From contig JAICQP010000002.1 of NCBI GenBank assembly GCA_025937815.1, forward strand, positions 1 to 52,086: a stretch of DNA of 52,086 nt. The letters run 5' to 3'. The stretch is from Gemmatimonadota bacterium (GTDB lineage: Bacteria; Gemmatimonadota; Gemmatimonadetes; JACCXV01; JAHWKZ01). This document shows, one piece after another, positions 1 through 52,086 of the stretch (position 1 is its first letter; each line of letters opens with the position of its first letter). The notes beneath the pieces are model-generated. The model made no database searches. It was not told the origin of the DNA and was given only the letters and a program-made list of their open reading frames with translations. The position numbers were made by a program, and so were the translations under genes.

Positions 1-428
1 GACTCGTCCCGCGGTTCGACCCCGCCGATCCCCGCCGTCCAGCGCCGGTAGAACTCCATCGCGCCCAGGGTGATGAATCCCAGCTGACGGGCCGGCCCCC
101 GCACGTCGCCGTCGGACGATACGACCCAGGTGAAGGCGGAGCGGGACGCGAACGGCCCGCGACAGAGCTCGAGGAGCCGGTCGTCGGCGCTCGTTCCGGC
201 GGCCGGGTAGAGGATCGTCAGCCGGCCGGCGCGCGTCTGGCGGCTGCCGTCGCGGCCGTCCCAGACGAGGACGCAGCGCTTCACGCCTGCCCGCGCGGCG
301 GCCGCGGCCAGCCACGCCTCGAAGCGGTCGCGGGCGGAACCCAGGTCCCGCCCGCGCGGTGCGAACTTCGGAATGGCATGCAGGACGTTGTAGCCGTCGA
401 CGAGGACGGCGTGCGGACTCCCCCGCAC
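1..428 (-). CDS. NYN/YacP-like (PIN-fold) domain protein; 3' end cut by the window edge
   Basis: Minus-strand reading frame runs off the window start, so it is absent from the ORF track. GTG at 428 lies 20 nt downstream of the ctp stop. The translation VRGSPHAVLVDGYNVLHAIPKF...DDRLLELC... resembles YacP/Rae1-type NYN domains (LVDGYNV motif, recognised by eye). Confidence 0.5.
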   Translation of the reverse strand, partial: MRGSPHAVLVDGYNVLHAIPKFAPRGRDLGSARDRFEAWLAAAAARAGVKRCVLVWDGRDGSRQTRAGRLTILYPAAGTSADDRLLELCRGPFASRSAFTWVVSSDGDVRGPARQLGFITLGAMEFYRRWTAGIGGVEPRDE

Positions 429-447
429 TAGCCGCGCCCGCGTGGCA

Positions 448-2142
448 CTACTGCGGGGTGCCCGCCGTGGCCGGCGCTTCGGCCGAAGCGGTCGACTGGG
501 CGGCACGATCGGCGGCCGCCTCGCGCTCGAGACGCGCCAGCCGGAACAGATCGGCCAGCGTGTCGGCCTCCGACAGCAGATCCACCGCCTTCGCCAGCGG
601 AAGGTCGGCGCTCAGCACGGCCTGCCTCGCCTCGCCCTCGCCGTGATACTGGCTGATCAGCGTGTAGCGCAGGAAGTCGTTGATGTAGTCGCTCTCGGAG
701 TCGAACGCCTCGTCGGAGAAGTCGATCTCCTTGACCTCTCGAAGGTAGGCCCGGAACTCCTCGAGCACCGCCGCGTCGGGCCGGTAGTCGCGCGGGATCG
801 ATGGATGCGCGGCGCGGAAACGGACCGCGAAGGAGAAGAACGCGTTCTCCACAAAGATCTCCTGCAGGAGATCGCGCGAGACCTCGGCGATCTCGCTGGC
901 GCGAACGACGACGTCCGGCATGACGCCCCCGCCGCCGTAGACCGTGCGCCCCATGTCGGTTTGAAAGACCAGGCTGTCGGGAATATCCTGGCTCGACAGG
1001 GGGTTTCCATCGGCGTCCAGGGGCGCCTCTTCGGGCGTCCAGGGCCAGACGACCGCATTGAAATCGATCCCCAGCGTCTCGTCGCGCTGGATGCTGCGGC
1101 CGCTGGGCGTGAAGTAGCGAGCGGTAGTCAGCTTGAGGAAGTAGCCGTCGTCGAGCGGGAAGAGGCTCTGGACGAGCCCCTTGCCCCACGTCGTCTGGCC
1201 GACGAGGAGCGCGCGGTCGTGGTCCTGGAGCGCCCCGGAGACGATCTCGCTCGCCGACGCGCTCGCCCGGTTCACCAGCACGATCATGGGATGCACCGAG
1301 AAGTCATCGTTGTCGCGCGCGTTGTAAACCCGGTCCGACTCCGACATCCGGCCCCGGGTGGCCACGATCTCGGCGCCCCGTGGCAGGAACAGGTCGGTGA
1401 CCTCGATGGCCTGGTCGAGCAGGCCGCCTGGATTGTCGCGCAGGTCCAGGACCAGGCTCCGCATCCCCTGCTTTTCCAGGTCGCGCACGGCTTCGCGGAT
1501 CTCGTCTCTTCCGTGCTCGGAGAACTGCGTGAACCGGACGTAGCCGATGCCCTCCTGGAGCATGAACGCGTAGGGGACGGACGAGAGCGAGATCGGTTGG
1601 CGCTCTATCGGGACGTCGAGGGGCTCTTGCAACCCTTCGCGCGCGATCGACAGTGTGACCTCGCTGCCCCGTGGCCCTCGCAGCTCCTGCACGGCCCGCT
1701 CCTCGCTCCAGCCCTTGGTCGGTGTCCCGTCGACCGCCACGATGCGGTCCCCGGGTAACAGCCCCGCCTTGTACGCCGGAGTGCCTTCGATGGGAGAGAT
1801 CACGGTCAGCACCTGGTCGACGATGTCGATGCGGATCCCCAGGCCCTCGTAGTTCCCCTGCGTGTGGATCTGGAGATCCTCGTAGTCCTTGGGTGTGAGG
1901 AGCTGGGAGTACGGGTCGAGGGACAGGAGCATCCCGTTGAGGGCCCGCAGGTACAAGCTGTCCGAGGGGATGGAGTCGACGTACTTGTCGGAAACCTGAT
2001 GGATCGTCTCGTTCAGCAACTTGATCGCCTGATAGGGATCGTCTTCGCTGGACGCGGACAGGTCGTCGTAGATGATCCCGCCGGTCAGGACGGCGAGAAA
2101 GAACAGGACGATGAACAGGGACCCGATCCGCCTTCTGATCAT
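448..2142 (-). CDS. S41-family carboxy-terminal processing protease (Ctp/Prc-like) with PDZ domain
   Basis: 564-aa ORF with ATG at 2142. N-terminal hydrophobic anchor (LFIVLFFLAVLTGGII). PDZ-like segment GLGIRIDIV...GTPAYKAGLLPGDRIVAVDG. S41 core motifs LRDNPGGLL and VLVNRASASASEIV. The start overlaps the tmk stop (TAATG). Confidence 0.9.
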   Translation of the reverse strand: MIRRRIGSLFIVLFFLAVLTGGIIYDDLSASSEDDPYQAIKLLNETIHQVSDKYVDSIPSDSLYLRALNGMLLSLDPYSQLLTPKDYEDLQIHTQGNYEGLGIRIDIVDQVLTVISPIEGTPAYKAGLLPGDRIVAVDGTPTKGWSEERAVQELRGPRGSEVTLSIAREGLQEPLDVPIERQPISLSSVPYAFMLQEGIGYVRFTQFSEHGRDEIREAVRDLEKQGMRSLVLDLRDNPGGLLDQAIEVTDLFLPRGAEIVATRGRMSESDRVYNARDNDDFSVHPMIVLVNRASASASEIVSGALQDHDRALLVGQTTWGKGLVQSLFPLDDGYFLKLTTARYFTPSGRSIQRDETLGIDFNAVVWPWTPEEAPLDADGNPLSSQDIPDSLVFQTDMGRTVYGGGGVMPDVVVRASEIAEVSRDLLQEIFVENAFFSFAVRFRAAHPSIPRDYRPDAAVLEEFRAYLREVKEIDFSDEAFDSESDYINDFLRYTLISQYHGEGEARQAVLSADLPLAKAVDLLSEADTLADLFRLARLEREAAADRAAQSTASAEAPATAGTPQ

Positions 2143-2846
2143 TAGGTTTCCGTCCTTGAAGTTGGGATCCGCTCCGCCAGTGCTTCCAGAACCGCGTCGC
2201 GGATCGCTGCCTGCACCGTGTCTATCGGATCTGTACCATCCAAAACGACGAACCGTTCCGGTTCGTTCAGTGCCATCTCCCGGTATCCGCTCCGCACCCG
2301 GTCGTGGAACGACCGCCCGGCACGCTCGATGCGGTCGGCCGGCCGCTGTCTGGACCGCTCCGCGGACGCCTCCACCGGAACGTCGATCAGGACGGTGAGG
2401 TCGGGCGTCAGCCCGCGCGTGAAGTACGCGTTGAGCGCCTTCACGCGATCCGGGTCCAGCCCCCGCCCGTACCCCTGATACGCGACCGACGAATCGCCGT
2501 ACCGATCGAGGAGGACGACCTTACCCGCCTCGAGGCCGGGCCGGACGACCTCCGCGACGAGCTCCGCGCGGGCCGCCAGGAACAGGGCCAGCTCCGATTC
2601 GGGCGACAGATCCTCCCGCGCGGTGCGGAGGAGGAGCTCGCGGACCGCTTCCCCCACCTGCGTCGTCCCCGGCTCACGGGCCGTCACCACTTCGTGTCCC
2701 TCGTCGAGCAAGAAATCGGCCAGCCGTTCGATCTGGGTCGACTTCCCGCTCCCTTCCCCTCCCTCGAACGTCACCAGAAGGCCGGGGTCGCGTCGAGGGG
2801 CTGTCTGCACCGGCAGGAATATCGTCCGGGCGGGGGCCAAACTCAA
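2142..2846 (-). CDS. tmk: thymidylate (dTMP) kinase, canonical
   Basis: P-loop FEGGEGSGKSTQ, REPG nucleotide motif and LLDRYGDSSVAYQG (DRY) motif. The track start at 2846 is a TTG; a GTG at 2813 is an alternative. Confidence 0.9.
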   Translation of the reverse strand: MSLAPARTIFLPVQTAPRRDPGLLVTFEGGEGSGKSTQIERLADFLLDEGHEVVTAREPGTTQVGEAVRELLLRTAREDLSPESELALFLAARAELVAEVVRPGLEAGKVVLLDRYGDSSVAYQGYGRGLDPDRVKALNAYFTRGLTPDLTVLIDVPVEASAERSRQRPADRIERAGRSFHDRVRSGYREMALNEPERFVVLDGTDPIDTVQAAIRDAVLEALAERIPTSRTET

Positions 2847-2877
2847 GGCGGGGATGGCGTCAGAACGCCGCGGTCGG

Positions 2878-4617
2878 CTAGATCCCGGAGTCGAAGAGAA
2901 GCCAGCCGTCCGGGTCGAGGATCACCTCCACCGGACCCTCCAGGTCGAGCGGGATCTCCGCCGTCACGCCGTCCATCTCGACCGTGTGGCGCTCGGAACG
3001 CCCTCCCGCCCGCAGCTCGACCTCGACGGCGAGCCGATAGGGCTCCCCGGACTGGCGCTGCTCGATCCGCAGCGTCCGGCCACCGCCCCCTTCCACCACC
3101 GAGGCCGACAGGACCGGCATCCCGGGCCGGACGACCCATTGCGCGAAGAACCACGCCAGCGGCCGTCCCGCCGCCTCTTCCATGATGCGCGCGAAATCGG
3201 ACGTCCACGCGGTTGTGCCCCTCAGGGTCGCGTAGTAGTCCCGCACCCCCTCGAAGAAGGCCTCGTCGCCGATCAGGCGGCGCAGCATGTGGAGCACCCA
3301 AGCGCCCTTCTCGTAGCTCTCCGCGTCGAGCAGCTCAGCGTATTCGCCGGGGCCGACGTCGGGCTGATAGATCGCCAGCGGCGCGGCGGATTCCAGCTGG
3401 CGGACGGCTGCGGCCCGCGTCCGCATCTGGCGCGCGAGCTCGGCCGGTCCGCGGCCGTGGAGGCCCCCGTGGAACTCGAAGAAGACGGCGTCGAAGTACT
3501 CGGCGAACCCCTCGGAGAGCCACAGGTGATTCCAGTCGGCCTCGGTCACCGCGTCGCCGAACCACTGGTGGACCGTCTCGTGCGCCACCAGGCTCGTCAG
3601 CCCCTCGCGCTCCTCCGCGTCGGCCGCGGTCGCTCCGCCGATCCGGCTCTGGCTGTAGAAGATGGCGCCCGGATTCTCCATGCCGCCGAACCTCGTGGCC
3701 GACTGCACGTGGGCGAGCTTCTCGTAGGGATAGGGACCGAAGAGGGAGTCGTAGAACGCCAGGATCTCGGTCGAGCGCGAGAACGCGATCGCCCCCGCGG
3801 CGGAATCCTCGGCGAAGGTCCAGTGCGTTACCTCGATCCCGTCGACCTCGCCGGCCCGCTCCACTGCGAAGTCGGCGACACCGATCACCATCCCGTACAC
3901 GGGGATCTCCGTCGACTCGGCCCAGCGGGTCCGCCTGCGCCCGTCGCCCAGATCCGCCCGCTCGACGAGCACGCCGTTCGCCACCACCTCGAGCGCGGCG
4001 GGCGCGATGACGTCGAACTCGACGGTTGCCTTGTCGGACGGGTGGTCGACCGAGGGGAACCAGTGGCGCCCGCGGTCGGCCCAGTTGTCGGCGAACGCGG
4101 AGCGGCCGCCGTGGCGATCGAGGCCCACGATGAGCCCGTCCGCCGGCACGCCGTGATACCACACCACCGTCTCGGCCCGCGCGCCCGCCGCGGTCGGGAC
4201 CTCGAGCGTCAGGCGATCACCCTCGCGCGCGAACTCCGTCGGCCGGCCGTCGACCGTCACGCTGTCGACGATCATCGCGGAACCCAAATCGAGCACGACT
4301 CGGGACAGGTCTTGCGATACCGCCTGGTACAGGACCGCCGCGCGGCCTTCGACCTGCGCGCCCTCGGCCGGCAGCTCGATCGCGATCTCGTAATGGAGGA
4401 CGTCGAGCGCCGGCTGGCGCTCGTACCCGTCGGCCGCGACCGAGGGGACTCCGAAATCGGGCTGGGACTGCGCCCGCGCCGCCGTCGCACCAAAGACAGT
4501 CGCCAGCAAAAACCCCAGCAAGGTCAGTATCACCAGGGACCGCTCAGGGCGGCGGAAATCAAGGCGCACGACGAGAGGATTCCGAGGCGTACTGAAAGGT
4601 ACGCCGCAGGAAGACAC
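2878..4617 (-). CDS. M1-family zinc aminopeptidase (aminopeptidase N-like), secreted
   Basis: GMENPG exopeptidase motif and HETVHQWFG...WLSEGFAEY (HExxH-18-E zinc site). N-terminal signal-like LVILTLLGFLLATVFGATAARAQ. The start is GTG at 4617 or GTG at 4569. Confidence 0.85.
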   Translation of the reverse strand: MSSCGVPFSTPRNPLVVRLDFRRPERSLVILTLLGFLLATVFGATAARAQSQPDFGVPSVAADGYERQPALDVLHYEIAIELPAEGAQVEGRAAVLYQAVSQDLSRVVLDLGSAMIVDSVTVDGRPTEFAREGDRLTLEVPTAAGARAETVVWYHGVPADGLIVGLDRHGGRSAFADNWADRGRHWFPSVDHPSDKATVEFDVIAPAALEVVANGVLVERADLGDGRRRTRWAESTEIPVYGMVIGVADFAVERAGEVDGIEVTHWTFAEDSAAGAIAFSRSTEILAFYDSLFGPYPYEKLAHVQSATRFGGMENPGAIFYSQSRIGGATAADAEEREGLTSLVAHETVHQWFGDAVTEADWNHLWLSEGFAEYFDAVFFEFHGGLHGRGPAELARQMRTRAAAVRQLESAAPLAIYQPDVGPGEYAELLDAESYEKGAWVLHMLRRLIGDEAFFEGVRDYYATLRGTTAWTSDFARIMEEAAGRPLAWFFAQWVVRPGMPVLSASVVEGGGGRTLRIEQRQSGEPYRLAVEVELRAGGRSERHTVEMDGVTAEIPLDLEGPVEVILDPDGWLLFDSGI

Positions 4618-4659
4618 GAGGAGTGCAACGCAGAGTTCCGTCGTCCTCAGCGGTCCCCG

Positions 4660-6036
4660 TCAATCGGCGTAGTACTCCAGTCCCAGGTGCGTTATCTGCT
4701 CCTCCCCCATCAGATGCCGGAGCGTGTTCTTCAGCTTCATCTGCTGGATGAAGAGATCGTGCTCGGGGTACAGGTTGGGCGCTGTCATCGGGCTCTTCCA
4801 GTAGAAGGAGAGCCACTCCTGGATGCCGCTCATCCCGGCGCGCGCGGCAAGGTCGAGGAACAGCGCCAGGTCGAGGACGATCGGCGCCGCGAGGATCGAG
4901 TCGCGGCACAGGAAGTCGATCTTGATCTGCATCGGGTAACCCAGCCACCCGAAGATGTCGATGTTGTCCCAGCCCTCCTTGTTGTCTCCGCGGGGCGGGT
5001 AGTAGTTGATCCGCACGACGTGCGAGATGTCGCCGTAGAGGTCCGGATAGAGCTCCGGCTGGAGGATGTAGTCGAGCACGCCGAGCTTCGACTCCTCCTT
5101 CGTCCTGAACGACTCCGGGTCGTCCAGCACCTCTCCGTCGCGGTTACCGAGGATGTTCGTCGAGTACCAGCCCTGGATGCCGAGGAGCCGGGCCTTGAAG
5201 CCGGGGGCGAGGATCGTCTTCATCAGGGTCTGGCCCGTCTTGAAGTCCTTGCCCGTGATCGGCACCTCGTTCCTGTCCGCCAGGTCGAGCAGCGCGGGCA
5301 CGTCGGCTGAAAGATTGGGAGCGCCGTTGGCGTATGGGATCCCGCTCTTGATCGCGGCGTAGGCGTAGACCATGGAGGGCGGGATCGCGTCGTCGTTCGC
5401 ATCCAGCCCCTTCTCGAAGGCCTCGATCGACGCGTGGACCGCGGTCGGCTCCAGGAAAACTTCGGTCGAGCCGCACCAGATGAGCACCAACCGGTCGCAG
5501 CCGTTCTCCCGCTTGAACTTTTCGATGTCGGCGATCAGCTGGTTGGCCCACTCGCGCTTGGAGCGGCTCTCGATCACGTACGTTCCGTTCAGCTTCTTGA
5601 CGTAACGCTGGTCGAATGCGCCCCTCATGGGCCGAATGCCGTCCAGAAAGTCCTTGAGCCCGTCGACCTGCACGCGCTCGAGGACGCCGGCGTTGGCGGC
5701 CGACTCGTAGGCCGTGTCCGGAAAGATGTCCCAGCCTCCGAACACCAGCTGGTCGAGGTCCGCGAGCGGGACGAACTCCTTGATTCTGGGGACGCGCTTC
5801 TCGGGGCGGCCGCCCAGCCGGATCGTGCCCATCTGGGTCAGCGATCCGAACGGCTTGGCCGAGCCGCGGCGCACGGCTTCCACCCCCGCGATGAACGTCG
5901 TCGCCACCGCGCCCATGCCTGCCAGGAGCACGCCGAGCTTACCGCCGGCCGGAGCGATCTCTGTGGGCTCCGGACGCACCTGTTGGAGCGGCTTGGGGCC
6001 CGGTTTCCGCTTCTCTGCCTTCATTCTCCTATTCAT
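4660..6036 (-). CDS. ino1: myo-inositol-1-phosphate synthase
   Basis: The translation from ATG 6036 (MNRRMKAEKRK...) carries MIPS-type motifs: GVLLAGMGAVATTF, LIWCGSTE, YANGAPNLS, STNILGNRDG, CRDSILAAP. The 111 upstream codons of track ORF 4660..6369 are R/G/P-rich read-through. The ATG overlaps the upstream stop as ATGA (6033-6036). Confidence 0.88.
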   Translation of the reverse strand: MNRRMKAEKRKPGPKPLQQVRPEPTEIAPAGGKLGVLLAGMGAVATTFIAGVEAVRRGSAKPFGSLTQMGTIRLGGRPEKRVPRIKEFVPLADLDQLVFGGWDIFPDTAYESAANAGVLERVQVDGLKDFLDGIRPMRGAFDQRYVKKLNGTYVIESRSKREWANQLIADIEKFKRENGCDRLVLIWCGSTEVFLEPTAVHASIEAFEKGLDANDDAIPPSMVYAYAAIKSGIPYANGAPNLSADVPALLDLADRNEVPITGKDFKTGQTLMKTILAPGFKARLLGIQGWYSTNILGNRDGEVLDDPESFRTKEESKLGVLDYILQPELYPDLYGDISHVVRINYYPPRGDNKEGWDNIDIFGWLGYPMQIKIDFLCRDSILAAPIVLDLALFLDLAARAGMSGIQEWLSFYWKSPMTAPNLYPEHDLFIQQMKLKNTLRHLMGEEQITHLGLEYYAD

Positions 6037-6701
6037 CCTTTCTTCGCGTGTCGATTGGTCGCCGGGACGGTCCCGTCGAGGGGGACGCCGCGGGCGACCT
6101 TGTATACGGAGTAGATGCGCTCCAGGGCGGTGATGTTCGCCAGCACGGCTATCAATCCGAGCGCCAGAAGCAGCGGCGCGTATCGCCAGCCCGGAGCGAT
6201 CAGCTCGAATACGGGGATCAAGAGTCCCCCCACCCCCAACAGGACGACGCGCTCGGGCCGCTGCATCGTCCCCACCTTGCATTCCACGCCCAGGGCCTCG
6301 GCCTTGGCTCGCGTGTAGGAGACCATCAGCGAGCCCACCATCGCCAGGATCACCACGTAGCCGACCCACCAGAAGTTCGGCAGCGGACGGAAATACGCGT
6401 AGAGGGAGAAATACACTACGATCTCCGACACCCGATCGAGCGTGGAGTCATAGAACGAGCCGAACTTCGAGGCGAGCCCCGTCTCCCGCGCGACGCGCCC
6501 ATCCAAAATGTCCATCATTCCCCCGAGGAGGAACACGACCACGCCCGCGATGATCGACCGCTGGAAGATCAAGATCGCTCCTGCCAGCGTGACGAGGAAG
6601 CCGAACGAGCTGATGATGTTGGGATGCACCCGATTGCGGATGAGGGTCGCGACGACCGGATTCAGCAGCCGGACGAACCCGTTCTTGAACCACTCGGGCA
6701 T
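6033..6701 (-). CDS. CDP-alcohol phosphatidyltransferase (phosphatidylinositol-phosphate synthase-like)
   Basis: Exact family signature D-x2-D-G-x2-A-R-x8-G-x3-D-x3-D in DILDGRVARETGLASKFGSFYDSTLD. Multiple TM helices. Translationally coupled to the inositol-1-phosphate synthase gene. Confidence 0.85.
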   Translation of the reverse strand: MPEWFKNGFVRLLNPVVATLIRNRVHPNIISSFGFLVTLAGAILIFQRSIIAGVVVFLLGGMMDILDGRVARETGLASKFGSFYDSTLDRVSEIVVYFSLYAYFRPLPNFWWVGYVVILAMVGSLMVSYTRAKAEALGVECKVGTMQRPERVVLLGVGGLLIPVFELIAPGWRYAPLLLALGLIAVLANITALERIYSVYKVARGVPLDGTVPATNRHAKKG

Positions 6702-6720
6702 GGGGCCTCCGCAGCGAGAA

Positions 6721-6750
6721 GGCCCGCAGCCGCCGGAGCGGCAGCGGGCC
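6721..6750 (-). terminator. GC-rich hairpin 33 nt downstream of trxA (possible intrinsic terminator/attenuator)
   Basis: ggcccgcagccgc-cgga-gcggcagcgggcc forms 12 bp plus one A.A mismatch with a 4-nt loop. On the minus strand it is followed by TTCTCGC, which is only a weak U-tract. Confidence 0.4.
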
Positions 6751-6782
6751 CTCGCCTCACGTCGTTCGAGCGCGATCGCCCA

Positions 6783-7115
6783 CTAAATGTGAGCTTCGAT
6801 CACCTCTTCGAGCCGCTGCTTGCGCACCGCCCCGACGACCGTCTCGACGACCTTTCCGTCCTTGAAGAAGAGGAGGCTTGGAATCGACCGGACCGCGTAC
6901 TGCTGCGCGGTGCGCTGGTTCTCGTCGACGTCGACCTTACACACCTTAAGGCGCCCCTCGTACTCGTGCGCGAGCTCGTCGACGGTGGGCGCGATCATCT
7001 TGCAGGGACCGCACCACTCGGCCCAGAAGTCGACCAGGGTGAGAGTGTCCGACTCCTTCACCTGGGCCTCGAACGTCTCGTCCGTGACCGTATGGACCTT
7101 GCCGTTGGATGCCAT
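6783..7115 (-). CDS. trxA: thioredoxin
   Basis: 110 aa with the WAEWCGPCK active site and typical thioredoxin length and fold pattern. Confidence 0.95.
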   Translation of the reverse strand: MASNGKVHTVTDETFEAQVKESDTLTLVDFWAEWCGPCKMIAPTVDELAHEYEGRLKVCKVDVDENQRTAQQYAVRSIPSLLFFKDGKVVETVVGAVRKQRLEEVIEAHI

Positions 7116-7257
7116 GGAGATTCCCTTCCGGATATGGGCCGTGGTCGCTCGACGGAGGCCCGCGTGAGTGGCTATACTAACGGCCGCGACTTCGGAGTGT
7201 CAACCGAGTGGCTCGCTGTTTCTGACCCGCATTTCCCCCCCACTGGAGGGGTCCGCG

Positions 7258-7731
7258 ATGAGCGTCCGACTCGCCCATATAGGCATCGCCGTTCGCTCGA
7301 TCGTCGACGCCCGCATCTTCTACGAAGAGGTGCTGGGACTGGAGGTCGAAAGCGTCGAGGAAATCGAGAGCGAGGGGGTCAAGGTCGCCCTCCTGCCCTT
7401 CCCCGGCGGCGAGATCGAGCTCTTGGAGCCCCTGTCCGAGGACACGCCGGTCGGGCGCTTCCTCGAGAAACACGGCGAAGGACTGCACCATCTTTCGTTC
7501 GAGGTCCCGGACGTGCACCGCTCCATCGTCGCCGGTATCGAGCATGGCGTGGAAACGGTGGGCGAAGCCCCCCGCACGGGCGCCGAGGGCCGGGAGATCG
7601 CGTTCTTCCATCCCCTGTTCACGCATGGTGTGCTGATCGAGATCTGCGGACGGAAAAACGGCGGTCGCGATGGGGATCCCGGCGGCGTCGGAGACGGCGC
7701 CGTAAGCGAGCTCAGCGGAGACGCCTACTAG
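7258..7731 (+). CDS. methylmalonyl-CoA epimerase / VOC (glyoxalase-fold) family protein
   Basis: ATG at 7258 is preceded by GGAGGG. HIGIAV...IELLEP...GLHHLSFEV...HGVLIEI matches the MCE/VOC pattern. The upstream part of track ORF 7168.. has no SD and looks non-coding. Confidence 0.75.
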   Translation: MSVRLAHIGIAVRSIVDARIFYEEVLGLEVESVEEIESEGVKVALLPFPGGEIELLEPLSEDTPVGRFLEKHGEGLHHLSFEVPDVHRSIVAGIEHGVETVGEAPRTGAEGREIAFFHPLFTHGVLIEICGRKNGGRDGDPGGVGDGAVSELSGDAY

Positions 7732-7751
7732 CCCGATCGCGTTGCGCGCCC

Positions 7752-10355
<2,604 letters not shown>

Positions 10356-10409
10356 GGGTTCGAGAGAATACCGCCAGTACCGGTACCGGCAAGTCCGACC
10401 GGCGTTCTA

Positions 10410-11564
10410 CTACGTCCTTCCCTCGAGGGAGGCGAGCCAGGCCGCGTTCAATGCCGTAAGGGAGCGGTACTGCGGTCGTGGCGATAGCCATTCTCTGCGC
10501 AGCGCCTCCACATCGACCCATGCTGGGTCGAGGCCGCGGCCGTTCCAAGCTTGCGCGAACGCACGGGTCTCCCGCCCACCGTGCAGCTCGTCGAAGACGG
10601 CCTTTGTCGTGCGCTGGACGATTTGCGGAGGCAGGACGTCCCCGAAGTGGAGCTCCATGGCGGCGGCCCGACTCGGGAATCCTCCTCGGGGCGCGGATTC
10701 TCCCAGGACCCGGATGAATCCCGGATTGAAGAACGGCTGTATCAGCGACACTTCTTCGTCCCGGGCCAGGGCCGCGAAGATGGCTTGGGTCAGCTCGTAG
10801 TTCCGTGATTCCGGGACCTGCTGGATCGACTCCACCCAGCTAGCGCCGCGTTGTCGCCGGAGGAGGGCGCGGTATTTCCGTTCCAGCTCGCGCCTCGCGA
10901 CCGAGCGCAACCACGGGAATTCCTCCCGGCGGCGGAGTCTCACGTAGACCCGAAGCCGTTCCGGGAGCAGGTTGAATGCTGCGCGCTTGACCGCCTTGCG
11001 TAAGGGGCGCCCATGAACGTCGAGCCTCTCCCGCGCTGCGTGACGTCTATAGGGTGAGAACACCTCGTCTCCACCCGTCCCGAATACGAGCACATGTCCA
11101 CGGGCGACCTGGAGCAGAGGCACGATACGGTGCGCGACGGGAGGCCAGAACAGACCGTGACGCCGGAGGACTTCGGCCGCTACAGGGCCTAGCGGATCCA
11201 GCTCTTCACCGATGGTGACGATCTCCCATCGGCGAAGACCGAGGTGGTCGATCGTTATTTTCTGCCAGTCGTTCTCGTTGGACCGCGGTCGGTTCTCGAA
11301 CCGCAGCGTGACGGGAACGGGATCGGACAGGCCGCGTTCCCGCGCGAGATGCGTGCCAAGACATAGAAGCGCTGCGGAGTCGCGCCCCCCCGAAAAGCCC
11401 ATGAAGCATGGATCGTTTTCCAGTGCCGGGACCAGCAGATCTTCCAATACGCCCCGGACGGTCGAGGACGCGAGGGGAGGACCTGAAGCGACACGGTACG
11501 AGTGCCGCTTCCCCAACACGATGCCGGAACAGATCTCGAGGGGTTCGAGCGGCGGAAGTGCCAT
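10410..11564 (-). CDS. asparagine-synthetase-like PP-loop ATP-pyrophosphatase, C-terminal (adenylating) domain only; candidate RiPP-modifying enzyme
   Basis: SGGRDS PP-loop about 55 aa from the ATG at 11564, and a FGTGGDEVF motif as in the AsnB/lasso-cyclase synthetase domain. There is no N-terminal Ntn/glutaminase-type domain. The track start at 11735 is a GTG giving an R/S/A-rich extension that overlaps the precursor ORF, so I judge it unlikely. Confidence 0.7.
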   Translation of the reverse strand: MALPPLEPLEICSGIVLGKRHSYRVASGPPLASSTVRGVLEDLLVPALENDPCFMGFSGGRDSAALLCLGTHLARERGLSDPVPVTLRFENRPRSNENDWQKITIDHLGLRRWEIVTIGEELDPLGPVAAEVLRRHGLFWPPVAHRIVPLLQVARGHVLVFGTGGDEVFSPYRRHAARERLDVHGRPLRKAVKRAAFNLLPERLRVYVRLRRREEFPWLRSVARRELERKYRALLRRQRGASWVESIQQVPESRNYELTQAIFAALARDEEVSLIQPFFNPGFIRVLGESAPRGGFPSRAAAMELHFGDVLPPQIVQRTTKAVFDELHGGRETRAFAQAWNGRGLDPAWVDVEALRREWLSPRPQYRSLTALNAAWLASLEGRT

Positions 11565-11584
11565 CGGTTCCGCGAGGGGTCCCC

Positions 11585-11616
11585 AGCGGGCGCGCCCGGC
11601 GACGGACGCGCCCGCT
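11585..11616 (-). promoter_or_regulatory. 10-bp GC hairpin in the spacer between the precursor ORF and the enzyme gene
   Basis: agcgggcgcg-(12 nt)-cgcgcccgct is a perfect 10-bp stem with no clear U-tract. Its position (after the small ORF, before the enzyme) is typical of stoichiometry-setting attenuators in RiPP operons. That role is an inference. Confidence 0.4.
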
Positions 11617-11679
11617 GTTTCTAGGACGAAAGAGGGTTTGGATCGTCGAGCGATGGGCGAGATCGAGGTGACCCGAAGC

Positions 11680-11826
11680 TCAGCGGTCGATGACGCAGAG
11701 CGCGTCTTCGGTCCCGAAGTCGCCCTCCAGAGCACTGCAGTTGGGTGGCTCGCTGGTCCCCGCCGTCAACTCCTGCACGCTCCCGAGGAACTGAAGCTCT
11801 GGCGTTTGGTAAGGCTTCTTTTCCAT
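11680..11826 (-). CDS. 48-aa lasso-type RiPP precursor peptide candidate (not in supplied ORF track)
   Basis: ATG at 11826 is preceded by AGGAGG; TGA ends at 11680. Translation: MEKKPYQTPELQFLGSVQELTAGTSEPPNCSALEGDFGTEDALCVIDR. The leader fits YxxPxLxxxGxxxxxT with Y-17/P-14/L-12/G-8/T-2 relative to Gly23. About 80% of third codon positions are G/C, like the neighbouring genes. Confidence 0.65.
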   Translation of the reverse strand: MEKKPYQTPELQFLGSVQELTAGTSEPPNCSALEGDFGTEDALCVIDR

Positions 11827-12016
11827 GACCCTCCTGGGTTTTCGCTCGATCATCCACTCGACCGCTGGAGCATACTACGCGACTGGTCAGGATTTCAGTA
11901 TACCCGAACGGTCACCTAGCTTCGGTCAGGGGCGGTATGGATTTTGGTTGATTTCATCGACTGGGATTCGGAGCTCTTTTGCCCGGTAGGGAAGCTGCGG
12001 CTAGACTCGATCGTCG

Positions 12017-12910
12017 ATGCGCCGCTCGCTCACGATCCGGGTCGTCCAGCACCGGCCGGTGCTCGGAGATCTGGCGGCCAACCTCGCCGACCACCGGGCC
12101 CGGGCGCGGGCGGCGGCCGAGGAGGGGGTGGACCTCGTCCTCTTCCCCGAGCTGTCGCTGACCGGCTACGGGCTCGGCGACCTGGTCGACGCGGTGGCGC
12201 TCGATCCGGCGCACCCGCTCTGGCCGGAGATGCTCGCCCTCTCCGAGGACGTCGACGTGGCGCTGGGGCTCGTGGAACGAGGCGACCAGGGCTACCTCTA
12301 CAACTCCTGCGCTTATCTCCACCGCGGGGAGCTCCTCCACTGCCACCGGAAGACGTACCTGCCGACCTACGGCGCGTTCGACGAGGGTCGCTTCTTCTCC
12401 CCTGGGCGGGCCATCGAGACGTTCGACGCTCCCTGGGGCCGCGCGGCGCTGGTGGTCTGCGAGGAGTCCTGGCACCCGGCGGTCGCGCACGGGGCCGCCA
12501 TGCAGGGGGCGGACGTCCTGCTCGTGATCTCGAACTCCCCGGGACGCAACCCGCGGGAGGGAGACTGGACGAGCCAGCGGGGCTGGCGCGCGAACCTCTC
12601 CGCCTACGCGCGCCTCTATGCGGTATGGGTCGCCTACGCCAATCGGGTGGGCTACGAGGAGGGGTTCGTCTTCGGCGGCGGCAGCGCGGTGATCGCGCCC
12701 GACGGCCGCGAGCTGCTCGTGGCGGACCCGCTCGAGCCCGAAGAGCTGACGGCGGTGCTCGATGCGGGAGAGCTTCGCCGCGCGCGGATCGCCAACCCGG
12801 CGCACGGGATCGAGCGCCACGAGATGCTGATCGAGGCGCTGGACCGGGCCGGCCGCCGCGAGCCCCGCGGAGCGCGCATGCCCGGCGAGCGCGAGGAAGC
12901 CCGCCCTTGA
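12017..12910 (+). CDS. carbon-nitrogen hydrolase (nitrilase-superfamily glutaminase module of NAD synthetase)
   Basis: Glu-Lys-Cys triad contexts LFPELSLTGY, HRKTYLP and LVVCEESW. It lies immediately upstream of, and overlaps, the NAD synthetase domain gene. Confidence 0.85.
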   Translation: MRRSLTIRVVQHRPVLGDLAANLADHRARARAAAEEGVDLVLFPELSLTGYGLGDLVDAVALDPAHPLWPEMLALSEDVDVALGLVERGDQGYLYNSCAYLHRGELLHCHRKTYLPTYGAFDEGRFFSPGRAIETFDAPWGRAALVVCEESWHPAVAHGAAMQGADVLLVISNSPGRNPREGDWTSQRGWRANLSAYARLYAVWVAYANRVGYEEGFVFGGGSAVIAPDGRELLVADPLEPEELTAVLDAGELRRARIANPAHGIERHEMLIEALDRAGRREPRGARMPGEREEARP

Positions 12911-13749
12911 GCACGGCGACCGCCATCGACAGGGTTCCCCTCCTCGATGCCGACCTCGCCGTTCGCGCGCTGGCGCTGTCGCTCAGCCAGACGCTCGACG
13001 ACGCCGGCCGGAGCGGGTTCGTGGTCGGGCTTTCGGGCGGCGTGGACAGCGCGCTCGCCGCCGCCATCGCGGTCCGCGCGTCGGGCCCGGCTTCCGTGCA
13101 CGCCTTCCACTTGCCGGCCACGGAAAGTGCGACGGAAAGCGAGCGGATCGCGCGCGCGGTCGCTGAGCACCTCGGGATCGAGCTCGCGGTGGTCCCCCTC
13201 GCCGCCCTCGTCGACGGCGCCCCGCTGGCAGCGCCCGAGGCCGCGCGCCGCGGCAACTTCGCCGCTCGGATGCGAATGGCGATCCTCTACGACCGGGCCG
13301 CCGCCCTCGACGCGCTCGTCCTCGGCACGAGCAACAAGAGCGAGATCGCGCTGGGGTACACGACGCTATGGGGCGACATGGCGGCGGACTGCTGGCCGCT
13401 CGGCGACCTGTACAAGACCCAGGTCCTCGATCTCGCGCGCGCGGTCGGGCTGCCGGGCGCCGTGGTCGAGCGCCCACCGTCCGCCGAGCTCTGGGACGGG
13501 CAGACGGACGAAGGCGAGCTGGGGTTCACCTACGGTCAGGCGGATCTCGTCCTGTGCGCTTACCTTGAAGGCAGGCGCCGGCCGGAGGAGATCGCCGGCC
13601 CGGGGATCGACGGGGACACGGTCGCGCGCGTCCTGGACCGCGTGCGGCGGAATGCGTTCAAGCGCCGCCTGCCGTGGATTCCCAAATTGACCACGCGAAC
13701 CGTGGGTCACGATTTCCTGCATCCGCGCGCGTGGCGCGGGCCGGCCTGA
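12907..13749 (+). CDS. nadE: NAD+ synthetase (synthetase/PP-loop domain)
   Basis: PP-loop GLSGGVDSAL, then LVLGTSNKSEIALGYTTLWGDMA and PLGDLYKTQV. The only plausible start is TTG at 12907, overlapping the nitrilase stop (TTGA). The upstream part of track ORF 11944.. is R/G/P-rich read-through. Confidence 0.85.
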   Translation: MSTATAIDRVPLLDADLAVRALALSLSQTLDDAGRSGFVVGLSGGVDSALAAAIAVRASGPASVHAFHLPATESATESERIARAVAEHLGIELAVVPLAALVDGAPLAAPEAARRGNFAARMRMAILYDRAAALDALVLGTSNKSEIALGYTTLWGDMAADCWPLGDLYKTQVLDLARAVGLPGAVVERPPSAELWDGQTDEGELGFTYGQADLVLCAYLEGRRRPEEIAGPGIDGDTVARVLDRVRRNAFKRRLPWIPKLTTRTVGHDFLHPRAWRGPA

Positions 13750-13783
13750 TCGGCCACGGAACCTCGAGGGGGGAGGGGATCTG

Positions 13784-14173
13784 ATGGACACCATGACCTG
13801 GGCCACGATCGCGCTGTGGATCATCGCGTCGTTCTTCCTGGTCCTGACGCTGGTGATGCTCTTCGTCGGCATACCGGTCGCGCTGGACGTCAAGCGCACA
13901 ATCCGGCGAGTTCAGGGGACGATCGACGAGGTGCGAGTAAAGGCGGACCCGATCCTGTTCAAGGCCCAGGAGGTGGCGAGCGACATCCAGGAGATGACCG
14001 CCACCGCCCGCCGGGAGGCCGAGCGGGTGGGCGCGTCGATCGAGAACGTGAGTGGCAGGGTCGACGATTTCGCGGCGCTGATGGAAGTCGTGCAGGAACA
14101 GGTCGAGCGGCCGCTCTTGCGCTCCGTGGCGGCCCTGACGACGGCCCGCAAGACGATCTCGAGGTTCTTCTAG
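13784..14173 (+). CDS. DUF948-like membrane-anchored stress protein
   Basis: 129 aa. One N-terminal TM helix followed by long helical repeats (IDEVRVKADPIL...). Paired with a YtxH-like gene as in Gram-positive general stress loci. Confidence 0.55.
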   Translation: MDTMTWATIALWIIASFFLVLTLVMLFVGIPVALDVKRTIRRVQGTIDEVRVKADPILFKAQEVASDIQEMTATARREAERVGASIENVSGRVDDFAALMEVVQEQVERPLLRSVAALTTARKTISRFF

Positions 14174-14174
14174 C

Positions 14175-14594
14175 ATGAATGCCGAATTCGAAGCGGAAGC
14201 CGAATCGGACGGCGACACCGGAGGAGATACGATGGCTGCACGGGATGCCGGGCTGGCGGATTTCATGATCGCGTTCTCGCTCGGCGCGCTCTTCGGCGCC
14301 GGGATGGCGCTCTTCATCGCGCCCCAGTCCGGGGAGCAAACGCGCAAGGAGCTGGGCAAGAAGTCGAAGAAGTGGAAGAAGCAGGCCGGTAAGAAGCTCG
14401 ACGAGGCCAGCGAGACCCTGAAGGAAACCGGCGGCGACTGGCTGGAGGATGCCGAAGGGATAGTGGAAGACTGGTCGTCGGGGATCGCCGAGATCGTCGA
14501 GGAGGGCATCCAGTCGATCCGCAGCGCCGTGCAGGACGAGATCGAGAAGGTCGAGAAGCGGATCGGAAAGAAGAAGAAGGGGCTGTTCCGCTAG
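14175..14594 (+). CDS. YtxH-like general stress protein
   Basis: 139 aa. GALFGAGMALFIAPQSGEQTRKEL matches the YtxH signature. K/E-rich helical tail. The start is 1 nt after the upstream stop. Confidence 0.65.
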   Translation: MNAEFEAEAESDGDTGGDTMAARDAGLADFMIAFSLGALFGAGMALFIAPQSGEQTRKELGKKSKKWKKQAGKKLDEASETLKETGGDWLEDAEGIVEDWSSGIAEIVEEGIQSIRSAVQDEIEKVEKRIGKKKKGLFR

Positions 14595-14596
14595 AC

Positions 14597-15649
14597 ATGG
14601 CGCTGGTCGCGCTCGCGGTCGCGGCGCTGCTCGTCCTGGCCACGCCCGATTCGCTCTGGGCCTGGGGCCCCACTACGCACGCCTGGCTATCCAGCCAGGT
14701 GCTCGGCAACCTGCAGATCTTTCCGCTTATCGCGCGCGAGATCCTCACGGCGCACCCCTATTCGTATCTCTACGGCAGCCTGTCGGCCGACATCACGCTC
14801 GCCAAGCGGTACGTCCACTACAGCCGTCATTGCCACAACTGGAGCGTCGCCTATGAGATTCTGGACCGCGCGGAGACCCCGCGCCTCCAGGCGTTCGCCC
14901 TCGGCTATCTGAGTCACCTGGCCGCCGACACGATCGCTCACAACACCTTCGTCCCCCGACTCCTGGTCTCGACGCCGCTGAGCAGCAACCTGGGGCACAC
15001 GTACTGGGAGTATCGCTTCGATGCGGCGCTCGACGACCGGTTCCTGAGACTCGCGCGTGAAGTCGTGACGATGGACCACGCCGAGGAGGACGAGCTCCTC
15101 GAGGTCGTCCTCACGCAGGCATTCTTCTCGTTCCAGACGAACAAGCGGATCTTCCAGCAGCTCGTCCACCTCTCGAACCAGGAGCGGTGGCACAACCTGT
15201 GGATCAAGATGGCCGACAGTTCTCGCTGGGAGCTCTCGGATTCGGACGTCGCCGACTATGGAGACTTCGCGATCGGCTACGTAGTCGACTTCCTGAGACG
15301 CGGCGCCGCGAGCCTTTCGCAGAGACTCGATCCCACGGGCAGCGAGCGGCTCGCGCTCGCCAAGAAGCTGAGGCGGCAGTCGTTCCGCGAAGCGCGCCGC
15401 GTGGCGGGCCGCGAGCTGGCTGCGGCGCCGATCACGGCCGCGTTCTCCGGCGAGGCGGGCCGCATCCTCGCCGCGCAGCCGATCCCGCGAAACGAGCTAT
15501 CCGTGCTGGCCGCCGTCTACTTCCCCGACCCCGGCCGGCCTCAGCCGGCCGCGTCGGCCAACGGCCTGCCGGCATGGTTCGAATCCCGCGTTGCACGGGA
15601 TTTCTGGGGCGGATTCACCCACGGCCGGGCGTTGCCGGCCGAAGAGTGA
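14597..15649 (+). CDS. zinc-dependent phospholipase C family protein, secreted
   Basis: The signal peptide ends ...SLWA, followed by W-G-PTTH. This gives a mature N-terminal Trp, as in Zn-PLCs where Trp1 ligates zinc. Also HLAADTIAHN His cluster. The start is 2 nt after the ytxH-like stop. Confidence 0.6.
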   Translation: MALVALAVAALLVLATPDSLWAWGPTTHAWLSSQVLGNLQIFPLIAREILTAHPYSYLYGSLSADITLAKRYVHYSRHCHNWSVAYEILDRAETPRLQAFALGYLSHLAADTIAHNTFVPRLLVSTPLSSNLGHTYWEYRFDAALDDRFLRLAREVVTMDHAEEDELLEVVLTQAFFSFQTNKRIFQQLVHLSNQERWHNLWIKMADSSRWELSDSDVADYGDFAIGYVVDFLRRGAASLSQRLDPTGSERLALAKKLRRQSFREARRVAGRELAAAPITAAFSGEAGRILAAQPIPRNELSVLAAVYFPDPGRPQPAASANGLPAWFESRVARDFWGGFTHGRALPAEE

Positions 15650-15671
15650 TTCGGGCGGGGCGGGAGCCTCG

Positions 15672-16715
15672 CTAGTCCTCCTCGTCCTCTTCCTCTTCGT
15701 CGTCGGTGAGGAGCTCCCCGTCGTTCGCCTCCGCGAGCTCCCGTAGCACTCCCCCGGACTGGTTTTCGCCGAACACCGCGGCATGGATCGTCACGTCCCG
15801 GTCCGCCGTGAGCTCTTCGACCCGGGAGAGGAGTCCCACCGTATCCTCGGGCGGCGCCGCGCCCAGCACGATCACGATCGCCTCGGGCTCGAGCTCGAAG
15901 GCGAGATCGACCCCCCGCAGGAGGTTCTCCGCCGAGACGGTGGGGCCGGAGAGCGTTCCGGAGGGGTTCGCCGGGATCGCCGCCTGCGCCGCGCCCGCCT
16001 GGGCCGCCATCGCAGCGCTCGTGGGGTCGACTCCCGCGGGTGGCATGCCGGCGCCACCGCCGGCGGCATACATCGCCGGGTCGACCGCGAGTCCGGCGGC
16101 CGCCATCAACGCCGATTGCAGGAACCCGTCGCCCTCGACCTTCTGGAGCCCTCCGACGAACTCCCGCGCTTCCTCCCGATTCGATTCGTTGGCCTCAGGC
16201 GCCGGGGAACGCCAGCTCCTCGGGCCACCCTCGAAGGTGATGAGACCGAATCGCTGGTCGTCCTCGAGCCCCTCGATCGCCGCCCGAACATGGTTCCGCG
16301 CGCGCTCGGTCCGGTCGTTCCGCCGCCTCATCACCTCCCGGACGGCCATCCCGGCGGGGCCGGCCGCCCGGAGCGCCCAATCCGATCCCTCCTCCGCGAG
16401 CTTCTGTCGGACATACGCCTCGCCCTGCTGGGCCACCATCTGCTTCAGGTTGTCGACGGCACCCTGGGGTAGATCTACCACCGGGGTCAGATCGACGACG
16501 AAGACGATCGGCGATCCCTCGTCCGTCACGTCCTCTCCGTATACCTCTCCCTTCTCGACTCCCGCCACCATGTTTTTGAGCCGTCCGAGCTGGGCCTCGG
16601 CGGGGAGCGGCGAGAGGACCAGGGCCAGCATGCTGGCCGCGCCGAGGATCACGCCTCTGAGGGAGATCGAACCGGAGGGAAGAAAGGAGAGGATCGGGGT
16701 TCCTCTCGAAAACAC
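15672..16715 (-). CDS. secreted hypothetical protein, degenerate vWA-like fold with Ala/Met/Gly-rich insert and poly-acidic C-terminus
   Basis: Signal-like N-terminus (ASMLALVLSPLPAEAQ). Beta-strand/hydrophobic motifs IVFVVDLT, FGLITFEG, AIVIVLGAAP and IHAAVFG are spaced as in vWA domains. The C-terminus is DDEEEEDEED. The assignment is weak. Confidence 0.3.
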   Translation of the reverse strand: MFSRGTPILSFLPSGSISLRGVILGAASMLALVLSPLPAEAQLGRLKNMVAGVEKGEVYGEDVTDEGSPIVFVVDLTPVVDLPQGAVDNLKQMVAQQGEAYVRQKLAEEGSDWALRAAGPAGMAVREVMRRRNDRTERARNHVRAAIEGLEDDQRFGLITFEGGPRSWRSPAPEANESNREEAREFVGGLQKVEGDGFLQSALMAAAGLAVDPAMYAAGGGAGMPPAGVDPTSAAMAAQAGAAQAAIPANPSGTLSGPTVSAENLLRGVDLAFELEPEAIVIVLGAAPPEDTVGLLSRVEELTADRDVTIHAAVFGENQSGGVLRELAEANDGELLTDDEEEEDEED

Positions 16716-16788
16716 GTCGTAGAGTGTGTGTGTTCCGCTGCGGATACTGTCAGAGCATAGAGCAGCGTTCCATCCCGGTCAATCTCGA

Positions 16789-17505
16789 CTAGCCCGACCC
16801 CAGATAGCCGGCCAGCGCGCCCAGCCCGATAGCCGCGAGCCACAGGAGCGCGACGATACCCCAAGGGCGACCGGTCCGACGGCCGCCTGCGATGACGATC
16901 GTGCGCGCCGCCAGGTCGAACGCGCGTTGCCTGCGCGCCGTGAAGAGCACGAACACTGCGTCGATCGGCCAGATGTCGAACATGAAGGGGATCCTGCGCA
17001 CGACCGCAGTCCAGAACCCGACCCGCTCCCCCGTCTCGCGCGCCACGTACGTCCCGAACACGCGCTTCCCCGCGGTCTGGCCGAACAGGGTCTCGAGAAC
17101 CGGGAAGTAGAGGATCACGAGCACGAACGCGATCACCGCGCCGAGAGCGAGCGCGACGGCCAGCGGCAACGGCCAATCGGACAGCCGGACACTCGAGTAC
17201 GACCCGACCGCCACCACGGCGAGAAGAGTGATCGACGCGATCGCCAGCGCGCCGAGGCCGACATCGAAGAGAAATCCTCCGAGGCGGTCCGCGGGACGGG
17301 CGAGCGGCGGCTCGGTGGATTCCAGAAACCCCCTCGCGACCTCGGCCGGAGGGCCCATGCGCGCAACCGCGCTCGAAGGGTCCTCTCCCGCCGCGACCCG
17401 CTCCGCGAGGTGGCTCCGGAGATCCGCCTCGATCCGGTGCCGCCCCGGAAAGCCGGGTGCGATCCGATGCATCACGTCCTCCACGTAGCGCTCGGTCTCG
17501 TTCAT
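16789..17505 (-). CDS. PadR-associated membrane protein: N-terminal helical sensor/anti-regulator-like module fused to an RDD-family transmembrane domain
   Basis: ATG at 17505 overlaps the padR stop (ATGA). The N-terminus MNETERYVEDVMHRI...EADLRSHLAE resembles DUF1700-type modules encoded next to PadR genes. It is followed by 3-4 TM helices and an RRQRAFDLAARTIVI RDD-like end. Confidence 0.5.
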   Translation of the reverse strand: MNETERYVEDVMHRIAPGFPGRHRIEADLRSHLAERVAAGEDPSSAVARMGPPAEVARGFLESTEPPLARPADRLGGFLFDVGLGALAIASITLLAVVAVGSYSSVRLSDWPLPLAVALALGAVIAFVLVILYFPVLETLFGQTAGKRVFGTYVARETGERVGFWTAVVRRIPFMFDIWPIDAVFVLFTARRQRAFDLAARTIVIAGGRRTGRPWGIVALLWLAAIGLGALAGYLGSG

Positions 17506-17834
17506 GCGCCTCCTTTGCGGTCGAGGATCGCTTCCAGGCCGGCGGCGAATTCCCGCCATTCCGCGGCGAGCCTGTCGAGCTCTGCCTTCCCGGCTCCCGT
17601 GATCCGGTAGTACTTCCGGGGCACCCCCCGCTCCGGCGTCTCCCAGCGCGGCTCTATGAATCCCCCCTCTTCGAGCCGATAGAGAACGGGATAGAGCGTC
17701 CCGTCGCGCACCTCGAGTCTGCCGGCGCTCCACTCCTCGATCGCCGCGACGATCTCGTAGCCGTACCGCTCCCGGTCGGTCAGCAGGGTCAAGAGCACGA
17801 GCTCGATCGTCCCCCGCTTCAGCTCGCGGCTCAT
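17502..17834 (-). CDS. PadR-family transcriptional regulator
   Basis: 110 aa. Winged-helix signature ELVLLTLL...YGYEI...GTLYPVLYRLEEGGFIE...RKYYRITGAG. ATG at 17834. Confidence 0.9.
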   Translation of the reverse strand: MSRELKRGTIELVLLTLLTDRERYGYEIVAAIEEWSAGRLEVRDGTLYPVLYRLEEGGFIEPRWETPERGVPRKYYRITGAGKAELDRLAAEWREFAAGLEAILDRKGGA

Positions 17835-17866
17835 TGGGGAGCTCTCGGTACACGGATACACAAGCT

Positions 17867-17883
17867 ATCTTGCATAACAAGAT
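17867..17883. promoter_or_regulatory. inverted repeat ATCTTG-N5-CAAGAT in the AT-rich padR upstream region (candidate operator)
   Basis: Perfect 6-bp arms, 33-49 nt upstream of the padR ATG, inside the only AT-rich stretch of this intergenic region (caagctatcttgcataacaagataatac). Confidence 0.4.
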
Positions 17884-17944
17884 AATACACGCGACAGGAG
17901 ATCGCCGTCAAGCCCGGGAAGTCACCTCGCCTGGAAAGGTGGGT

Positions 17945-19384
17945 TCAGCCGGCGAGCTTCTCCCGGAGGAGCCGGTTGACGACCTGGGGGTTCGCCTGCC
18001 CGCCGGTCCGCTTCATGACCTGGCCGACGAAGAACCCCATCAGGCCCTGCTTGCCGCCGCGGTAGGCGGCGACCTCGGCCGGGTGGTCGACGATCACCGC
18101 GGCGACCTCGGCCTCCAGCGCGGCCTCGTCGGATACCTGCGCCAGCCCGCGCTCGGAGACGATCTCGGCGGCGGCCTTCCCGGTCTCGACCATGAGCGCG
18201 AGCACGTCCTTTGCCACGCTCCCCGAGATCTTCCCCTCGGCCTTGAGCGCTAGGAGGTCGACCAACGCGGCGGGCGCCAGCGGTTGGGGGGTGGGCGCGA
18301 GCCTCACATCCACCCCACGTTCGCGCGCCAGGCGCAGAACCTCGCCCATGACCCAGTTCGAGACTTCCTTCGCGTCGCCGAGCGCGCGCGCCGCCGCCTC
18401 GAACCAGTCTGCCAGCTGGCGCGTCGCGGTAAGGACACCCGCGTCGTACGAGGGGAGTTCGTACTCCGACTCGAGGCGCGCCGCGCGCGCTGCGGGCGAC
18501 TCGGGCAGCTCCGACCGGATCGCCGCAAGGTGGGCGGGATCGACGTCCAGAGGCTCCAGATCCGGCTCAGGGAAGTACCTGTAGTCGTGGGACATCTCCT
18601 TGGAGCGCATTGGTCGCGCCTCTTCTTTCGCCGAGTCCCACAGGAGCGTTTCGTGGACGACCGGCTCCCCGCGCTCGACGAGCTTCGCCTGGCGCTCGAT
18701 CTCGAACGCGAGCGCCGCCTCCACGTAGCGGAACGAGTTCACGTTCTTGACCTCCGTCTTCGTGGAGAGCGCCGTGTCGCCCGGGCGACGGATAGAGACG
18801 TTGGCGTCGCAGCGCAGGCTCCCCTCTTCCATGTTGCAGTCCGACACGTCGAGGTACTCGAGCGTCTGCTTCAAGACGGAGAGGTACAGATACGCCTCGC
18901 GCGGGCTCGCGAGGTCGGGCTCGGAGACGATCTCGATGAGCGGCGTGCCGCAGCGGTTGAAGTCGACCCGCGTGCCGTCCGCGGCGTGTGTGGACTTGCC
19001 CGCGTCCTCCTCGAGGTGGACGCGCGTGATGCGAACCGTCTTGCGGCTTCCGTCGTCGAGCCGGATCTCGAGCGTTCCGCCGGTCGCCAGCGGCCGATCG
19101 TACTGGGAGATCTGGTATCCTTTCGGGAGGTCGGGATAGAAGTAGTGCTTCCGCGCGAAGATAGAGCGCGGGTGCACTTCGCAGCCGAGCGCGATCGCGG
19201 CGCGCACGGCGAGGTCCACCGCGCCGGCGTTGAGCATCGGAAGCGAACCCGGGTAGCCGAGGCAAATCGGGCAGATCTGCGTGTTGGGCGGCGCCCCGTA
19301 GGCCGTCGAGCAGCCGCAGAAGATCTTGCTCTCGGTCGAGAGCTGGACGTGGACCTCTAAGCCGATGACAGGCTCGTATCCCAT
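17945..19384 (-). CDS. gatB: Asp-tRNA(Asn)/Glu-tRNA(Gln) amidotransferase subunit B
   Basis: ATG at 19384. The N-terminus MGYEPVIGLEVHVQL...KIFCGC...ICPICLGYPGSLP is canonical GatB, with a C-terminal YqeY-like tail. Upstream track codons are read-through. Confidence 0.95.
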   Translation of the reverse strand: MGYEPVIGLEVHVQLSTESKIFCGCSTAYGAPPNTQICPICLGYPGSLPMLNAGAVDLAVRAAIALGCEVHPRSIFARKHYFYPDLPKGYQISQYDRPLATGGTLEIRLDDGSRKTVRITRVHLEEDAGKSTHAADGTRVDFNRCGTPLIEIVSEPDLASPREAYLYLSVLKQTLEYLDVSDCNMEEGSLRCDANVSIRRPGDTALSTKTEVKNVNSFRYVEAALAFEIERQAKLVERGEPVVHETLLWDSAKEEARPMRSKEMSHDYRYFPEPDLEPLDVDPAHLAAIRSELPESPAARAARLESEYELPSYDAGVLTATRQLADWFEAAARALGDAKEVSNWVMGEVLRLARERGVDVRLAPTPQPLAPAALVDLLALKAEGKISGSVAKDVLALMVETGKAAAEIVSERGLAQVSDEAALEAEVAAVIVDHPAEVAAYRGGKQGLMGFFVGQVMKRTGGQANPQVVNRLLREKLAG

Positions 19385-19385
19385 G

Positions 19386-19892
19386 TCAGTCGATGGGGCT
19401 GCCCTGATTGTGCACCATGATCCAGCGGCCATCCCGCCGCACGAAGACCTTGACGAGCCGGTTGCGCCGTTGCGGCTCCCCCTCGCGCCCGAGCGTGAGG
19501 ACGAACGAGAGAATCGCCGTGTCGCCGTAGATGCGAACCTCGATATCCGAAGGGGACAGGCGATCGGCCATACTGGCGGAGGCGAACCCGGCCAGCGCCT
19601 CGTCCTTGTCCGAAACCTCGCCGCGCGCGTTGACGCGCACGTAGTCCTCCGCGAGATAGGAGGCATAGGATTCCAGGTCGCGCTGATCGAGCAGATCGAT
19701 CAGGTGGTATTCGAGGGCTGCGATCTCGGCCATCGCTGCCGAATCGCCGTCTGCGCGGACGACGGTCTGGGCCGTTAGCGGCGTACCGGCGAGCGCGAGG
19801 AGGACAATGACCATGCAGAACCTCGCAATCATGCCTTGATTCCTTTCGTTCGTGGTTTGCGCTTCGAGGAACCGCGCGATCCCGTTCGCCAT
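19386..19892 (-). CDS. SnoaL/DUF4440-like (NTF2-fold) secreted protein
   Basis: Signal peptide MIARFCMVIVLLALAGTPLTAQ, and a C-terminal VFVRRDGRWIMVHNQ typical of the NTF2-like fold. The start is either ATG 19892 (ATGA overlap with the cyclase stop) or ATG 19832. The stop is 1 nt before the gatB ATG. Confidence 0.5.
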   Translation of the reverse strand: MANGIARFLEAQTTNERNQGMIARFCMVIVLLALAGTPLTAQTVVRADGDSAAMAEIAALEYHLIDLLDQRDLESYASYLAEDYVRVNARGEVSDKDEALAGFASASMADRLSPSDIEVRIYGDTAILSFVLTLGREGEPQRRNRLVKVFVRRDGRWIMVHNQGSPID

Positions 19893-21916
19893 CAGAGCCG
19901 CATCCGGCGCACGAGGGAATCGAACCGCGGATCGGACCGGAGTTCGTCGAGACGTGGATCGACCTTCAGGTAGACCATGCGGGGGGAGCGCTTCGCATAG
20001 GCCTCTTCCAGCAAAGCGAAGGCGCGCTCGGTATCTCCCAGACCGGCATGGATCACCGCAACGTCGTAGCTGGTCTGGTCCCCCATCGCCTCCAGCCTGC
20101 GCGCGACGTCGAGCGCCTCGCGCTCGTGACCGAGCTCGGCGTATACGAAGCCGACGAAGCCCATCAGAAAGGCATCAGACCCCCGTTCCGCGATCGCCCG
20201 TTCGCACTGGACGAGGGCCTCCGCGTTCCTTCCCTGGAGCTGATAGGCCCGCGCCAGGAAGCCGTGATATCCGGACATCCTCCCGGCCATCGCCTCCAAT
20301 GCCCTGCCCGGATCGCGCGCGAACAGGTAATGCCAGCCGAGATGCGAGCGGATCGCATCGTCGTATGGGGAGATCTCGAGAGCGCGCAGGCTTTCATCCA
20401 GCGACTCCCGTGTTCGGCCCATGGCCGTCAGGTAGTGCGAATAGGCGTGCGCCGCCTCGGCATTGCGCGGATCGAGCTCCACCGCTCGCTCGAACGCTCG
20501 ACCGGCGGCCTCCCAATCCCAGTCCTGGTTGAAGAGCAGATTGGCGAGGGATTTGTGCGCCTCGGACAGCTGGGGATCGAGCCCCAGCGACCTCTGTATC
20601 GCCGCCCTTTGCTTCTCGAGAGTCTCCGCCGCTGTCCGGAAGCCGCGGATCCTGAGCGACTCGTAGGAGTCCGCCAGACCGGTGTAGGCGACCGCATACG
20701 TCGTGTCGGCGCGGATGGCGGCCTCGAAGAGTTCGATACCCCTCATCGTCGACTCATAGGTGCGCTGGCTCCAGAAGAACCGGCCTTGCAGGTAGAGCCG
20801 GTACGCTTCCGGGTCGCCGGTGCGTCGGGGCACGATCCGGCCGGACGTCACCAGCTCGGGCTCCAGCTCGGCGACGATGGCGCGCGCGATCTCCTCCTGG
20901 ATCGCGAAGACGTCGGCCATTTCGCGATCGTACGTCTCGGACCACAGGTGGTAGCCGTCGTCCACGTCGATCAGCTGCGCGGTGATCCGCAGGCGACCGC
21001 CGGCTACCCGGACGCTCCCCTCCATCACCGTACCGACCCCGAGCCTGCGACCGATGTCCCGTACATCGAGATTCTTCCCCTTGTAGGCGAAGGCGGAAGT
21101 GCGGGAAACGACATCGAGCCCTTCGATTCGCGTCAGCGCGTTGATGAGCTCTTCCGTCATGCCGTCGCCGAAGTACTCCTGGTCTCCGCCGGGGCTGAGA
21201 TCGGCGAAGGGGAGGACCGCGATCGAAGAAGCCGCTTCGGCGGACGTCGGACCCTTCCATTCGCGACTCGAGAGCCACCAGCCGACGGCGACGACACCCA
21301 CCGCGACCGCGCCGGCGAGCGCGACCCTGCGTCCGCGCCCGGAATGGCGCGGCTTCTCGTCCGACTCCACAGGCTCCCCATGGGCCTCCTCGGGTGCTCT
21401 TCCCACGGAGTAGATCTGGACCGGCTCCTCCAGGCCCGGGAGCGTCCGCTCGCCGAGCGCCTGACACTCGTAGCCGCTCCGCTGCCGGATCTGGCGCCAT
21501 ACGTCCTCGCTGACGACGACCTGACCCGGCTCGGCCTCGTCCTGGATCCGCGCGGCCGTGTTCACGCCGTCTCCATACACGTCTCCGTCGGGCTCGGAGA
21601 CGACCTCCCCGAGGTGGATCCCGATCCGCAGGTTCGCGTCCCTGCCTGCCAACGCGGCGCGGCTCTCGAACACCCCGCGGACGTCGAGCCCCGCCCGAAC
21701 GGCCGCGTCGGCGCTCGGGAAGATGGCCATTCCCCCGTCGCCCAGGAACTTTACGACCGTTCCTCCTCGCTCCCGGACGACCTTCCTCGTGATCGACTGG
21801 AAGGTCTCCTTCAGCTTGAGCGCCGCATCCTCGTCGCGGGACGCCAGGGCGGTGAAGCCGACGATGTCGGCGAACCAGACCGCCGCGAGCCGCCGCTCTC
21901 TCGCCTTCACGCTCAC
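19892..21916 (-). CDS. class III adenylate/guanylate cyclase fused to a TM segment, TolB-N-like periplasmic domain and TPR repeats
   Basis: Cyclase catalytic motifs [17 protein letters not shown] and [13 protein letters not shown] segment [17 protein letters not shown]. Then [10 protein letters not shown]...[11 protein letters not shown] (TolB-like). The C-terminal third has TPR-like repeats. GTG at 21916 overlaps the gatA stop (GTGA). Confidence 0.8.
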
Positions 21917-23370
21917 GCCGACGGCGCCTCCCGTTCGAGGAACCGCGCGATCTCGAACAGGCGCCGCTCGGCGAAGTCCGGCCCCATGAGCTGGATCCCG
22001 ATCGGAAGCGCCGGACGATCCGGACGCGCGGGCGTTCTCCCCCACGGCAGCGAGATCGCTGGGATCCCGGCCAGGTTCGCGCTCACCGTGTAGATGTCGT
22101 TCAGGTACATGGCGAGTGGGTCCTCGGCTTTCTCGCCGATCGGGAACGCGGGCGTGGGGGTCGTAGGCGTCAGGATCGCGTCCACCCGCTCGAACGCCGC
22201 CTCGAAATCGGCCCGGATCCGCGCCCGGACCGCCGTTCCCTTTCCGTAGAACGCATCGTAGTAGCCGGCCGACAGCACGTACGTGCCGAGCATGATCCGC
22301 CGCTTGAGCTCCGCGCCGAACGCGGCCCGGGTCTTCAGGTACATCGACGACAACTCGCTCGACTGGGCGCGGAGCCCGTACCGAACGCCGTCGTAGCGGG
22401 CGAGGTTCGAGGAGGCCTCGGCGATGGCGACCGTGTAGTAGACTGCGATGCCGTACGGAGAGTGGGGCAGCGACACCTCGACGATCTCCGCTCCCGCCTC
22501 CGCCAACCGGTCGCGCGCGGCCTCGCAAGCGGCGAGGATGGCCGGGTCCAACCCTTCGCCGAAGTACTCGGCGGGCCAGCCGATCCGGATGCCGGCGGGG
22601 TCGGTGTCGTCGAGTCCCGCGCTCAGATCGCCGACCGGCTCCGGCGCGGACGTCGCGTCATGGGGATCGGAGCCCGCGATGACGGAGAGGGCGAGCGCGG
22701 CGTCCTCGACGGTCGTGCCCACGGTCCCGATCTGGTCCAGGCTGGACCCGAACGCGACCAGCCCGTAGCGGGAGACTCGCCCGTACGTGGGCTTGACCCC
22801 GACGGTTCCGCAGAAGGCGGCCGGCTGACGCACCGAGCCTCCCGTTTCGCTCCCCAGCGCCACCGGCACGCAGCCGGTCGCCACCGCCACGACGGATCCC
22901 CCCGACGAGCCTCCCGGCACCCGGGTCGGGTCGTGCGGGTTCCGCGACGGGCCGAACGCGGAGTTCTCGGTGGAGGAGCCCATCGCGAACTCGTCCAGGT
23001 TCGTCTTCCCGATCACGATCGCGCCGGCTTCGCGCAGCCGGGCGATCGCGGTCGCGTCGAAGGGCGAGACGTAGGGCTCGAGGAGGCGCGAGCCGCAGGT
23101 CGTCGGCCCGCCGGCGACCGCGATGTTGTCCTTTACCGCGACCGGCACGCCCGCGAGCGGCAGCGCGCTTCCGTCCCCGGCGGCAATCCGCCGGTCGACC
23201 TCGGCGGCCTCCCTCCGGGCGCGCTCCTCGCGCAGCGACAGGAACGCGTGCAGGTCCTCGATCTCGGTCGCTCGCTCGAGGGCTGTCTCGATGGCGTTCG
23301 CCGCGCTCGTCTCCCCCGCGCGCACGGTCCGGGCCAGGGCTACCGCGGTTCGCGGATGACCCGGACTCAC
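21913..23370 (-). CDS. gatA: Asp-tRNA(Asn)/Glu-tRNA(Gln) amidotransferase subunit A
   Basis: Amidase signature [12 protein letters not shown]...[12 protein letters not shown] and VAVKDNI. GTG at 23370 overlaps the gatC stop (GTGA). Upstream track codons are read-through. Confidence 0.95.
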
Positions 23371-23645
23371 TCGATCACCCGCGGAACGCGGAAGAACCCC
23401 GCTTCGAAATCGGGAGCCGCTTCGTGGAGCGGGACCACGTCCGGCCACTCGGCGAGCGTGTCCTCGCGCAGCGGCTGGTCGGGCCTTTCCGGCTCGGCGG
23501 CCGATCCGGCCTCGAGCTCCTCCAGCTTCTCGACATACGCGAGGATCGTCGACAGCTCGCGCCGGAACTGCTCGACTTCCTCGTCGGTCAGCTCCAGGCG
23601 GGCCAGTCGTGCGATGTGGCGGACGTCTTCCGGAGATACGGTCAC
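23367..23645 (-). CDS. gatC: Asp-tRNA(Asn)/Glu-tRNA(Gln) amidotransferase subunit C
   Basis: 92 aa. [16 protein letters not shown]...ILAYVEKL is the GatC pattern, and it lies immediately upstream of gatA. Confidence 0.9.
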
Positions 23646-23773
23646 GGAGCGGGAAGATAGAGGCCGGCGCCCCGGCGCGCAGGGCGGCCAGAACCCGATA
23701 CACTCCGGTCACACAATCGGAGTATCTTGAAGTCCCGATCGTGCCCGGAACCGTCCACCGGCGGAGAGATTTC

Positions 23774-25354
23774 ATGCAGGACAGGCGCTCCGCTCCCCCC
23801 GACCTCTCCCCGGGCTTTCCCCTGCGGGTCGGCGTCGTCGACATGGGCTCCAACGCGATCCGGTTCGTGATCGCGGATTTCATCGCGCCCACTACATGGA
23901 CCCCGCTGGTCAGCGAGCGGATACCCGTCCGGCTCGCCGATCGCGCATCGGAGACCGGCCTCCTGTCCGAGGAGGCGATGGATGCGGCCGTGGCCGTCAT
24001 GGCGCGATTCCGGGACGCCCTGGCGGAGCGGGACGTCCGGCACTACCGGGCGGTCGCGACGAGCGCGGTCAGGGAGAGCGGGAATCGGCGCGCGCTGGTA
24101 AAGAGGGTGCGGGAGCGAACGGGTCTCCGGCTGGAGGTGATCTCCGGCGCCGAGGAGGCACGCCTCGTGCACCAGGCCGCACGGGTCCGGGTTCCTCTGG
24201 GGAACAGGCCCTGGCTGATGGCCGATCTGGGCGGCGGCAGCCTCGAGATCGCGATCGTCGACGGCGAGGGGATCAAGACCCTGGAGTCGTTCGCCATCGG
24301 CACGGTCCGCCTGCTGGAGGAGTTCCGCAGCGAAACCGCCGGGGCGGATAGAATCAGGAGGCTCCTCGACGAATACGTCGCAGGACTCCGATTCGACTCC
24401 TTCGGGGCACGTCCAGAGGTAGCGGGATACATCGCGACCGGCGGCAACATCGACGACCTTGCCCGCGTGGCGGGCGCCAGCCCCGACGATGACGGAGTCT
24501 ACCTCCTGGACCTGGGCGACCTGAAGAAGGCGATCGAGACGCTGAACGAAATGTCGGTCGAAGAGCGAATCGAGGAGTTCGAGCTCCGCGAGAACCGCGC
24601 CGACGTGATCGTGCCGGCGGCGATGATCTATGCGCGGCTCGCCGAGCGCTTCGGAGTCTCCCGGATCCATGTCCCCAACGTGGGCGTCAAAGAGGGCGCG
24701 ATGATCGACCTGGTCGACGTCGTCACGGGTGGCGAAGGACACGGAAGACGGCGCGCGCGCGAGGTCGTGGCCGGAGCCGTGGCGCTGGGCCGCCGCTTTC
24801 ATTTCGAGGAGCAGCACGGTGTCCACGTGGCCCGCCTCTCGGAGCTCCTGTTCGACGCTCTCGCGGACGACCATCACCTCGACGAGAGGGATCGCGAGAT
24901 CCTCGTCGCCGCGGCGATCCTCCACGACATAGGCCAGCGGATCGCCTACAAGCGCCATCACAAGCACTCCTACTACCTGATATCGGAATCGGAGCTTCCC
25001 GGCCTCGACCTGGACGAAGTCGAGCTCGTCGCCAACGTCGCCCGCTACCACCGGCGCGCCGACCCCTCCACGAAGCACCCTCCCTACGAGGCGCTGTCCG
25101 AGGAGGATCAGGAGCGCGTCACCAGGCTCTCGGCTATCCTGCGGGTCGCCGACGCCTTCGACCGGGAGCACGTCCAGAACGTCCGCGACATCGCGATCCA
25201 GCTCGACGACGAGCACATGGAGATCGAGCTCGAGGGAGAAGGCGACTTCGAGCTCGAGCGCTGGGCGCTGGAGCGCAAGAAGGGGCTGTTCGAGAAGACA
25301 TTCGGTCTCGAGATCGTCCTCGCCAACGAGGCGGTGAGAAGTGATTTCCCCTGA
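23774..25354 (+). CDS. ppx: exopolyphosphatase / pppGpp phosphohydrolase (Ppx/GppA family) with C-terminal HD domain
   Basis: ASKHA-fold motifs [15 protein letters not shown] and [12 protein letters not shown] region ILHDIG...[12 protein letters not shown] at 23774. Confidence 0.88.
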
Positions 25355-25364
25355 GGGCCACGAC

Positions 25365-26099
25365 ATGCCGGGTCGCCTGATCGCCGTCGAAGGTGTGGAC
25401 GGCTCGGGCAAGTCGACGCAGATCGACCTGCTGCACAAGTGGCTCGTCGGACTGGGGTGCCGCGTCTTCTTCAGCGAGTGGAACTCCAGCCCGCTGGTCA
25501 TGGAAGCCACGAAAAAGGCCAAGCGCCGGCTGCTCCTGACCCCCACGACCTTCTGCCTCATCCACGCGACGGACTTCGCCGACCGCTACGAGCGGCAGAT
25601 CCTGCCCATGCTGAGGGCGGGCTACATCGTCCTCTGCGACCGGTACGTCTACACATCCTACGCGCGCGACAAGGCGCGGGGCTGCGACCCGGCCTGGCTG
25701 CGCGAGGTCTACGGCTTCGCCCAGCCTCCGGACATCACATTCTGGTATCACGTTCCGGTGGAAACCGCGCTGGACCGGCTGACGAAGTCCCGCAAAGAGC
25801 CCAACTACTTCGAGGCCGGAATGGATCTCGGCCTCTCGCTGGATCTTCGCGAGGGCTTCCGGATCTTCCAGGACCGCATCACGCGCAACTACGCCGAGAT
25901 GGTGGAGGAGTTCGGGTTCGTGACCATGGATGCCACGCTCCCCATCCACCACCAGCAGCAGGCCGCTCGCAAGCTCATCCAGGAGCGCATCGACCTGAGC
26001 GCATATCCGTCCCGCATCGAGCGCGTGGTGCACGACCAGTACGGCATCCCGCCGCCCGTCTTCGAGGAGGACCTGATCGACGCCGAGGGCGAGTGGTGA
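25365..26099 (+). CDS. thymidylate-kinase-like P-loop kinase, paralogue 1 (canonical Walker A)
   Basis: VEGVDGSGKSTQ and LCDRYVYTSYARD (DRY). It lacks the REPG motif of true Tmk. ATG at 25365 has GAGGG 8 nt upstream; GTG at 25341 is an alternative that overlaps the ppx end. Confidence 0.75.
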   Translation: MPGRLIAVEGVDGSGKSTQIDLLHKWLVGLGCRVFFSEWNSSPLVMEATKKAKRRLLLTPTTFCLIHATDFADRYERQILPMLRAGYIVLCDRYVYTSYARDKARGCDPAWLREVYGFAQPPDITFWYHVPVETALDRLTKSRKEPNYFEAGMDLGLSLDLREGFRIFQDRITRNYAEMVEEFGFVTMDATLPIHHQQQAARKLIQERIDLSAYPSRIERVVHDQYGIPPPVFEEDLIDAEGEW

Positions 26100-26137
26100 G
26101 CCACCGGACGTACCGCCACACGATCCCCGGCATCGAC

Positions 26138-26803
26138 ATGGAGGAGCTGAGCGGCCTGCTCATCGTCGTCGAAGGACCGGACTCGTCCGGGCGCTCGACC
26201 CAGATCTGGCTCCTGTCGCGCTGGCTCGAGCAGCTGGGGTTCGCCGTCGAGCAGATGGGCCTCAAGCGCAGCAAGCTCGTGGCCAACGAGCTCGAGCAGG
26301 CCAAGAACGGCAACGTGATGAGCCCGCGCACGATGGCGCTCTTCTACGCGACCGATTTCTACGACCAGCTCGAGAACCGCATCCTTCCCGCGCTGCGCGC
26401 CGGTTCCGTCGTGCTCGCCGACCGCTACATCTACACGCTCATGGCGAGGGACATGGTGCGGGGCGCCCCGTTCGAGTGGCTCGAGCCGCTGTATTCGATG
26501 GCGGTCGTCCCGGACGCCGTGTACCTGCTCGACACCTCGGCCGAGAACATCCTCGACCGCACCCTCTCGTCCCGCGGTGAGCTCGACTACTGGGAGTCCG
26601 GCATGGACCTGGGCCTTGCGCGGGACTGGTACCGGAGCTTCATGGTGTACCAGGAGGCCATGCGCGGGCAGTTCGAGCCGCTGATGTCCCGTTTCTCGAT
26701 CGACCGCGTCGACGGCGACCGCTCGATTCTGGACATCCACGAAGACCTGAAGTCCAGGATCGACCGGATCCTCACCGGATACGCGAACCCCCGTCAGGAC
26801 TAG
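26138..26803 (+). CDS. thymidylate-kinase-like protein, paralogue 2 (Walker A Lys replaced by Arg)
   Basis: VEGPDSSGRSTQ and LADRYIYTLMARD. It shares the paralogue-specific motifs ATDF..., ILPxLRAG and Y[FW]E[AS]GMDLGL with the upstream gene. The start is ATG 26138 or GTG 26096 (GTGA overlap with the upstream stop). Confidence 0.7.
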   Translation: MEELSGLLIVVEGPDSSGRSTQIWLLSRWLEQLGFAVEQMGLKRSKLVANELEQAKNGNVMSPRTMALFYATDFYDQLENRILPALRAGSVVLADRYIYTLMARDMVRGAPFEWLEPLYSMAVVPDAVYLLDTSAENILDRTLSSRGELDYWESGMDLGLARDWYRSFMVYQEAMRGQFEPLMSRFSIDRVDGDRSILDIHEDLKSRIDRILTGYANPRQD

Positions 26804-26805
26804 TG

Positions 26806-26834
26806 CGTCCCCGCCTCGGGGACGATTTGACTTT
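26806..26834 (+). terminator. intrinsic-terminator-like hairpin after the second Tmk-like gene
   Basis: cgtccccg-cct-cggggacg (8-bp stem, 3-nt loop) starts 3 nt after the TAG and is followed by ATTTGACTTT. Confidence 0.55.
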
Positions 26835-26907
26835 CGGTCGCCGGAAATCGATCCTCTGAGGCTCCCAGGACCACACTCGGACCACTCGATCCCCGAGGAT
26901 CAAGCGC

Positions 26908-27840
26908 ATGAAGCGAGATGACCGATCGCCGGGCCGCGGGGCAGCGGCGACCGCTGACACGCGATCCGAGAACGAGCGCCCCAGGAAGGAAGGGAAGGAG
27001 AAGGGAAAGAAGGACAAGAAGACGGACGAGCCGCGGACCCGGATCCGGAACAAGGTCTACGAACGCGAGCTCGCACGCCTCCAGCTCGAGCTCGCCAAGC
27101 TGCAGGAGTGGATCCGGCACGAAGGCCTGAGGGTGGTGGTCATCTTCGAGGGGCGGGACACGGCCGGCAAGGGCGGAGTGATCAAGCGGATCGTGGAACG
27201 GCTCAACCCCCGTGTTGTCCGCGTCGTCGCGCTACCGGCGCCGACCAAGCGGGAGCGGTCACAGTGGTACTTCCAGCGCTACGCCGCCCACCTCCCCGCA
27301 GCCGGTGAGATGACCCTCTTCGATCGCAGCTGGTACAACCGCGCCGGGGTCGAGCGCGTGATGGGATACTGCACCGAGGATGAGTACCAGGAGTTCCTGC
27401 GCGCCTGCCCAGAGTTCGAGCAGATGCTCATTCGCGACGGAATCATCCTGATCAAGTACTGGTTCTCGGTGAGCGAGGAGGAGCAGGAGAAGCGCTTCCA
27501 GGCGCGGATGAACGATCCCTTGAAGCGCTGGAAGCTCAGTCCCATGGATCTCGAAGCGAGGTCCAAGTGGCTGGAGTACTCGCGGGCCAAGGACGAGATG
27601 TTCCTCCACACCGACATCCCGCAGGCGCCTTGGTACGTCGTGAACGCCGACGTCAAGAAGCACGCCCGGCTCAACTGCATCGCGCACCTGTTGAAGCAGA
27701 TCCCGTACGAGGACCTGACGGCCATCCCCAAGACGGATCTGCCGCCCCGGCCGAAGGCCAAGAAAAAGAAGAAGTACGAGCGGACCCCGTTCGAGGAACA
27801 GACGCTGGTCCCGGAAGTGTACGGGCCGGACAGCCAGTAG
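26908..27840 (+). CDS. ppk2: polyphosphate kinase 2 (single-domain PPK2) with Lys-rich N-terminal extension
   Basis: FEGRDTAGKGG Walker-A-like motif, DRSWYNRAGVERV, and WKLSPMD...W lid region. The N-terminal roughly 45 aa are highly basic (KEGKEKGKKDKK). ATG at 26908 is preceded by GAGGA. Confidence 0.9.
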   Translation: MKRDDRSPGRGAAATADTRSENERPRKEGKEKGKKDKKTDEPRTRIRNKVYERELARLQLELAKLQEWIRHEGLRVVVIFEGRDTAGKGGVIKRIVERLNPRVVRVVALPAPTKRERSQWYFQRYAAHLPAAGEMTLFDRSWYNRAGVERVMGYCTEDEYQEFLRACPEFEQMLIRDGIILIKYWFSVSEEEQEKRFQARMNDPLKRWKLSPMDLEARSKWLEYSRAKDEMFLHTDIPQAPWYVVNADVKKHARLNCIAHLLKQIPYEDLTAIPKTDLPPRPKAKKKKKYERTPFEEQTLVPEVYGPDSQ

Positions 27841-27843
27841 AGC

Positions 27844-28740
27844 TCAGACAGTAGTCGGGATCGGCTCCACCGTAAGCTCGCCCTTCTCCAGCCGGTAACT
27901 CCGCTCCTCCGCCGCCACCGACACCGTCACCGCCGATCCGTCCCGCTTGGCGAGCGCTTCGGCGAGGATTCGCTCCAGCTCCTCGTCCTCGCGAACCGGA
28001 TCGTGGTGGAAGAGCACCACGTGCTTCGCGCCCGCCATCGCGGCGAAGGCCAGCACCTGGTCGACCGAGCTGTGGCCCCACCCCACGTGGCTGGCATACT
28101 CCCTGGCCGTGTACTGGGCATCGTGGATCAGGATGTCCGCCCCGCGCGCGAGCGAGTACCCCGATGTCCACATCGGATCTCCGGGGAAATCCCTCACCCC
28201 GAGCGCCGGCTCGTGGTCGGGCAGGTAGGCTATCACCCCGTCCGGACTCTCGATTCGGAACCCCACGGTCGCCCCCGGATGGCAGACGAACGCCGAGGTC
28301 ACGCGGAAGTTCCCCACCGTCAGGTCCTCCCGGGGGACGTCGTGCAGCAGGATCCGGCTCGGCAGGCTCCGGAGATGCACCGGAAAGAGCGGCGGCGACA
28401 GGTAGCGGGACAGCCGCTGGCGCAGTGGCCGGGCCGTGCTCGCGGGGCCCCAGATGTGGATCTCCATCTCCGGTTCGTAGAGCGGGGTGAAGAACCCCAG
28501 ACCCTGGATATGGTCCATGTGGAGGTGCGTCAGGAGGATGTCGATCCGGTTCGCGAGGCCGTTCTCGCACGGCGAGCCGCTCTTGAGAGCCGCGCCCAGG
28601 CGGCGGATCCCGGTCCCCGCGTCGAGCACGAGCAGGGCGCCGGAGTCGCAGCGCACCTCGACACAGGAGGTGTTGCCACCGTAGCGCCGGCTCTCGGGTC
28701 CGGGCGCGGGAAGCGAGCCGCGCGTCCCCCACGGAGTCAC
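27844..28740 (-). CDS. MBL-fold metallo-hydrolase
   Basis: THLHMDHIQG (HxHxDH), with later His/Asp ligand contexts (FVCHPG, HDAQY, GHSS, FHHDP). GTG at 28740 gives the N-terminus (V)TPWGTRGSLP. The upstream part of the track ORF is in frame but belongs to the PAS-gene region in another frame. Confidence 0.8.
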   Translation of the reverse strand: MTPWGTRGSLPAPGPESRRYGGNTSCVEVRCDSGALLVLDAGTGIRRLGAALKSGSPCENGLANRIDILLTHLHMDHIQGLGFFTPLYEPEMEIHIWGPASTARPLRQRLSRYLSPPLFPVHLRSLPSRILLHDVPREDLTVGNFRVTSAFVCHPGATVGFRIESPDGVIAYLPDHEPALGVRDFPGDPMWTSGYSLARGADILIHDAQYTAREYASHVGWGHSSVDQVLAFAAMAGAKHVVLFHHDPVREDEELERILAEALAKRDGSAVTVSVAAEERSYRLEKGELTVEPIPTTV

Positions 28741-28748
28741 GGTGACGC

Positions 28749-29180
28749 CTATTCGACCTCCCAGAAGATCGCCAGGCCGCCCAGATGCTTGCCGGCGAGC
28801 CCGATGACGGGGATGCCGATCACCTCGATGTGGCGCGTGCTGTCGTCGAGGCCGTGGATGTACATCTCCGACCAGGCGGGACGGCCCTTCTCGAGGGCGA
28901 TCATCAAGGGGAGCTCGGACGACTCGATCGGGTTCCCCTGGGCGTCGGTGGGGCTGAAGACGTGGGACCACTCCTCGCGGAGCATCCGGCCGGTCTCCTC
29001 GAAGCGGATGCCGAGGACGGCTTCGGCCGCCTCGTTGTAGTACAGGAGGTCGCCCCGGGGGTCCACCAGGAACATGGGGACGCCCAGATAGCTGATCAGC
29101 TGGCGGCCGAGGATCAGCTCGATCGCCATCTGCGGGTTCAGCCGCGGCTCGGCTTCGGAATTTCTCTCCGGGATCGTCAT
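28749..29180 (-). CDS. stand-alone PAS-domain protein
   Basis: 143 aa. VPMFLVDPRGDLLYYNEAAEAVLG...IEVIGIPVIG...GGLAIFWE follows a PAS fold pattern. Its stop is 8 nt before the MBL gene start. Confidence 0.55.
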   Translation of the reverse strand: MTIPERNSEAEPRLNPQMAIELILGRQLISYLGVPMFLVDPRGDLLYYNEAAEAVLGIRFEETGRMLREEWSHVFSPTDAQGNPIESSELPLMIALEKGRPAWSEMYIHGLDDSTRHIEVIGIPVIGLAGKHLGGLAIFWEVE

Positions 29181-29226
29181 GGGGCGTCCTGCACGATAAT
29201 GGCAAGAATCGCGCCCGGAAAGGCCT

Positions 29227-31503
29227 CTACCATTCGCGCTCCAGACGGGCGAAGCGGGCCACCAGCCGCTTCTCCCCCGCCCGGTCGAACCGCACGGTCA
29301 CCTTGAGGTCCCGGCCGGTCCCGCTGACGGCCTTGATCGTGCCGGGGCCGAACTCGCGGTGGGCGACCCGCTCGCCGGGACGGTAGGCCGGGGCCAGGTC
29401 GGAGACCTCGTCGGGCTCGACCGAGTCGCCCGCCGGGTCGTCGACCGCGATGGTGTTGTCCCAGGCCGTCGCGCGGGCCGCGTCGGCGGAGCCCGAACCG
29501 CCCCCGAACCCGAACGAGGTGCGCCGGCCGTGCCAGCCGCCCCAGCGGCTGAGCGGCTCCTCCTCCCACTCGACCAGGTCCTCGGGCAGCTCGGCCAGGA
29601 ACGGCGAGGGCCCGGCGATCGTGTTCTGCCCCCAGCGATAACGCTCGTGAGCATAACTCAGGTATACGCGGTCCTTGGCCCGCGTCAGGCCCACGTAGAA
29701 GAGCCGCCGCTCCTCTTCGTACTCCCGGGGGGACTCGAGCGCCCGGGCCAGCGGGAAGAGGTTCTCCTCGCATCCGGCGAGGAACACGACGGGAAACTCC
29801 AGGCCCTTGGCGTTGTGGAGCGTCATGAGCGTCACCACCCCACCCCCTAGCGCGGCGGTGTCGAGGTCGGTGAGGAGGCTCACCTCCTCCAGGAAGGCGG
29901 CCAGGTCCCCCTCCCCGGGAGCGGTCGGGCGCTCGTCGCTGAACGTCTGCACGCCGGCCACCAGCTCGTAGAGGTTCTCGATCCGGTCCTCCCGCCGGGG
30001 GTCCTTGAGAGCACGGTAATGGGCGAACAGGCCGGCCTTCTCGAAGTACTCCGTGACCCAACCGCCGGCCGGTTCGACCGCGGCCCGCTCCCGGAACCGG
30101 TCCAGGAGCTCGGCCAGCTCCCTGAGCCCGGCCTGCGTCGGCGCGTTGACCTGCAGGAAGATCGACGGGTCGTCCAGCGCCCCCGAGAGCCCGGTCCCCC
30201 GCTCCTGGGCCACGGCCTCCAGTGCCTGGATCGTCACCGGACCGATCCCGCGCCTGGGTACCCCCAGCACGCGGTTCATCGACCAGTCGTCGAGGGGATT
30301 GGCGAGGATCCGGAGGTACGCGACCGCGTCCTTGACCTCCTGCCGCTCGTAGAACCGCGTACCCCCGACGATCACGTACGGCAGCCCGCGGCGGCGCATC
30401 CCCTCTTCCAGGGCGCGGGACTGGGAGTTCGTGCGGTAGAGGACTGCCACGTCGCTGGCCGAGCGCCCCTCGCGCTGGAGCGACTGGATCGTCCGCGCCA
30501 CCCACTCAGCCTCGCTCTCGGCGTCGGCAGCGCCGTGCACGATCAGCGGCTCGCCCGCCTCGCGCTCGGTCCAGAGCTTCTTGGGCTTCCGCTCTCGGTT
30601 CTTCTCGACGATCGCGTGGGCGGCGTCGAGGATCCTGGCCGTCGAGCGGTAGTTCTGCTCGAGCCGGATCGAGACCGCCTCGGGGAAGTCGTCCTCGAAC
30701 GACAGGATGTTCCGGATGTCGGCGCCCCTCCAACCGTAGATCGACTGGTCGTCGTCGCCGACCACCGTGACCGAGCGATGCTCCTCGGTCAGCATCTTTA
30801 TGAACTGGTACTGCGCGTGGTTCGTGTCCTGGTATTCATCGACGAGGACGTGGCGGAACTTGCGCCGGAACGACGCCAGCAGGGCCTCGTCCTCACGGAG
30901 CTTGACGACCGTCTGCATGAGCAGGTCGTCGAAGTCGAACGCGCGGTTGGAGCGCAGGACGGCCTGGTAGCGGCGATACGCCTCGGCGACGGCCTCCTCG
31001 ACGTGTCCGTGATGGAGCGCCGCGTACTGCTCTGGCGACAGGAGCCGGTTCTTGGCGTCCGAGATCCGCCCTCGCACGCCGTACGCGTCGAGCGATCCGA
31101 TCGACCAGCTCATTGCGTCCATGACCTGCTTGAGGATCTGAAGCGTGTCATCCCCGTCGTAGATCGTAAACGCGCGCGGATAATCGAAGCGATCGGCTAT
31201 CTGGCGCAGGATCCGGGCGCAGACCGAGTGAAAGGTCCCGATCCAGAGGCCCTGGATCCCGTCGACCCGGTCCGCCAGGAGCGTCAGCACGCGCTCCTTC
31301 ATCTCACCGGCGGCCTTGTTGGTGAACGTGACGGCGAGGATGTGCCGCGGCGCGACCCCGTGGTGGAGGATCATCCACGCGATGCGATGGGTGAGGACGC
31401 GCGTCTTTCCGCTCCCCGCGCCGGCCAGCACGAGCAGCGGACCGGGGCCATGCATCACGGCCTCGCGCTGGGCGGGGTTCAGGTTCTGGAGCGGGCCGTT
31501 CAC
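29227..31503 (-). CDS. uvrD: ATP-dependent DNA helicase, UvrD/PcrA family (SF1A)
   Basis: LNPAQREAV, Walker A AGAGSGKT, ILAVTFTNKAA, VDEYQDTN, TLHNAKGLEF and YVGLTRAK. GTG at 31503 overlaps the histidine kinase stop (GTGA). Confidence 0.93.
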   Translation of the reverse strand: MNGPLQNLNPAQREAVMHGPGPLLVLAGAGSGKTRVLTHRIAWMILHHGVAPRHILAVTFTNKAAGEMKERVLTLLADRVDGIQGLWIGTFHSVCARILRQIADRFDYPRAFTIYDGDDTLQILKQVMDAMSWSIGSLDAYGVRGRISDAKNRLLSPEQYAALHHGHVEEAVAEAYRRYQAVLRSNRAFDFDDLLMQTVVKLREDEALLASFRRKFRHVLVDEYQDTNHAQYQFIKMLTEEHRSVTVVGDDDQSIYGWRGADIRNILSFEDDFPEAVSIRLEQNYRSTARILDAAHAIVEKNRERKPKKLWTEREAGEPLIVHGAADAESEAEWVARTIQSLQREGRSASDVAVLYRTNSQSRALEEGMRRRGLPYVIVGGTRFYERQEVKDAVAYLRILANPLDDWSMNRVLGVPRRGIGPVTIQALEAVAQERGTGLSGALDDPSIFLQVNAPTQAGLRELAELLDRFRERAAVEPAGGWVTEYFEKAGLFAHYRALKDPRREDRIENLYELVAGVQTFSDERPTAPGEGDLAAFLEEVSLLTDLDTAALGGGVVTLMTLHNAKGLEFPVVFLAGCEENLFPLARALESPREYEEERRLFYVGLTRAKDRVYLSYAHERYRWGQNTIAGPSPFLAELPEDLVEWEEEPLSRWGGWHGRRTSFGFGGGSGSADAARATAWDNTIAVDDPAGDSVEPDEVSDLAPAYRPGERVAHREFGPGTIKAVSGTGRDLKVTVRFDRAGEKRLVARFARLEREW

Positions 31504-32714
31504 GAGCGCTCCGCCTCGCCCTCGCCGCTGGCGGCCAGCGTGACGCGAAACGTCGTGCCCGCGCCCGGCTCCGAAGCGACCAGCTCGAGCGAGCCACCGT
31601 GATTCTCCTCGATGATCCGCCTGGCGAGCGAGAGGCCCACACCCCAGCCCTGAGGCTTGGTCGAGACGCCGGTCTCGAAGATCCGCTTGCGCAGCGCCCA
31701 CGGGACCCCCGGCCCGTCATCGGAGATCTCGACCATGGCCGTGCCGGGTGCCGGGCCGCGCGCGACCCTGAGCGAGATCTCGCCGCCGGTTGCCTGGAGC
31801 GCGTCGACCGCGTTCTTGACGAGATTCTCGAGCGCCCATTCGAGCAGCGTGCGGTTGGCCTCCACCACGGGCGCCGGCTCGTAGGCGGTCGTCAGGCGAA
31901 TGGTCCGGCCGCGGCGCGGGAGCCGCGCGCGGCAGTACTCCTCGAGGTCGCGGACGACGGCGCGGAGGTCGAGCGGCGCGAGCTGGGGATTCCTCCCGAT
32001 CAGCTCGAACCGGTTGGCGACTTTCGTCAGCCGGTCGAGATCCTGCTCCATGGCGGCCAGCGCGGCGTCGGTGTCGACCTCACGTCGGTCGTCGTCCGAG
32101 CCCGTCCCGGCCGGGACGGCGGCGGTGCGCTCGGCCTTGAGGAGCTCGACCCAGCCGTACAGGGACGAAATCGGAGTGCCCAGCTGATGCGCGCTCTCGC
32201 GGGCCATCGCCACCCAGATCTGGCCGCGCTGGACGCGGAGGTTGTAGCGGATCAGCCAGAACGCGATCAGCCCGATCGCGGCCAGTCCCAGGGCCTGGAT
32301 GTAGGGCAGGTAGCGGAGCAGCGTGATCGTGCCGGCCTCCGTGACGTGGATCCGCTGGATCACGACGCCACTCTCGTCGAGCACGGGATAGGGATCGGCG
32401 ATCCGGTCCATGCGCGCGGCTTCCTGTCTGAGCGCCAGCCGGTCGGCCGGGCTCCACGGTCCGGTCTCGCTTTCGATGTCGAGATCCAGGTTCTTGAATG
32501 CGGTCGGGTTGCCCAGCTCGTCGGTGAGGATGACCGGGTACGGGAAGCTCTGGATCACTTCTTCGAACAGGAGGAGCTGCGCGTCCTCCGCCGAGGTGAC
32601 ACTCAGCGCTCGCGCGTAGAGCGTCGCCAGCCGCTCGGTGTCCTCACGGATGTCCTCCACGAGCGCGCGCGTGAACCACGCGTACCCGATGAAGAGCGCC
32701 AGGTACGCCACCAC
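31500..32714 (-). CDS. membrane sensor histidine kinase (start uncertain)
   Basis: H-box ARESAHQLGTPISSL, N-box LENLVKNAVDA, G1 DDGPGV and G2 GWGVGLSLA. Two TM segments flank a periplasmic-type region. The first canonical in-frame start after the serS stop is GTG at 32714/32711, which lies inside the first TM helix. The protein-like frame continues up to about 32770 with no ATG/GTG/TTG. No response regulator is adjacent. Confidence 0.8.
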   Translation of the reverse strand: MVAYLALFIGYAWFTRALVEDIREDTERLATLYARALSVTSAEDAQLLLFEEVIQSFPYPVILTDELGNPTAFKNLDLDIESETGPWSPADRLALRQEAARMDRIADPYPVLDESGVVIQRIHVTEAGTITLLRYLPYIQALGLAAIGLIAFWLIRYNLRVQRGQIWVAMARESAHQLGTPISSLYGWVELLKAERTAAVPAGTGSDDDRREVDTDAALAAMEQDLDRLTKVANRFELIGRNPQLAPLDLRAVVRDLEEYCRARLPRRGRTIRLTTAYEPAPVVEANRTLLEWALENLVKNAVDALQATGGEISLRVARGPAPGTAMVEISDDGPGVPWALRKRIFETGVSTKPQGWGVGLSLARRIIEENHGGSLELVASEPGAGTTFRVTLAASGEGEAERS

Positions 32715-32782
32715 CGCGACGATCGGCCAGACGCGCGGCCAGGCGTGCGGCGGCGTGATCGAGGTCCGCGTCGTGCCGCCTC

Positions 32783-34063
32783 CTAGGACTCCGGCTCCAG
32801 GACCTCGCGGCCCCCCATGTACGGGCGCAACGCCGCGGGAAGCGTGACCGTGCCATCGGCGTTCTGGCCGTTCTCGAGCAGCGCGATCATCGTCCTCGGG
32901 AGCGCGACTCCCGACCCGTTCAGCGTGTGCGGGTGGCGCGTCCCGCTCGCGCCCTCGGCCCGCATGCGCAAGCCCGCCCGCCGGGACTGGTACGCCTCGC
33001 AGTTCGAGCACGACGACACCTCGAGCCACATCCCCACGCCGGGCGCCCAGGCTTCGATGTCGTACGTCTTGGCGGCCGCGTTTCCCATGTCGCCCGCGGC
33101 GAGGAGGAGTATGCGATAGGGCAGCTCGAGGGTCTGGAGGACGGCTTCGGCGTCCGCGGTCAATGTCTCCAGCATGTCGTAGGATGCCTCGGGAGCCGTA
33201 ATGGCGACCATCTCGACCTTGTCGAACTGGTGGACGCGGATCATGCCGCGGGTCTCCCGCCCGGCCGCACCGGCCTCGCGGCGAAAGCACGGCGTGTGCG
33301 CACAGTAACGCAGCGGCAGCGCGGCCGCGTCCAGGATCTCCTCCCGGTGCCAGCCCATGATCGGCACCTCGGCCGTGGGGATCAGGTACAGCTCGTCGCG
33401 GTCGCAGGCGTAGAGCTGCTCTTCGAATTTCGGCAGGTGGCCGGTGGCGGTGGCCGTCGCAGCGTTCACCAGGTACGGCGGCGCGATCTCGCGGTAGCCG
33501 TTCGCGCGGTGGCGGTCGAGCATGAGCGCGATCAGCGCGCGGGAAAGCGCCGCTCCCGCGCCCGTCAGGCCGACGAATCCGGAGCCCGCGATCTTCGTGG
33601 CGCGCTCCAGGTCGAGGATTCCCAGCCGCTCGCCGAGCTCCCAGTGGGGCTTCGGCTCGAAGTCGAACTCGCGCGGGCGACCCCACTCCCGCACATGCAC
33701 GTTGGCCTCCGGGCCGCCGGCCGGAACCGAGGCGTGCGGCAGATTCGGCAGCTCGAGGAGGAGCGAGTCGAGCGTCTCCTTGTGGGCGCTCGACTGGTCG
33801 TCCAGCGACTTGATCCGGTCGGATACCGCGCGCATCTCGGACTTGAGCTGCTCGGCTTGCTCCGCGCGGCCGCCCTGCACCATGACGCCGATCTCCTTGG
33901 AGCGAGCGTTCCGCTCGGCCTTGAGCCGCTCGCTCTCCGCCAGGAGCCGCCGGTACTCCTCGTCGAGGCGCACCAACCGATCCACGTCGGCGGAGTCCCC
34001 GCGCCTGGCGAGTCCCTCGAGGAGCAGCTCGCGGTCCTCGCGCAGGATCCGGACGTCCAGCAT
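32783..34063 (-). CDS. serS: seryl-tRNA synthetase
   Basis: N-terminal coiled-coil MLDVRILRED... and class II motifs (YLIPTAEVP, FRREAG, TLNGSGVALPR). ATG at 34063 shares one base with the upstream stop (TGATG). Confidence 0.95.
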   Translation of the reverse strand: MLDVRILREDRELLLEGLARRGDSADVDRLVRLDEEYRRLLAESERLKAERNARSKEIGVMVQGGRAEQAEQLKSEMRAVSDRIKSLDDQSSAHKETLDSLLLELPNLPHASVPAGGPEANVHVREWGRPREFDFEPKPHWELGERLGILDLERATKIAGSGFVGLTGAGAALSRALIALMLDRHRANGYREIAPPYLVNAATATATGHLPKFEEQLYACDRDELYLIPTAEVPIMGWHREEILDAAALPLRYCAHTPCFRREAGAAGRETRGMIRVHQFDKVEMVAITAPEASYDMLETLTADAEAVLQTLELPYRILLLAAGDMGNAAAKTYDIEAWAPGVGMWLEVSSCSNCEAYQSRRAGLRMRAEGASGTRHPHTLNGSGVALPRTMIALLENGQNADGTVTLPAALRPYMGGREVLEPES

Positions 34064-34653
34064 CACTCGACGACGCGGCGATTCAGCGGCTGCACCTGAT
34101 ACGCCCAGCGGAAGCGCGCGAATCGCGATCCGGGCTGGCCGGGGAACTCGCTGCCGACCTCGAGCACGGCGAGCTTGGCGTAGTTGATCGGCACGATCCC
34201 GGACTGCGAGCGGGAGATGCGGAAGGCGTAGACGTGGCCGGCCTCGACCGGCACGCCGGCCTCGTCGTCGACGTCGCTGTAGCCGTCCTCGGGCACTTCC
34301 TCGACCGACTCGTACGGAACCGCGCCCAGGTCCTGGATCCCGGTGCGGACACTGGTCAGCCCCGGCGCCAGGAAGGTGGAAAAGGCCCGGAAGACGAGCG
34401 TCCCGTTCGGCCGCGCGTCGAGGAGGAACGTCCCCGTCGACCCGCCGATCTCGTCCGTCCCCACGAAGATCCGGTGCGCGGATGCGAAGTCCCAACCCGA
34501 GGGGAAGGCCGGCAGGCCGAGCTCCCACAATTGGCTCTCGCCCTCGAAGACCTGCGGCGTCGTGTTGCGGAACGGGTTCTCGTCGTCGCACGCCGCCAGC
34601 TGGATCGCGACGAGCACGAGCAGCCGTCCCAGGATGTTCCGATGTCCTCTCAT
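34063..34653 (-). CDS. lipoprotein, unknown function
   Basis: Signal plus lipobox MRGHRNILGRLLVLVAIQLAAC-D. 196 aa. The ATG overlaps the upstream stop (ATGA). No family recognised. Confidence 0.6.
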   Translation of the reverse strand: MRGHRNILGRLLVLVAIQLAACDDENPFRNTTPQVFEGESQLWELGLPAFPSGWDFASAHRIFVGTDEIGGSTGTFLLDARPNGTLVFRAFSTFLAPGLTSVRTGIQDLGAVPYESVEEVPEDGYSDVDDEAGVPVEAGHVYAFRISRSQSGIVPINYAKLAVLEVGSEFPGQPGSRFARFRWAYQVQPLNRRVVE

Positions 34654-35627
34654 GATCCGCGTTCGCTCTCCTGTGTGGCCGGTATCTCCGGCTCGCTCGC
34701 CACGCGCTCGCGCCAGTGCTCGAGCAGGTCGCGCGCGGTCTCCTCCCACCCCCGGGTGGCGACCCATCCAATCGACTCGCGCGCCAGCCGGGGATCGCCG
34801 ACCATCCACGGGACCTCGGCCGGCCGCAGACGCGCGGGGTCCACGGCGAACTCGATCCGCACGTTCGACAACGAAGCCAGGACCTCGAGCGCCTCGCCGA
34901 TCGTCCGCCCGACGCCGCTGCAGACGTTGTAGGCCGCGCCCGGCGCGCCCTGACGCAAGAGCATCGCGTACGCCTCGACGACGTCGCGGACGTGCGATAC
35001 GTCGCGCGTGGGATCGAGGTTCCCGATCTCGATCACGGCGGGTCCTCGTCCGGCCTCGGCGCGCGCGATCCGCCGCGCCACGGACGAGAACACGAAGCGC
35101 GGGTCCTGCCCCGGGCCCGTGTGCGGGAATGCCCGGGCTCGAACGACCTCCAGTCCGTAGCCGCGCCAGTACAGAGCGCCGATCAGATCCTGGGCCGCCT
35201 TGCTCGTCCCGTACGGGCTTACCGGCTCGAGCGGCGCGCTCTCCGGCACGGGCCCATCCTCGGCCGAGCGCCGCCCGTATGCCTCGCTGGAGGTGACCAC
35301 CAGCGCCCGGCCGACCTGCGTCCTGCGACACCCCTCCAAAACGTGCAGCGTGCCAAGCGCGTTGACCGCGAACGTCTCGCCCGGCCGGCTGAAGGCCGCC
35401 GCCACGCTGGTCTGTCCGGCGAGATGGACGAGGGCGTCGGGCGCGGCCTCGGCGAGCACGCGCTCGACGCGGTCCTGCTCCCGGACGTCGCAGGCCCAGA
35501 TCCGCTCGACCCCGGCGATCGCGGTCGGTTCCAGCGAGGACCCCACCACGGCGTGCCCTTCCGCCGCCAGCAGGGCCGCGAGGTGCCGGCCCGCGAACCC
35601 GTCGATGCCGGTCAGGAAGATGCGCAT
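34650..35627 (-). CDS. NAD-dependent epimerase/dehydratase (extended SDR; GDP-sugar reductase/dehydratase-like)
   Basis: Rossmann motif FLTGIDGFAGRHL, catalytic SPYGTSKAAQDL (YxxxK). 325 aa. ATG at 35627. Confidence 0.8.
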   Translation of the reverse strand: MRIFLTGIDGFAGRHLAALLAAEGHAVVGSSLEPTAIAGVERIWACDVREQDRVERVLAEAAPDALVHLAGQTSVAAAFSRPGETFAVNALGTLHVLEGCRRTQVGRALVVTSSEAYGRRSAEDGPVPESAPLEPVSPYGTSKAAQDLIGALYWRGYGLEVVRARAFPHTGPGQDPRFVFSSVARRIARAEAGRGPAVIEIGNLDPTRDVSHVRDVVEAYAMLLRQGAPGAAYNVCSGVGRTIGEALEVLASLSNVRIEFAVDPARLRPAEVPWMVGDPRLARESIGWVATRGWEETARDLLEHWRERVASEPEIPATQESERGS

Positions 35628-35662
35628 TTGGGCTTTGGGTCGCGGGTCGGGACGACGACCTG

Positions 35663-36895
35663 TCAGGACGACGTTGGGTGGTCAAGATACTGGAGCCGGC
35701 TCCACAGCGCCCGCTCGCCCTCGGTCGGCGACTGGCCGCGGCGGCGCATCGCCGTCTCCACGGTCGAGAGGAAGGCGTCGAGCCGGACGCGCACCCGCTC
35801 CCTGCCGTCGTCCCACGAGAAGTCGGGGAGCCAGGCCGGCGACACGCCGCCCCCGAAGAGATGGCTTCCGGCGCCGATCCTCGCGCCCGTCGTCAGGCGG
35901 GCTCCGATCCCCGTCTTCACGTGGTCGCCGAGGAACGCCCCGACCTTGAGGAGCCCGGTGTCGACCCGCCCTTCGGGCCCGCTCACGCGCACGGGGCCGT
36001 AGGTGTTCTTCAGGTCGCTGGTCACCGTCGACGCGCCGAGGTTTCCCCACTCGCCGATGAACGAATGGCCCACGAACCCATCGTGTGCCTTGTTGCAGAA
36101 GCCCTGGAAGACCGTCTGCTCGACCTCGCCCCGCACCTTGCAGAGCTGCCCGATCGATGTCCCGTGCCCCACCTCGCCCCCCAGGACGGTGCTCTCGGGC
36201 CCGACGTAGATCGGGCCCCGCAGGATGGCATGTGGCTCGACCCTGACGCCGCGGTCGAGGATGATCGGGCCCTCGCGCGCGTCGAGGACGACGAACGGGC
36301 CGATCGCCACGTCCGCGCCGACCTGGAGGTCGTCCCCGAGGAGCACGAAGGGATCGACGCCGGAGAAGGTGTCGACGCCCTCGAAGTCCTCGGCGTCGTA
36401 GGCGATCAGCTCGGGGTTGGCGGCCATCGTCCCCCAGATCGAATCGCAGAGCGCGCCGCCGGCCTCGACGTGCGGCAGCCCCAGATCGATCACCGCGTCG
36501 TAGCTGGAGCCGCCCCAGAGCGGCCCTCCGATGCGCTCTGCGATCTCTCTCGCGCGGGCCTCGTCGAGCCTCCAGGCGACGGGCTCGCCGCCCGCGCGGT
36601 ACTCGGCCGGCTCGTCGCCGAAGGACCAGCCTCGCGGCGGGACCCAGGTGGCGAGCGCCACGCGCCAACCGGATCCCGCGCCGGGCGGGTCATTGACCGG
36701 CGGCGGAACCCCGGAACGAAACGCGCAGCCCGCCACGTCCTCGTCGCAGAGGAGCGCGGCCAGCGGGCCGTGCCGGTCGCTCCAGCGCGCGCGGAACGTG
36801 CGCGTGCCGGCCAGCAGATCGGCAGCCGGACGGGTCGCCGCCAGCGGCCAGAAGGGCTCCCGCGGCGGGTCGACGAGAAGAAGAGGTACGCTCAA
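35663..36895 (-). CDS. putative sugar nucleotidyltransferase/acyltransferase with left-handed beta-helix (alternative GlmU-like family)
   Basis: The C-terminal half shows hexapeptide-repeat character (VGADVAIGPFVVLD..., VGPESTVLGGEVGHGTSIG, VKTGIGARLTTGARIGAGSHL). The N-terminal half is nucleotidyltransferase-like. TTG at 36895 overlaps the SPOR gene stop (TTGA). The family call is from memory of the TIGR03991-type architecture. Confidence 0.55.
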   Translation of the reverse strand: MSVPLLLVDPPREPFWPLAATRPAADLLAGTRTFRARWSDRHGPLAALLCDEDVAGCAFRSGVPPPVNDPPGAGSGWRVALATWVPPRGWSFGDEPAEYRAGGEPVAWRLDEARAREIAERIGGPLWGGSSYDAVIDLGLPHVEAGGALCDSIWGTMAANPELIAYDAEDFEGVDTFSGVDPFVLLGDDLQVGADVAIGPFVVLDAREGPIILDRGVRVEPHAILRGPIYVGPESTVLGGEVGHGTSIGQLCKVRGEVEQTVFQGFCNKAHDGFVGHSFIGEWGNLGASTVTSDLKNTYGPVRVSGPEGRVDTGLLKVGAFLGDHVKTGIGARLTTGARIGAGSHLFGGGVSPAWLPDFSWDDGRERVRVRLDAFLSTVETAMRRRGQSPTEGERALWSRLQYLDHPTSS

Positions 36896-37482
36896 GGCAG
36901 CGTGCGGATCGTGGTCCGCACTACCCACGCGTCGGGCCATCCGAGCCCGGCGAGCCGCTGGCGCAGCGCCTCCGCACCAGCGCGGTCGGCGTAGTCGCCG
37001 ACCCGCACCTTGAACCAGGGATCGTCGCGCTCGACGTACACGGGATCCCGGTCGCCGAGCGCGCCCTGGACCCGCGTGGCGCTGGCCGACGCCTCGGCCT
37101 GGTAGCGCGAGGCGTAGACCTGGACGCGCCACCCCGTGGCGAGCGATTCGCCCTGGGGTTCTGCGATAGTCGGGGGGGCCGTCTCGAGCTCGGCTGCGGG
37201 GCGGACCTCGCCGGTGACGACAGTCTCGCGCTCGACCCGCGTCGTGTCGGCAACGGGACGGGCCAGCGTGTCCGCGATCAGCGTGCCGTCGGGCGTCACA
37301 CGACCGACGACGGTGGCGCCCGCGGCTCCGGACGCTCCGCCGTCCCTCCCCGCCACGGCGCTCGCATTTCCCCCGGAAGGGCTCGTGGAGTCGCCCGAGC
37401 CGGGCGGGAGCTCCTCGCGGTAGCGGGCGGGCATGCAGGCGGCGGCCAGAAGCGCCGCGACCCCAAGCAGCCGAACGCTCAT
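36892..37482 (-). CDS. SPOR-domain (peptidoglycan-binding) lipoprotein
   Basis: Lipobox LLAAAC. The C-terminus WRVQVYASRYQAEA...WFKVRVGDYADRAGAEALRQRL is a typical SPOR repeat. The ATG overlaps the upstream stop (ATGA). Confidence 0.75.
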   Translation of the reverse strand: MSVRLLGVAALLAAACMPARYREELPPGSGDSTSPSGGNASAVAGRDGGASGAAGATVVGRVTPDGTLIADTLARPVADTTRVERETVVTGEVRPAAELETAPPTIAEPQGESLATGWRVQVYASRYQAEASASATRVQGALGDRDPVYVERDDPWFKVRVGDYADRAGAEALRQRLAGLGWPDAWVVRTTIRTLP

Positions 37483-38552
37483 CGGCGGGCGCGCGCGTCG
37501 GAGAGCGACTGTACGAAGGGCTTGAGGTCGTCCAGACGATCGCGGGGGACGACCAGCGTCTCCTCGCCGCTCCGGACGATGACGCAGTCTTCGATTCCGA
37601 GCGCGGAGAGCCTCCCCGTCGGGCACCACGCGATCACGTTCCGACACCCCTCGAGCACGATGTCGCCGACCCGGACGTTCCCGTCGCCGTCCGGCTCGAG
37701 CCAGCGCGCGAGCGCCTCCCAGGATCCGACGTCGTCCCACTCCCAGCCGCGGGCCGGCATAACGACCGCGCGCGAGGTCTGCTGCATGATCCCGTAGTCG
37801 ATCGAGGTCGATTCGACCGCGGCATAATAGCCCTGAAGCGCCGTGGCGTGATCGTCTCTCCAGGCGGCCACCGCCGAGTCGATCGTCCGGCGCATGAGCG
37901 GGAGGTGCTCCGCGTATTCCTCGAGGAAGACCTTCGCGCGACCGCAGAAGAGCCCGCTGTTCCAGGTGTGGAGGCCGTCCTGCACGAGCGCCCTCGCGGT
38001 CGGCGCGTCGGGTTTCTCCTCGAACGCCTCGACCTCGAAGGCCTCGATCGAGCGGGTCCGGATGGGATCGCCGCGGCGCACGTAGCCGTAGCCCGTCTCG
38101 GGGCGGTCCGGGACGACGCCGAAGAGCACGATGACGGGCTCCTCGGCCGCCAGCTGGAGTCCCTCCTCGACGGTGGCACGGAACGCCTTCGGGTCGCCGA
38201 TCGCGTGGTCCGCGGGCAGCACCAGGAGGATCGCATCCGGGTCACGCGCCGCCAGCAGGCCGGCCGCCAGGCCGATCGCCGCCGCGGTGTTCTTGGGCTC
38301 CGGCTCTCCGATCAGTTGCTCGCGGGGCATCTCGGGAAGCTCGGCCGCGACGCGGTCGGCGATGGCCGCCGCCGTCAGGACGAGCCAGCGCTCGGGCGGA
38401 ATGAGGCCTTCCAGCCGGTCCGCCGTCTCGCGCACCATCGTGCGGTCGGAGATGAGGGGTAGTAGCTGCTTGGGTCGATCGGGCGTCGAGGCGGGCCAGA
38501 ACCGCTCTCCCACGCCGCCCGCGAGGATGACCGCGTGGTTCACGCGCGCCAA
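37479..38552 (-). CDS. mannose-1-phosphate guanylyltransferase (no isomerase domain)
   Basis: AVILAGGVGERFWP...PKQLL, VLPADH and nucleotidyltransferase fold motifs. 357 aa. The track start is TTG at 38552; GTG at 38543 is an alternative. Confidence 0.85.
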   Translation of the reverse strand: MARVNHAVILAGGVGERFWPASTPDRPKQLLPLISDRTMVRETADRLEGLIPPERWLVLTAAAIADRVAAELPEMPREQLIGEPEPKNTAAAIGLAAGLLAARDPDAILLVLPADHAIGDPKAFRATVEEGLQLAAEEPVIVLFGVVPDRPETGYGYVRRGDPIRTRSIEAFEVEAFEEKPDAPTARALVQDGLHTWNSGLFCGRAKVFLEEYAEHLPLMRRTIDSAVAAWRDDHATALQGYYAAVESTSIDYGIMQQTSRAVVMPARGWEWDDVGSWEALARWLEPDGDGNVRVGDIVLEGCRNVIAWCPTGRLSALGIEDCVIVRSGEETLVVPRDRLDDLKPFVQSLSDARARR

Positions 38553-38634
38553 CGTAGCCCGCGCGCGGCGAGCCGGTCAAGCTGGAAGGCGGATTGCCGG
38601 AAGGTTAGCCTTGATCCCGGAAATGACCCCTGCC

Positions 38635-39813
38635 ATGCGCGTTGCCATTGACCTTACCGCGTTGCAGCCCGAGGCCACCGGGGTCGACAACTACCTCACG
38701 CACCTCGTAGTCCACCTGGGCCGGATCGACGACGCGAATCGGTACCGGGTCTACGTGAACTACGAGGATCGGCGGCGATTCGACGGCCAGCTCCCCGGGA
38801 ATTTCGCAGTCGTCCCTCTCTCCCTTCGGCCCCGCCCCGTGCGCCTGCTGTTCCAGCAGGTCGCGCTGCCGGCGGCGGCTCTGGGATGGAACGCGGATGT
38901 GGTCCACTCGCCGTCGTTCATCATGCCGTTCTACCGGGGCCGGCAGCGCCACGTCCTGACGATCTACGACATGACGTTCTTCTCGCTTCCGGAATATCAC
39001 ACCGCACTTCGGCGAAGCGTTTATTACCGCCGGGCGCTGCTCGGCAGCGTCCGTCGCGCGGACCTGATAACGGTCCCTTCCCGCTCCACCAGGGATCAGA
39101 TCCTACGGATCGTCAGGGATCTGCCGCCGGATCGCATCCGGGAGGTGATCCCAGGCATCAACGAGGAGTTCCGCGTCCGGGATCCGGGAGAGGTGCGGCG
39201 GCAGACCAGGCGGCTGGGACTACCCGAGTCATACGTCCTGCATGTCGGCACGATCGAGCCCCGCAAGAACCTGCCGAACCTCATCGAGGCCTATCGGCGA
39301 CTGGTGAACCGCTCGGGAACGGATGCGCACCTGGTCCTGGCGGGGCGATTGGGTTGGAGCTACGAGGAAGTGCTGTTCCGAATGAGCTCCTCGGAACTTC
39401 GCGGCCGGATCCACGCGCCGGGCTATGTCTCCCAGGCCGATCTGCCATGGTACTACGCCGGCGCGAAGCTGTTCGTATACCCGTCGTTCCAGGAGGGCTT
39501 CGGCTTCCCGCCGCTGGAGGCGATGGCGTGCGGCGTGCCTACGATCTCGTCTCTATCCACCTCGCTGACCGAAAACCTCGCCGGCGCCGCTGAGCTCGTT
39601 CCGCCCGACGACGTGGAGGCCCTCGTCGCCGCGATGACCCGGCTGCTTCAGAACGAGCGGTTGCGCGACGAGCGTCGGCGTCAGGGACTCGAGCGCAGTG
39701 CGCGCTACAGCTGGATCGAGACCGCCCGCCGGACACTCGAGTGCTACACCACGTCGAGCGAAGGACGCCGCGGGGTCGAGGTGGCCACCTCGGGCGCGGA
39801 AACGCCGGCATGA
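38635..39813 (+). CDS. glycosyltransferase, GT-B fold (GT4-like)
   Basis: MRVAIDLT... N-terminus, and an EX7E region FVYPSFQEGFGFPPLEAMACGVP. ATG at 38635 (ATG 38623 is an alternative). Confidence 0.85.
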   Translation: MRVAIDLTALQPEATGVDNYLTHLVVHLGRIDDANRYRVYVNYEDRRRFDGQLPGNFAVVPLSLRPRPVRLLFQQVALPAAALGWNADVVHSPSFIMPFYRGRQRHVLTIYDMTFFSLPEYHTALRRSVYYRRALLGSVRRADLITVPSRSTRDQILRIVRDLPPDRIREVIPGINEEFRVRDPGEVRRQTRRLGLPESYVLHVGTIEPRKNLPNLIEAYRRLVNRSGTDAHLVLAGRLGWSYEEVLFRMSSSELRGRIHAPGYVSQADLPWYYAGAKLFVYPSFQEGFGFPPLEAMACGVPTISSLSTSLTENLAGAAELVPPDDVEALVAAMTRLLQNERLRDERRRQGLERSARYSWIETARRTLECYTTSSEGRRGVEVATSGAETPA

Positions 39814-40703
39814 GCGATCGGTTATCCATCGTGGTCGCCACGACCCATCCCTGGCCCGAGATACGGGAGTGTCTCGAGTCCCTGCGGGACCAGGCCGCGG
39901 CGCACGGGGCCGAGATCCTCGTGGCCGACGGAGACGGCGCCGGATTTCCGGAGGCCGAGGCCCGTAACCATCCGAACGTGCGCGTACTGGAGCGGCGGGG
40001 CGCGTCGGTCTTCGCGCTGCGAGCGCTCGGAATCTCCCAGGCGAGCGGCGGTATCATCGCGATCACCGAGGATCACTGCCGCGTGGCCCCGGACTGGTGC
40101 GCGCGGATCCTCGACGCCCACCGGGAGCACCCCGATGCCGCCGCCATCGGCGGCGCAGTCGAGAACGGCGCCACATCGACGCTCATCGACTGGGCGAACT
40201 TCGCGCTGGTGTTCAGCCCCTTCATGCCCCCCATCCGGAACGGGGAGAGCGAGCAAATCGCCCTGCAGGCCAACATCTCGTACAAGCGCCGGGTAATCCC
40301 AGAAGCCATGGGTCGGCTCGGCATGATGGAGTTCCTGTTCAACCGGGAGATCCGCGCCCGCGGCGAGCGCCTGGTGGCGGACGGCCGGATCCTCGTCCAC
40401 CATCATCAGTCGCACAGTATCCGGCGAACCTGCTCCTCGCACTTCCACAACGGCCGTTCGATCGCTGGATTCCGTCTGGCTGACATGACGGGAATCGAAC
40501 GTCTCGCGCGCATCGGATCGACGGTCATCCTGCCGCCGTTTCTCCTCTATCTGACGCTGCGCAATGTGGCCGGGAAGGGGCGGCTCAAGGATGGCATCCT
40601 GGCCAGCGTCCCGCTCCTGCTTCCGCTGGTCGTCTCCCACGCGGCAGGCGAGCTGGTCGGCTACGTCGCCGGCCCGGGAGACAGCCCTCGCCGGATCGAC
40701 TGA
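39810..40703 (+). CDS. glycosyltransferase, GT-A fold (GT2-like) with C-terminal membrane segments
   Basis: LSIVVATTHPWPE... and ILVADGDG, as in the GT2 N-terminal half. Hydrophobic C-terminal helices. The ATG overlaps the GT4 stop (ATGA). Confidence 0.6.
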   Translation: MSDRLSIVVATTHPWPEIRECLESLRDQAAAHGAEILVADGDGAGFPEAEARNHPNVRVLERRGASVFALRALGISQASGGIIAITEDHCRVAPDWCARILDAHREHPDAAAIGGAVENGATSTLIDWANFALVFSPFMPPIRNGESEQIALQANISYKRRVIPEAMGRLGMMEFLFNREIRARGERLVADGRILVHHHQSHSIRRTCSSHFHNGRSIAGFRLADMTGIERLARIGSTVILPPFLLYLTLRNVAGKGRLKDGILASVPLLLPLVVSHAAGELVGYVAGPGDSPRRID

Positions 40704-40778
40704 CGCCAAGCGGACGAAGCGCCGCAAGCGATACAGATCAGGGGAACGTCAACTCGTCGCTGGTCCCGGCCGCGTGTT

Positions 40779-42851
40779 TTATCCCTGGCGCGCCAGGTCC
40801 GCGTCCTTCTCCGCCAGCCGCTCGAGCCAGCGGCGGATCGGGGCGTGGTCGGGCCGCTCGAGAGTCGGGTCGGCGTCGACGAGATCGAACGCGGCGTCGC
40901 GCGCGGCGGTCAACAGGTCGATGTCGCGCTCGAGGTCGGCGATCCGGAAATCGGGGGCGCCGTGCTGGCGGGTGCCGAACACGTCGCCCTGCCCGCGGAG
41001 CCGGAAGTCCTCCTCGGCGATCACGAACCCGTCGTGGGTCGCGGCCAGGACCCGCGCCCGCTCGCGGGCATGAGCTCCGGCGCCGTCGGAGATGACCAGG
41101 AAGCAGTACGCCGACTTCTCCCCCCGTCCGACCCTCCCGCGGAGCTGATGGAGCTGCGACAGGCCGAACCGCTCGGCGTGCTCGACGACCATGAATGTCG
41201 CGTTCGCCACGTCGACGCCGACCTCGATTACCGTGGTCGCCACCAGCACGTCGATCTCACCGGCCGCGAACGCGCGCATGATGCGGTCCTTCTCGTCGGA
41301 CGCCACCCGGCCGTGGAGGAGCGCGACGCGGGCCTTCGGGAACCGCGCGGCCAGCGCCTCGTAACCCGAGGTCGCGTCCTTGAGATCCACCGCCTCGGAT
41401 TCCTCGATCAGGGGATACACGACGTACCCCTGCTCCCCCGCCGCCAGCCGCTCGGCGAGGAACGCGTACAGCCGCTCCCGCTGCCGCTCGCCCAGAACGC
41501 GTGTCGCGACGGGCTTCCTCCCCGGCGGCATCTCGTCGATCCGCGACACGTCGAGGTCGCCGTAGAACGTCAGCGCGAGCGAGCGCGGGATGGGAGTCGC
41601 GGTCATGACGAGGACGTCGGGCACCGCGCCCTTCCGGGTGAGCGCCAGGCGCTGCGCGACGCCGAAGCGGTGCTGCTCGTCGATGATCGCGAGGCCCAGC
41701 CTGCGGAACTCGACTCCCTCCTGGATCAGCGCGTGGGTCCCGATCGCGATGTCGATCGCGCCTTCCGCGAGGCCGGCGGCGATCCGCGCGCGCGTCCTCC
41801 CGCCCACGCTCCCCGTCAGGAGCGCGGCATCGACCGGCGCGTCGCCGAGAAGCCGCCCGATCGTCCGCGCGTGCTGCTCGGCCAGGATCTCGGTCGGCGC
41901 CATCAGCGCGCCCTGGTAGCCGCTCTCGATCGCTCTGAGGAGCGCCAGGAGCGCGACGACCGTCTTCCCCGAGCCGACGTCGCCCTGAAGGAGCCTGTTC
42001 ATGGGGCGCGTCGAGCGCATGTCGCGGTAGATCTCCGACAGCGTCCGGCGCTGGGCGCGTGTAAGCGTGAAGGGGAGCGCCTTGCCGACGCGGGGCACGA
42101 TCTCCCCCTCCGTCGCCATCGCGATCCCACTCTCCGGGCGCCGGCGCTCGATGGCCTTGAGGGCCAGCCTGAGCTCCCACCAGAAGAGCTCCTCCCACGC
42201 GAAACGCCGGCGCGCGCGGTCGCGCGCGATCGGACTCTCGGGCCAGTGGAGGTCGGCGATCGCGGTGCCGAGCGGGGGGAGGCCGTGCTGCTCGCGAAGA
42301 TCCGCGGGAAGCGGGTCATCGACCGGTTCGAGGCGGTCGAGCGCGGCGCGGGTCCAGGACCGAAGCGCCTTCTGCGTGACGTTCTCGGTCAGCGGATAGA
42401 TCGGCAGCATCGTGGCGGGCCCGCCGTCGCCGTCGTCCTGCGTGACGTCGAACTCGGACGGCGAGAGCTGGAGCCGCCCCTGGAAGCGGGTCACGGCGCC
42501 GATCGCGCGCAGCCGGTCGCCCCGCGCGATCTTCCCCTTGACCCACGGCTGGTTGAACCAGACGAGCGCCACCCCGCCGGTCTCGTCCTCGAGGAGCGCC
42601 GACACCATGCTCTTCCGGCCGCGGAGCTTCCGCTCGCCGATCGTCCGCACGGTGCCCACCACCGTCGCCGTCTCGCCGGCCTTGAGATCGCCGATCCGCG
42701 TCACATGGCGCGCGTCGAAGTAGTCGCGCGGATAATGGAGGAGGAGGTCGCCGACGGTCCGGATCCCGAGCCGCGCCAGGTCCTCCACCCGCCGCGGGCC
42801 GACCCCCGGCAGGAACCGGACCTCGGTGTCGAGCCCGAGCGCGCCGCTCAG
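40779..42851 (-). CDS. recG: ATP-dependent DNA helicase RecG (start uncertain)
   Basis: N-terminal [24 protein letters not shown], wedge/OB domain, Walker [16 protein letters not shown], and the TRG region. The conserved N-terminus begins before the first canonical start (GTG 42788). The only start-like codon there is CTG at 42851, overlapping the ftsY stop. Confidence 0.9.
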
Positions 42852-43786
42852 CGGAGGAGGCCCTCCGCGAAGGCGCCCGCGTCGAACGGCGCCAGGTCGT
42901 CCAGGCCCTCGCCGAGTCCCACGTACTTGACGGGCACGCCGAGCTCGCGCCGCGCCGCGACGACGACCCCGCCGCGCGCCGTGCCGTCCAGCTTGCAGAC
43001 GACGATGCCGGTGATCGGCAGCGCCGCGCCGAACGTGCGTGCCTGGGCGAGCGCGTTCTGGCCCGTGGTGGCGTCGAGGACGAGGAGGGTCTCGTGGGGC
43101 GCGCCCTCGAGCCGCTTGCCGGCCACCCTGGCGACCTTCGCCACCTCGGCCATGAGATCGGCCTGGGTGTGGAGCCGGCCGGCGGTGTCCGCGAGCACGT
43201 ACGTCATGCCTCGGCCGATCGCCGCGTCGACGGCGTCGAAGACCACCGCGGCCGGGTCGCCGCCCGCCTGTCCAGCCACGACCGGCGCGTCCAGACGCGC
43301 GGCCCACGCCTTCACCTGCTCGATCGCGCCGGCGCGGAACGTGTCGGCGGCGGCCAGGAGGACCGACTCCCCGCGCTCCTGAAGCAGGTGCGCGAGGCGG
43401 GCCAGCGTGGTCGTCTTGCCGACGCCGTTGACGCCGACGAGGAGCACGACGGTGGGCGGCGCGGGCGCGCGCGCGATCTCTATGGAAGCGCCGTCCGGGT
43501 CGAGGAGCTCGACGAGCCGCGCCTTCAGGAATTCCCTGAGCTCGTTCTCGGTCCGCAGCTTTCCCTTCAGCGCCTCGGTCTCGACGGCCTCGGTCAGATG
43601 GAGCGTCGCGGGCACGCCGAAATCAGCCGCCAGGAGCCGCTCCTCCAGGGCCTCGATGGCGGCCGCGTCCACCCCCTTGACCAGGACCGCGACGTCCATG
43701 AGCGCGACGTCCTTGATCCGCTGCCAGAGCCCCCGTTTGGGAGCGAACGCGCGGTCTTCCTCCCGCTTCTCGATCCACCGGTTCAC
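42848..43786 (-). CDS. ftsY: signal recognition particle receptor FtsY
   Basis: NG domain motifs [25 protein letters not shown] and GLGEGLDDL. 312 aa. Confidence 0.95.
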
Positions 43787-43819
43787 GCGGCTCGCTCCCG
43801 CCTGCTACCTTCGTGGTCC

Positions 43820-44644
43820 ATGTCGATCGTCACGTTCCTCTCCGATGTTCATCTCGGCGCGCATTCACCCGCCGTCGAGGCCGCGAAGGAGCGTGACCTG
43901 ATCGCGCTCCTCGATGGACTCGACGCCGGTTCGACGCTCTATCTCCTCGGCGACGTGTTCGATTTCTGGTTCGACTACGCGAAACCGCCGCGAAAGCACG
44001 GCCCCGTCCTGCGCGCTCTCCAGCGGGCGCGGGCGCGCGACGTCGCCATGGCCTTCATGGGCGGCAACCACGACTACTGGGTGCGCGCCGGGCGCGGCCC
44101 GGGATGGCTCGAGCGCGAGCTCGGCATCCAGGTCCTCGAGGACCCGCACCTGGCGCGCCACGACGACCTCGCGCTCCTCCTCACGCACGGCGACGCCCTC
44201 GGCGGGGCGCAAGGCGGATATCGGGCCGTACGCGCCGTGCTCCGGAACCCCGTCGCGATCTTCGCGTTCCGCCTGCTGCCGTCCAGCACCGGCCATTGGC
44301 TCGCCGACCGCACGTCCGCGGCGAGCCGAGGCAGCCACAGCCAGGCGGCGCTCGCCCGGTATCGCGACCGCCTTCGCGCCGCGGCCGTGCGCGAGCTCGC
44401 GCGGGCCGACGTCGACGCGGTCGTCGCCGGCCACGTCCATGCGCCCGAGCGAAGCGAGCATCCCGGCGGCGTCTACCTCAATCTCGGGGACTGGACGGTC
44501 CATCGCACCTATGGCCGGCTCGCCGCAGGAACGCTCTCGCTCGAGCGTTTCACGCCGAGCCCGCCGCCACGACCTCGACCCCCCCGATCCGACCCCCCAG
44601 GAAGCGCTGCCCGACCCGCAGGAACAGGTCCGGCAGGTCGCTGA
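43820..44644 (+). CDS. metallophosphoesterase, UDP-2,3-diacylglucosamine diphosphatase (LpxH)-like
   Basis: Calcineurin-like motifs SDVHLG, GDVFDFW, GGNHD, THGD and GHVH in LpxH order. ATG at 43820. The Pro/Arg-rich last roughly 30 codons overlap the 3' end of murI on the other strand. Confidence 0.7.
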   Translation: MSIVTFLSDVHLGAHSPAVEAAKERDLIALLDGLDAGSTLYLLGDVFDFWFDYAKPPRKHGPVLRALQRARARDVAMAFMGGNHDYWVRAGRGPGWLERELGIQVLEDPHLARHDDLALLLTHGDALGGAQGGYRAVRAVLRNPVAIFAFRLLPSSTGHWLADRTSAASRGSHSQAALARYRDRLRAAAVRELARADVDAVVAGHVHAPERSEHPGGVYLNLGDWTVHRTYGRLAAGTLSLERFTPSPPPRPRPPRSDPPGSAARPAGTGPAGR

Positions 44645-45413
44645 CCAGGAACCGGTGGGCGGGCTCGCTTTCGTTGGCCGCGAGCTCCCGCTCCGCGAGA
44701 AGCGTCGCGACTTCGCGCGCGGTCTCCTCCGCCGAATCGATGAGCGTCACGCCGGGGCCAATGACCTCGGCGATCACGGGCGCCAGCAGCGGGTAGTGGG
44801 TGCAGCCCAGGATCAGCGTGTCGATCCCGTCGTCCCGGAAGGGCGCCAGGTACTCCTCCGCGATCTGCCGGGCGACCGGGTGGTCGGTCCACCCCTCCTC
44901 CGCCAGCGGGACGAACAGCGGGCACGGCCGCGAGACGACCTCGAGATCGGCGTCCAGCGCGAGCAGGTGGTCGCGGTAGGCACCGCTGTCGATCGTCCCG
45001 TACGTGCCGATCACCCCGATCCGGCCGGTCTTCGTGCGCGCGACCGCGGCCCGGGCGCCGGGCCCGACCACGCCCACGATCGGCAGGTCGAACTCCTCGC
45101 GCAGGACCGGCAGCGCGCGGGCGGTGGCCGTGTTGCACGCCACGACGACCGCCTTTACGTCGTAGGAGGTGAGGAGCCTCACGTTCTCGATCGAGAACCG
45201 CGTGACGGTCTCGCGCGACTTGGGGCCATAGGGCACGCGCGCGGTATCGCCGAAGTAGATCAGCGACTCGCGCGGCAGTCGCTCCATGAGCGCGTGCATG
45301 ACGGTGAGGCCGCCGATGCCGGAGTCGAACACCCCGATCGGCCGCTCCGCACCGGCCGGGACGCGGGCACCTTCGATCGGGGGCTCGTTCGCCGGCGGGT
45401 TCCCGCGCGTCAT
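44550..45413 (-). CDS. murI: glutamate racemase
   Basis: FDSGIGGLTV, VVACNTAT and LGCTHYPLL catalytic Cys contexts. ATG at 45413 overlaps the upstream stop (ATGA). Confidence 0.93.
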   Translation of the reverse strand: MTRGNPPANEPPIEGARVPAGAERPIGVFDSGIGGLTVMHALMERLPRESLIYFGDTARVPYGPKSRETVTRFSIENVRLLTSYDVKAVVVACNTATARALPVLREEFDLPIVGVVGPGARAAVARTKTGRIGVIGTYGTIDSGAYRDHLLALDADLEVVSRPCPLFVPLAEEGWTDHPVARQIAEEYLAPFRDDGIDTLILGCTHYPLLAPVIAEVIGPGVTLIDSAEETAREVATLLAERELAANESEPAHRFLVSDLPDLFLRVGQRFLGGRIGGVEVVAAGSA

Positions 45414-46099
45414 CGGTCGCTCCCCAGCGGCATGCGGATCCGGGCGCGGATGCGGCCCGAGGGATCGGCGTCCAGGCTCAGCGGGTCGAGCTGCGCGGCC
45501 ACGTAGGCGTCCACGGCGCTGAAGATGACCGAGAGCGCGGCATAGGCGTAGAAGTCCTCGCGGCGTCCCTCCACCTCGTCCAGATCCGCACGGATCGTCC
45601 GCGCCTCGAGCGTCTGGCCGAAGGCCTCCTCGGCGAGGACGGGGTCCTCCGGCAGATCGGGGGGCGGGTCGGCGAAGAACGCTTCGCGGGCAGCCTGGAG
45701 ATCGTCCTGAAGATCGAGGGCGTCCAGCTGCTGGCGGTAGCCGAAGTACGCGAACCCCACCTCGGCGAGCGCGAAGCCGATCGCCCGGAGAGGGTGCCCC
45801 GTATACCACTGTCCCCAGCCCGGCAAGAGGAACGAGCGGATCGCGGCGTTGCGGGGGTTTCGCGGCAGGCGGTCCTCGCTCGGCACGGCGGCCAGGATCT
45901 CCTCGGCCGGGCCGCCGCGGAACCGTGGGGCCAGCACTGGAATGGTGTCGGCGGGGGCGAGGCCGAACTGGAGCGTGTCGAGGGGAATCGGCTCGGAGGG
46001 CCGGATCTCCTGCGCCGACCCGGTTCCAGCGATCGTCAGCGCCGCGGCCTCGAGGAGAGTGATCGCCAGGAGCCGGCGCCGGGCGGCCGCTCCCGGCAC
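45410..46099 (-). CDS. DUF5683-like secreted/membrane protein
   Basis: GTG at 46099 gives the signal-like (V)PGAAARRRLLAITLLEAAALTIAGTGSAQE. The SFLLPGWGQWYTG motif and following hydrophobic helix are as in DUF5683 proteins. Confidence 0.5.
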   Translation of the reverse strand: MPGAAARRRLLAITLLEAAALTIAGTGSAQEIRPSEPIPLDTLQFGLAPADTIPVLAPRFRGGPAEEILAAVPSEDRLPRNPRNAAIRSFLLPGWGQWYTGHPLRAIGFALAEVGFAYFGYRQQLDALDLQDDLQAAREAFFADPPPDLPEDPVLAEEAFGQTLEARTIRADLDEVEGRREDFYAYAALSVIFSAVDAYVAAQLDPLSLDADPSGRIRARIRMPLGSDR

Positions 46100-46104
46100 G
46101 CGGA

Positions 46105-46620
46105 TCAAGTCTTGGGCCCCGAGATCATGTATTCGAAGTCCGTTTCGAGCGTGCCGCCCTCGATCACGCAGCTCAGGCTGATCGTCCGACTGGCGATGAT
46201 ACCCGCGGCGCCGGCACTGCCGGTGAACGCGGGATCTCCGCCGACGATCGCGCATCCCGCCTCCTCGAGCAGCTCTTCGAGGTTCGTGATCGTGATCGTG
46301 AACGAGAGCGCGCCGGTGCTCGTCACCGTCCCACTGACCATCCCGGATCCGGCGATCCCCTGACATTCCTCGGTCGCCGTGATCGTGATCGTCCCCGAGA
46401 ACGACGTCCCCGTCTGGCTCGTGATGTCGAGATCTCCGGGACAGGTGATGGGTGGCAGCCCGGTGAGCGTGCCGGTGTGGTTGATCGCATAGTGACCGAC
46501 CACGTTCGCGGCGGGCGGCCCCAGCGGGTCGCCACCGCCACCGCCACCACCGCACGCCGCGAGCGCGAGCGCCGCGACGGCGTGGATCAGTGTTCTCCGG
46601 GGCGTCCTATCTGCGGGCAT
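46105..46620 (-). CDS. lipoprotein, unknown function (Gly-linker, Thr/Ser-rich beta-type domain, 4 Cys)
   Basis: MPADRTPRRTLIHAVAALALAAC-GGGGGGG is a lipobox with a poly-Gly tether. ATG at 46620. No family recognised. Confidence 0.55.
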   Translation of the reverse strand: MPADRTPRRTLIHAVAALALAACGGGGGGGDPLGPPAANVVGHYAINHTGTLTGLPPITCPGDLDITSQTGTSFSGTITITATEECQGIAGSGMVSGTVTSTGALSFTITITNLEELLEEAGCAIVGGDPAFTGSAGAAGIIASRTISLSCVIEGGTLETDFEYMISGPKT

Positions 46621-46645
46621 GGTGGGGAATCTATCTTGGTTCGCG

Positions 46646-47497
46646 ATGGCTTGCATTCGGTTCCCCGCCACGTCCGTGGCCGCCCTCCTCGCGATCGGCT
46701 GCGCCACGGTGGAGATCGACGATCTGTCGACCCCGATGCCGGTCCCGGCCGGGTCCTGCGTGACGGTCGGGTTCCTGGGAGGGCTGGACCGATGGGACGA
46801 CGGGTCGAAGGGAGCGCGCCGCCTGGCGCTCGCGCTGCGGGACCCCGCCGGCCGGCGCTATGCCGAGACCTTCGAGAACCGGCGTCTCGACGTGGCCCGG
46901 TCGTTCGTCCTGCAGGCGCTCGACGCCGACCAGGACGGCGCACTGACGCCCGCTGAGCTCCAGCGGGCGCGCTGGGTGATCTACGGGCAGAGCCTCGGCG
47001 GCGGCTCCGCCGTCGGGCTCGCCTGGCGGCTTGAGTCGCTCGGCGTTCCCGTGGAGCTCCTCGTCCTCCTGGACAGCGTGAGCTGGTTCGACGAGCCGAT
47101 TCCGCCGAACGTGGGGCTCGCGGCCGCCCTGTATCAGGACGAGGGATGGGTCATCCGCGGGGAGTCCGATCCCCGGTTGTCCGACCCGCGTCGCACGCGG
47201 CGGACCCTCGAGGAGTTCGACTACGACCGTCCGCCGGGGTCCACGATCTCGCTGCGCGGCCTCCCGTGGACCAAGCTGGTCCTGCGGGTGGCGCACAGCC
47301 GCATGGATCGTGATCCTCGCGTGTGGGAGCGGGCTCGCCATCTCGCGCGCGCGGCCTGCGAAGACCCCGGGAGCGAAACGGCGACGTCCGCTTCCTCGCC
47401 GAACCTCAGAACCGCTGGCCCTTCGCCTCCCGCAGATGGCTTCCCACCGGACGAATCCTGGACCACATCGTCCAGAAGTAGATCGCGAACCCGATGA
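46646..47497 (+). CDS. lipoprotein with alpha/beta-hydrolase-like GxSxG motif
   Basis: MACIRFPATSVAALLAIGC lipobox. WVIYGQSLGGGSAV is a nucleophile-elbow-like motif. The C-terminal roughly 30 codons overlap the convergent membrane-protein gene. Function is unknown. Confidence 0.45.
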   Translation: MACIRFPATSVAALLAIGCATVEIDDLSTPMPVPAGSCVTVGFLGGLDRWDDGSKGARRLALALRDPAGRRYAETFENRRLDVARSFVLQALDADQDGALTPAELQRARWVIYGQSLGGGSAVGLAWRLESLGVPVELLVLLDSVSWFDEPIPPNVGLAAALYQDEGWVIRGESDPRLSDPRRTRRTLEEFDYDRPPGSTISLRGLPWTKLVLRVAHSRMDRDPRVWERARHLARAACEDPGSETATSASSPNLRTAGPSPPADGFPPDESWTTSSRSRSRTR

Positions 47498-47861
47498 CCT
47501 GTGCGACCCCGGCGGCCGTGACGATCCAGCCGAGCCATTCCGGGCCCGCCGCGCTTCGCGCAACCTCGCCCGCGATCCGGACCGCGGTGGCCACCGTCAG
47601 CGTCCAGTAGGCGGCGTCGATCCGCTCCGGTCGGTACCGGGTGTCGCCCTCCGGCGGCTTCGGGAAGAGCCACAGCGCCACCCCCAGAATCAGGAACATC
47701 ACGAACCCGAGCTGGACGGCGTGCGCGTGGGCGGACACGAGATACGGCCCCGGCCAGGATCCGCCGATCTCGCGCTCGACGAGCATCCACGCGCCGATCA
47801 GCAGCCCGGCGAACAGGAAGACGATCCCGGTCTTGATGAAACGTCGAACGTTGGTGTGCAC
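47406..47861 (-). CDS. small 4-TM membrane protein with His-rich helix (SAHAHAVQLGF)
   Basis: Four hydrophobic helices. GTG at 47861 is the first start that precedes TM1. It lies divergent to the hemerythrin-fusion gene. The family was not recognised with certainty (helices reminiscent of haem-copper oxidase subunit I fragments). Confidence 0.5.
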   Translation of the reverse strand: MHTNVRRFIKTGIVFLFAGLLIGAWMLVEREIGGSWPGPYLVSAHAHAVQLGFVMFLILGVALWLFPKPPEGDTRYRPERIDAAYWTLTVATAVRIAGEVARSAAGPEWLGWIVTAAGVAQVIGFAIYFWTMWSRIRPVGSHLREAKGQRF

Positions 47862-48035
47862 CGGGACAACATGGCCGCTGTCCGGCAGGACTGCACGCCG
47901 GGCCTCCAGAGCGCGATTTCCATACAGCCCCTGGAGGGGTTCCCCCGACAGACCGCCTCGGAACGCCGCGATAGCCTCGAGATAGGATGGCGCGGAGTGT
48001 GGAAAGCCGCGCCCCTCCCCTCGAAAGGAGATCCG

Positions 48036-49034
48036 ATGAATCCGGCTCACCTCCACCTCATGCTGAACCATGTACCGCTGTTCGGAGCGCTGACGGTCAC
48101 GATCCTCTGCGGGCTGGCTCTCCTGAGGCGCCAGCAGGGCCTCGCCCGCGCCGGACTCCTGGTGGCGGTTCTCACGGCGACGGTGGGAGTCGTCGTGTAC
48201 TTGACCGGCGAACCCGCCGAGGAACTGGTCGAGGACCTGCCGGGCGTTTCCGAGGCCGTGCTCGAGACACACGAGGAGATCGCTCTCGTCGCCACTGTCG
48301 TGCTCGGCGCATTCGGCGTCCTGGCGCTCGGCGGCCTGATCGCGTTCAGGCACGGCGTCACGATGGGATTCACGCGGGCGCTTCTCGCGGCATCGTTCGT
48401 GCCACTCGCCGCAATGGCCTACACGGCATACCTGGGCGGGCAGGTCCGACACTCCGAGATCCGCCCCCGTGGCGGGAGCGGGGAGGCGCGGGAGAGCCGG
48501 GATGACGACGACGCGCTTCGCCTGGGCCCGTCGATGGCGCTCGCCGCGTCCCTGTCGCCTCTGGCCTTCGCGCGGGACACCGTGGACCTCATCCCGCCTT
48601 CCATTCTCGAAGAGCATGAGGCGCTGCGGGCCGCCCTCGAGCGGGTGAGCGACGAGCCCGGAAAGCTGGGGGAGGCCGGCCGGGCCCTGGCGGCGACCAT
48701 GGAGCCTCACTTTGCCAAGGAGGAGGAGTTGGCGCTCCCTCCGCTGGGGGTACTTCCCGCCCTAGCGGCAGGCGAGGCCGTTCCGGATCCCGCGCGCATC
48801 ATCGATCTCGCCTCGCGGCTCGAGGCCGAGCTGCCGACGATGTTGGAAGAGCACCGGGAAATCGGGGCCGCGATCGAGGTCCTCATCGAGGCGGCCAAAT
48901 CTGCGAACCGGCCACAGTACGCGGAGCTCGGAGAGGAGATCGGGCACCACGCCCGATCGGAAGAGGAGGTCACCTATCCGGCGGCGATCGTCGTCGGCCG
49001 CTACCTGCAGAGCCGTGTCGGAGTGGGCGAGTAG
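48036..49034 (+). CDS. membrane protein (4 TM, DUF2231-like) fused to a C-terminal hemerythrin-like (HHE cation-binding) domain
   Basis: ATG at 48036 is preceded by AAAGGAG. The N-terminus MNPAHLHLMLNHVPLFG plus further TM helices is followed by an acidic linker. Then come His/Glu motifs EEHEALR, EPHFAKEEE, EEHREI and GHHARSEEE, typical of hemerythrin-like four-helix bundles. Confidence 0.65.
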   Translation: MNPAHLHLMLNHVPLFGALTVTILCGLALLRRQQGLARAGLLVAVLTATVGVVVYLTGEPAEELVEDLPGVSEAVLETHEEIALVATVVLGAFGVLALGGLIAFRHGVTMGFTRALLAASFVPLAAMAYTAYLGGQVRHSEIRPRGGSGEARESRDDDDALRLGPSMALAASLSPLAFARDTVDLIPPSILEEHEALRAALERVSDEPGKLGEAGRALAATMEPHFAKEEELALPPLGVLPALAAGEAVPDPARIIDLASRLEAELPTMLEEHREIGAAIEVLIEAAKSANRPQYAELGEEIGHHARSEEEVTYPAAIVVGRYLQSRVGVGE

Positions 49035-49043
49035 CGGGGCCTT

Positions 49044-50771
49044 CTAGGACGGTTGACGCCGCTGCCAGGCGCGCCAGCCGAGCCACGCGGCGAGCAGAAC
49101 GGCCAGGACCATGACCGGGCCGGTGAACAGCATGAACATCGTGCGCCGGCCGGTGGCGCGCGCGTCCCGGAGCTGGTGCTCCTCGTCCCGCAGTCGCGCC
49201 AGGTGACCCAGGACGTCCGCATAGCCGTACCACCACGCGTAGTCGGGGCTCATGTGGAACGCCCCCTTGTAGGATTTCAGATTCGAGAAGAAGAACATGT
49301 CGAAGTACTCGCGCTCGACGGCGGTGACGTCGTAGTAGAGTCCCGCGGGCCAGTGCGCGGCGAGGCCGCTCGGCAGCTCAACGGCGGAGAACTCGGGGCC
49401 CGGCAGTAGCCCGGCGGCTCGCCACCCGTGGCTCGGCTCGATCAGCCCGTCGTCGTAGAGCGCGGCCAGGATGTCCCGCGCTTCGATGACGAGCGCGTCC
49501 CCGGCGAGCTTGTGCGCGTCGGCCGACCGCAGGTAGCCGCGGGCCTTGTCCTCGGAGTGGCAGGTCATGCACACCCGCACCATCTCGAACCGCTTCGCCC
49601 GGTTCTCCGGCTGGTCGAGGATGTCGGTCAGCTCGCCGCCCGCGGCCTGCGTCCCCATCCCCCACACGATCTTCCGACTCATGTTGTGGCTCGAGTAGCG
49701 CGACCCGTCCTCTCGCACGTAGACCATGTGGCAGTAGGCGCAGGTCGGCGCGTCCCACTGGGCCTCGGCGAGCGGCGCGGTCCAGTCCCACTCGGCGCCG
49801 CGCGCGACGTAGATCGACCCGTGCTTCGAGCTCATGTAGGCCTCGTAGTTGGGGTGATCGGGGCCCATGTGGCAGGTGTAGCACGCCTCGGGCTTGCGCG
49901 CCTCGACGAGATTGAAGGAGTGCCGCGTGTGGCAGGCGATGCAGCCGTTGCGATAGACGAGGCTGCTCGTGTCGATGTACTTCTGCTGCTCCTCGCTCCA
50001 GTACTCCGCGTCGGACGCCCCGGCCTGCGCGTGGCACGGATCGCAGCCCATCTCCATGACCTTGCGCGGCATCTGCGCGTAGTTCGGCACGCCGATGTTC
50101 CGCTCCCAGTTGATGCCCAGGTCGCCCGGACCGGGACCGTAGGAGTGGCCGGCGTCCAGCACGTGCTCCTGGTAGATCTGAGCGTGACAGCCGGCGCACG
50201 TCGTCTCGGGAACGCGCCCCTGTGAGGCCATGATCTTGTCGTGGTCGGTGCCGTGGCAATCGGCGCAGGTCATGGTCGGGCGCTGCTCGACGCGCGGATT
50301 CTGTGCGCCGGGCCTGCCCATCGCGCTCGATTCGAACTGGCGGACCACCGTCGCGTGGAGCCCGCGATGGCATTCCGCGCAGGTCGCCGGATCCTGGACC
50401 CCGCTCGGCAGGTCGGCGCGGAGGCGAGGCAGGTCGCGCGGGAGGTCCTGCAGATACTCGTGGATCTCCTCGGCGTCCTCCTCGCTGACGACCTCCTCGG
50501 GGAACGCGGGCATGATGTCGCGGGGATGTCGAATCTGACCGAGGAACGCGTCGATGGGCAGCGGCGTCCCGGCGAGCGCGGGGCCTACACCCCCGCGCCC
50601 GCTGGCGCCGTGACAGCCCATACAGCCACGCGAGATGTAGAGCCGCTCGCCGGAGTCCTCATCGTCGTCGCGGTCCTGGGCCAGCGCCCCGGACGCGGCG
50701 AGGAGCGTCAGGCAGACGATCGAGAATCCGATTCGAGAGAATCCGCCACTCTGCTTCCTCGCCGGCTCCAC
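49044..50771 (-). CDS. hao: hydroxylamine-oxidoreductase-family octahaem cytochrome c fused to an N-terminal monohaem class I cytochrome c and a C-terminal TM anchor
   Basis: Nine CxxCH motifs: CMGCH, CAECH, CADCH, CAGCH, CDPCH, CIACH, CYTCH, CAYCH, CMTCH. Strong by-eye similarity to Nitrosomonas HAO around CIACHTRHSF...RKPEACYTCH...YMSSKHG...APTCAYCHM...CMTCHSE. The N-terminal domain has CMGCH...DIMPAF (Met ligand). The C-terminus MFMLFTGPVMVLAVLLAAWLGW is a TM helix. GTG at 50771 is 12 nt after the nirK stop. Confidence 0.88.
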   Translation of the reverse strand: MEPARKQSGGFSRIGFSIVCLTLLAASGALAQDRDDDEDSGERLYISRGCMGCHGASGRGGVGPALAGTPLPIDAFLGQIRHPRDIMPAFPEEVVSEEDAEEIHEYLQDLPRDLPRLRADLPSGVQDPATCAECHRGLHATVVRQFESSAMGRPGAQNPRVEQRPTMTCADCHGTDHDKIMASQGRVPETTCAGCHAQIYQEHVLDAGHSYGPGPGDLGINWERNIGVPNYAQMPRKVMEMGCDPCHAQAGASDAEYWSEEQQKYIDTSSLVYRNGCIACHTRHSFNLVEARKPEACYTCHMGPDHPNYEAYMSSKHGSIYVARGAEWDWTAPLAEAQWDAPTCAYCHMVYVREDGSRYSSHNMSRKIVWGMGTQAAGGELTDILDQPENRAKRFEMVRVCMTCHSEDKARGYLRSADAHKLAGDALVIEARDILAALYDDGLIEPSHGWRAAGLLPGPEFSAVELPSGLAAHWPAGLYYDVTAVEREYFDMFFFSNLKSYKGAFHMSPDYAWWYGYADVLGHLARLRDEEHQLRDARATGRRTMFMLFTGPVMVLAVLLAAWLGWRAWQRRQPS

Positions 50772-50783
50772 GCCCTCAAGCTA

Positions 50784-51824
50784 TCAATGTCCCATTCCCG
50801 CGGCGAGTTCGACGCCCCCGACCTGGAGAACGCCGACGGCGCCCTTGTCGGCGTCGGCGAAGGCATGGGTCACGAATGCATACGCCCCGGCGCCGCTCGC
50901 ACCCTCCTCGAACACGGTCTCGAACACAGCCCCACCGCCCGCAGGGACGCCGTACGTCTGAACGCCCGTCAGCGCGTGCGCCGGATCGCCATCCGGGTAC
51001 ACGCGATCGAACACCGCGCCCACAACGTGGAACTCGCTCGACAGGTTCGGGCCGGCGTTCACCACGAAGAACCGCACGCGATCCCCCACATCGGCTGTCA
51101 GCGGATGATCCTTGTACTGGAACGCCTTCCCGTTGAACACCACGTAGCTCGCGTCACGCGAGCGGGCGGCCTCGTAATCCGGTCCTGCCGGCACGTCCGC
51201 TCCCCCCGGGGCGATCTCGGTCTCCCCCGCGGCGGGATAGAACTCGCTCTGGATCAGAACGAACTCCTTGTCGGCTTCCGTTCCCCAACCGTCTTCTGGA
51301 TCGACGACGATAGCCAGGTACATGCCCTGCATGATGTGGAGCAGCACCGGTGGGGTGCCGCAGTGGACCATGAACGCGCCCGGGTCCTTCGCCACGAACT
51401 CGAAGGTGAGTTCCTCGTTCGGACCGATCGTCCGGAACGCCTCGTTCATCGGGATCCGCGCCGAGTGGAGGTCGATCGAGTGGCCCATCGGGGATTCGTT
51501 GACCAGCGTGATGCGCACCGTGTCGCCCTGGCGGACCCGCAGGACCGGGCCCGGTACCGTGCCGCCGAACGTCCAGCCCTCGTACGTCACTCCGTCCGCG
51601 ATCTCGATCGTCTCGTGCGTCATCGGGATACGGAACTCCTTGATGCGCGCAGCCGATGGCTTCGGTGCCGTGGCGTCGAACGCCGGCACGAGGGCGGTTC
51701 GCACCGCTCCGAAGTCGATTGCCTCCACGGCGGCGCCCCCGCGGCGCGCCGCCGTCATGGCGACCCCTGCGACTACCGTCGCGGACAGAGCCGCCGTTAC
51801 CCATACCGCTCTCCGTACAGACAT
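50784..51824 (-). CDS. nirK: copper-containing nitrite reductase (NirK-type two-domain cupredoxin)
   Basis: T1/T2 Cu ligand contexts GHSIDLH (HxxDxH), HCGTPPVLLHIMQGM (H-C-x8-H-x4-M), FHVVGAVFD and THAF. Signal peptide MSVRRAVWVTAALSATVVAGVA. ATG at 51824 is preceded by GGAGGAATCG. Confidence 0.88.
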   Translation of the reverse strand: MSVRRAVWVTAALSATVVAGVAMTAARRGGAAVEAIDFGAVRTALVPAFDATAPKPSAARIKEFRIPMTHETIEIADGVTYEGWTFGGTVPGPVLRVRQGDTVRITLVNESPMGHSIDLHSARIPMNEAFRTIGPNEELTFEFVAKDPGAFMVHCGTPPVLLHIMQGMYLAIVVDPEDGWGTEADKEFVLIQSEFYPAAGETEIAPGGADVPAGPDYEAARSRDASYVVFNGKAFQYKDHPLTADVGDRVRFFVVNAGPNLSSEFHVVGAVFDRVYPDGDPAHALTGVQTYGVPAGGGAVFETVFEEGASGAGAYAFVTHAFADADKGAVGVLQVGGVELAAGMGH

Positions 51825-51987
51825 CGATTCCTCCAGCCGTGGATGAGAATGCATTTCAACCATGGGCCGGAACCTAGGAAGGCCGGAGCCTCGATGGTGT
51901 CGGGACCGTGTCGGAGCGTGGGGTAGGAGTCTGGCACCGCCGCTGTGGGGAAAGGCCCTACGGGCGAGGCGAGGGCGAAGGGGAGCA

Positions 51988-52086
51988 TGGCGGGAACGTG
52001 TGGGAATCGAACCCACCCCGGGCGCGACGTGCGCGCCCGATGACGGTTTTGAAGACCGCAGGGGCCACCAGACCCCTTCCGCTCCC
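51988..52086 (-). tRNA. selC: tRNA-Sec (anticodon UCA)
   Basis: 99 nt on the minus strand. Acceptor GGGAGCG(G)/(A)CGTTCCC followed by G-CCA. 6-bp D-stem GGGGTC/GGCCCC with a 4-nt loop. Anticodon stem GCGGT/ACCGT with loop CTTCAAA (TCA). Long variable arm GGGCGCG-CACGT-CGCGCCC. T-arm GTGGG-TTCGATT-CCCAC. The 5' end coincides with the window end. Confidence 0.85.

Follow-up and report, generated by a model that had tools for sequence, protein, structure and literature searches.

A lasso-type precursor peptide and a short AsnB-superfamily enzyme form a conserved two-gene unit in a Gemmatimonadota lineage

Introduction

Lasso-peptide clusters of the split-B type, such as those for fusilassin and lariatin, encode a precursor (A), a PqqD-like RRE protein (B1), a transglutaminase-like protease (B2) and an AsnB-like cyclase (C). 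In these systems the leader threonine at position -2 contacts B2, and the YxxP motif contacts B1. The cyclase McjC comprises 513 aa (PMC11420955), and no lasso cyclase structure has been solved (PMC11420955, PMC13352647). Lasso cyclases are hard to handle; abundant natural homologues that consist of the synthetase domain alone would reveal which functions can do without the N-terminal domain. Literature searches, incomplete in coverage, returned nothing relevant on short or truncated lasso cyclases, Gemmatimonadota lasso peptides, or lysine-closed rings.

The DNA analysed here, referred to as the window, is a 52,086-nucleotide stretch from a Gemmatimonadota bacterium. It contains a small peptide gene followed by a short AsnB-superfamily enzyme gene (Table 1), which together are a conserved, selected two-gene unit of a Gemmatimonadota lineage, and an offshoot of a widespread short-enzyme family.

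Table 1. Features of the two-gene locus (window positions; strand in brackets)
Feature	Position	Remarks
AGGAGG ribosome-binding site	11830..11835 (-)	upstream of peptide ATG; read directly in the sequence
Precursor peptide gene	11680..11826 (-)	48 aa, ATG 11826 to TGA 11680; ORF and translation
Precursor leader, residues 1-22	11761-11826 (-)	
Predicted precursor core, residues 23-48	11683-11760 (-)	stop codon at 11680-11682
Core Asp14 codon (precursor residue 36)	11719..11721 (-)	invariant column D36 of the precursor alignment; predicted adenylation site
GC-rich stem-loop, 15-bp stem	11584..11617 (-)	in the 115-nt peptide-enzyme spacer; no U-tract
Short AsnB-superfamily (PP-loop) enzyme	10410..11564 (-)	384 aa; uncurated "short lasso-cyclase-like" family
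SGGRDS PP-loop, residues 58-63	11376..11393 (-)	ATP pyrophosphatase motif
TGGDE motif, residues 163-167	11064..11078 (-)	
Terminator-like hairpin with T-rich tail	10371..10392 (-)	just past the enzyme stop, before clpB; consensus scan, pattern match only

The precursor peptide

Translation of the precursor ORF gives MEKKPYQTPELQFLGSVQELTAGTSEPPNCSALEGDFGTEDALCVIDR. Its leader has the tyrosine, proline, leucine, glycine and threonine of the RRE-binding motif YxxPxLxxxGxxxxxT at positions -17, -14, -12, -8 and -2, as looked for in a lasso precursor, and the peptide scores 19.6 bits against the NCBIfam model NF033521, lasso_leader_L3 (cutoff 19, E 6.7e-4). A homology search with the peptide gave five matches, with the remaining precursors recovered from their loci by regular expression; among 21 aligned precursors, Y, P, G, V, L and T of the leader are unvarying. 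Judged by its sequence, the window peptide carries a bona fide lasso leader. The ORF is also more than a chance reading frame, since all loci of the Gemmatimonadota clade with DNA or gene calls have it upstream of the enzyme, and non-synonymous changes in the leader are far rarer than synonymous ones (pN 0.14–0.26 vs pS 0.47–0.90).

The core is where the peptide departs from the lasso pattern. The aspartate or glutamate at core position 7, 8 or 9 by which a lasso precursor is recognised is absent, these positions being N, C and S. Thirteen homologous precursors, from the same position in related loci, have in common an invariant serine, an invariant aspartate (D14 in the window), a D-x-x-C motif and two cysteines; lysine is absent from their cores, position 7 is asparagine in 10 of the 13, and E7/E8 are found in two. 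Asp14 is the sole acidic residue invariant across the Gemmatimonadota, sister-clade and Solirubrobacterales precursors, a conservation that suggests it as the acceptor and adenylation site. An earlier note on this DNA, made from the sequence alone, had named Glu12 or Asp14 as acceptors of a larger lactam; Glu12 is rejected, being alanine in the relative P0098 and proline in L030 and L117, and Asp14 is left as the candidate.

The 115-nt spacer with a GC hairpin described in the earlier note is present, with a stem of 15 bp, stronger than the 10 bp given there. The spacer has a minimum free energy of -52.8 kcal/mol (z = -3.2), and none of 200 shuffled sequences folds as well. A consensus scan did not score the stem-loop as an intrinsic terminator, and it is possibly an attenuator or stability element.

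The short enzyme

The enzyme matches Pfam Asn_synthase (PF00733) at 44.6 bits and has the AsnB-type synthetase domain with PP-loop that a lasso cyclase requires. S58, G59, G60, D62 and S63 are invariant in both enzyme-family alignments (A1 and A2), and G162, G165 and D166 in the first of these; every family-invariant PP-loop and active-site residue is retained, and a search for clade-specific active-site changes gave seven mild substitutions only. The TIGR01536 score is 17.4 bits (cutoff 267.1), and the aligned part starts only at position 257 of the 517-position profile, which shows that the N-terminal domain of roughly 200 aa is missing. The match to the lasso/macrolactam cyclase model NF033561 is similarly low (16.5 bits, cutoff 300) and starts at profile position 323. 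At 384 aa, the protein has neither the N-terminal, glutaminase-derived domain nor the total of about 500–650 aa of a lasso cyclase, nor the combination of Ntn glutaminase domain and above-cutoff TIGR01536 score of a metabolic asparagine synthetase B. Profile searches of the 384-aa protein gave no RRE/PqqD match.

An AF2 model of the enzyme (pLDDT 87.9) finds its best fold matches in TsnB9 (top), beta-lactam synthetase and the synthetase domains of ASNS, with a Foldseek probability of 1.00, a TM-score of about 0.4–0.5 normalised to the query, and 13–16% sequence identity to AsnB-superfamily folds; no lasso cyclase structure is among its PDB matches. By homology, its chemistry would be carboxylate adenylation followed by amide formation.

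A family of short enzymes in lasso-type clusters

The short-enzyme family, which is uncurated, is defined here by a length of about 380–420 aa, a PP-loop near residue 58, an N-terminal L-x-P-L-E-x-x-x-G motif and full-length profile alignment. The window enzyme agrees with this definition in all four respects, and scores 551 bits against the local family HMM. Homologues of the enzyme include 95 of 345–430 aa, and the family amounts to at least 1,074 50%-identity clusters (representatives at E<=1e-30), almost all of 380–420 aa. The short form is the norm in these, usually within complete lasso-type clusters, so "N-terminally truncated", as the earlier note had it, does not describe a local deletion. 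Contig scans with a generic FSGGRDS pattern found mostly distant relatives among the matches listed, L030 being the sole close relative there.

Every homologue examined adjoins a lasso-leader precursor, giving 80 enzyme-peptide pairs with the window included. It can hardly be credited, then, that this is an AsnB/NadE-like amidotransferase of ordinary metabolism, placed next to nadE, with a fortuitous small ORF beside it. Public annotations do read "asparagine synthase", and the gene adjoins a nitrilase/NAD-synthase pair, but the TIGR01536 score far below cutoff, the missing glutaminase domain, and a peptide ORF that is conserved and under selection all point the other way, and the co-occurrence of enzyme and peptide refutes this reading.

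In Actinomycetota and in a sister clade (46–48% identical), the enzyme lies beside a lasso-leader precursor, PqqD (B1), Transglut_core3 (B2) and an HprK-like kinase. A Micromonospora locus, for example, comprises precursor, ABC transporter, short enzyme, PqqD, B2 and an HprK-like protein, and sister-clade loci contain B2, PqqD and ABC genes. Given enough flanking sequence, almost all loci from Actinomycetota and metagenomes have B1, B2 and kinase HMM matches. Relatives down to 34% identity are the sole AsnB-like gene in clusters with B1, B2 and HprK-like kinase, and the B1 and B2 genes beside relatives match the NCBIfam lasso B1/B2 models. The co-occurring 276-aa P-loop protein is weakly similar to TIGR04352 (HprK_rel_A). 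In one relative (P0172), B2 and the enzyme are fused. Some members of the family carry a fused sulfotransferase or NTP_transf_5 domain. Within Gemmatimonadota, a MAG contig (P0280, GCA_036556305.1) has B2-PqqD in the order of a sister-clade cluster; complete sister clusters exist within this phylum. The short enzymes constitute a large undescribed family of lasso-type clusters, with a macrolactam synthetase of roughly 385 aa that has no N-terminal domain.

Across this family, 47 of 48 core clusters have either an acid at positions 7–9 or a lysine 6–7 residues before an aspartate, and the window core is without either. The lysine falls at the Asp-6 register in 42 of 71 cores of relatives, and this family-wide Lys-x5-Asp pattern hints at rings closed via the lysine side chain. 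Serine is the final core residue in 40 of 71 short-enzyme-family cores; cores of the window's clade do not end in serine.

Synteny, missing partners and selection

At least eight Gemmatimonadota loci consist of peptide and enzyme only, always between the nitrilase/NAD-synthase pair and clpB; the order nitrilase/NAD synthase, peptide, enzyme, clpB is found in L001, L002, L110, L117, L118 and the contigs of P0040 and P0022, with the precursor duplicated in L118. HMMs built from relatives' B1, B2 and kinase genes found none of the three in the 52-kb window. For the B2 leader peptidase (PF13471; HMM from at least 23 relatives), the best E in the window was 0.7, which is no match, and the gene tables of L001, L110, L117 and L118 contain no B2; for the B1/PqqD-like RRE (PF05402), there was neither a B1 HMM match in the window nor a fusion to the enzyme. 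Flanks of relatives, of 17 kb, 13 kb and about 10 kb, likewise contain no B1 or B2, the 52 kb of the window contain no transporter, and the ten large window ORFs tested beyond 19.9 kb were housekeeping. A B2 profile search gave a single Gemmatimonadota B2, that of P0280, whose assembly differs from the three clade MAGs that could be identified, GCA_035513155.1, GCA_035687725.1 and GCA_035698105.1. In the window's clade, B1, B2 and kinase partners in cis were either lost or never present.

Such a locus might be a decaying lasso-cluster remnant, a pair that survives but no longer works after deletion of B1, B2 and kinase and mutation of the ring acceptor. Complete clusters in the sister clade are in keeping with this, as are the asparagine at position 7 in most clade cores, with glutamate in only two, and the GC3 of the enzyme gene (0.74), below that of neighbouring genes (0.87–0.92; the peptide ORF has 0.80). 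The ORFs are, however, intact in every locus examined; enzyme dN/dS is 0.19–0.38 at dS of about 1, and leader non-synonymous change is far below synonymous; all family-invariant catalytic residues are kept, one locus (L118) has duplicated its precursor, and the locus has a ribosome-binding site and operon-like signals. Purifying selection acts on both genes, and their place in the chromosome is fixed. Decay is largely refuted by the selection analysis and is highly improbable; the decayed cluster that the earlier note offered as its alternative is contradicted by this selection, together with the fixed synteny in at least eight loci. The note's statements about the sequence are confirmed, and other parts of it held up well: a lasso-type precursor beside an AsnB-type adenylating enzyme with no N-terminal domain, and the absence of B1/B2 nearby and of an acid at core 7–9. 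The co-occurrence of peptide and enzyme across related genomes, which the note proposed to check, is found, and the two co-evolve.

Proposed mechanism

The most likely course would be adenylation of D14 and its coupling to an amine, the leader being removed in trans; residue conservation suggests the Asp14 step. The enzyme, with ATP, would adenylate the beta-carboxylate of the invariant Asp14 and then couple it to the amine, most likely the alpha-amine of Gly1, because the core has no lysine and no acid at positions 7–9. This amine would be exposed by a leader peptidase/RRE pair from another locus, plausibly the B1/B2 of a sister cluster with a closely similar leader. The product would be a large lactam of about 14 residues (11–15 in relatives), braced by a Cys8-Cys22 disulfide, as opposed to a canonical 7–9-residue threaded lasso, and the intergenic hairpin probably sets the peptide:enzyme expression ratio. 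Taken whole, a functional two-gene RiPP module, derived from the short-enzyme lasso family and making an Asp14 lactam with leader removal in trans, has about an even chance of being correct. Several points count against it. The spacing between residue 1 and the invariant aspartate ranges from 11 to 15 among relatives, which is unusual for a precisely sized ring, and we know of no precedent for a 14-residue ring made by a lasso cyclase. No B1/B2 lies in the window or the relatives' flanks given above. The MccJ25 cyclase and B protein each depend on the other (PMC11420955), so it is not assured that loosely linked partners would work.

Alternatively, the short enzyme may act alone, recognising the lasso-type leader itself and modifying the uncleaved precursor, with the activated Asp14 taken by a non-amine or external nucleophile. 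This could be the thiol of Cys8, six residues upstream, giving a thiolactone, or else a small amine such as ammonia, which would yield a side-chain amide. The absence of B1, B2 and kinase in cis from all of at least eight clade loci favours B-independence, and the varying distance to Asp14 suits a reaction in which the N-terminus takes no part. Eight of 13 clade cores place a cysteine at Asp-6, the register of the lysine in relatives, and AsnB-fold enzymes couple carboxylates to varied N-nucleophiles, TsnB9 being the top structural match. The cysteine-to-aspartate spacing is, however, not kept in more divergent clade members (+2, +4, +5, +7, +9), and for this reason the thiolactone was dropped as main model and kept as a rival; the enzyme has no RRE/PqqD match, the leader's Thr-2 and YxxP motif are still invariant, and to our knowledge no AsnB-type enzyme forms thioesters on peptides. 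Stand-alone action is unlikely, though tenable. The more ambitious claim of a self-sufficient RiPP system, whose roughly 385-aa enzyme reads a lasso leader without an RRE or protease partner and installs a non-lasso Asp14 cross-link (e.g. a Cys8-Asp14 thiolactone or a 14-residue head-to-side-chain lactam), is improbable; if true, the pair would be a new RiPP subclass, evolved from lasso clusters by shedding B1/B2.

The window's clade is a natural experiment in which leader and enzyme were kept, and the B proteins and canonical acceptor dropped: either leader processing acts in trans across loci, as the preferred trans-lactam model has it, or the enzyme has acquired new chemistry.

Comparison with known systems

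Among the closest described systems are the split-B lasso clusters, with which the window shares the YxxPxLxxxGxxxxxT leader (Thr at -2), a core that opens with a small residue, and an ATP-dependent AsnB-superfamily enzyme adjoining the precursor, B1/B2 lying beside relatives of that enzyme. It differs in that the enzyme is 384 aa with no N-terminal domain, vs 500–650 aa, in having no B1/B2 or transporter in 52 kb, and in a core with no Asp/Glu at positions 7–9 and its invariant Asp at 14. Phosphorylated lasso clusters (the paeninodin type; Haft's HprK-related kinase A / PqqD_rel_X) resemble the wider short-enzyme family, which co-occurs with an HprK-like P-loop protein and often has cores ending in serine, but not the window's clade, where there is neither kinase nor terminal serine. 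The PP-loop SGGxDS and overall fold are those of AsnB-superfamily synthetase domains (asparagine synthetase B, beta-lactam synthetase, carbapenam synthetase, TsnB9); unlike these enzymes, the window enzyme has no N-terminal Ntn-glutaminase domain, and its substrate is presumably a ribosomal peptide.

The peptide and enzyme genes

In profile searches of the kind proposed in the earlier note, the precursor peptide scores 19.6 bits against NF033521, the NCBIfam model of the lasso leader, above its curated cutoff of 19, and matches lasso_cyano as well; the enzyme matches Pfam Asn_synthase. The note's factual statements on peptide, spacer and enzyme all hold on re-reading of the sequence, save that the spacer hairpin, which is present, has a longer stem than described. 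GC3 of the pair at 10410–11826 (enzyme 0.74, peptide 0.80) is lower than the 0.87–0.92 of clpB, the nitrilase, thioredoxin and the PLPC gene, which is compatible with horizontal acquisition or weaker codon selection.

Features of the peptide gene, the spacer and the enzyme gene
Feature	Position	Strand	Details
AGGAGG upstream of peptide ATG	11830–11835	minus	sequence reading
Precursor peptide ORF	ATG 11826 to TGA 11680	minus	translation MEKKPYQTPELQFLGSVQELTA-GTSEPPNCSALEGDFGTEDALCVIDR
15-bp GC stem in 115-nt peptide–enzyme spacer	11584–11617		fold z = -3.2; equalled in 0/200 shuffles
Short enzyme, 384 aa	10410–11564	minus, downstream of peptide	Pfam Asn_synthase, 44.6 bits
SGGRDS	enzyme residues 58–63		
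TGGDE	enzyme residues 163–167		
Terminator-like hairpin	directly after enzyme stop codon		pattern match

A family of short enzymes

Alignment to the AsnB model begins at profile position 257 of 517, which means that the enzyme lacks the N-terminal domain. The earlier description of the enzyme as truncated is nevertheless rejected, as short length is normal in a large family: 95 homologues were recovered by homology search, the complete ones all of 345–430 aa, and profile searching across 1.84 billion representatives yielded at least 1,074 clusters at E ≤ 1e-30, nearly all of 380–420 aa. AF2 predicts the fold with confidence (pLDDT 87.9), and the model's top structural matches are the synthetase domains of TsnB9, beta-lactam synthetase, human ASNS and carbapenam synthetase. 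Curated NCBIfam models leave the family unclaimed, with best scores of 16–17 bits against cutoffs of 267–300.

A Micromonospora cluster has a single AsnB-like gene, which encodes a 385-aa homologue. It is accompanied by a precursor, an ABC transporter, a PqqD protein (with sub-cutoff matches to the NCBIfam lasso PqqD models), a Transglut_core3 protein (above the threshold set for the lasso B2 model) and a 276-aa P-loop protein weakly resembling HprK-related kinase A; the core, GGFPGVTDADG..., has the canonical Gly1–Asp8 pair. HMMs built from the relatives' cluster proteins placed B1 (PqqD-like RRE), B2 (Transglut_core3 leader peptidase) and the HprK-like kinase beside the short enzyme, among the matches listed, in almost every locus with sufficient flanking sequence, whether from an Actinomycetota genome or from a metagenome. 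A lasso-leader peptide lies near all 80 of the enzymes that could be paired, and at the loci of the window's Gemmatimonadota relatives (the clade), bearing out the co-occurrence that the earlier note proposed to check. Such contexts, reinforced by fusions to Transglut_core3, the B2 protease domain (P0172), to a sulfotransferase domain (P0125, P0195) and to NTP_transf_5 (P0200), identify the family as the predicted macrolactam synthetase of many lasso-type clusters. Clusters with two short-enzyme paralogues in tandem (loci L008, L013, L014, L074, L100 and L101) may point to heterodimers, or to a separate enzyme for each of two precursors.

Among cores adjoining short enzymes outside the clade (loci L005–L109, e.g. 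L047, L056, L061, L015, L040, L036 and L071), two groups can be told apart. The first combines G/A/S/Q at position 1 with an acid at positions 7–9; in the second, a conserved Asp is preceded by Lys at a spacing of exactly 6 (sometimes 7) residues, and the distance to the Thr-2 site varies. Among the matches listed, 42 of 71 unique cores contain K-x5-D (3.4 ± 1.7 in shuffles), and core clusters at 45% identity comprise 21 canonical-only, 17 Lys-only, 9 with both and 1 with neither. These sequences suggest rings closed via the Lys side chain, or trimming that makes Lys residue 1; neither was reported in the literature searched, which was incomplete, and the word 'lysine' is absent from a 2026 review of interlocked peptides. 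Because 40 of the 71 cores (L003–L109; among the matches listed) end in Ser and their clusters carry an HprK-like P-loop protein, C-terminally phosphorylated products are predicted in soil Actinomycetota.

Locus conservation and selection

The closest enzyme homologues share 77–99% identity, and the next set of close homologues, from Gemmatimonadota MAGs, 66–76%. The order CN_hydrolase, NAD_synthase, 47–49-aa peptide, short enzyme, clpB is fixed in all loci compared (L001, L002, L110, L117, L118 and the contigs of enzyme homologues P0040 and P0022), with no B1, B2, kinase or transporter near the pair in any of them. No B1, B2 or kinase HMM matched anywhere in the 52-kb window, which carries no transporter near the pair either; the ten large ORFs tested there beyond 19.9 kb all have housekeeping functions. 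The region at 19892–27840, encoding an adenylate/guanylate cyclase-TPR protein, Ppx/GppA-HD, thymidylate kinase and PPK2, is a signalling/polyphosphate metabolism neighbourhood unrelated to the pair. L001, a 74%-identical Gemmatimonadota locus, carries at 12114–14488, between clpB and a glyoxalase gene, two genes that the window lacks (367 aa, no family match; 424 aa, weak beta-propeller matches), and in L118 a single enzyme gene follows two tandem precursor genes (604–753 and 966–1109) whose cores differ (VNGLPTNGSVCEDFATVVDNVCEITPP and LVGPPTNCSVVADQSSEDALCEFPS).

Enzyme dN/dS is 0.19–0.38 at dS of about 0.8–1.1, and the 22 leader codons have pN of 0.14–0.26 against pS of 0.47–0.90. Both genes are under purifying selection, and the feature is real. 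The alternative raised earlier, a decayed lasso cluster, is thus unlikely and is rejected, as all family-invariant catalytic residues are also kept in clade enzymes and the clade-specific substitutions number only seven, all mild.

All 13 clade precursors collected share the leader MEKKxY[EQ]xPxLxxLGSVxELT. An alignment that adds sister-clade and Solirubrobacterales precursors leaves three core residues invariant: the C-terminal Cys, a Ser (core S9) and an Asp (core D14). The clade itself further conserves a first Cys and, in a D-x-x-C motif, a second Asp three positions ahead of the C-terminal Cys. Position 7 is Asn in 10/13 clade cores, two have Glu at position 7 or 8, none of the 13 contains Lys, and the invariant Asp lies 11–15 residues from residue 1.

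The sister clade

In the nearest outgroup (46–48% enzyme identity) leaders are similar (MKKPYEAPKVFELGTVKQLTE), with cores such as TTTEEDKCSGSGD...C, and the loci carry B2, PqqD, ABC transporter and kinase-like genes. One contig, that of enzyme homologue P0050, adds a 635-aa full-length AsnB-like gene (GATase+Asn_synthase) with phosphodiesterase and sulfatase genes, so long and short AsnB-like enzymes coexist within one cluster; it encodes B2, PqqD, a 45-aa ORF, two phosphodiesterase-family proteins, the sulfatase and the long enzyme, and further a GerE regulator, the short enzyme, a 65-aa ORF and the ABC transporter. Complete sister-type clusters occur in Gemmatimonadota, since the MAG contig L116 (809–5130) carries B2, PqqD and two phosphodiesterase genes in matching order, sharing the first four genes of the P0050 cluster. 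In principle, B1/B2 of the sister type might supply processing of the orphan precursor in trans.

Proposed mechanism

What is shown is limited to the anatomy, conservation and cluster contexts, and the mechanistic steps given here are inferred. Homology with AsnB-fold enzymes predicts that a side-chain carboxylate is first adenylated by the enzyme and then handed to an amine. The target would be Asp14, the only candidate conserved across clades; Glu12, also put forward earlier as ring acceptor, is not conserved in the precursor alignment. The Gly1 alpha-amine, freed by leader removal in trans, is the favoured partner because Thr-2 and the RRE-binding motif stay invariant. A stand-alone mechanism using Cys8 or an external amine is possible; in 8/13 clade cores Cys8 lies at Asp-6, the register in which relatives carry Lys. 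With Gly1 as the amine, a lactam of about 14 residues would result, with a Cys8–Cys22 disulfide as a brace. The pair is real, under selection and without B1 or B2 in cis; its reading as a minimal two-gene RiPP system, proposed earlier, is plausible but unproven.

Comparison with known lasso pathways

Measured against the defining lasso features, the window core lacks an acid at positions 7–9, the locus lacks B1 and B2 in cis, and the cyclase-like enzyme lacks the N-domain; no description of short lasso cyclases or orphan precursor–cyclase pairs was found in the literature searched, which was incomplete. In its proposed operation, the window system would work like a split-B lasso pathway.

Follow-up and report, generated by a model that had tools for sequence, protein, structure and literature searches.

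The 52,086-nt stretch of contig JAICQP010000002.1 analyzed here (the window) stems from an uncultured soil Gemmatimonadota bacterium and carries, close to one end, a copper nitrite reductase gene (nirK) directly ahead of a multihaem gene of the hydroxylamine oxidoreductase (HAO) family. This raises the question of whether the two genes form a nitrification-type module, converting hydroxylamine by way of NO to nitrite, or are part of a reductive, NO-handling system. Both ORFs are located on the minus strand, nirK at 50784..51824 and the hao-like gene at 49044..50771. The nirK stop codon is TGA, with TAG as the next codon, and a spacer of 12 nt (50772..50783, minus strand, TAGCTTGAGGGC as read from the sequence) separates it from the GTG at 50771 with which hao opens. 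The two genes share one reading frame and no terminator-like site was found between them; the short gap, the common strand and the lack of terminator-like sites suggest that nirK and hao are probably co-transcribed and translationally coupled. The arrangement, with an identical Hao protein, recurs in a further six contigs, each assembled independently, and is also present in a relative (L001) whose Hao is 94% identical, so that the pair is not an assembly artefact. A tRNA-SeC gene (anticodon TCA, identified by ARAGORN; 51988..52086, minus strand) is located at the extreme contig end, 163 nt upstream of the nirK start, and also precedes nirK in L001, L002, L004, L141 and L143.

The nirK product is a 346-aa two-domain copper nitrite reductase of class II (Geobacillus/AniA-like) with a predicted N-terminal export signal. 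Read from its first GTG the ORF would span 50784..52016; the ATG at 51824 is the likely start, yielding the 346-aa form that gene callers assigned in other assemblies and to which our residue numbers refer. The type-1 copper ligands (His115, Cys155, His163 and Met168, aligning with those of Geobacillus NirK) and the type-2 ligands (His120, His154 and His320) are complete, and the catalytic Asp118 and His266 are present; they are found in the motifs GHSIDLH (His115, Asp118, His120), VHCGTPPVLLHIMQGM (His154, Cys155, His163, Met168), EFHVVG (His266) and VTHAF (His320). The complete set of ligands, the 12-nt spacing and the common strand all agree with what an earlier note on this DNA had described. 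The best solved matches were all copper nitrite reductases, namely the Geobacillus enzyme GtNiR (3X1E/3WKQ, full-length, E ~1e-61), that of N. europaea (4KNS) and Neisseria AniA (1KBV), with which the copper ligands and catalytic residues are identical. Unlike these class II enzymes, the present NirK scores below the equivalog cut-off of TIGR02376 (185.8 against 296.3 bits), a model built chiefly from class I enzymes; it further differs from them in that neither a cytochrome nor a cupredoxin domain is fused to it, and in its usual downstream partner, a 151-aa mini-oxidase-like membrane protein.

The hao-like gene encodes a protein of 575 aa (Hao) with nine CxxCH motifs, the first of which belongs to an N-terminal class-I cytochrome c and the other eight to a domain of the HAO type. 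A predicted signal peptide (residues 1-32, ..GALA/QD cleavage) is followed by the cytochrome c (residues ~33-115, with CMGCH at 50-54 and Met87), the octahaem domain (residues ~120-540, with CxxCH at 131, 169, 192, 243, 277, 297, 344 and 401, the fourth of these being that of catalytic haem 4) and a predicted C-terminal membrane helix (residues 544-568). An AlphaFold2 monomer model of the protein was poor (pLDDT 51). Hao matched PF13447 at 1.9e-48, and all PDB matches to the multihaem domain below 1e-10 were HAO-family entries, the best being 6H5L, 4FAS and 4N4J. On these matches Hao is a true HAO-family octahaem protein, and not of the MccA or ONR type. The Asp-His pair over the catalytic haem, Asp305-His306 (codons 49854..49859, minus strand; motif HMGPDHP), aligns with Asp267-His268 of N. 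europaea HAO (NeHAO) and is unchanged in 20 family members. The cytochrome c fusion was found in none of 25 other HAO-family sequences compared, a set that does not include epsilon-Hao and IhOCC. In a crude neighbour-joining tree of 262 columns, from which epsilon-Hao, HDH and IhOCC were left out, the Hao family formed a deep clade of its own adjoining the His-type clade, which has been treated as reductive (PMC12758564) and which has the same long haem-4 to haem-5 spacer. The tree, of the kind proposed in the earlier note, sets Hao beside the His-type clade rather than within that of Kustc0458.

The absence of the haem-tyrosine cross-link would imply reductive catalysis, and the residue occupying this site in Hao is hence of particular interest. 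The relevant loop, DYAWWYGY, is invariant in the family and contains Trp513-Trp514-Tyr515 (codons 49227..49235, minus strand). Both a profile-profile alignment (hhalign) to the Tyr-type clade and a MAFFT alignment placed Trp513 at the cross-link site, and the same residue is indicated by the rule that the tyrosine lies three residues ahead of a conserved Gly (Y467/G470 in NeHAO, and likewise in KsHOX). In BpMHAO, structural superposition shows the Tyr467 position to be taken by the first of the Trp residues in SWWWG (bioRxiv 10.64898/2026.07.28.741245); mapped onto its homologue L051 via two independent distances, this superposition also supports Trp513, and DYAWWYGY aligns without gaps with DVSWWWGQ of Kustc0458. 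Trp513 is most likely the equivalent of the cross-linking NeHAO Tyr467, and Hao most likely has no haem-tyrosine cross-link. Some doubt is introduced by Tyr515, two residues further on and invariant in all family members examined: HMMER, with a single sequence as well as with a profile, instead sets it under NeHAO Tyr467 and KsHOX Tyr415, and the posterior confidence of the alignment around this loop is low. The clade that is considered reductive has this tyrosine as well, in its HWYGW motif.

When the predicted genes of the 52-kb window were annotated with Pfam, no amo/pmo, haoB, c554, cM552, nor or nos was found, and the rest of the window showed housekeeping genes only. No CxxCH motif was found in any predicted window protein other than Hao, so that neither c554 nor cM552 is encoded there, and no polytopic AMO-subunit-like protein is among the predicted proteins. 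The earlier note's description of heterotroph-like surroundings devoid of the canonical ammonia-oxidizer partners therefore holds. Its picture of a compact two-enzyme module does not, as in other assemblies of the same organism nirK and hao are the distal part of a longer cluster: an eNOR-type haem-copper oxidase (HCO), SenC, a NosD-like protein, tRNA-SeC, nirK and hao, followed past hao by a hemerythrin gene in convergent orientation and by the gene for a small membrane protein of the NO-response-like kind. The genes for the first three are upstream of nirK, beyond the end of the present contig. The HCO of this organism has the motif GLGHSAQQIN (an A-type oxidase in the same alignment reads SHPAVYI); in it, Gln stands where oxygen reductases have their cross-linked active-site Tyr, a replacement that is the eNOR criterion (PMC8756737). 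The contigs from other assemblies of the window organism stop inside HCO subunit I, and in L004, L009 and L011 this subunit is preceded by COX2-like genes (CuA-type cupredoxin subunit II). On the other side, the hemerythrin gene (48036..49034, plus strand) is convergent with hao, the stop codons being 9 nt apart, and encodes a 332-aa membrane protein with a C-terminal HHE domain (PF01814, 3.8e-09) and a weak match to the RIC family; it occupies an equivalent position in L001 and L141-L145. At 47406..47861 (minus strand) lies the gene for the 151-aa four-helix membrane protein, which looks like part of a haem-copper oxidase subunit I (SAHAHAVQLGF) and is conserved as the downstream partner throughout the present NirK clade. 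In relatives, genes for a FixL-like PAS kinase and a NarL-type regulator precede nirK; in L005/L006 they are located between hao and nirK. Judged by this gene content, the nirK-hao neighbourhood is a denitrification or NO-handling context.

A survey of genomic neighbourhoods, as suggested in the earlier note, found nirK-hao adjacency to be uncommon: it was seen in 5/43 hao loci and 3/61 nirK loci, all of them from close Gemmatimonadota relatives. Viewed from the nirK side, the presence of hao within 4 kb was restricted to the closest relatives (L082, L084 and L081), and in the last of these it is a truncated remnant, possibly a pseudogene, that retains exactly the cytochrome c domain. Gene order also shifts among close relatives, to nirK-PrpD-ComA-hao in L002 and to hao-kinase-regulator-nirK in L005/L006. 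The ancestral unit appears to have been nirK followed by the gene for the 151-aa membrane protein; only in the present lineage do hao and the hemerythrin gene lie between the two. In 37/43 hao loci neither nirK nor an HCO was nearby, suggesting that the core function of the hao subfamily is independent of both; the only recurrent neighbour was the eNOR-type HCO (6/43 loci). On this distribution the nirK-hao pairing is recent and limited to a few close relatives, and is a property neither of the hao subfamily nor of the NirK clade.

The explanation that we favour, with a probability of about 0.5, is that Hao acts as an auxiliary reductase of nitrite, NO or hydroxylamine whose gene was inserted in a NirK/eNOR nitrite-to-N2O cluster. 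The locus would then represent the distal portion of a cluster for copper-dependent NO handling (partial denitrification), in which a self-contained HAO-family gene was inserted straight behind nirK. Periplasmic NirK would reduce nitrite to NO, and the upstream eNOR-type enzyme NO to N2O. Hao would be exported and tethered by its C-terminal helix to the outward-facing side of the membrane, and its fused class-I domain, the putative counterpart of Kustc0457, would draw electrons from the cytochrome c pool; by reducing nitrite, NO and/or hydroxylamine it may provide a further sink for the reactive products formed around NirK, or detoxify them. Against this explanation count the low alignment confidence and the HMMER placement of Tyr515 in the active-site loop, as well as the 37/43 hao loci with neither nirK nor an HCO nearby; in addition, if Hao were a nitrite-to-NO enzyme it would be partially redundant with NirK, and the two genes may be merely co-located.

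The latter scenario, in which a mobile single-gene hao landed behind nirK and shares its promoter or regulation (e.g. by low oxygen) while acting on its own substrate, is possible but doubtful. It is compatible with the lack of a conserved neighbourhood in the 37 other hao loci, the restriction of the linkage to L082, L084 and the L081 remnant, the apparent ancestral unit, and the variable order and truncation seen among close relatives. Nevertheless, hao has remained near nirK across several rearrangements in the clade, and its subfamily recurs beside eNOR-type oxidases in other phyla, which is better explained by a common NO-related function than by chance. An additional scenario, that Hao is mainly a membrane-tethered electron donor to NirK via its class-I cytochrome c and not a nitrogen-oxide enzyme, would account for a NirK with no fused cytochrome or cupredoxin in a window encoding no further c-type cytochrome, and for the domain kept in L081. 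We regard it as quite improbable, as the catalytic features (haem-4 motif, Asp-His pair and active-site loop) are invariant, most family members have no nirK nearby, and the L081 remnant may be a plain pseudogene.

An oxidative role is also unlikely. According to this possibility Tyr515 would form a P460-type cross-link, Hao would oxidize hydroxylamine to NO, and NO would be converted to nitrite by NirK or to N2O by eNOR, leading to hydroxylamine detoxification or to heterotrophic nitrification with no AMO. The invariance of Tyr515 and its placement by HMMER, as well as the conserved Asp-His pair, speak for it, and a high-potential cytochrome c domain could feed a terminal oxidase. Conversely, the profile-profile alignment, the conserved-Gly rule and the SWWWG mapping all favour Trp513, the equivalent of Tyr515 is found in HWYGW of a clade regarded as reductive, the window has none of the ammonia-oxidizer partners, and the genomic context is of the denitrification type. 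The narrower version, in which Tyr515 forms a haem cross-link of new geometry and the co-translated NirK oxidizes to nitrite the NO that Hao makes, is less probable still; if true, it would be a natural two-gene case of the "HAO makes NO, third enzyme makes nitrite" step, a disputed step of bacterial nitrification running in a non-nitrifying soil heterotroph. A nitrification-type module at this locus is thus unlikely, and the route from hydroxylamine through NO to nitrite offered in the earlier note is disfavoured by Trp513, most likely at the cross-link position, and by active-site motifs that resemble those of the reductive Kustc0458; keeping the catalytic direction open, as that note did, was prudent.

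The importance of a reductive Hao would extend beyond this locus. The Hao subfamily is large (>780 clusters at 90% identity), uncharacterized and known from MAGs only; it is abundant in soil and groundwater metagenomes, and its hosts include Gemmatimonadota, Rokubacteria/Methylomirabilota, Binatia, Eisenbacteria, Dadabacteria, Acidobacteriota and Myxococcota. Its usual label is "hydroxylamine dehydrogenase", as a result of which metagenome surveys score it as nitrification potential. If the subfamily consists of tyrosine-less reductases linked to NirK and eNOR, these scores are wrong in direction, and in aerated soils it would have to be counted towards the formation of NO, N2O or ammonium from nitrite. 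A concrete test system for the role of the subfamily is available in the nirK-hao operon and a natural relative without hao; in scale, the finding is a lineage-specific gene arrangement and no new pathway.

In comparison to the known oxidative enzymes, NeHAO (4FAS, 1FGJ) and K. stuttgartiensis HOX (4N4J), Hao is of the same family and has the same eight-haem arrangement and Asp-His pair; NeHAO (~32% identity) also has a hydrophobic C-terminal segment. Hao differs from them in that the cross-linking Tyr is most likely missing, in a Gly at the position of NeHAO Tyr334, in its additional cytochrome c domain and in the absence of haoB, c554 and cM552 genes from the window. Ammonia oxidizers carry the clusters hao-haoB-cycA-cycB, ncgABC-nirK and norSY-senC. 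As in these bacteria, an HAO-family protein, NirK and a tyrosine-less CuA-type haem-copper enzyme with SenC are found in one organism; the present window, however, has no AMO, its HAO is of another type, hao and nirK are adjacent rather than apart, and the haem-copper enzyme displays the eNOR-type Tyr-to-Gln change, unlike that of the ammonia-oxidizer clusters.

Other parallels are found among the tyrosine-less proteins. Epsilon-Hao of Campylobacterota and IhOCC of Ignicoccus (4QO5) reportedly convert nitrite or hydroxylamine to ammonium (in part from PMC8042395); similarly to Hao, which is predicted to have no cross-link, they are stand-alone genes in hosts that do not oxidize ammonia, with IhOCC matching Hao at residues 275-351 only. 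In BpMHAO (kuste2479-type, anammox), a two-domain multicopper-oxidase domain is fused to a tyrosine-less HAO domain that acts as a hydroxylamine reductase (bioRxiv 10.64898/2026.07.28.741245). Apart from the present pair, this is the only known case in which a NirK-fold two-domain cupredoxin is combined with a tyrosine-less HAO, with Trp at the Tyr position; it is one polypeptide rather than two genes, and its copper domain (23% identical to the present NirK in the homologue L051) is a small-laccase type that has a trinuclear centre and does not reduce nitrite, whereas the present NirK has T1 and T2 sites. The closest solved relative of the Hao family profile is Kustc0458 (HAOr; 6H5L, 1.1e-52, compared to 3e-37 for NeHAO), a tyrosine-less nitrite-to-NO reductase of the anammox bacterium Kuenenia stuttgartiensis (PMC8042395). 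Identity is only ~39% over the C-terminal half, and the two proteins fall in separate clades of the crude neighbour-joining tree. Unlike Kustc0458, Hao is predicted to be membrane-anchored, has 29 rather than 5 residues between its haem-4 and haem-5 motifs, has Tyr in place of the third Trp of the loop, and comes from a soil Gemmatimonadota bacterium. Kustc0458 has a His/Met cytochrome c at haem 1 in the form of a separate dihaem protein, Kustc0457; the cytochrome c of Hao is a monohaem class-I domain fused to its N-terminus. Both share the HAO fold with eight haems, the motifs HMGPDHP, IW(G/R)MG and D-x-x-W-W-x-G, and, most likely, a Trp of this last motif in place of the cross-linking Tyr.

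At the right end of the window the minus strand carries, in this order, a tRNA-SeC gene (51988..52086), exactly at whose end the contig stops, nirK (50784..51824 from its ATG; 346 aa) and hao, the gene of the HAO-family protein (49044..50771; GTG start, 575 aa). The nirK stop (TGA, followed by TAG) lies 12 nt from the hao GTG in a reading frame common to both genes, and no terminator-like site was found inside or after the pair. A gene for a 332-aa hemerythrin (HHE) membrane protein (48036..49034, plus strand) converges on hao, the two stop codons being 9 nt apart, and a 151-aa four-helix membrane protein is encoded at 47406..47861 on the minus strand. An identical Hao in unchanged gene order was found on six further contigs of independent assemblies, so the nirK-hao arrangement is no assembly artefact.

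The window is one complete contig with a G+C content of 65-73%; its remainder was annotated with Pfam as housekeeping: ClpB, GatCAB, seryl-tRNA synthetase, UvrD and RecG, together with polyphosphate genes, nucleotide-sugar genes and glycosyltransferases, much as the earlier note had described a heterotroph's surroundings. Three thymidylate-kinase-family genes were also seen in the 52 kb (25341..26803, plus strand, and 2142..2846, minus strand), two of them in tandem and adjoining Ppx/GppA and PPK2 polyphosphate genes. No other predicted protein of the window contains a CxxCH motif and none resembles an AMO subunit, in agreement with the reported lack of AMO, cytochrome c554 and cM552-type genes of ammonia oxidisers in this stretch.

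All copper ligands were located in NirK by alignment, for the type-1 centre His115, Cys155, His163 and Met168 and for the type-2 centre His120, His154 and His320, and the catalytic Asp118 and His266 are in place; both the ligand set and the 12-nt junction are thus as first reported. Its top solved relatives are Geobacillus enzymes (approximately 1e-61, full length), followed by class II or III enzymes including AniA and the N. europaea NirK. The protein scores 185.8 bits against TIGR02376, below the equivalog cut-off of 296.3, a shortfall that we attribute to a bias of this model towards class I enzymes. As judged from these residues and relatives, NirK is accepted as a presumably functional copper nitrite reductase.

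The earlier note had viewed the pair as a compact two-enzyme module. That view has to be enlarged, as the cluster runs past the window end: in two contigs of the same organism, L141 (GCA_025937245.1) and L143, the order is haem-copper oxidase subunit I, SenC, two small ORFs and a NosD-like beta-helix protein (L141 1..3744; L143 3..4625), then immediately downstream tRNA-SeC, nirK, hao, the hemerythrin gene on the opposite strand, and the 151-aa protein. The oxidase subunit I reads GLGHSAQQIN where oxygen reductases carry GHPxVY; a Tyr-to-Gln change is the recognition mark of eNOR (PMC8756737), one member of which has been demonstrated to be an NO reductase (PMC11214002). Assignment as an sNOR, considered on account of the SenC neighbour, was set aside since the Tyr-to-Gln signature appears to fit eNOR instead. 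In relatives, a cupredoxin subunit II gene lies just upstream of subunit I. A different feature of this region was seen in the related locus L004, where two 101-nt tRNA-SeC copies, 98% identical and 8,264 nt apart (4567..4667 and 12831..12931), enclose not only nirK and hao but also genes for a hydrolase, an acyltransferase-like protein and a P-type ATPase. That nirK-hao might be carried on an integrative island at tRNA-SeC was considered and rejected, no integrase being present between these copies; duplication of tRNA-SeC could be the cause of the assembly break at the window end.

The 151-aa protein contains SAHAHAVQLGF, a motif reminiscent of helix X in subunit I of haem-copper oxidases; the protein scored under the Pfam COX1 threshold and matched no NCBIfam model. 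Its homologues exceed 2,000 in number, and the names given to them include 'uncharacterized protein involved in response to NO' and 'cbb3-type oxidase subunit 1'. The hemerythrin protein has its HHE domain at the C-terminus and a weak match to the RIC (iron-sulfur repair) family; hemerythrin genes adjoin hao or nirK in six other loci as well (L001, L006, L039, L098, L133 and L134). In many relatives, nirK is preceded by a FixL-like PAS histidine kinase (HisKA_3 type) and a NarL/LuxR-type response regulator (L005 1916..3670; L006 3581..4243; also L085, L089, L094 and L096), which in L005 and L006 lie between hao and nirK; these genes suggest oxygen- or NO-responsive control of the nirK locus. 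The content of the cluster therefore indicates a copper-dependent nitrite to NO to N2O context rather than nitrification, and this route is probably switched on at low oxygen.

The survey of genomic neighbourhoods for which the earlier note had called showed adjacency to be uncommon. When one genome per species was scanned for Hao at an identity of at least 60%, 43 loci were obtained, and nirK lay within 6 kb in five of them, all from the closest Gemmatimonadota relatives (Hao identity 84-94%). Even in these five the arrangement varies: L001 has the identical 12-nt junction, the gap in L004 exceeds 110 nt, L002 has the order nirK-PrpD-ComA-hao, and L005 and L006 have the order hao, PAS kinase, NarL-type regulator, nirK. 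From the nirK side, hao was found within 4 kb in three of 61 metagenomic loci (NirK identity 48-94%; L082, L084 and L081). The last of these holds a truncated remnant (3288..3704), located between nirK and the 151-aa gene, in which a stop codon cuts hao short after its cytochrome c domain and first haem motif; by this gene content, L081 is a close relative that has naturally lost hao and the hemerythrin gene. The usual partner in the NirK clade is the 151-aa protein, encoded directly downstream (L083, L086, L087, L097, L098 and L104), and its position directly 3' of nirK in many loci makes it an apparently undescribed NirK partner. In the window it is separated from nirK by hao and the hemerythrin gene that converges on hao, which suggests that hao was inserted into a unit of nirK and the small protein. 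When 134 ORFs flanking 37 loci of the family were classified with Pfam, no conserved partner emerged beyond COX1-family proteins (five loci) and hemerythrin (two loci), and in other lineages the eNOR-type oxidase alone recurs next to hao genes of the subfamily (6/43 loci). By these counts the nirK-hao pairing is not general and is a lineage-specific putative operon; no description of such an operon was found in the literature.

Hao itself starts with a signal peptide (cleavage at about Ala32) and a class-I cytochrome c domain (CMGCH at 50-54, Met87 within IMPAFP), continues with an HAO-type domain of eight CxxCH motifs, and ends with a hydrophobic helix (544-568) and a basic tail; given the signal peptide and this helix, it is expected to be tethered at the periplasmic side of the membrane. 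The match to PF13447 (1.9e-48), and the fact that all PDB matches below 1e-10 to the multihaem domain are HAO, HOX, HDH or HAO-like entries, confirm the assignment initially made, and by these matches Hao is a true member of the HAO family. The Asp-His pair above the catalytic haem is kept (Asp305-His306).

The subfamily to which Hao belongs is very large and tightly conserved, with at least 786 clusters, the top 120 of them at 68% identity or more; below 60%, identity falls sharply to approximately 30% for other HAO clades. All 43 loci come from metagenome-assembled genomes, of Gemmatimonadota (Longimicrobiales, Gemmatimonadales), Rokubacteria/Methylomirabilota, Binatia, Eisenbacteria, Dadabacteria, Krumholzibacteriia, Thermoanaerobaculaceae and Polyangiaceae. 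The phylogeny proposed in the earlier note was addressed in part: in a crude neighbour-joining tree of the C-terminal half, built without epsilon-Hao, IhOCC and HDH, the subfamily formed a separate deep clade neighbouring an archaeal/Kryptonia clade, with the clades of N. europaea HAO (NeHAO) and of the tyrosine-less Kuenenia HAO Kustc0458 standing apart. Within the sampled HAO-family sequences the ninth haem, that of the cytochrome c fusion, is found in this subfamily alone; C-terminal anchors are frequent throughout the family. Between the motifs of haems 4 and 5 there are 29 residues in Hao, 8-24 in the neighbouring clade and 5 in proteins of the NeHAO and Kustc0458 types; by this comparison Hao shows, in extreme form, a trait that the neighbouring clade shares.

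The accepted sequence criterion for oxidative enzymes is a tyrosine that forms a cross-link with the neighbouring subunit's haem 4 (PMC8042395, PMC12758564). The corresponding active-site loop, HMSPDYAWWYGYADV, is invariant across the subfamily. HMMER placed its Tyr515 under Tyr467 of NeHAO and Tyr415 of the K. stuttgartiensis HOX (KsHOX), with low posterior confidence across the loop, and this placement, together with the invariance of Tyr515, favours an oxidative Hao cross-linked through that residue. However, a profile-profile alignment of the family with 14 Tyr-type sequences paired Trp513 with Tyr467 and Gly516 with Gly470, as did MAFFT. The tyrosine of NeHAO and KsHOX stands three residues ahead of a conserved glycine, which aligns with Gly516 of Hao and with the glycines of WWWG in Kustc0458 and of the HWYGW motif; by the same spacing HWYGW has His at the key site, and reductive enzymes have been reported with His there (PMC12758564). 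Similarly, superposition of the modelled anammox multicopper-oxidase/HAO fusion BpMHAO on NeHAO placed Trp782 at the Tyr467 position (bioRxiv 10.64898/2026.07.28.741245). In L051, its Brocadia homologue, two distances (+283 from the haem-4 histidine and 33 residues to the C-terminus) make Trp782 the first Trp of SWWWG, which aligns gap-free with Trp513. The motifs HMGPDHP and IW(G/R)MG are common to the subfamily and Kustc0458, and the position of NeHAO Tyr334 is Gly in the subfamily. An AlphaFold2 model from a 20-sequence alignment (mean pLDDT 51, pTM 0.41) was too poor for loop geometry or a fold search. As the profile-profile alignment, the glycine rule and the BpMHAO mapping all favour Trp513, Tyr515 was set aside as cross-linker; the canonical tyrosine is probably missing from Hao, the loop alignment that decides this being of low confidence and Tyr515 invariant, and an oxidative Hao using Tyr515, kept as a rival, is improbable.

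With Trp513 most likely at the cross-link site and denitrification-type neighbours around the locus, the nitrification-type direction (NH2OH to NO to NO2-) that the earlier note had entertained lost ground. In the reading we prefer, to which we give a probability of about 0.5, Hao would be an accessory reductase within a NirK/eNOR nitrite to NO to N2O cluster: NirK would make NO, the eNOR-type enzyme would clear it as N2O, and the membrane-tethered Hao, drawing electrons from its own cytochrome c domain, would reduce nitrite, NO and/or hydroxylamine, its in vivo substrate not being readable from sequence. The fused domain parallels Kustc0457, the partner of the reductive Kustc0458, an enzyme that produces NO from nitrite and can reduce NO and NH2OH as well (PMC8042395). 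BpMHAO reduces NH2OH (2026 preprint), and epsilon-Hao, according to those passages of PMC8042395 that cite it, reduces nitrite and NH2OH. A pure co-location of hao and nirK is rather unlikely, though a stronger contender than the oxidative Hao, and a transfer of electrons from Hao to NirK is the least probable of these alternatives.

The main value of the nirK-hao finding is practical. Dozens of subfamily members are named 'hydroxylamine dehydrogenase' at JGI and 'multiheme c-type cytochrome' at NCBI; the literature holds no description of the subfamily that we could find, and MAG surveys give generic 'hao' matches. The JGI label likely leads soil metagenome surveys to overestimate nitrification potential; an abundant 'hao' of soils is probably being taken for a nitrification marker in error, and the nirK-hao locus offers a test. 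The nearest precedent is BpMHAO, in which a NirK-fold copper protein is likewise joined with a tyrosine-less HAO; its copper domain, however, is of the laccase type and without nitrite reductase activity. A fusion of this type, a two-domain multicopper oxidase with a tyrosine-less HAO domain, is encoded in L051 (4585..7353), and its copper domain is 23% identical to the window NirK. With subfamily and operon undescribed and BpMHAO as nearest precedent, the finding represents a novel variation in architecture and context inside an enzyme family already known, together with a putative operon restricted to one lineage, and not a new kind of system.
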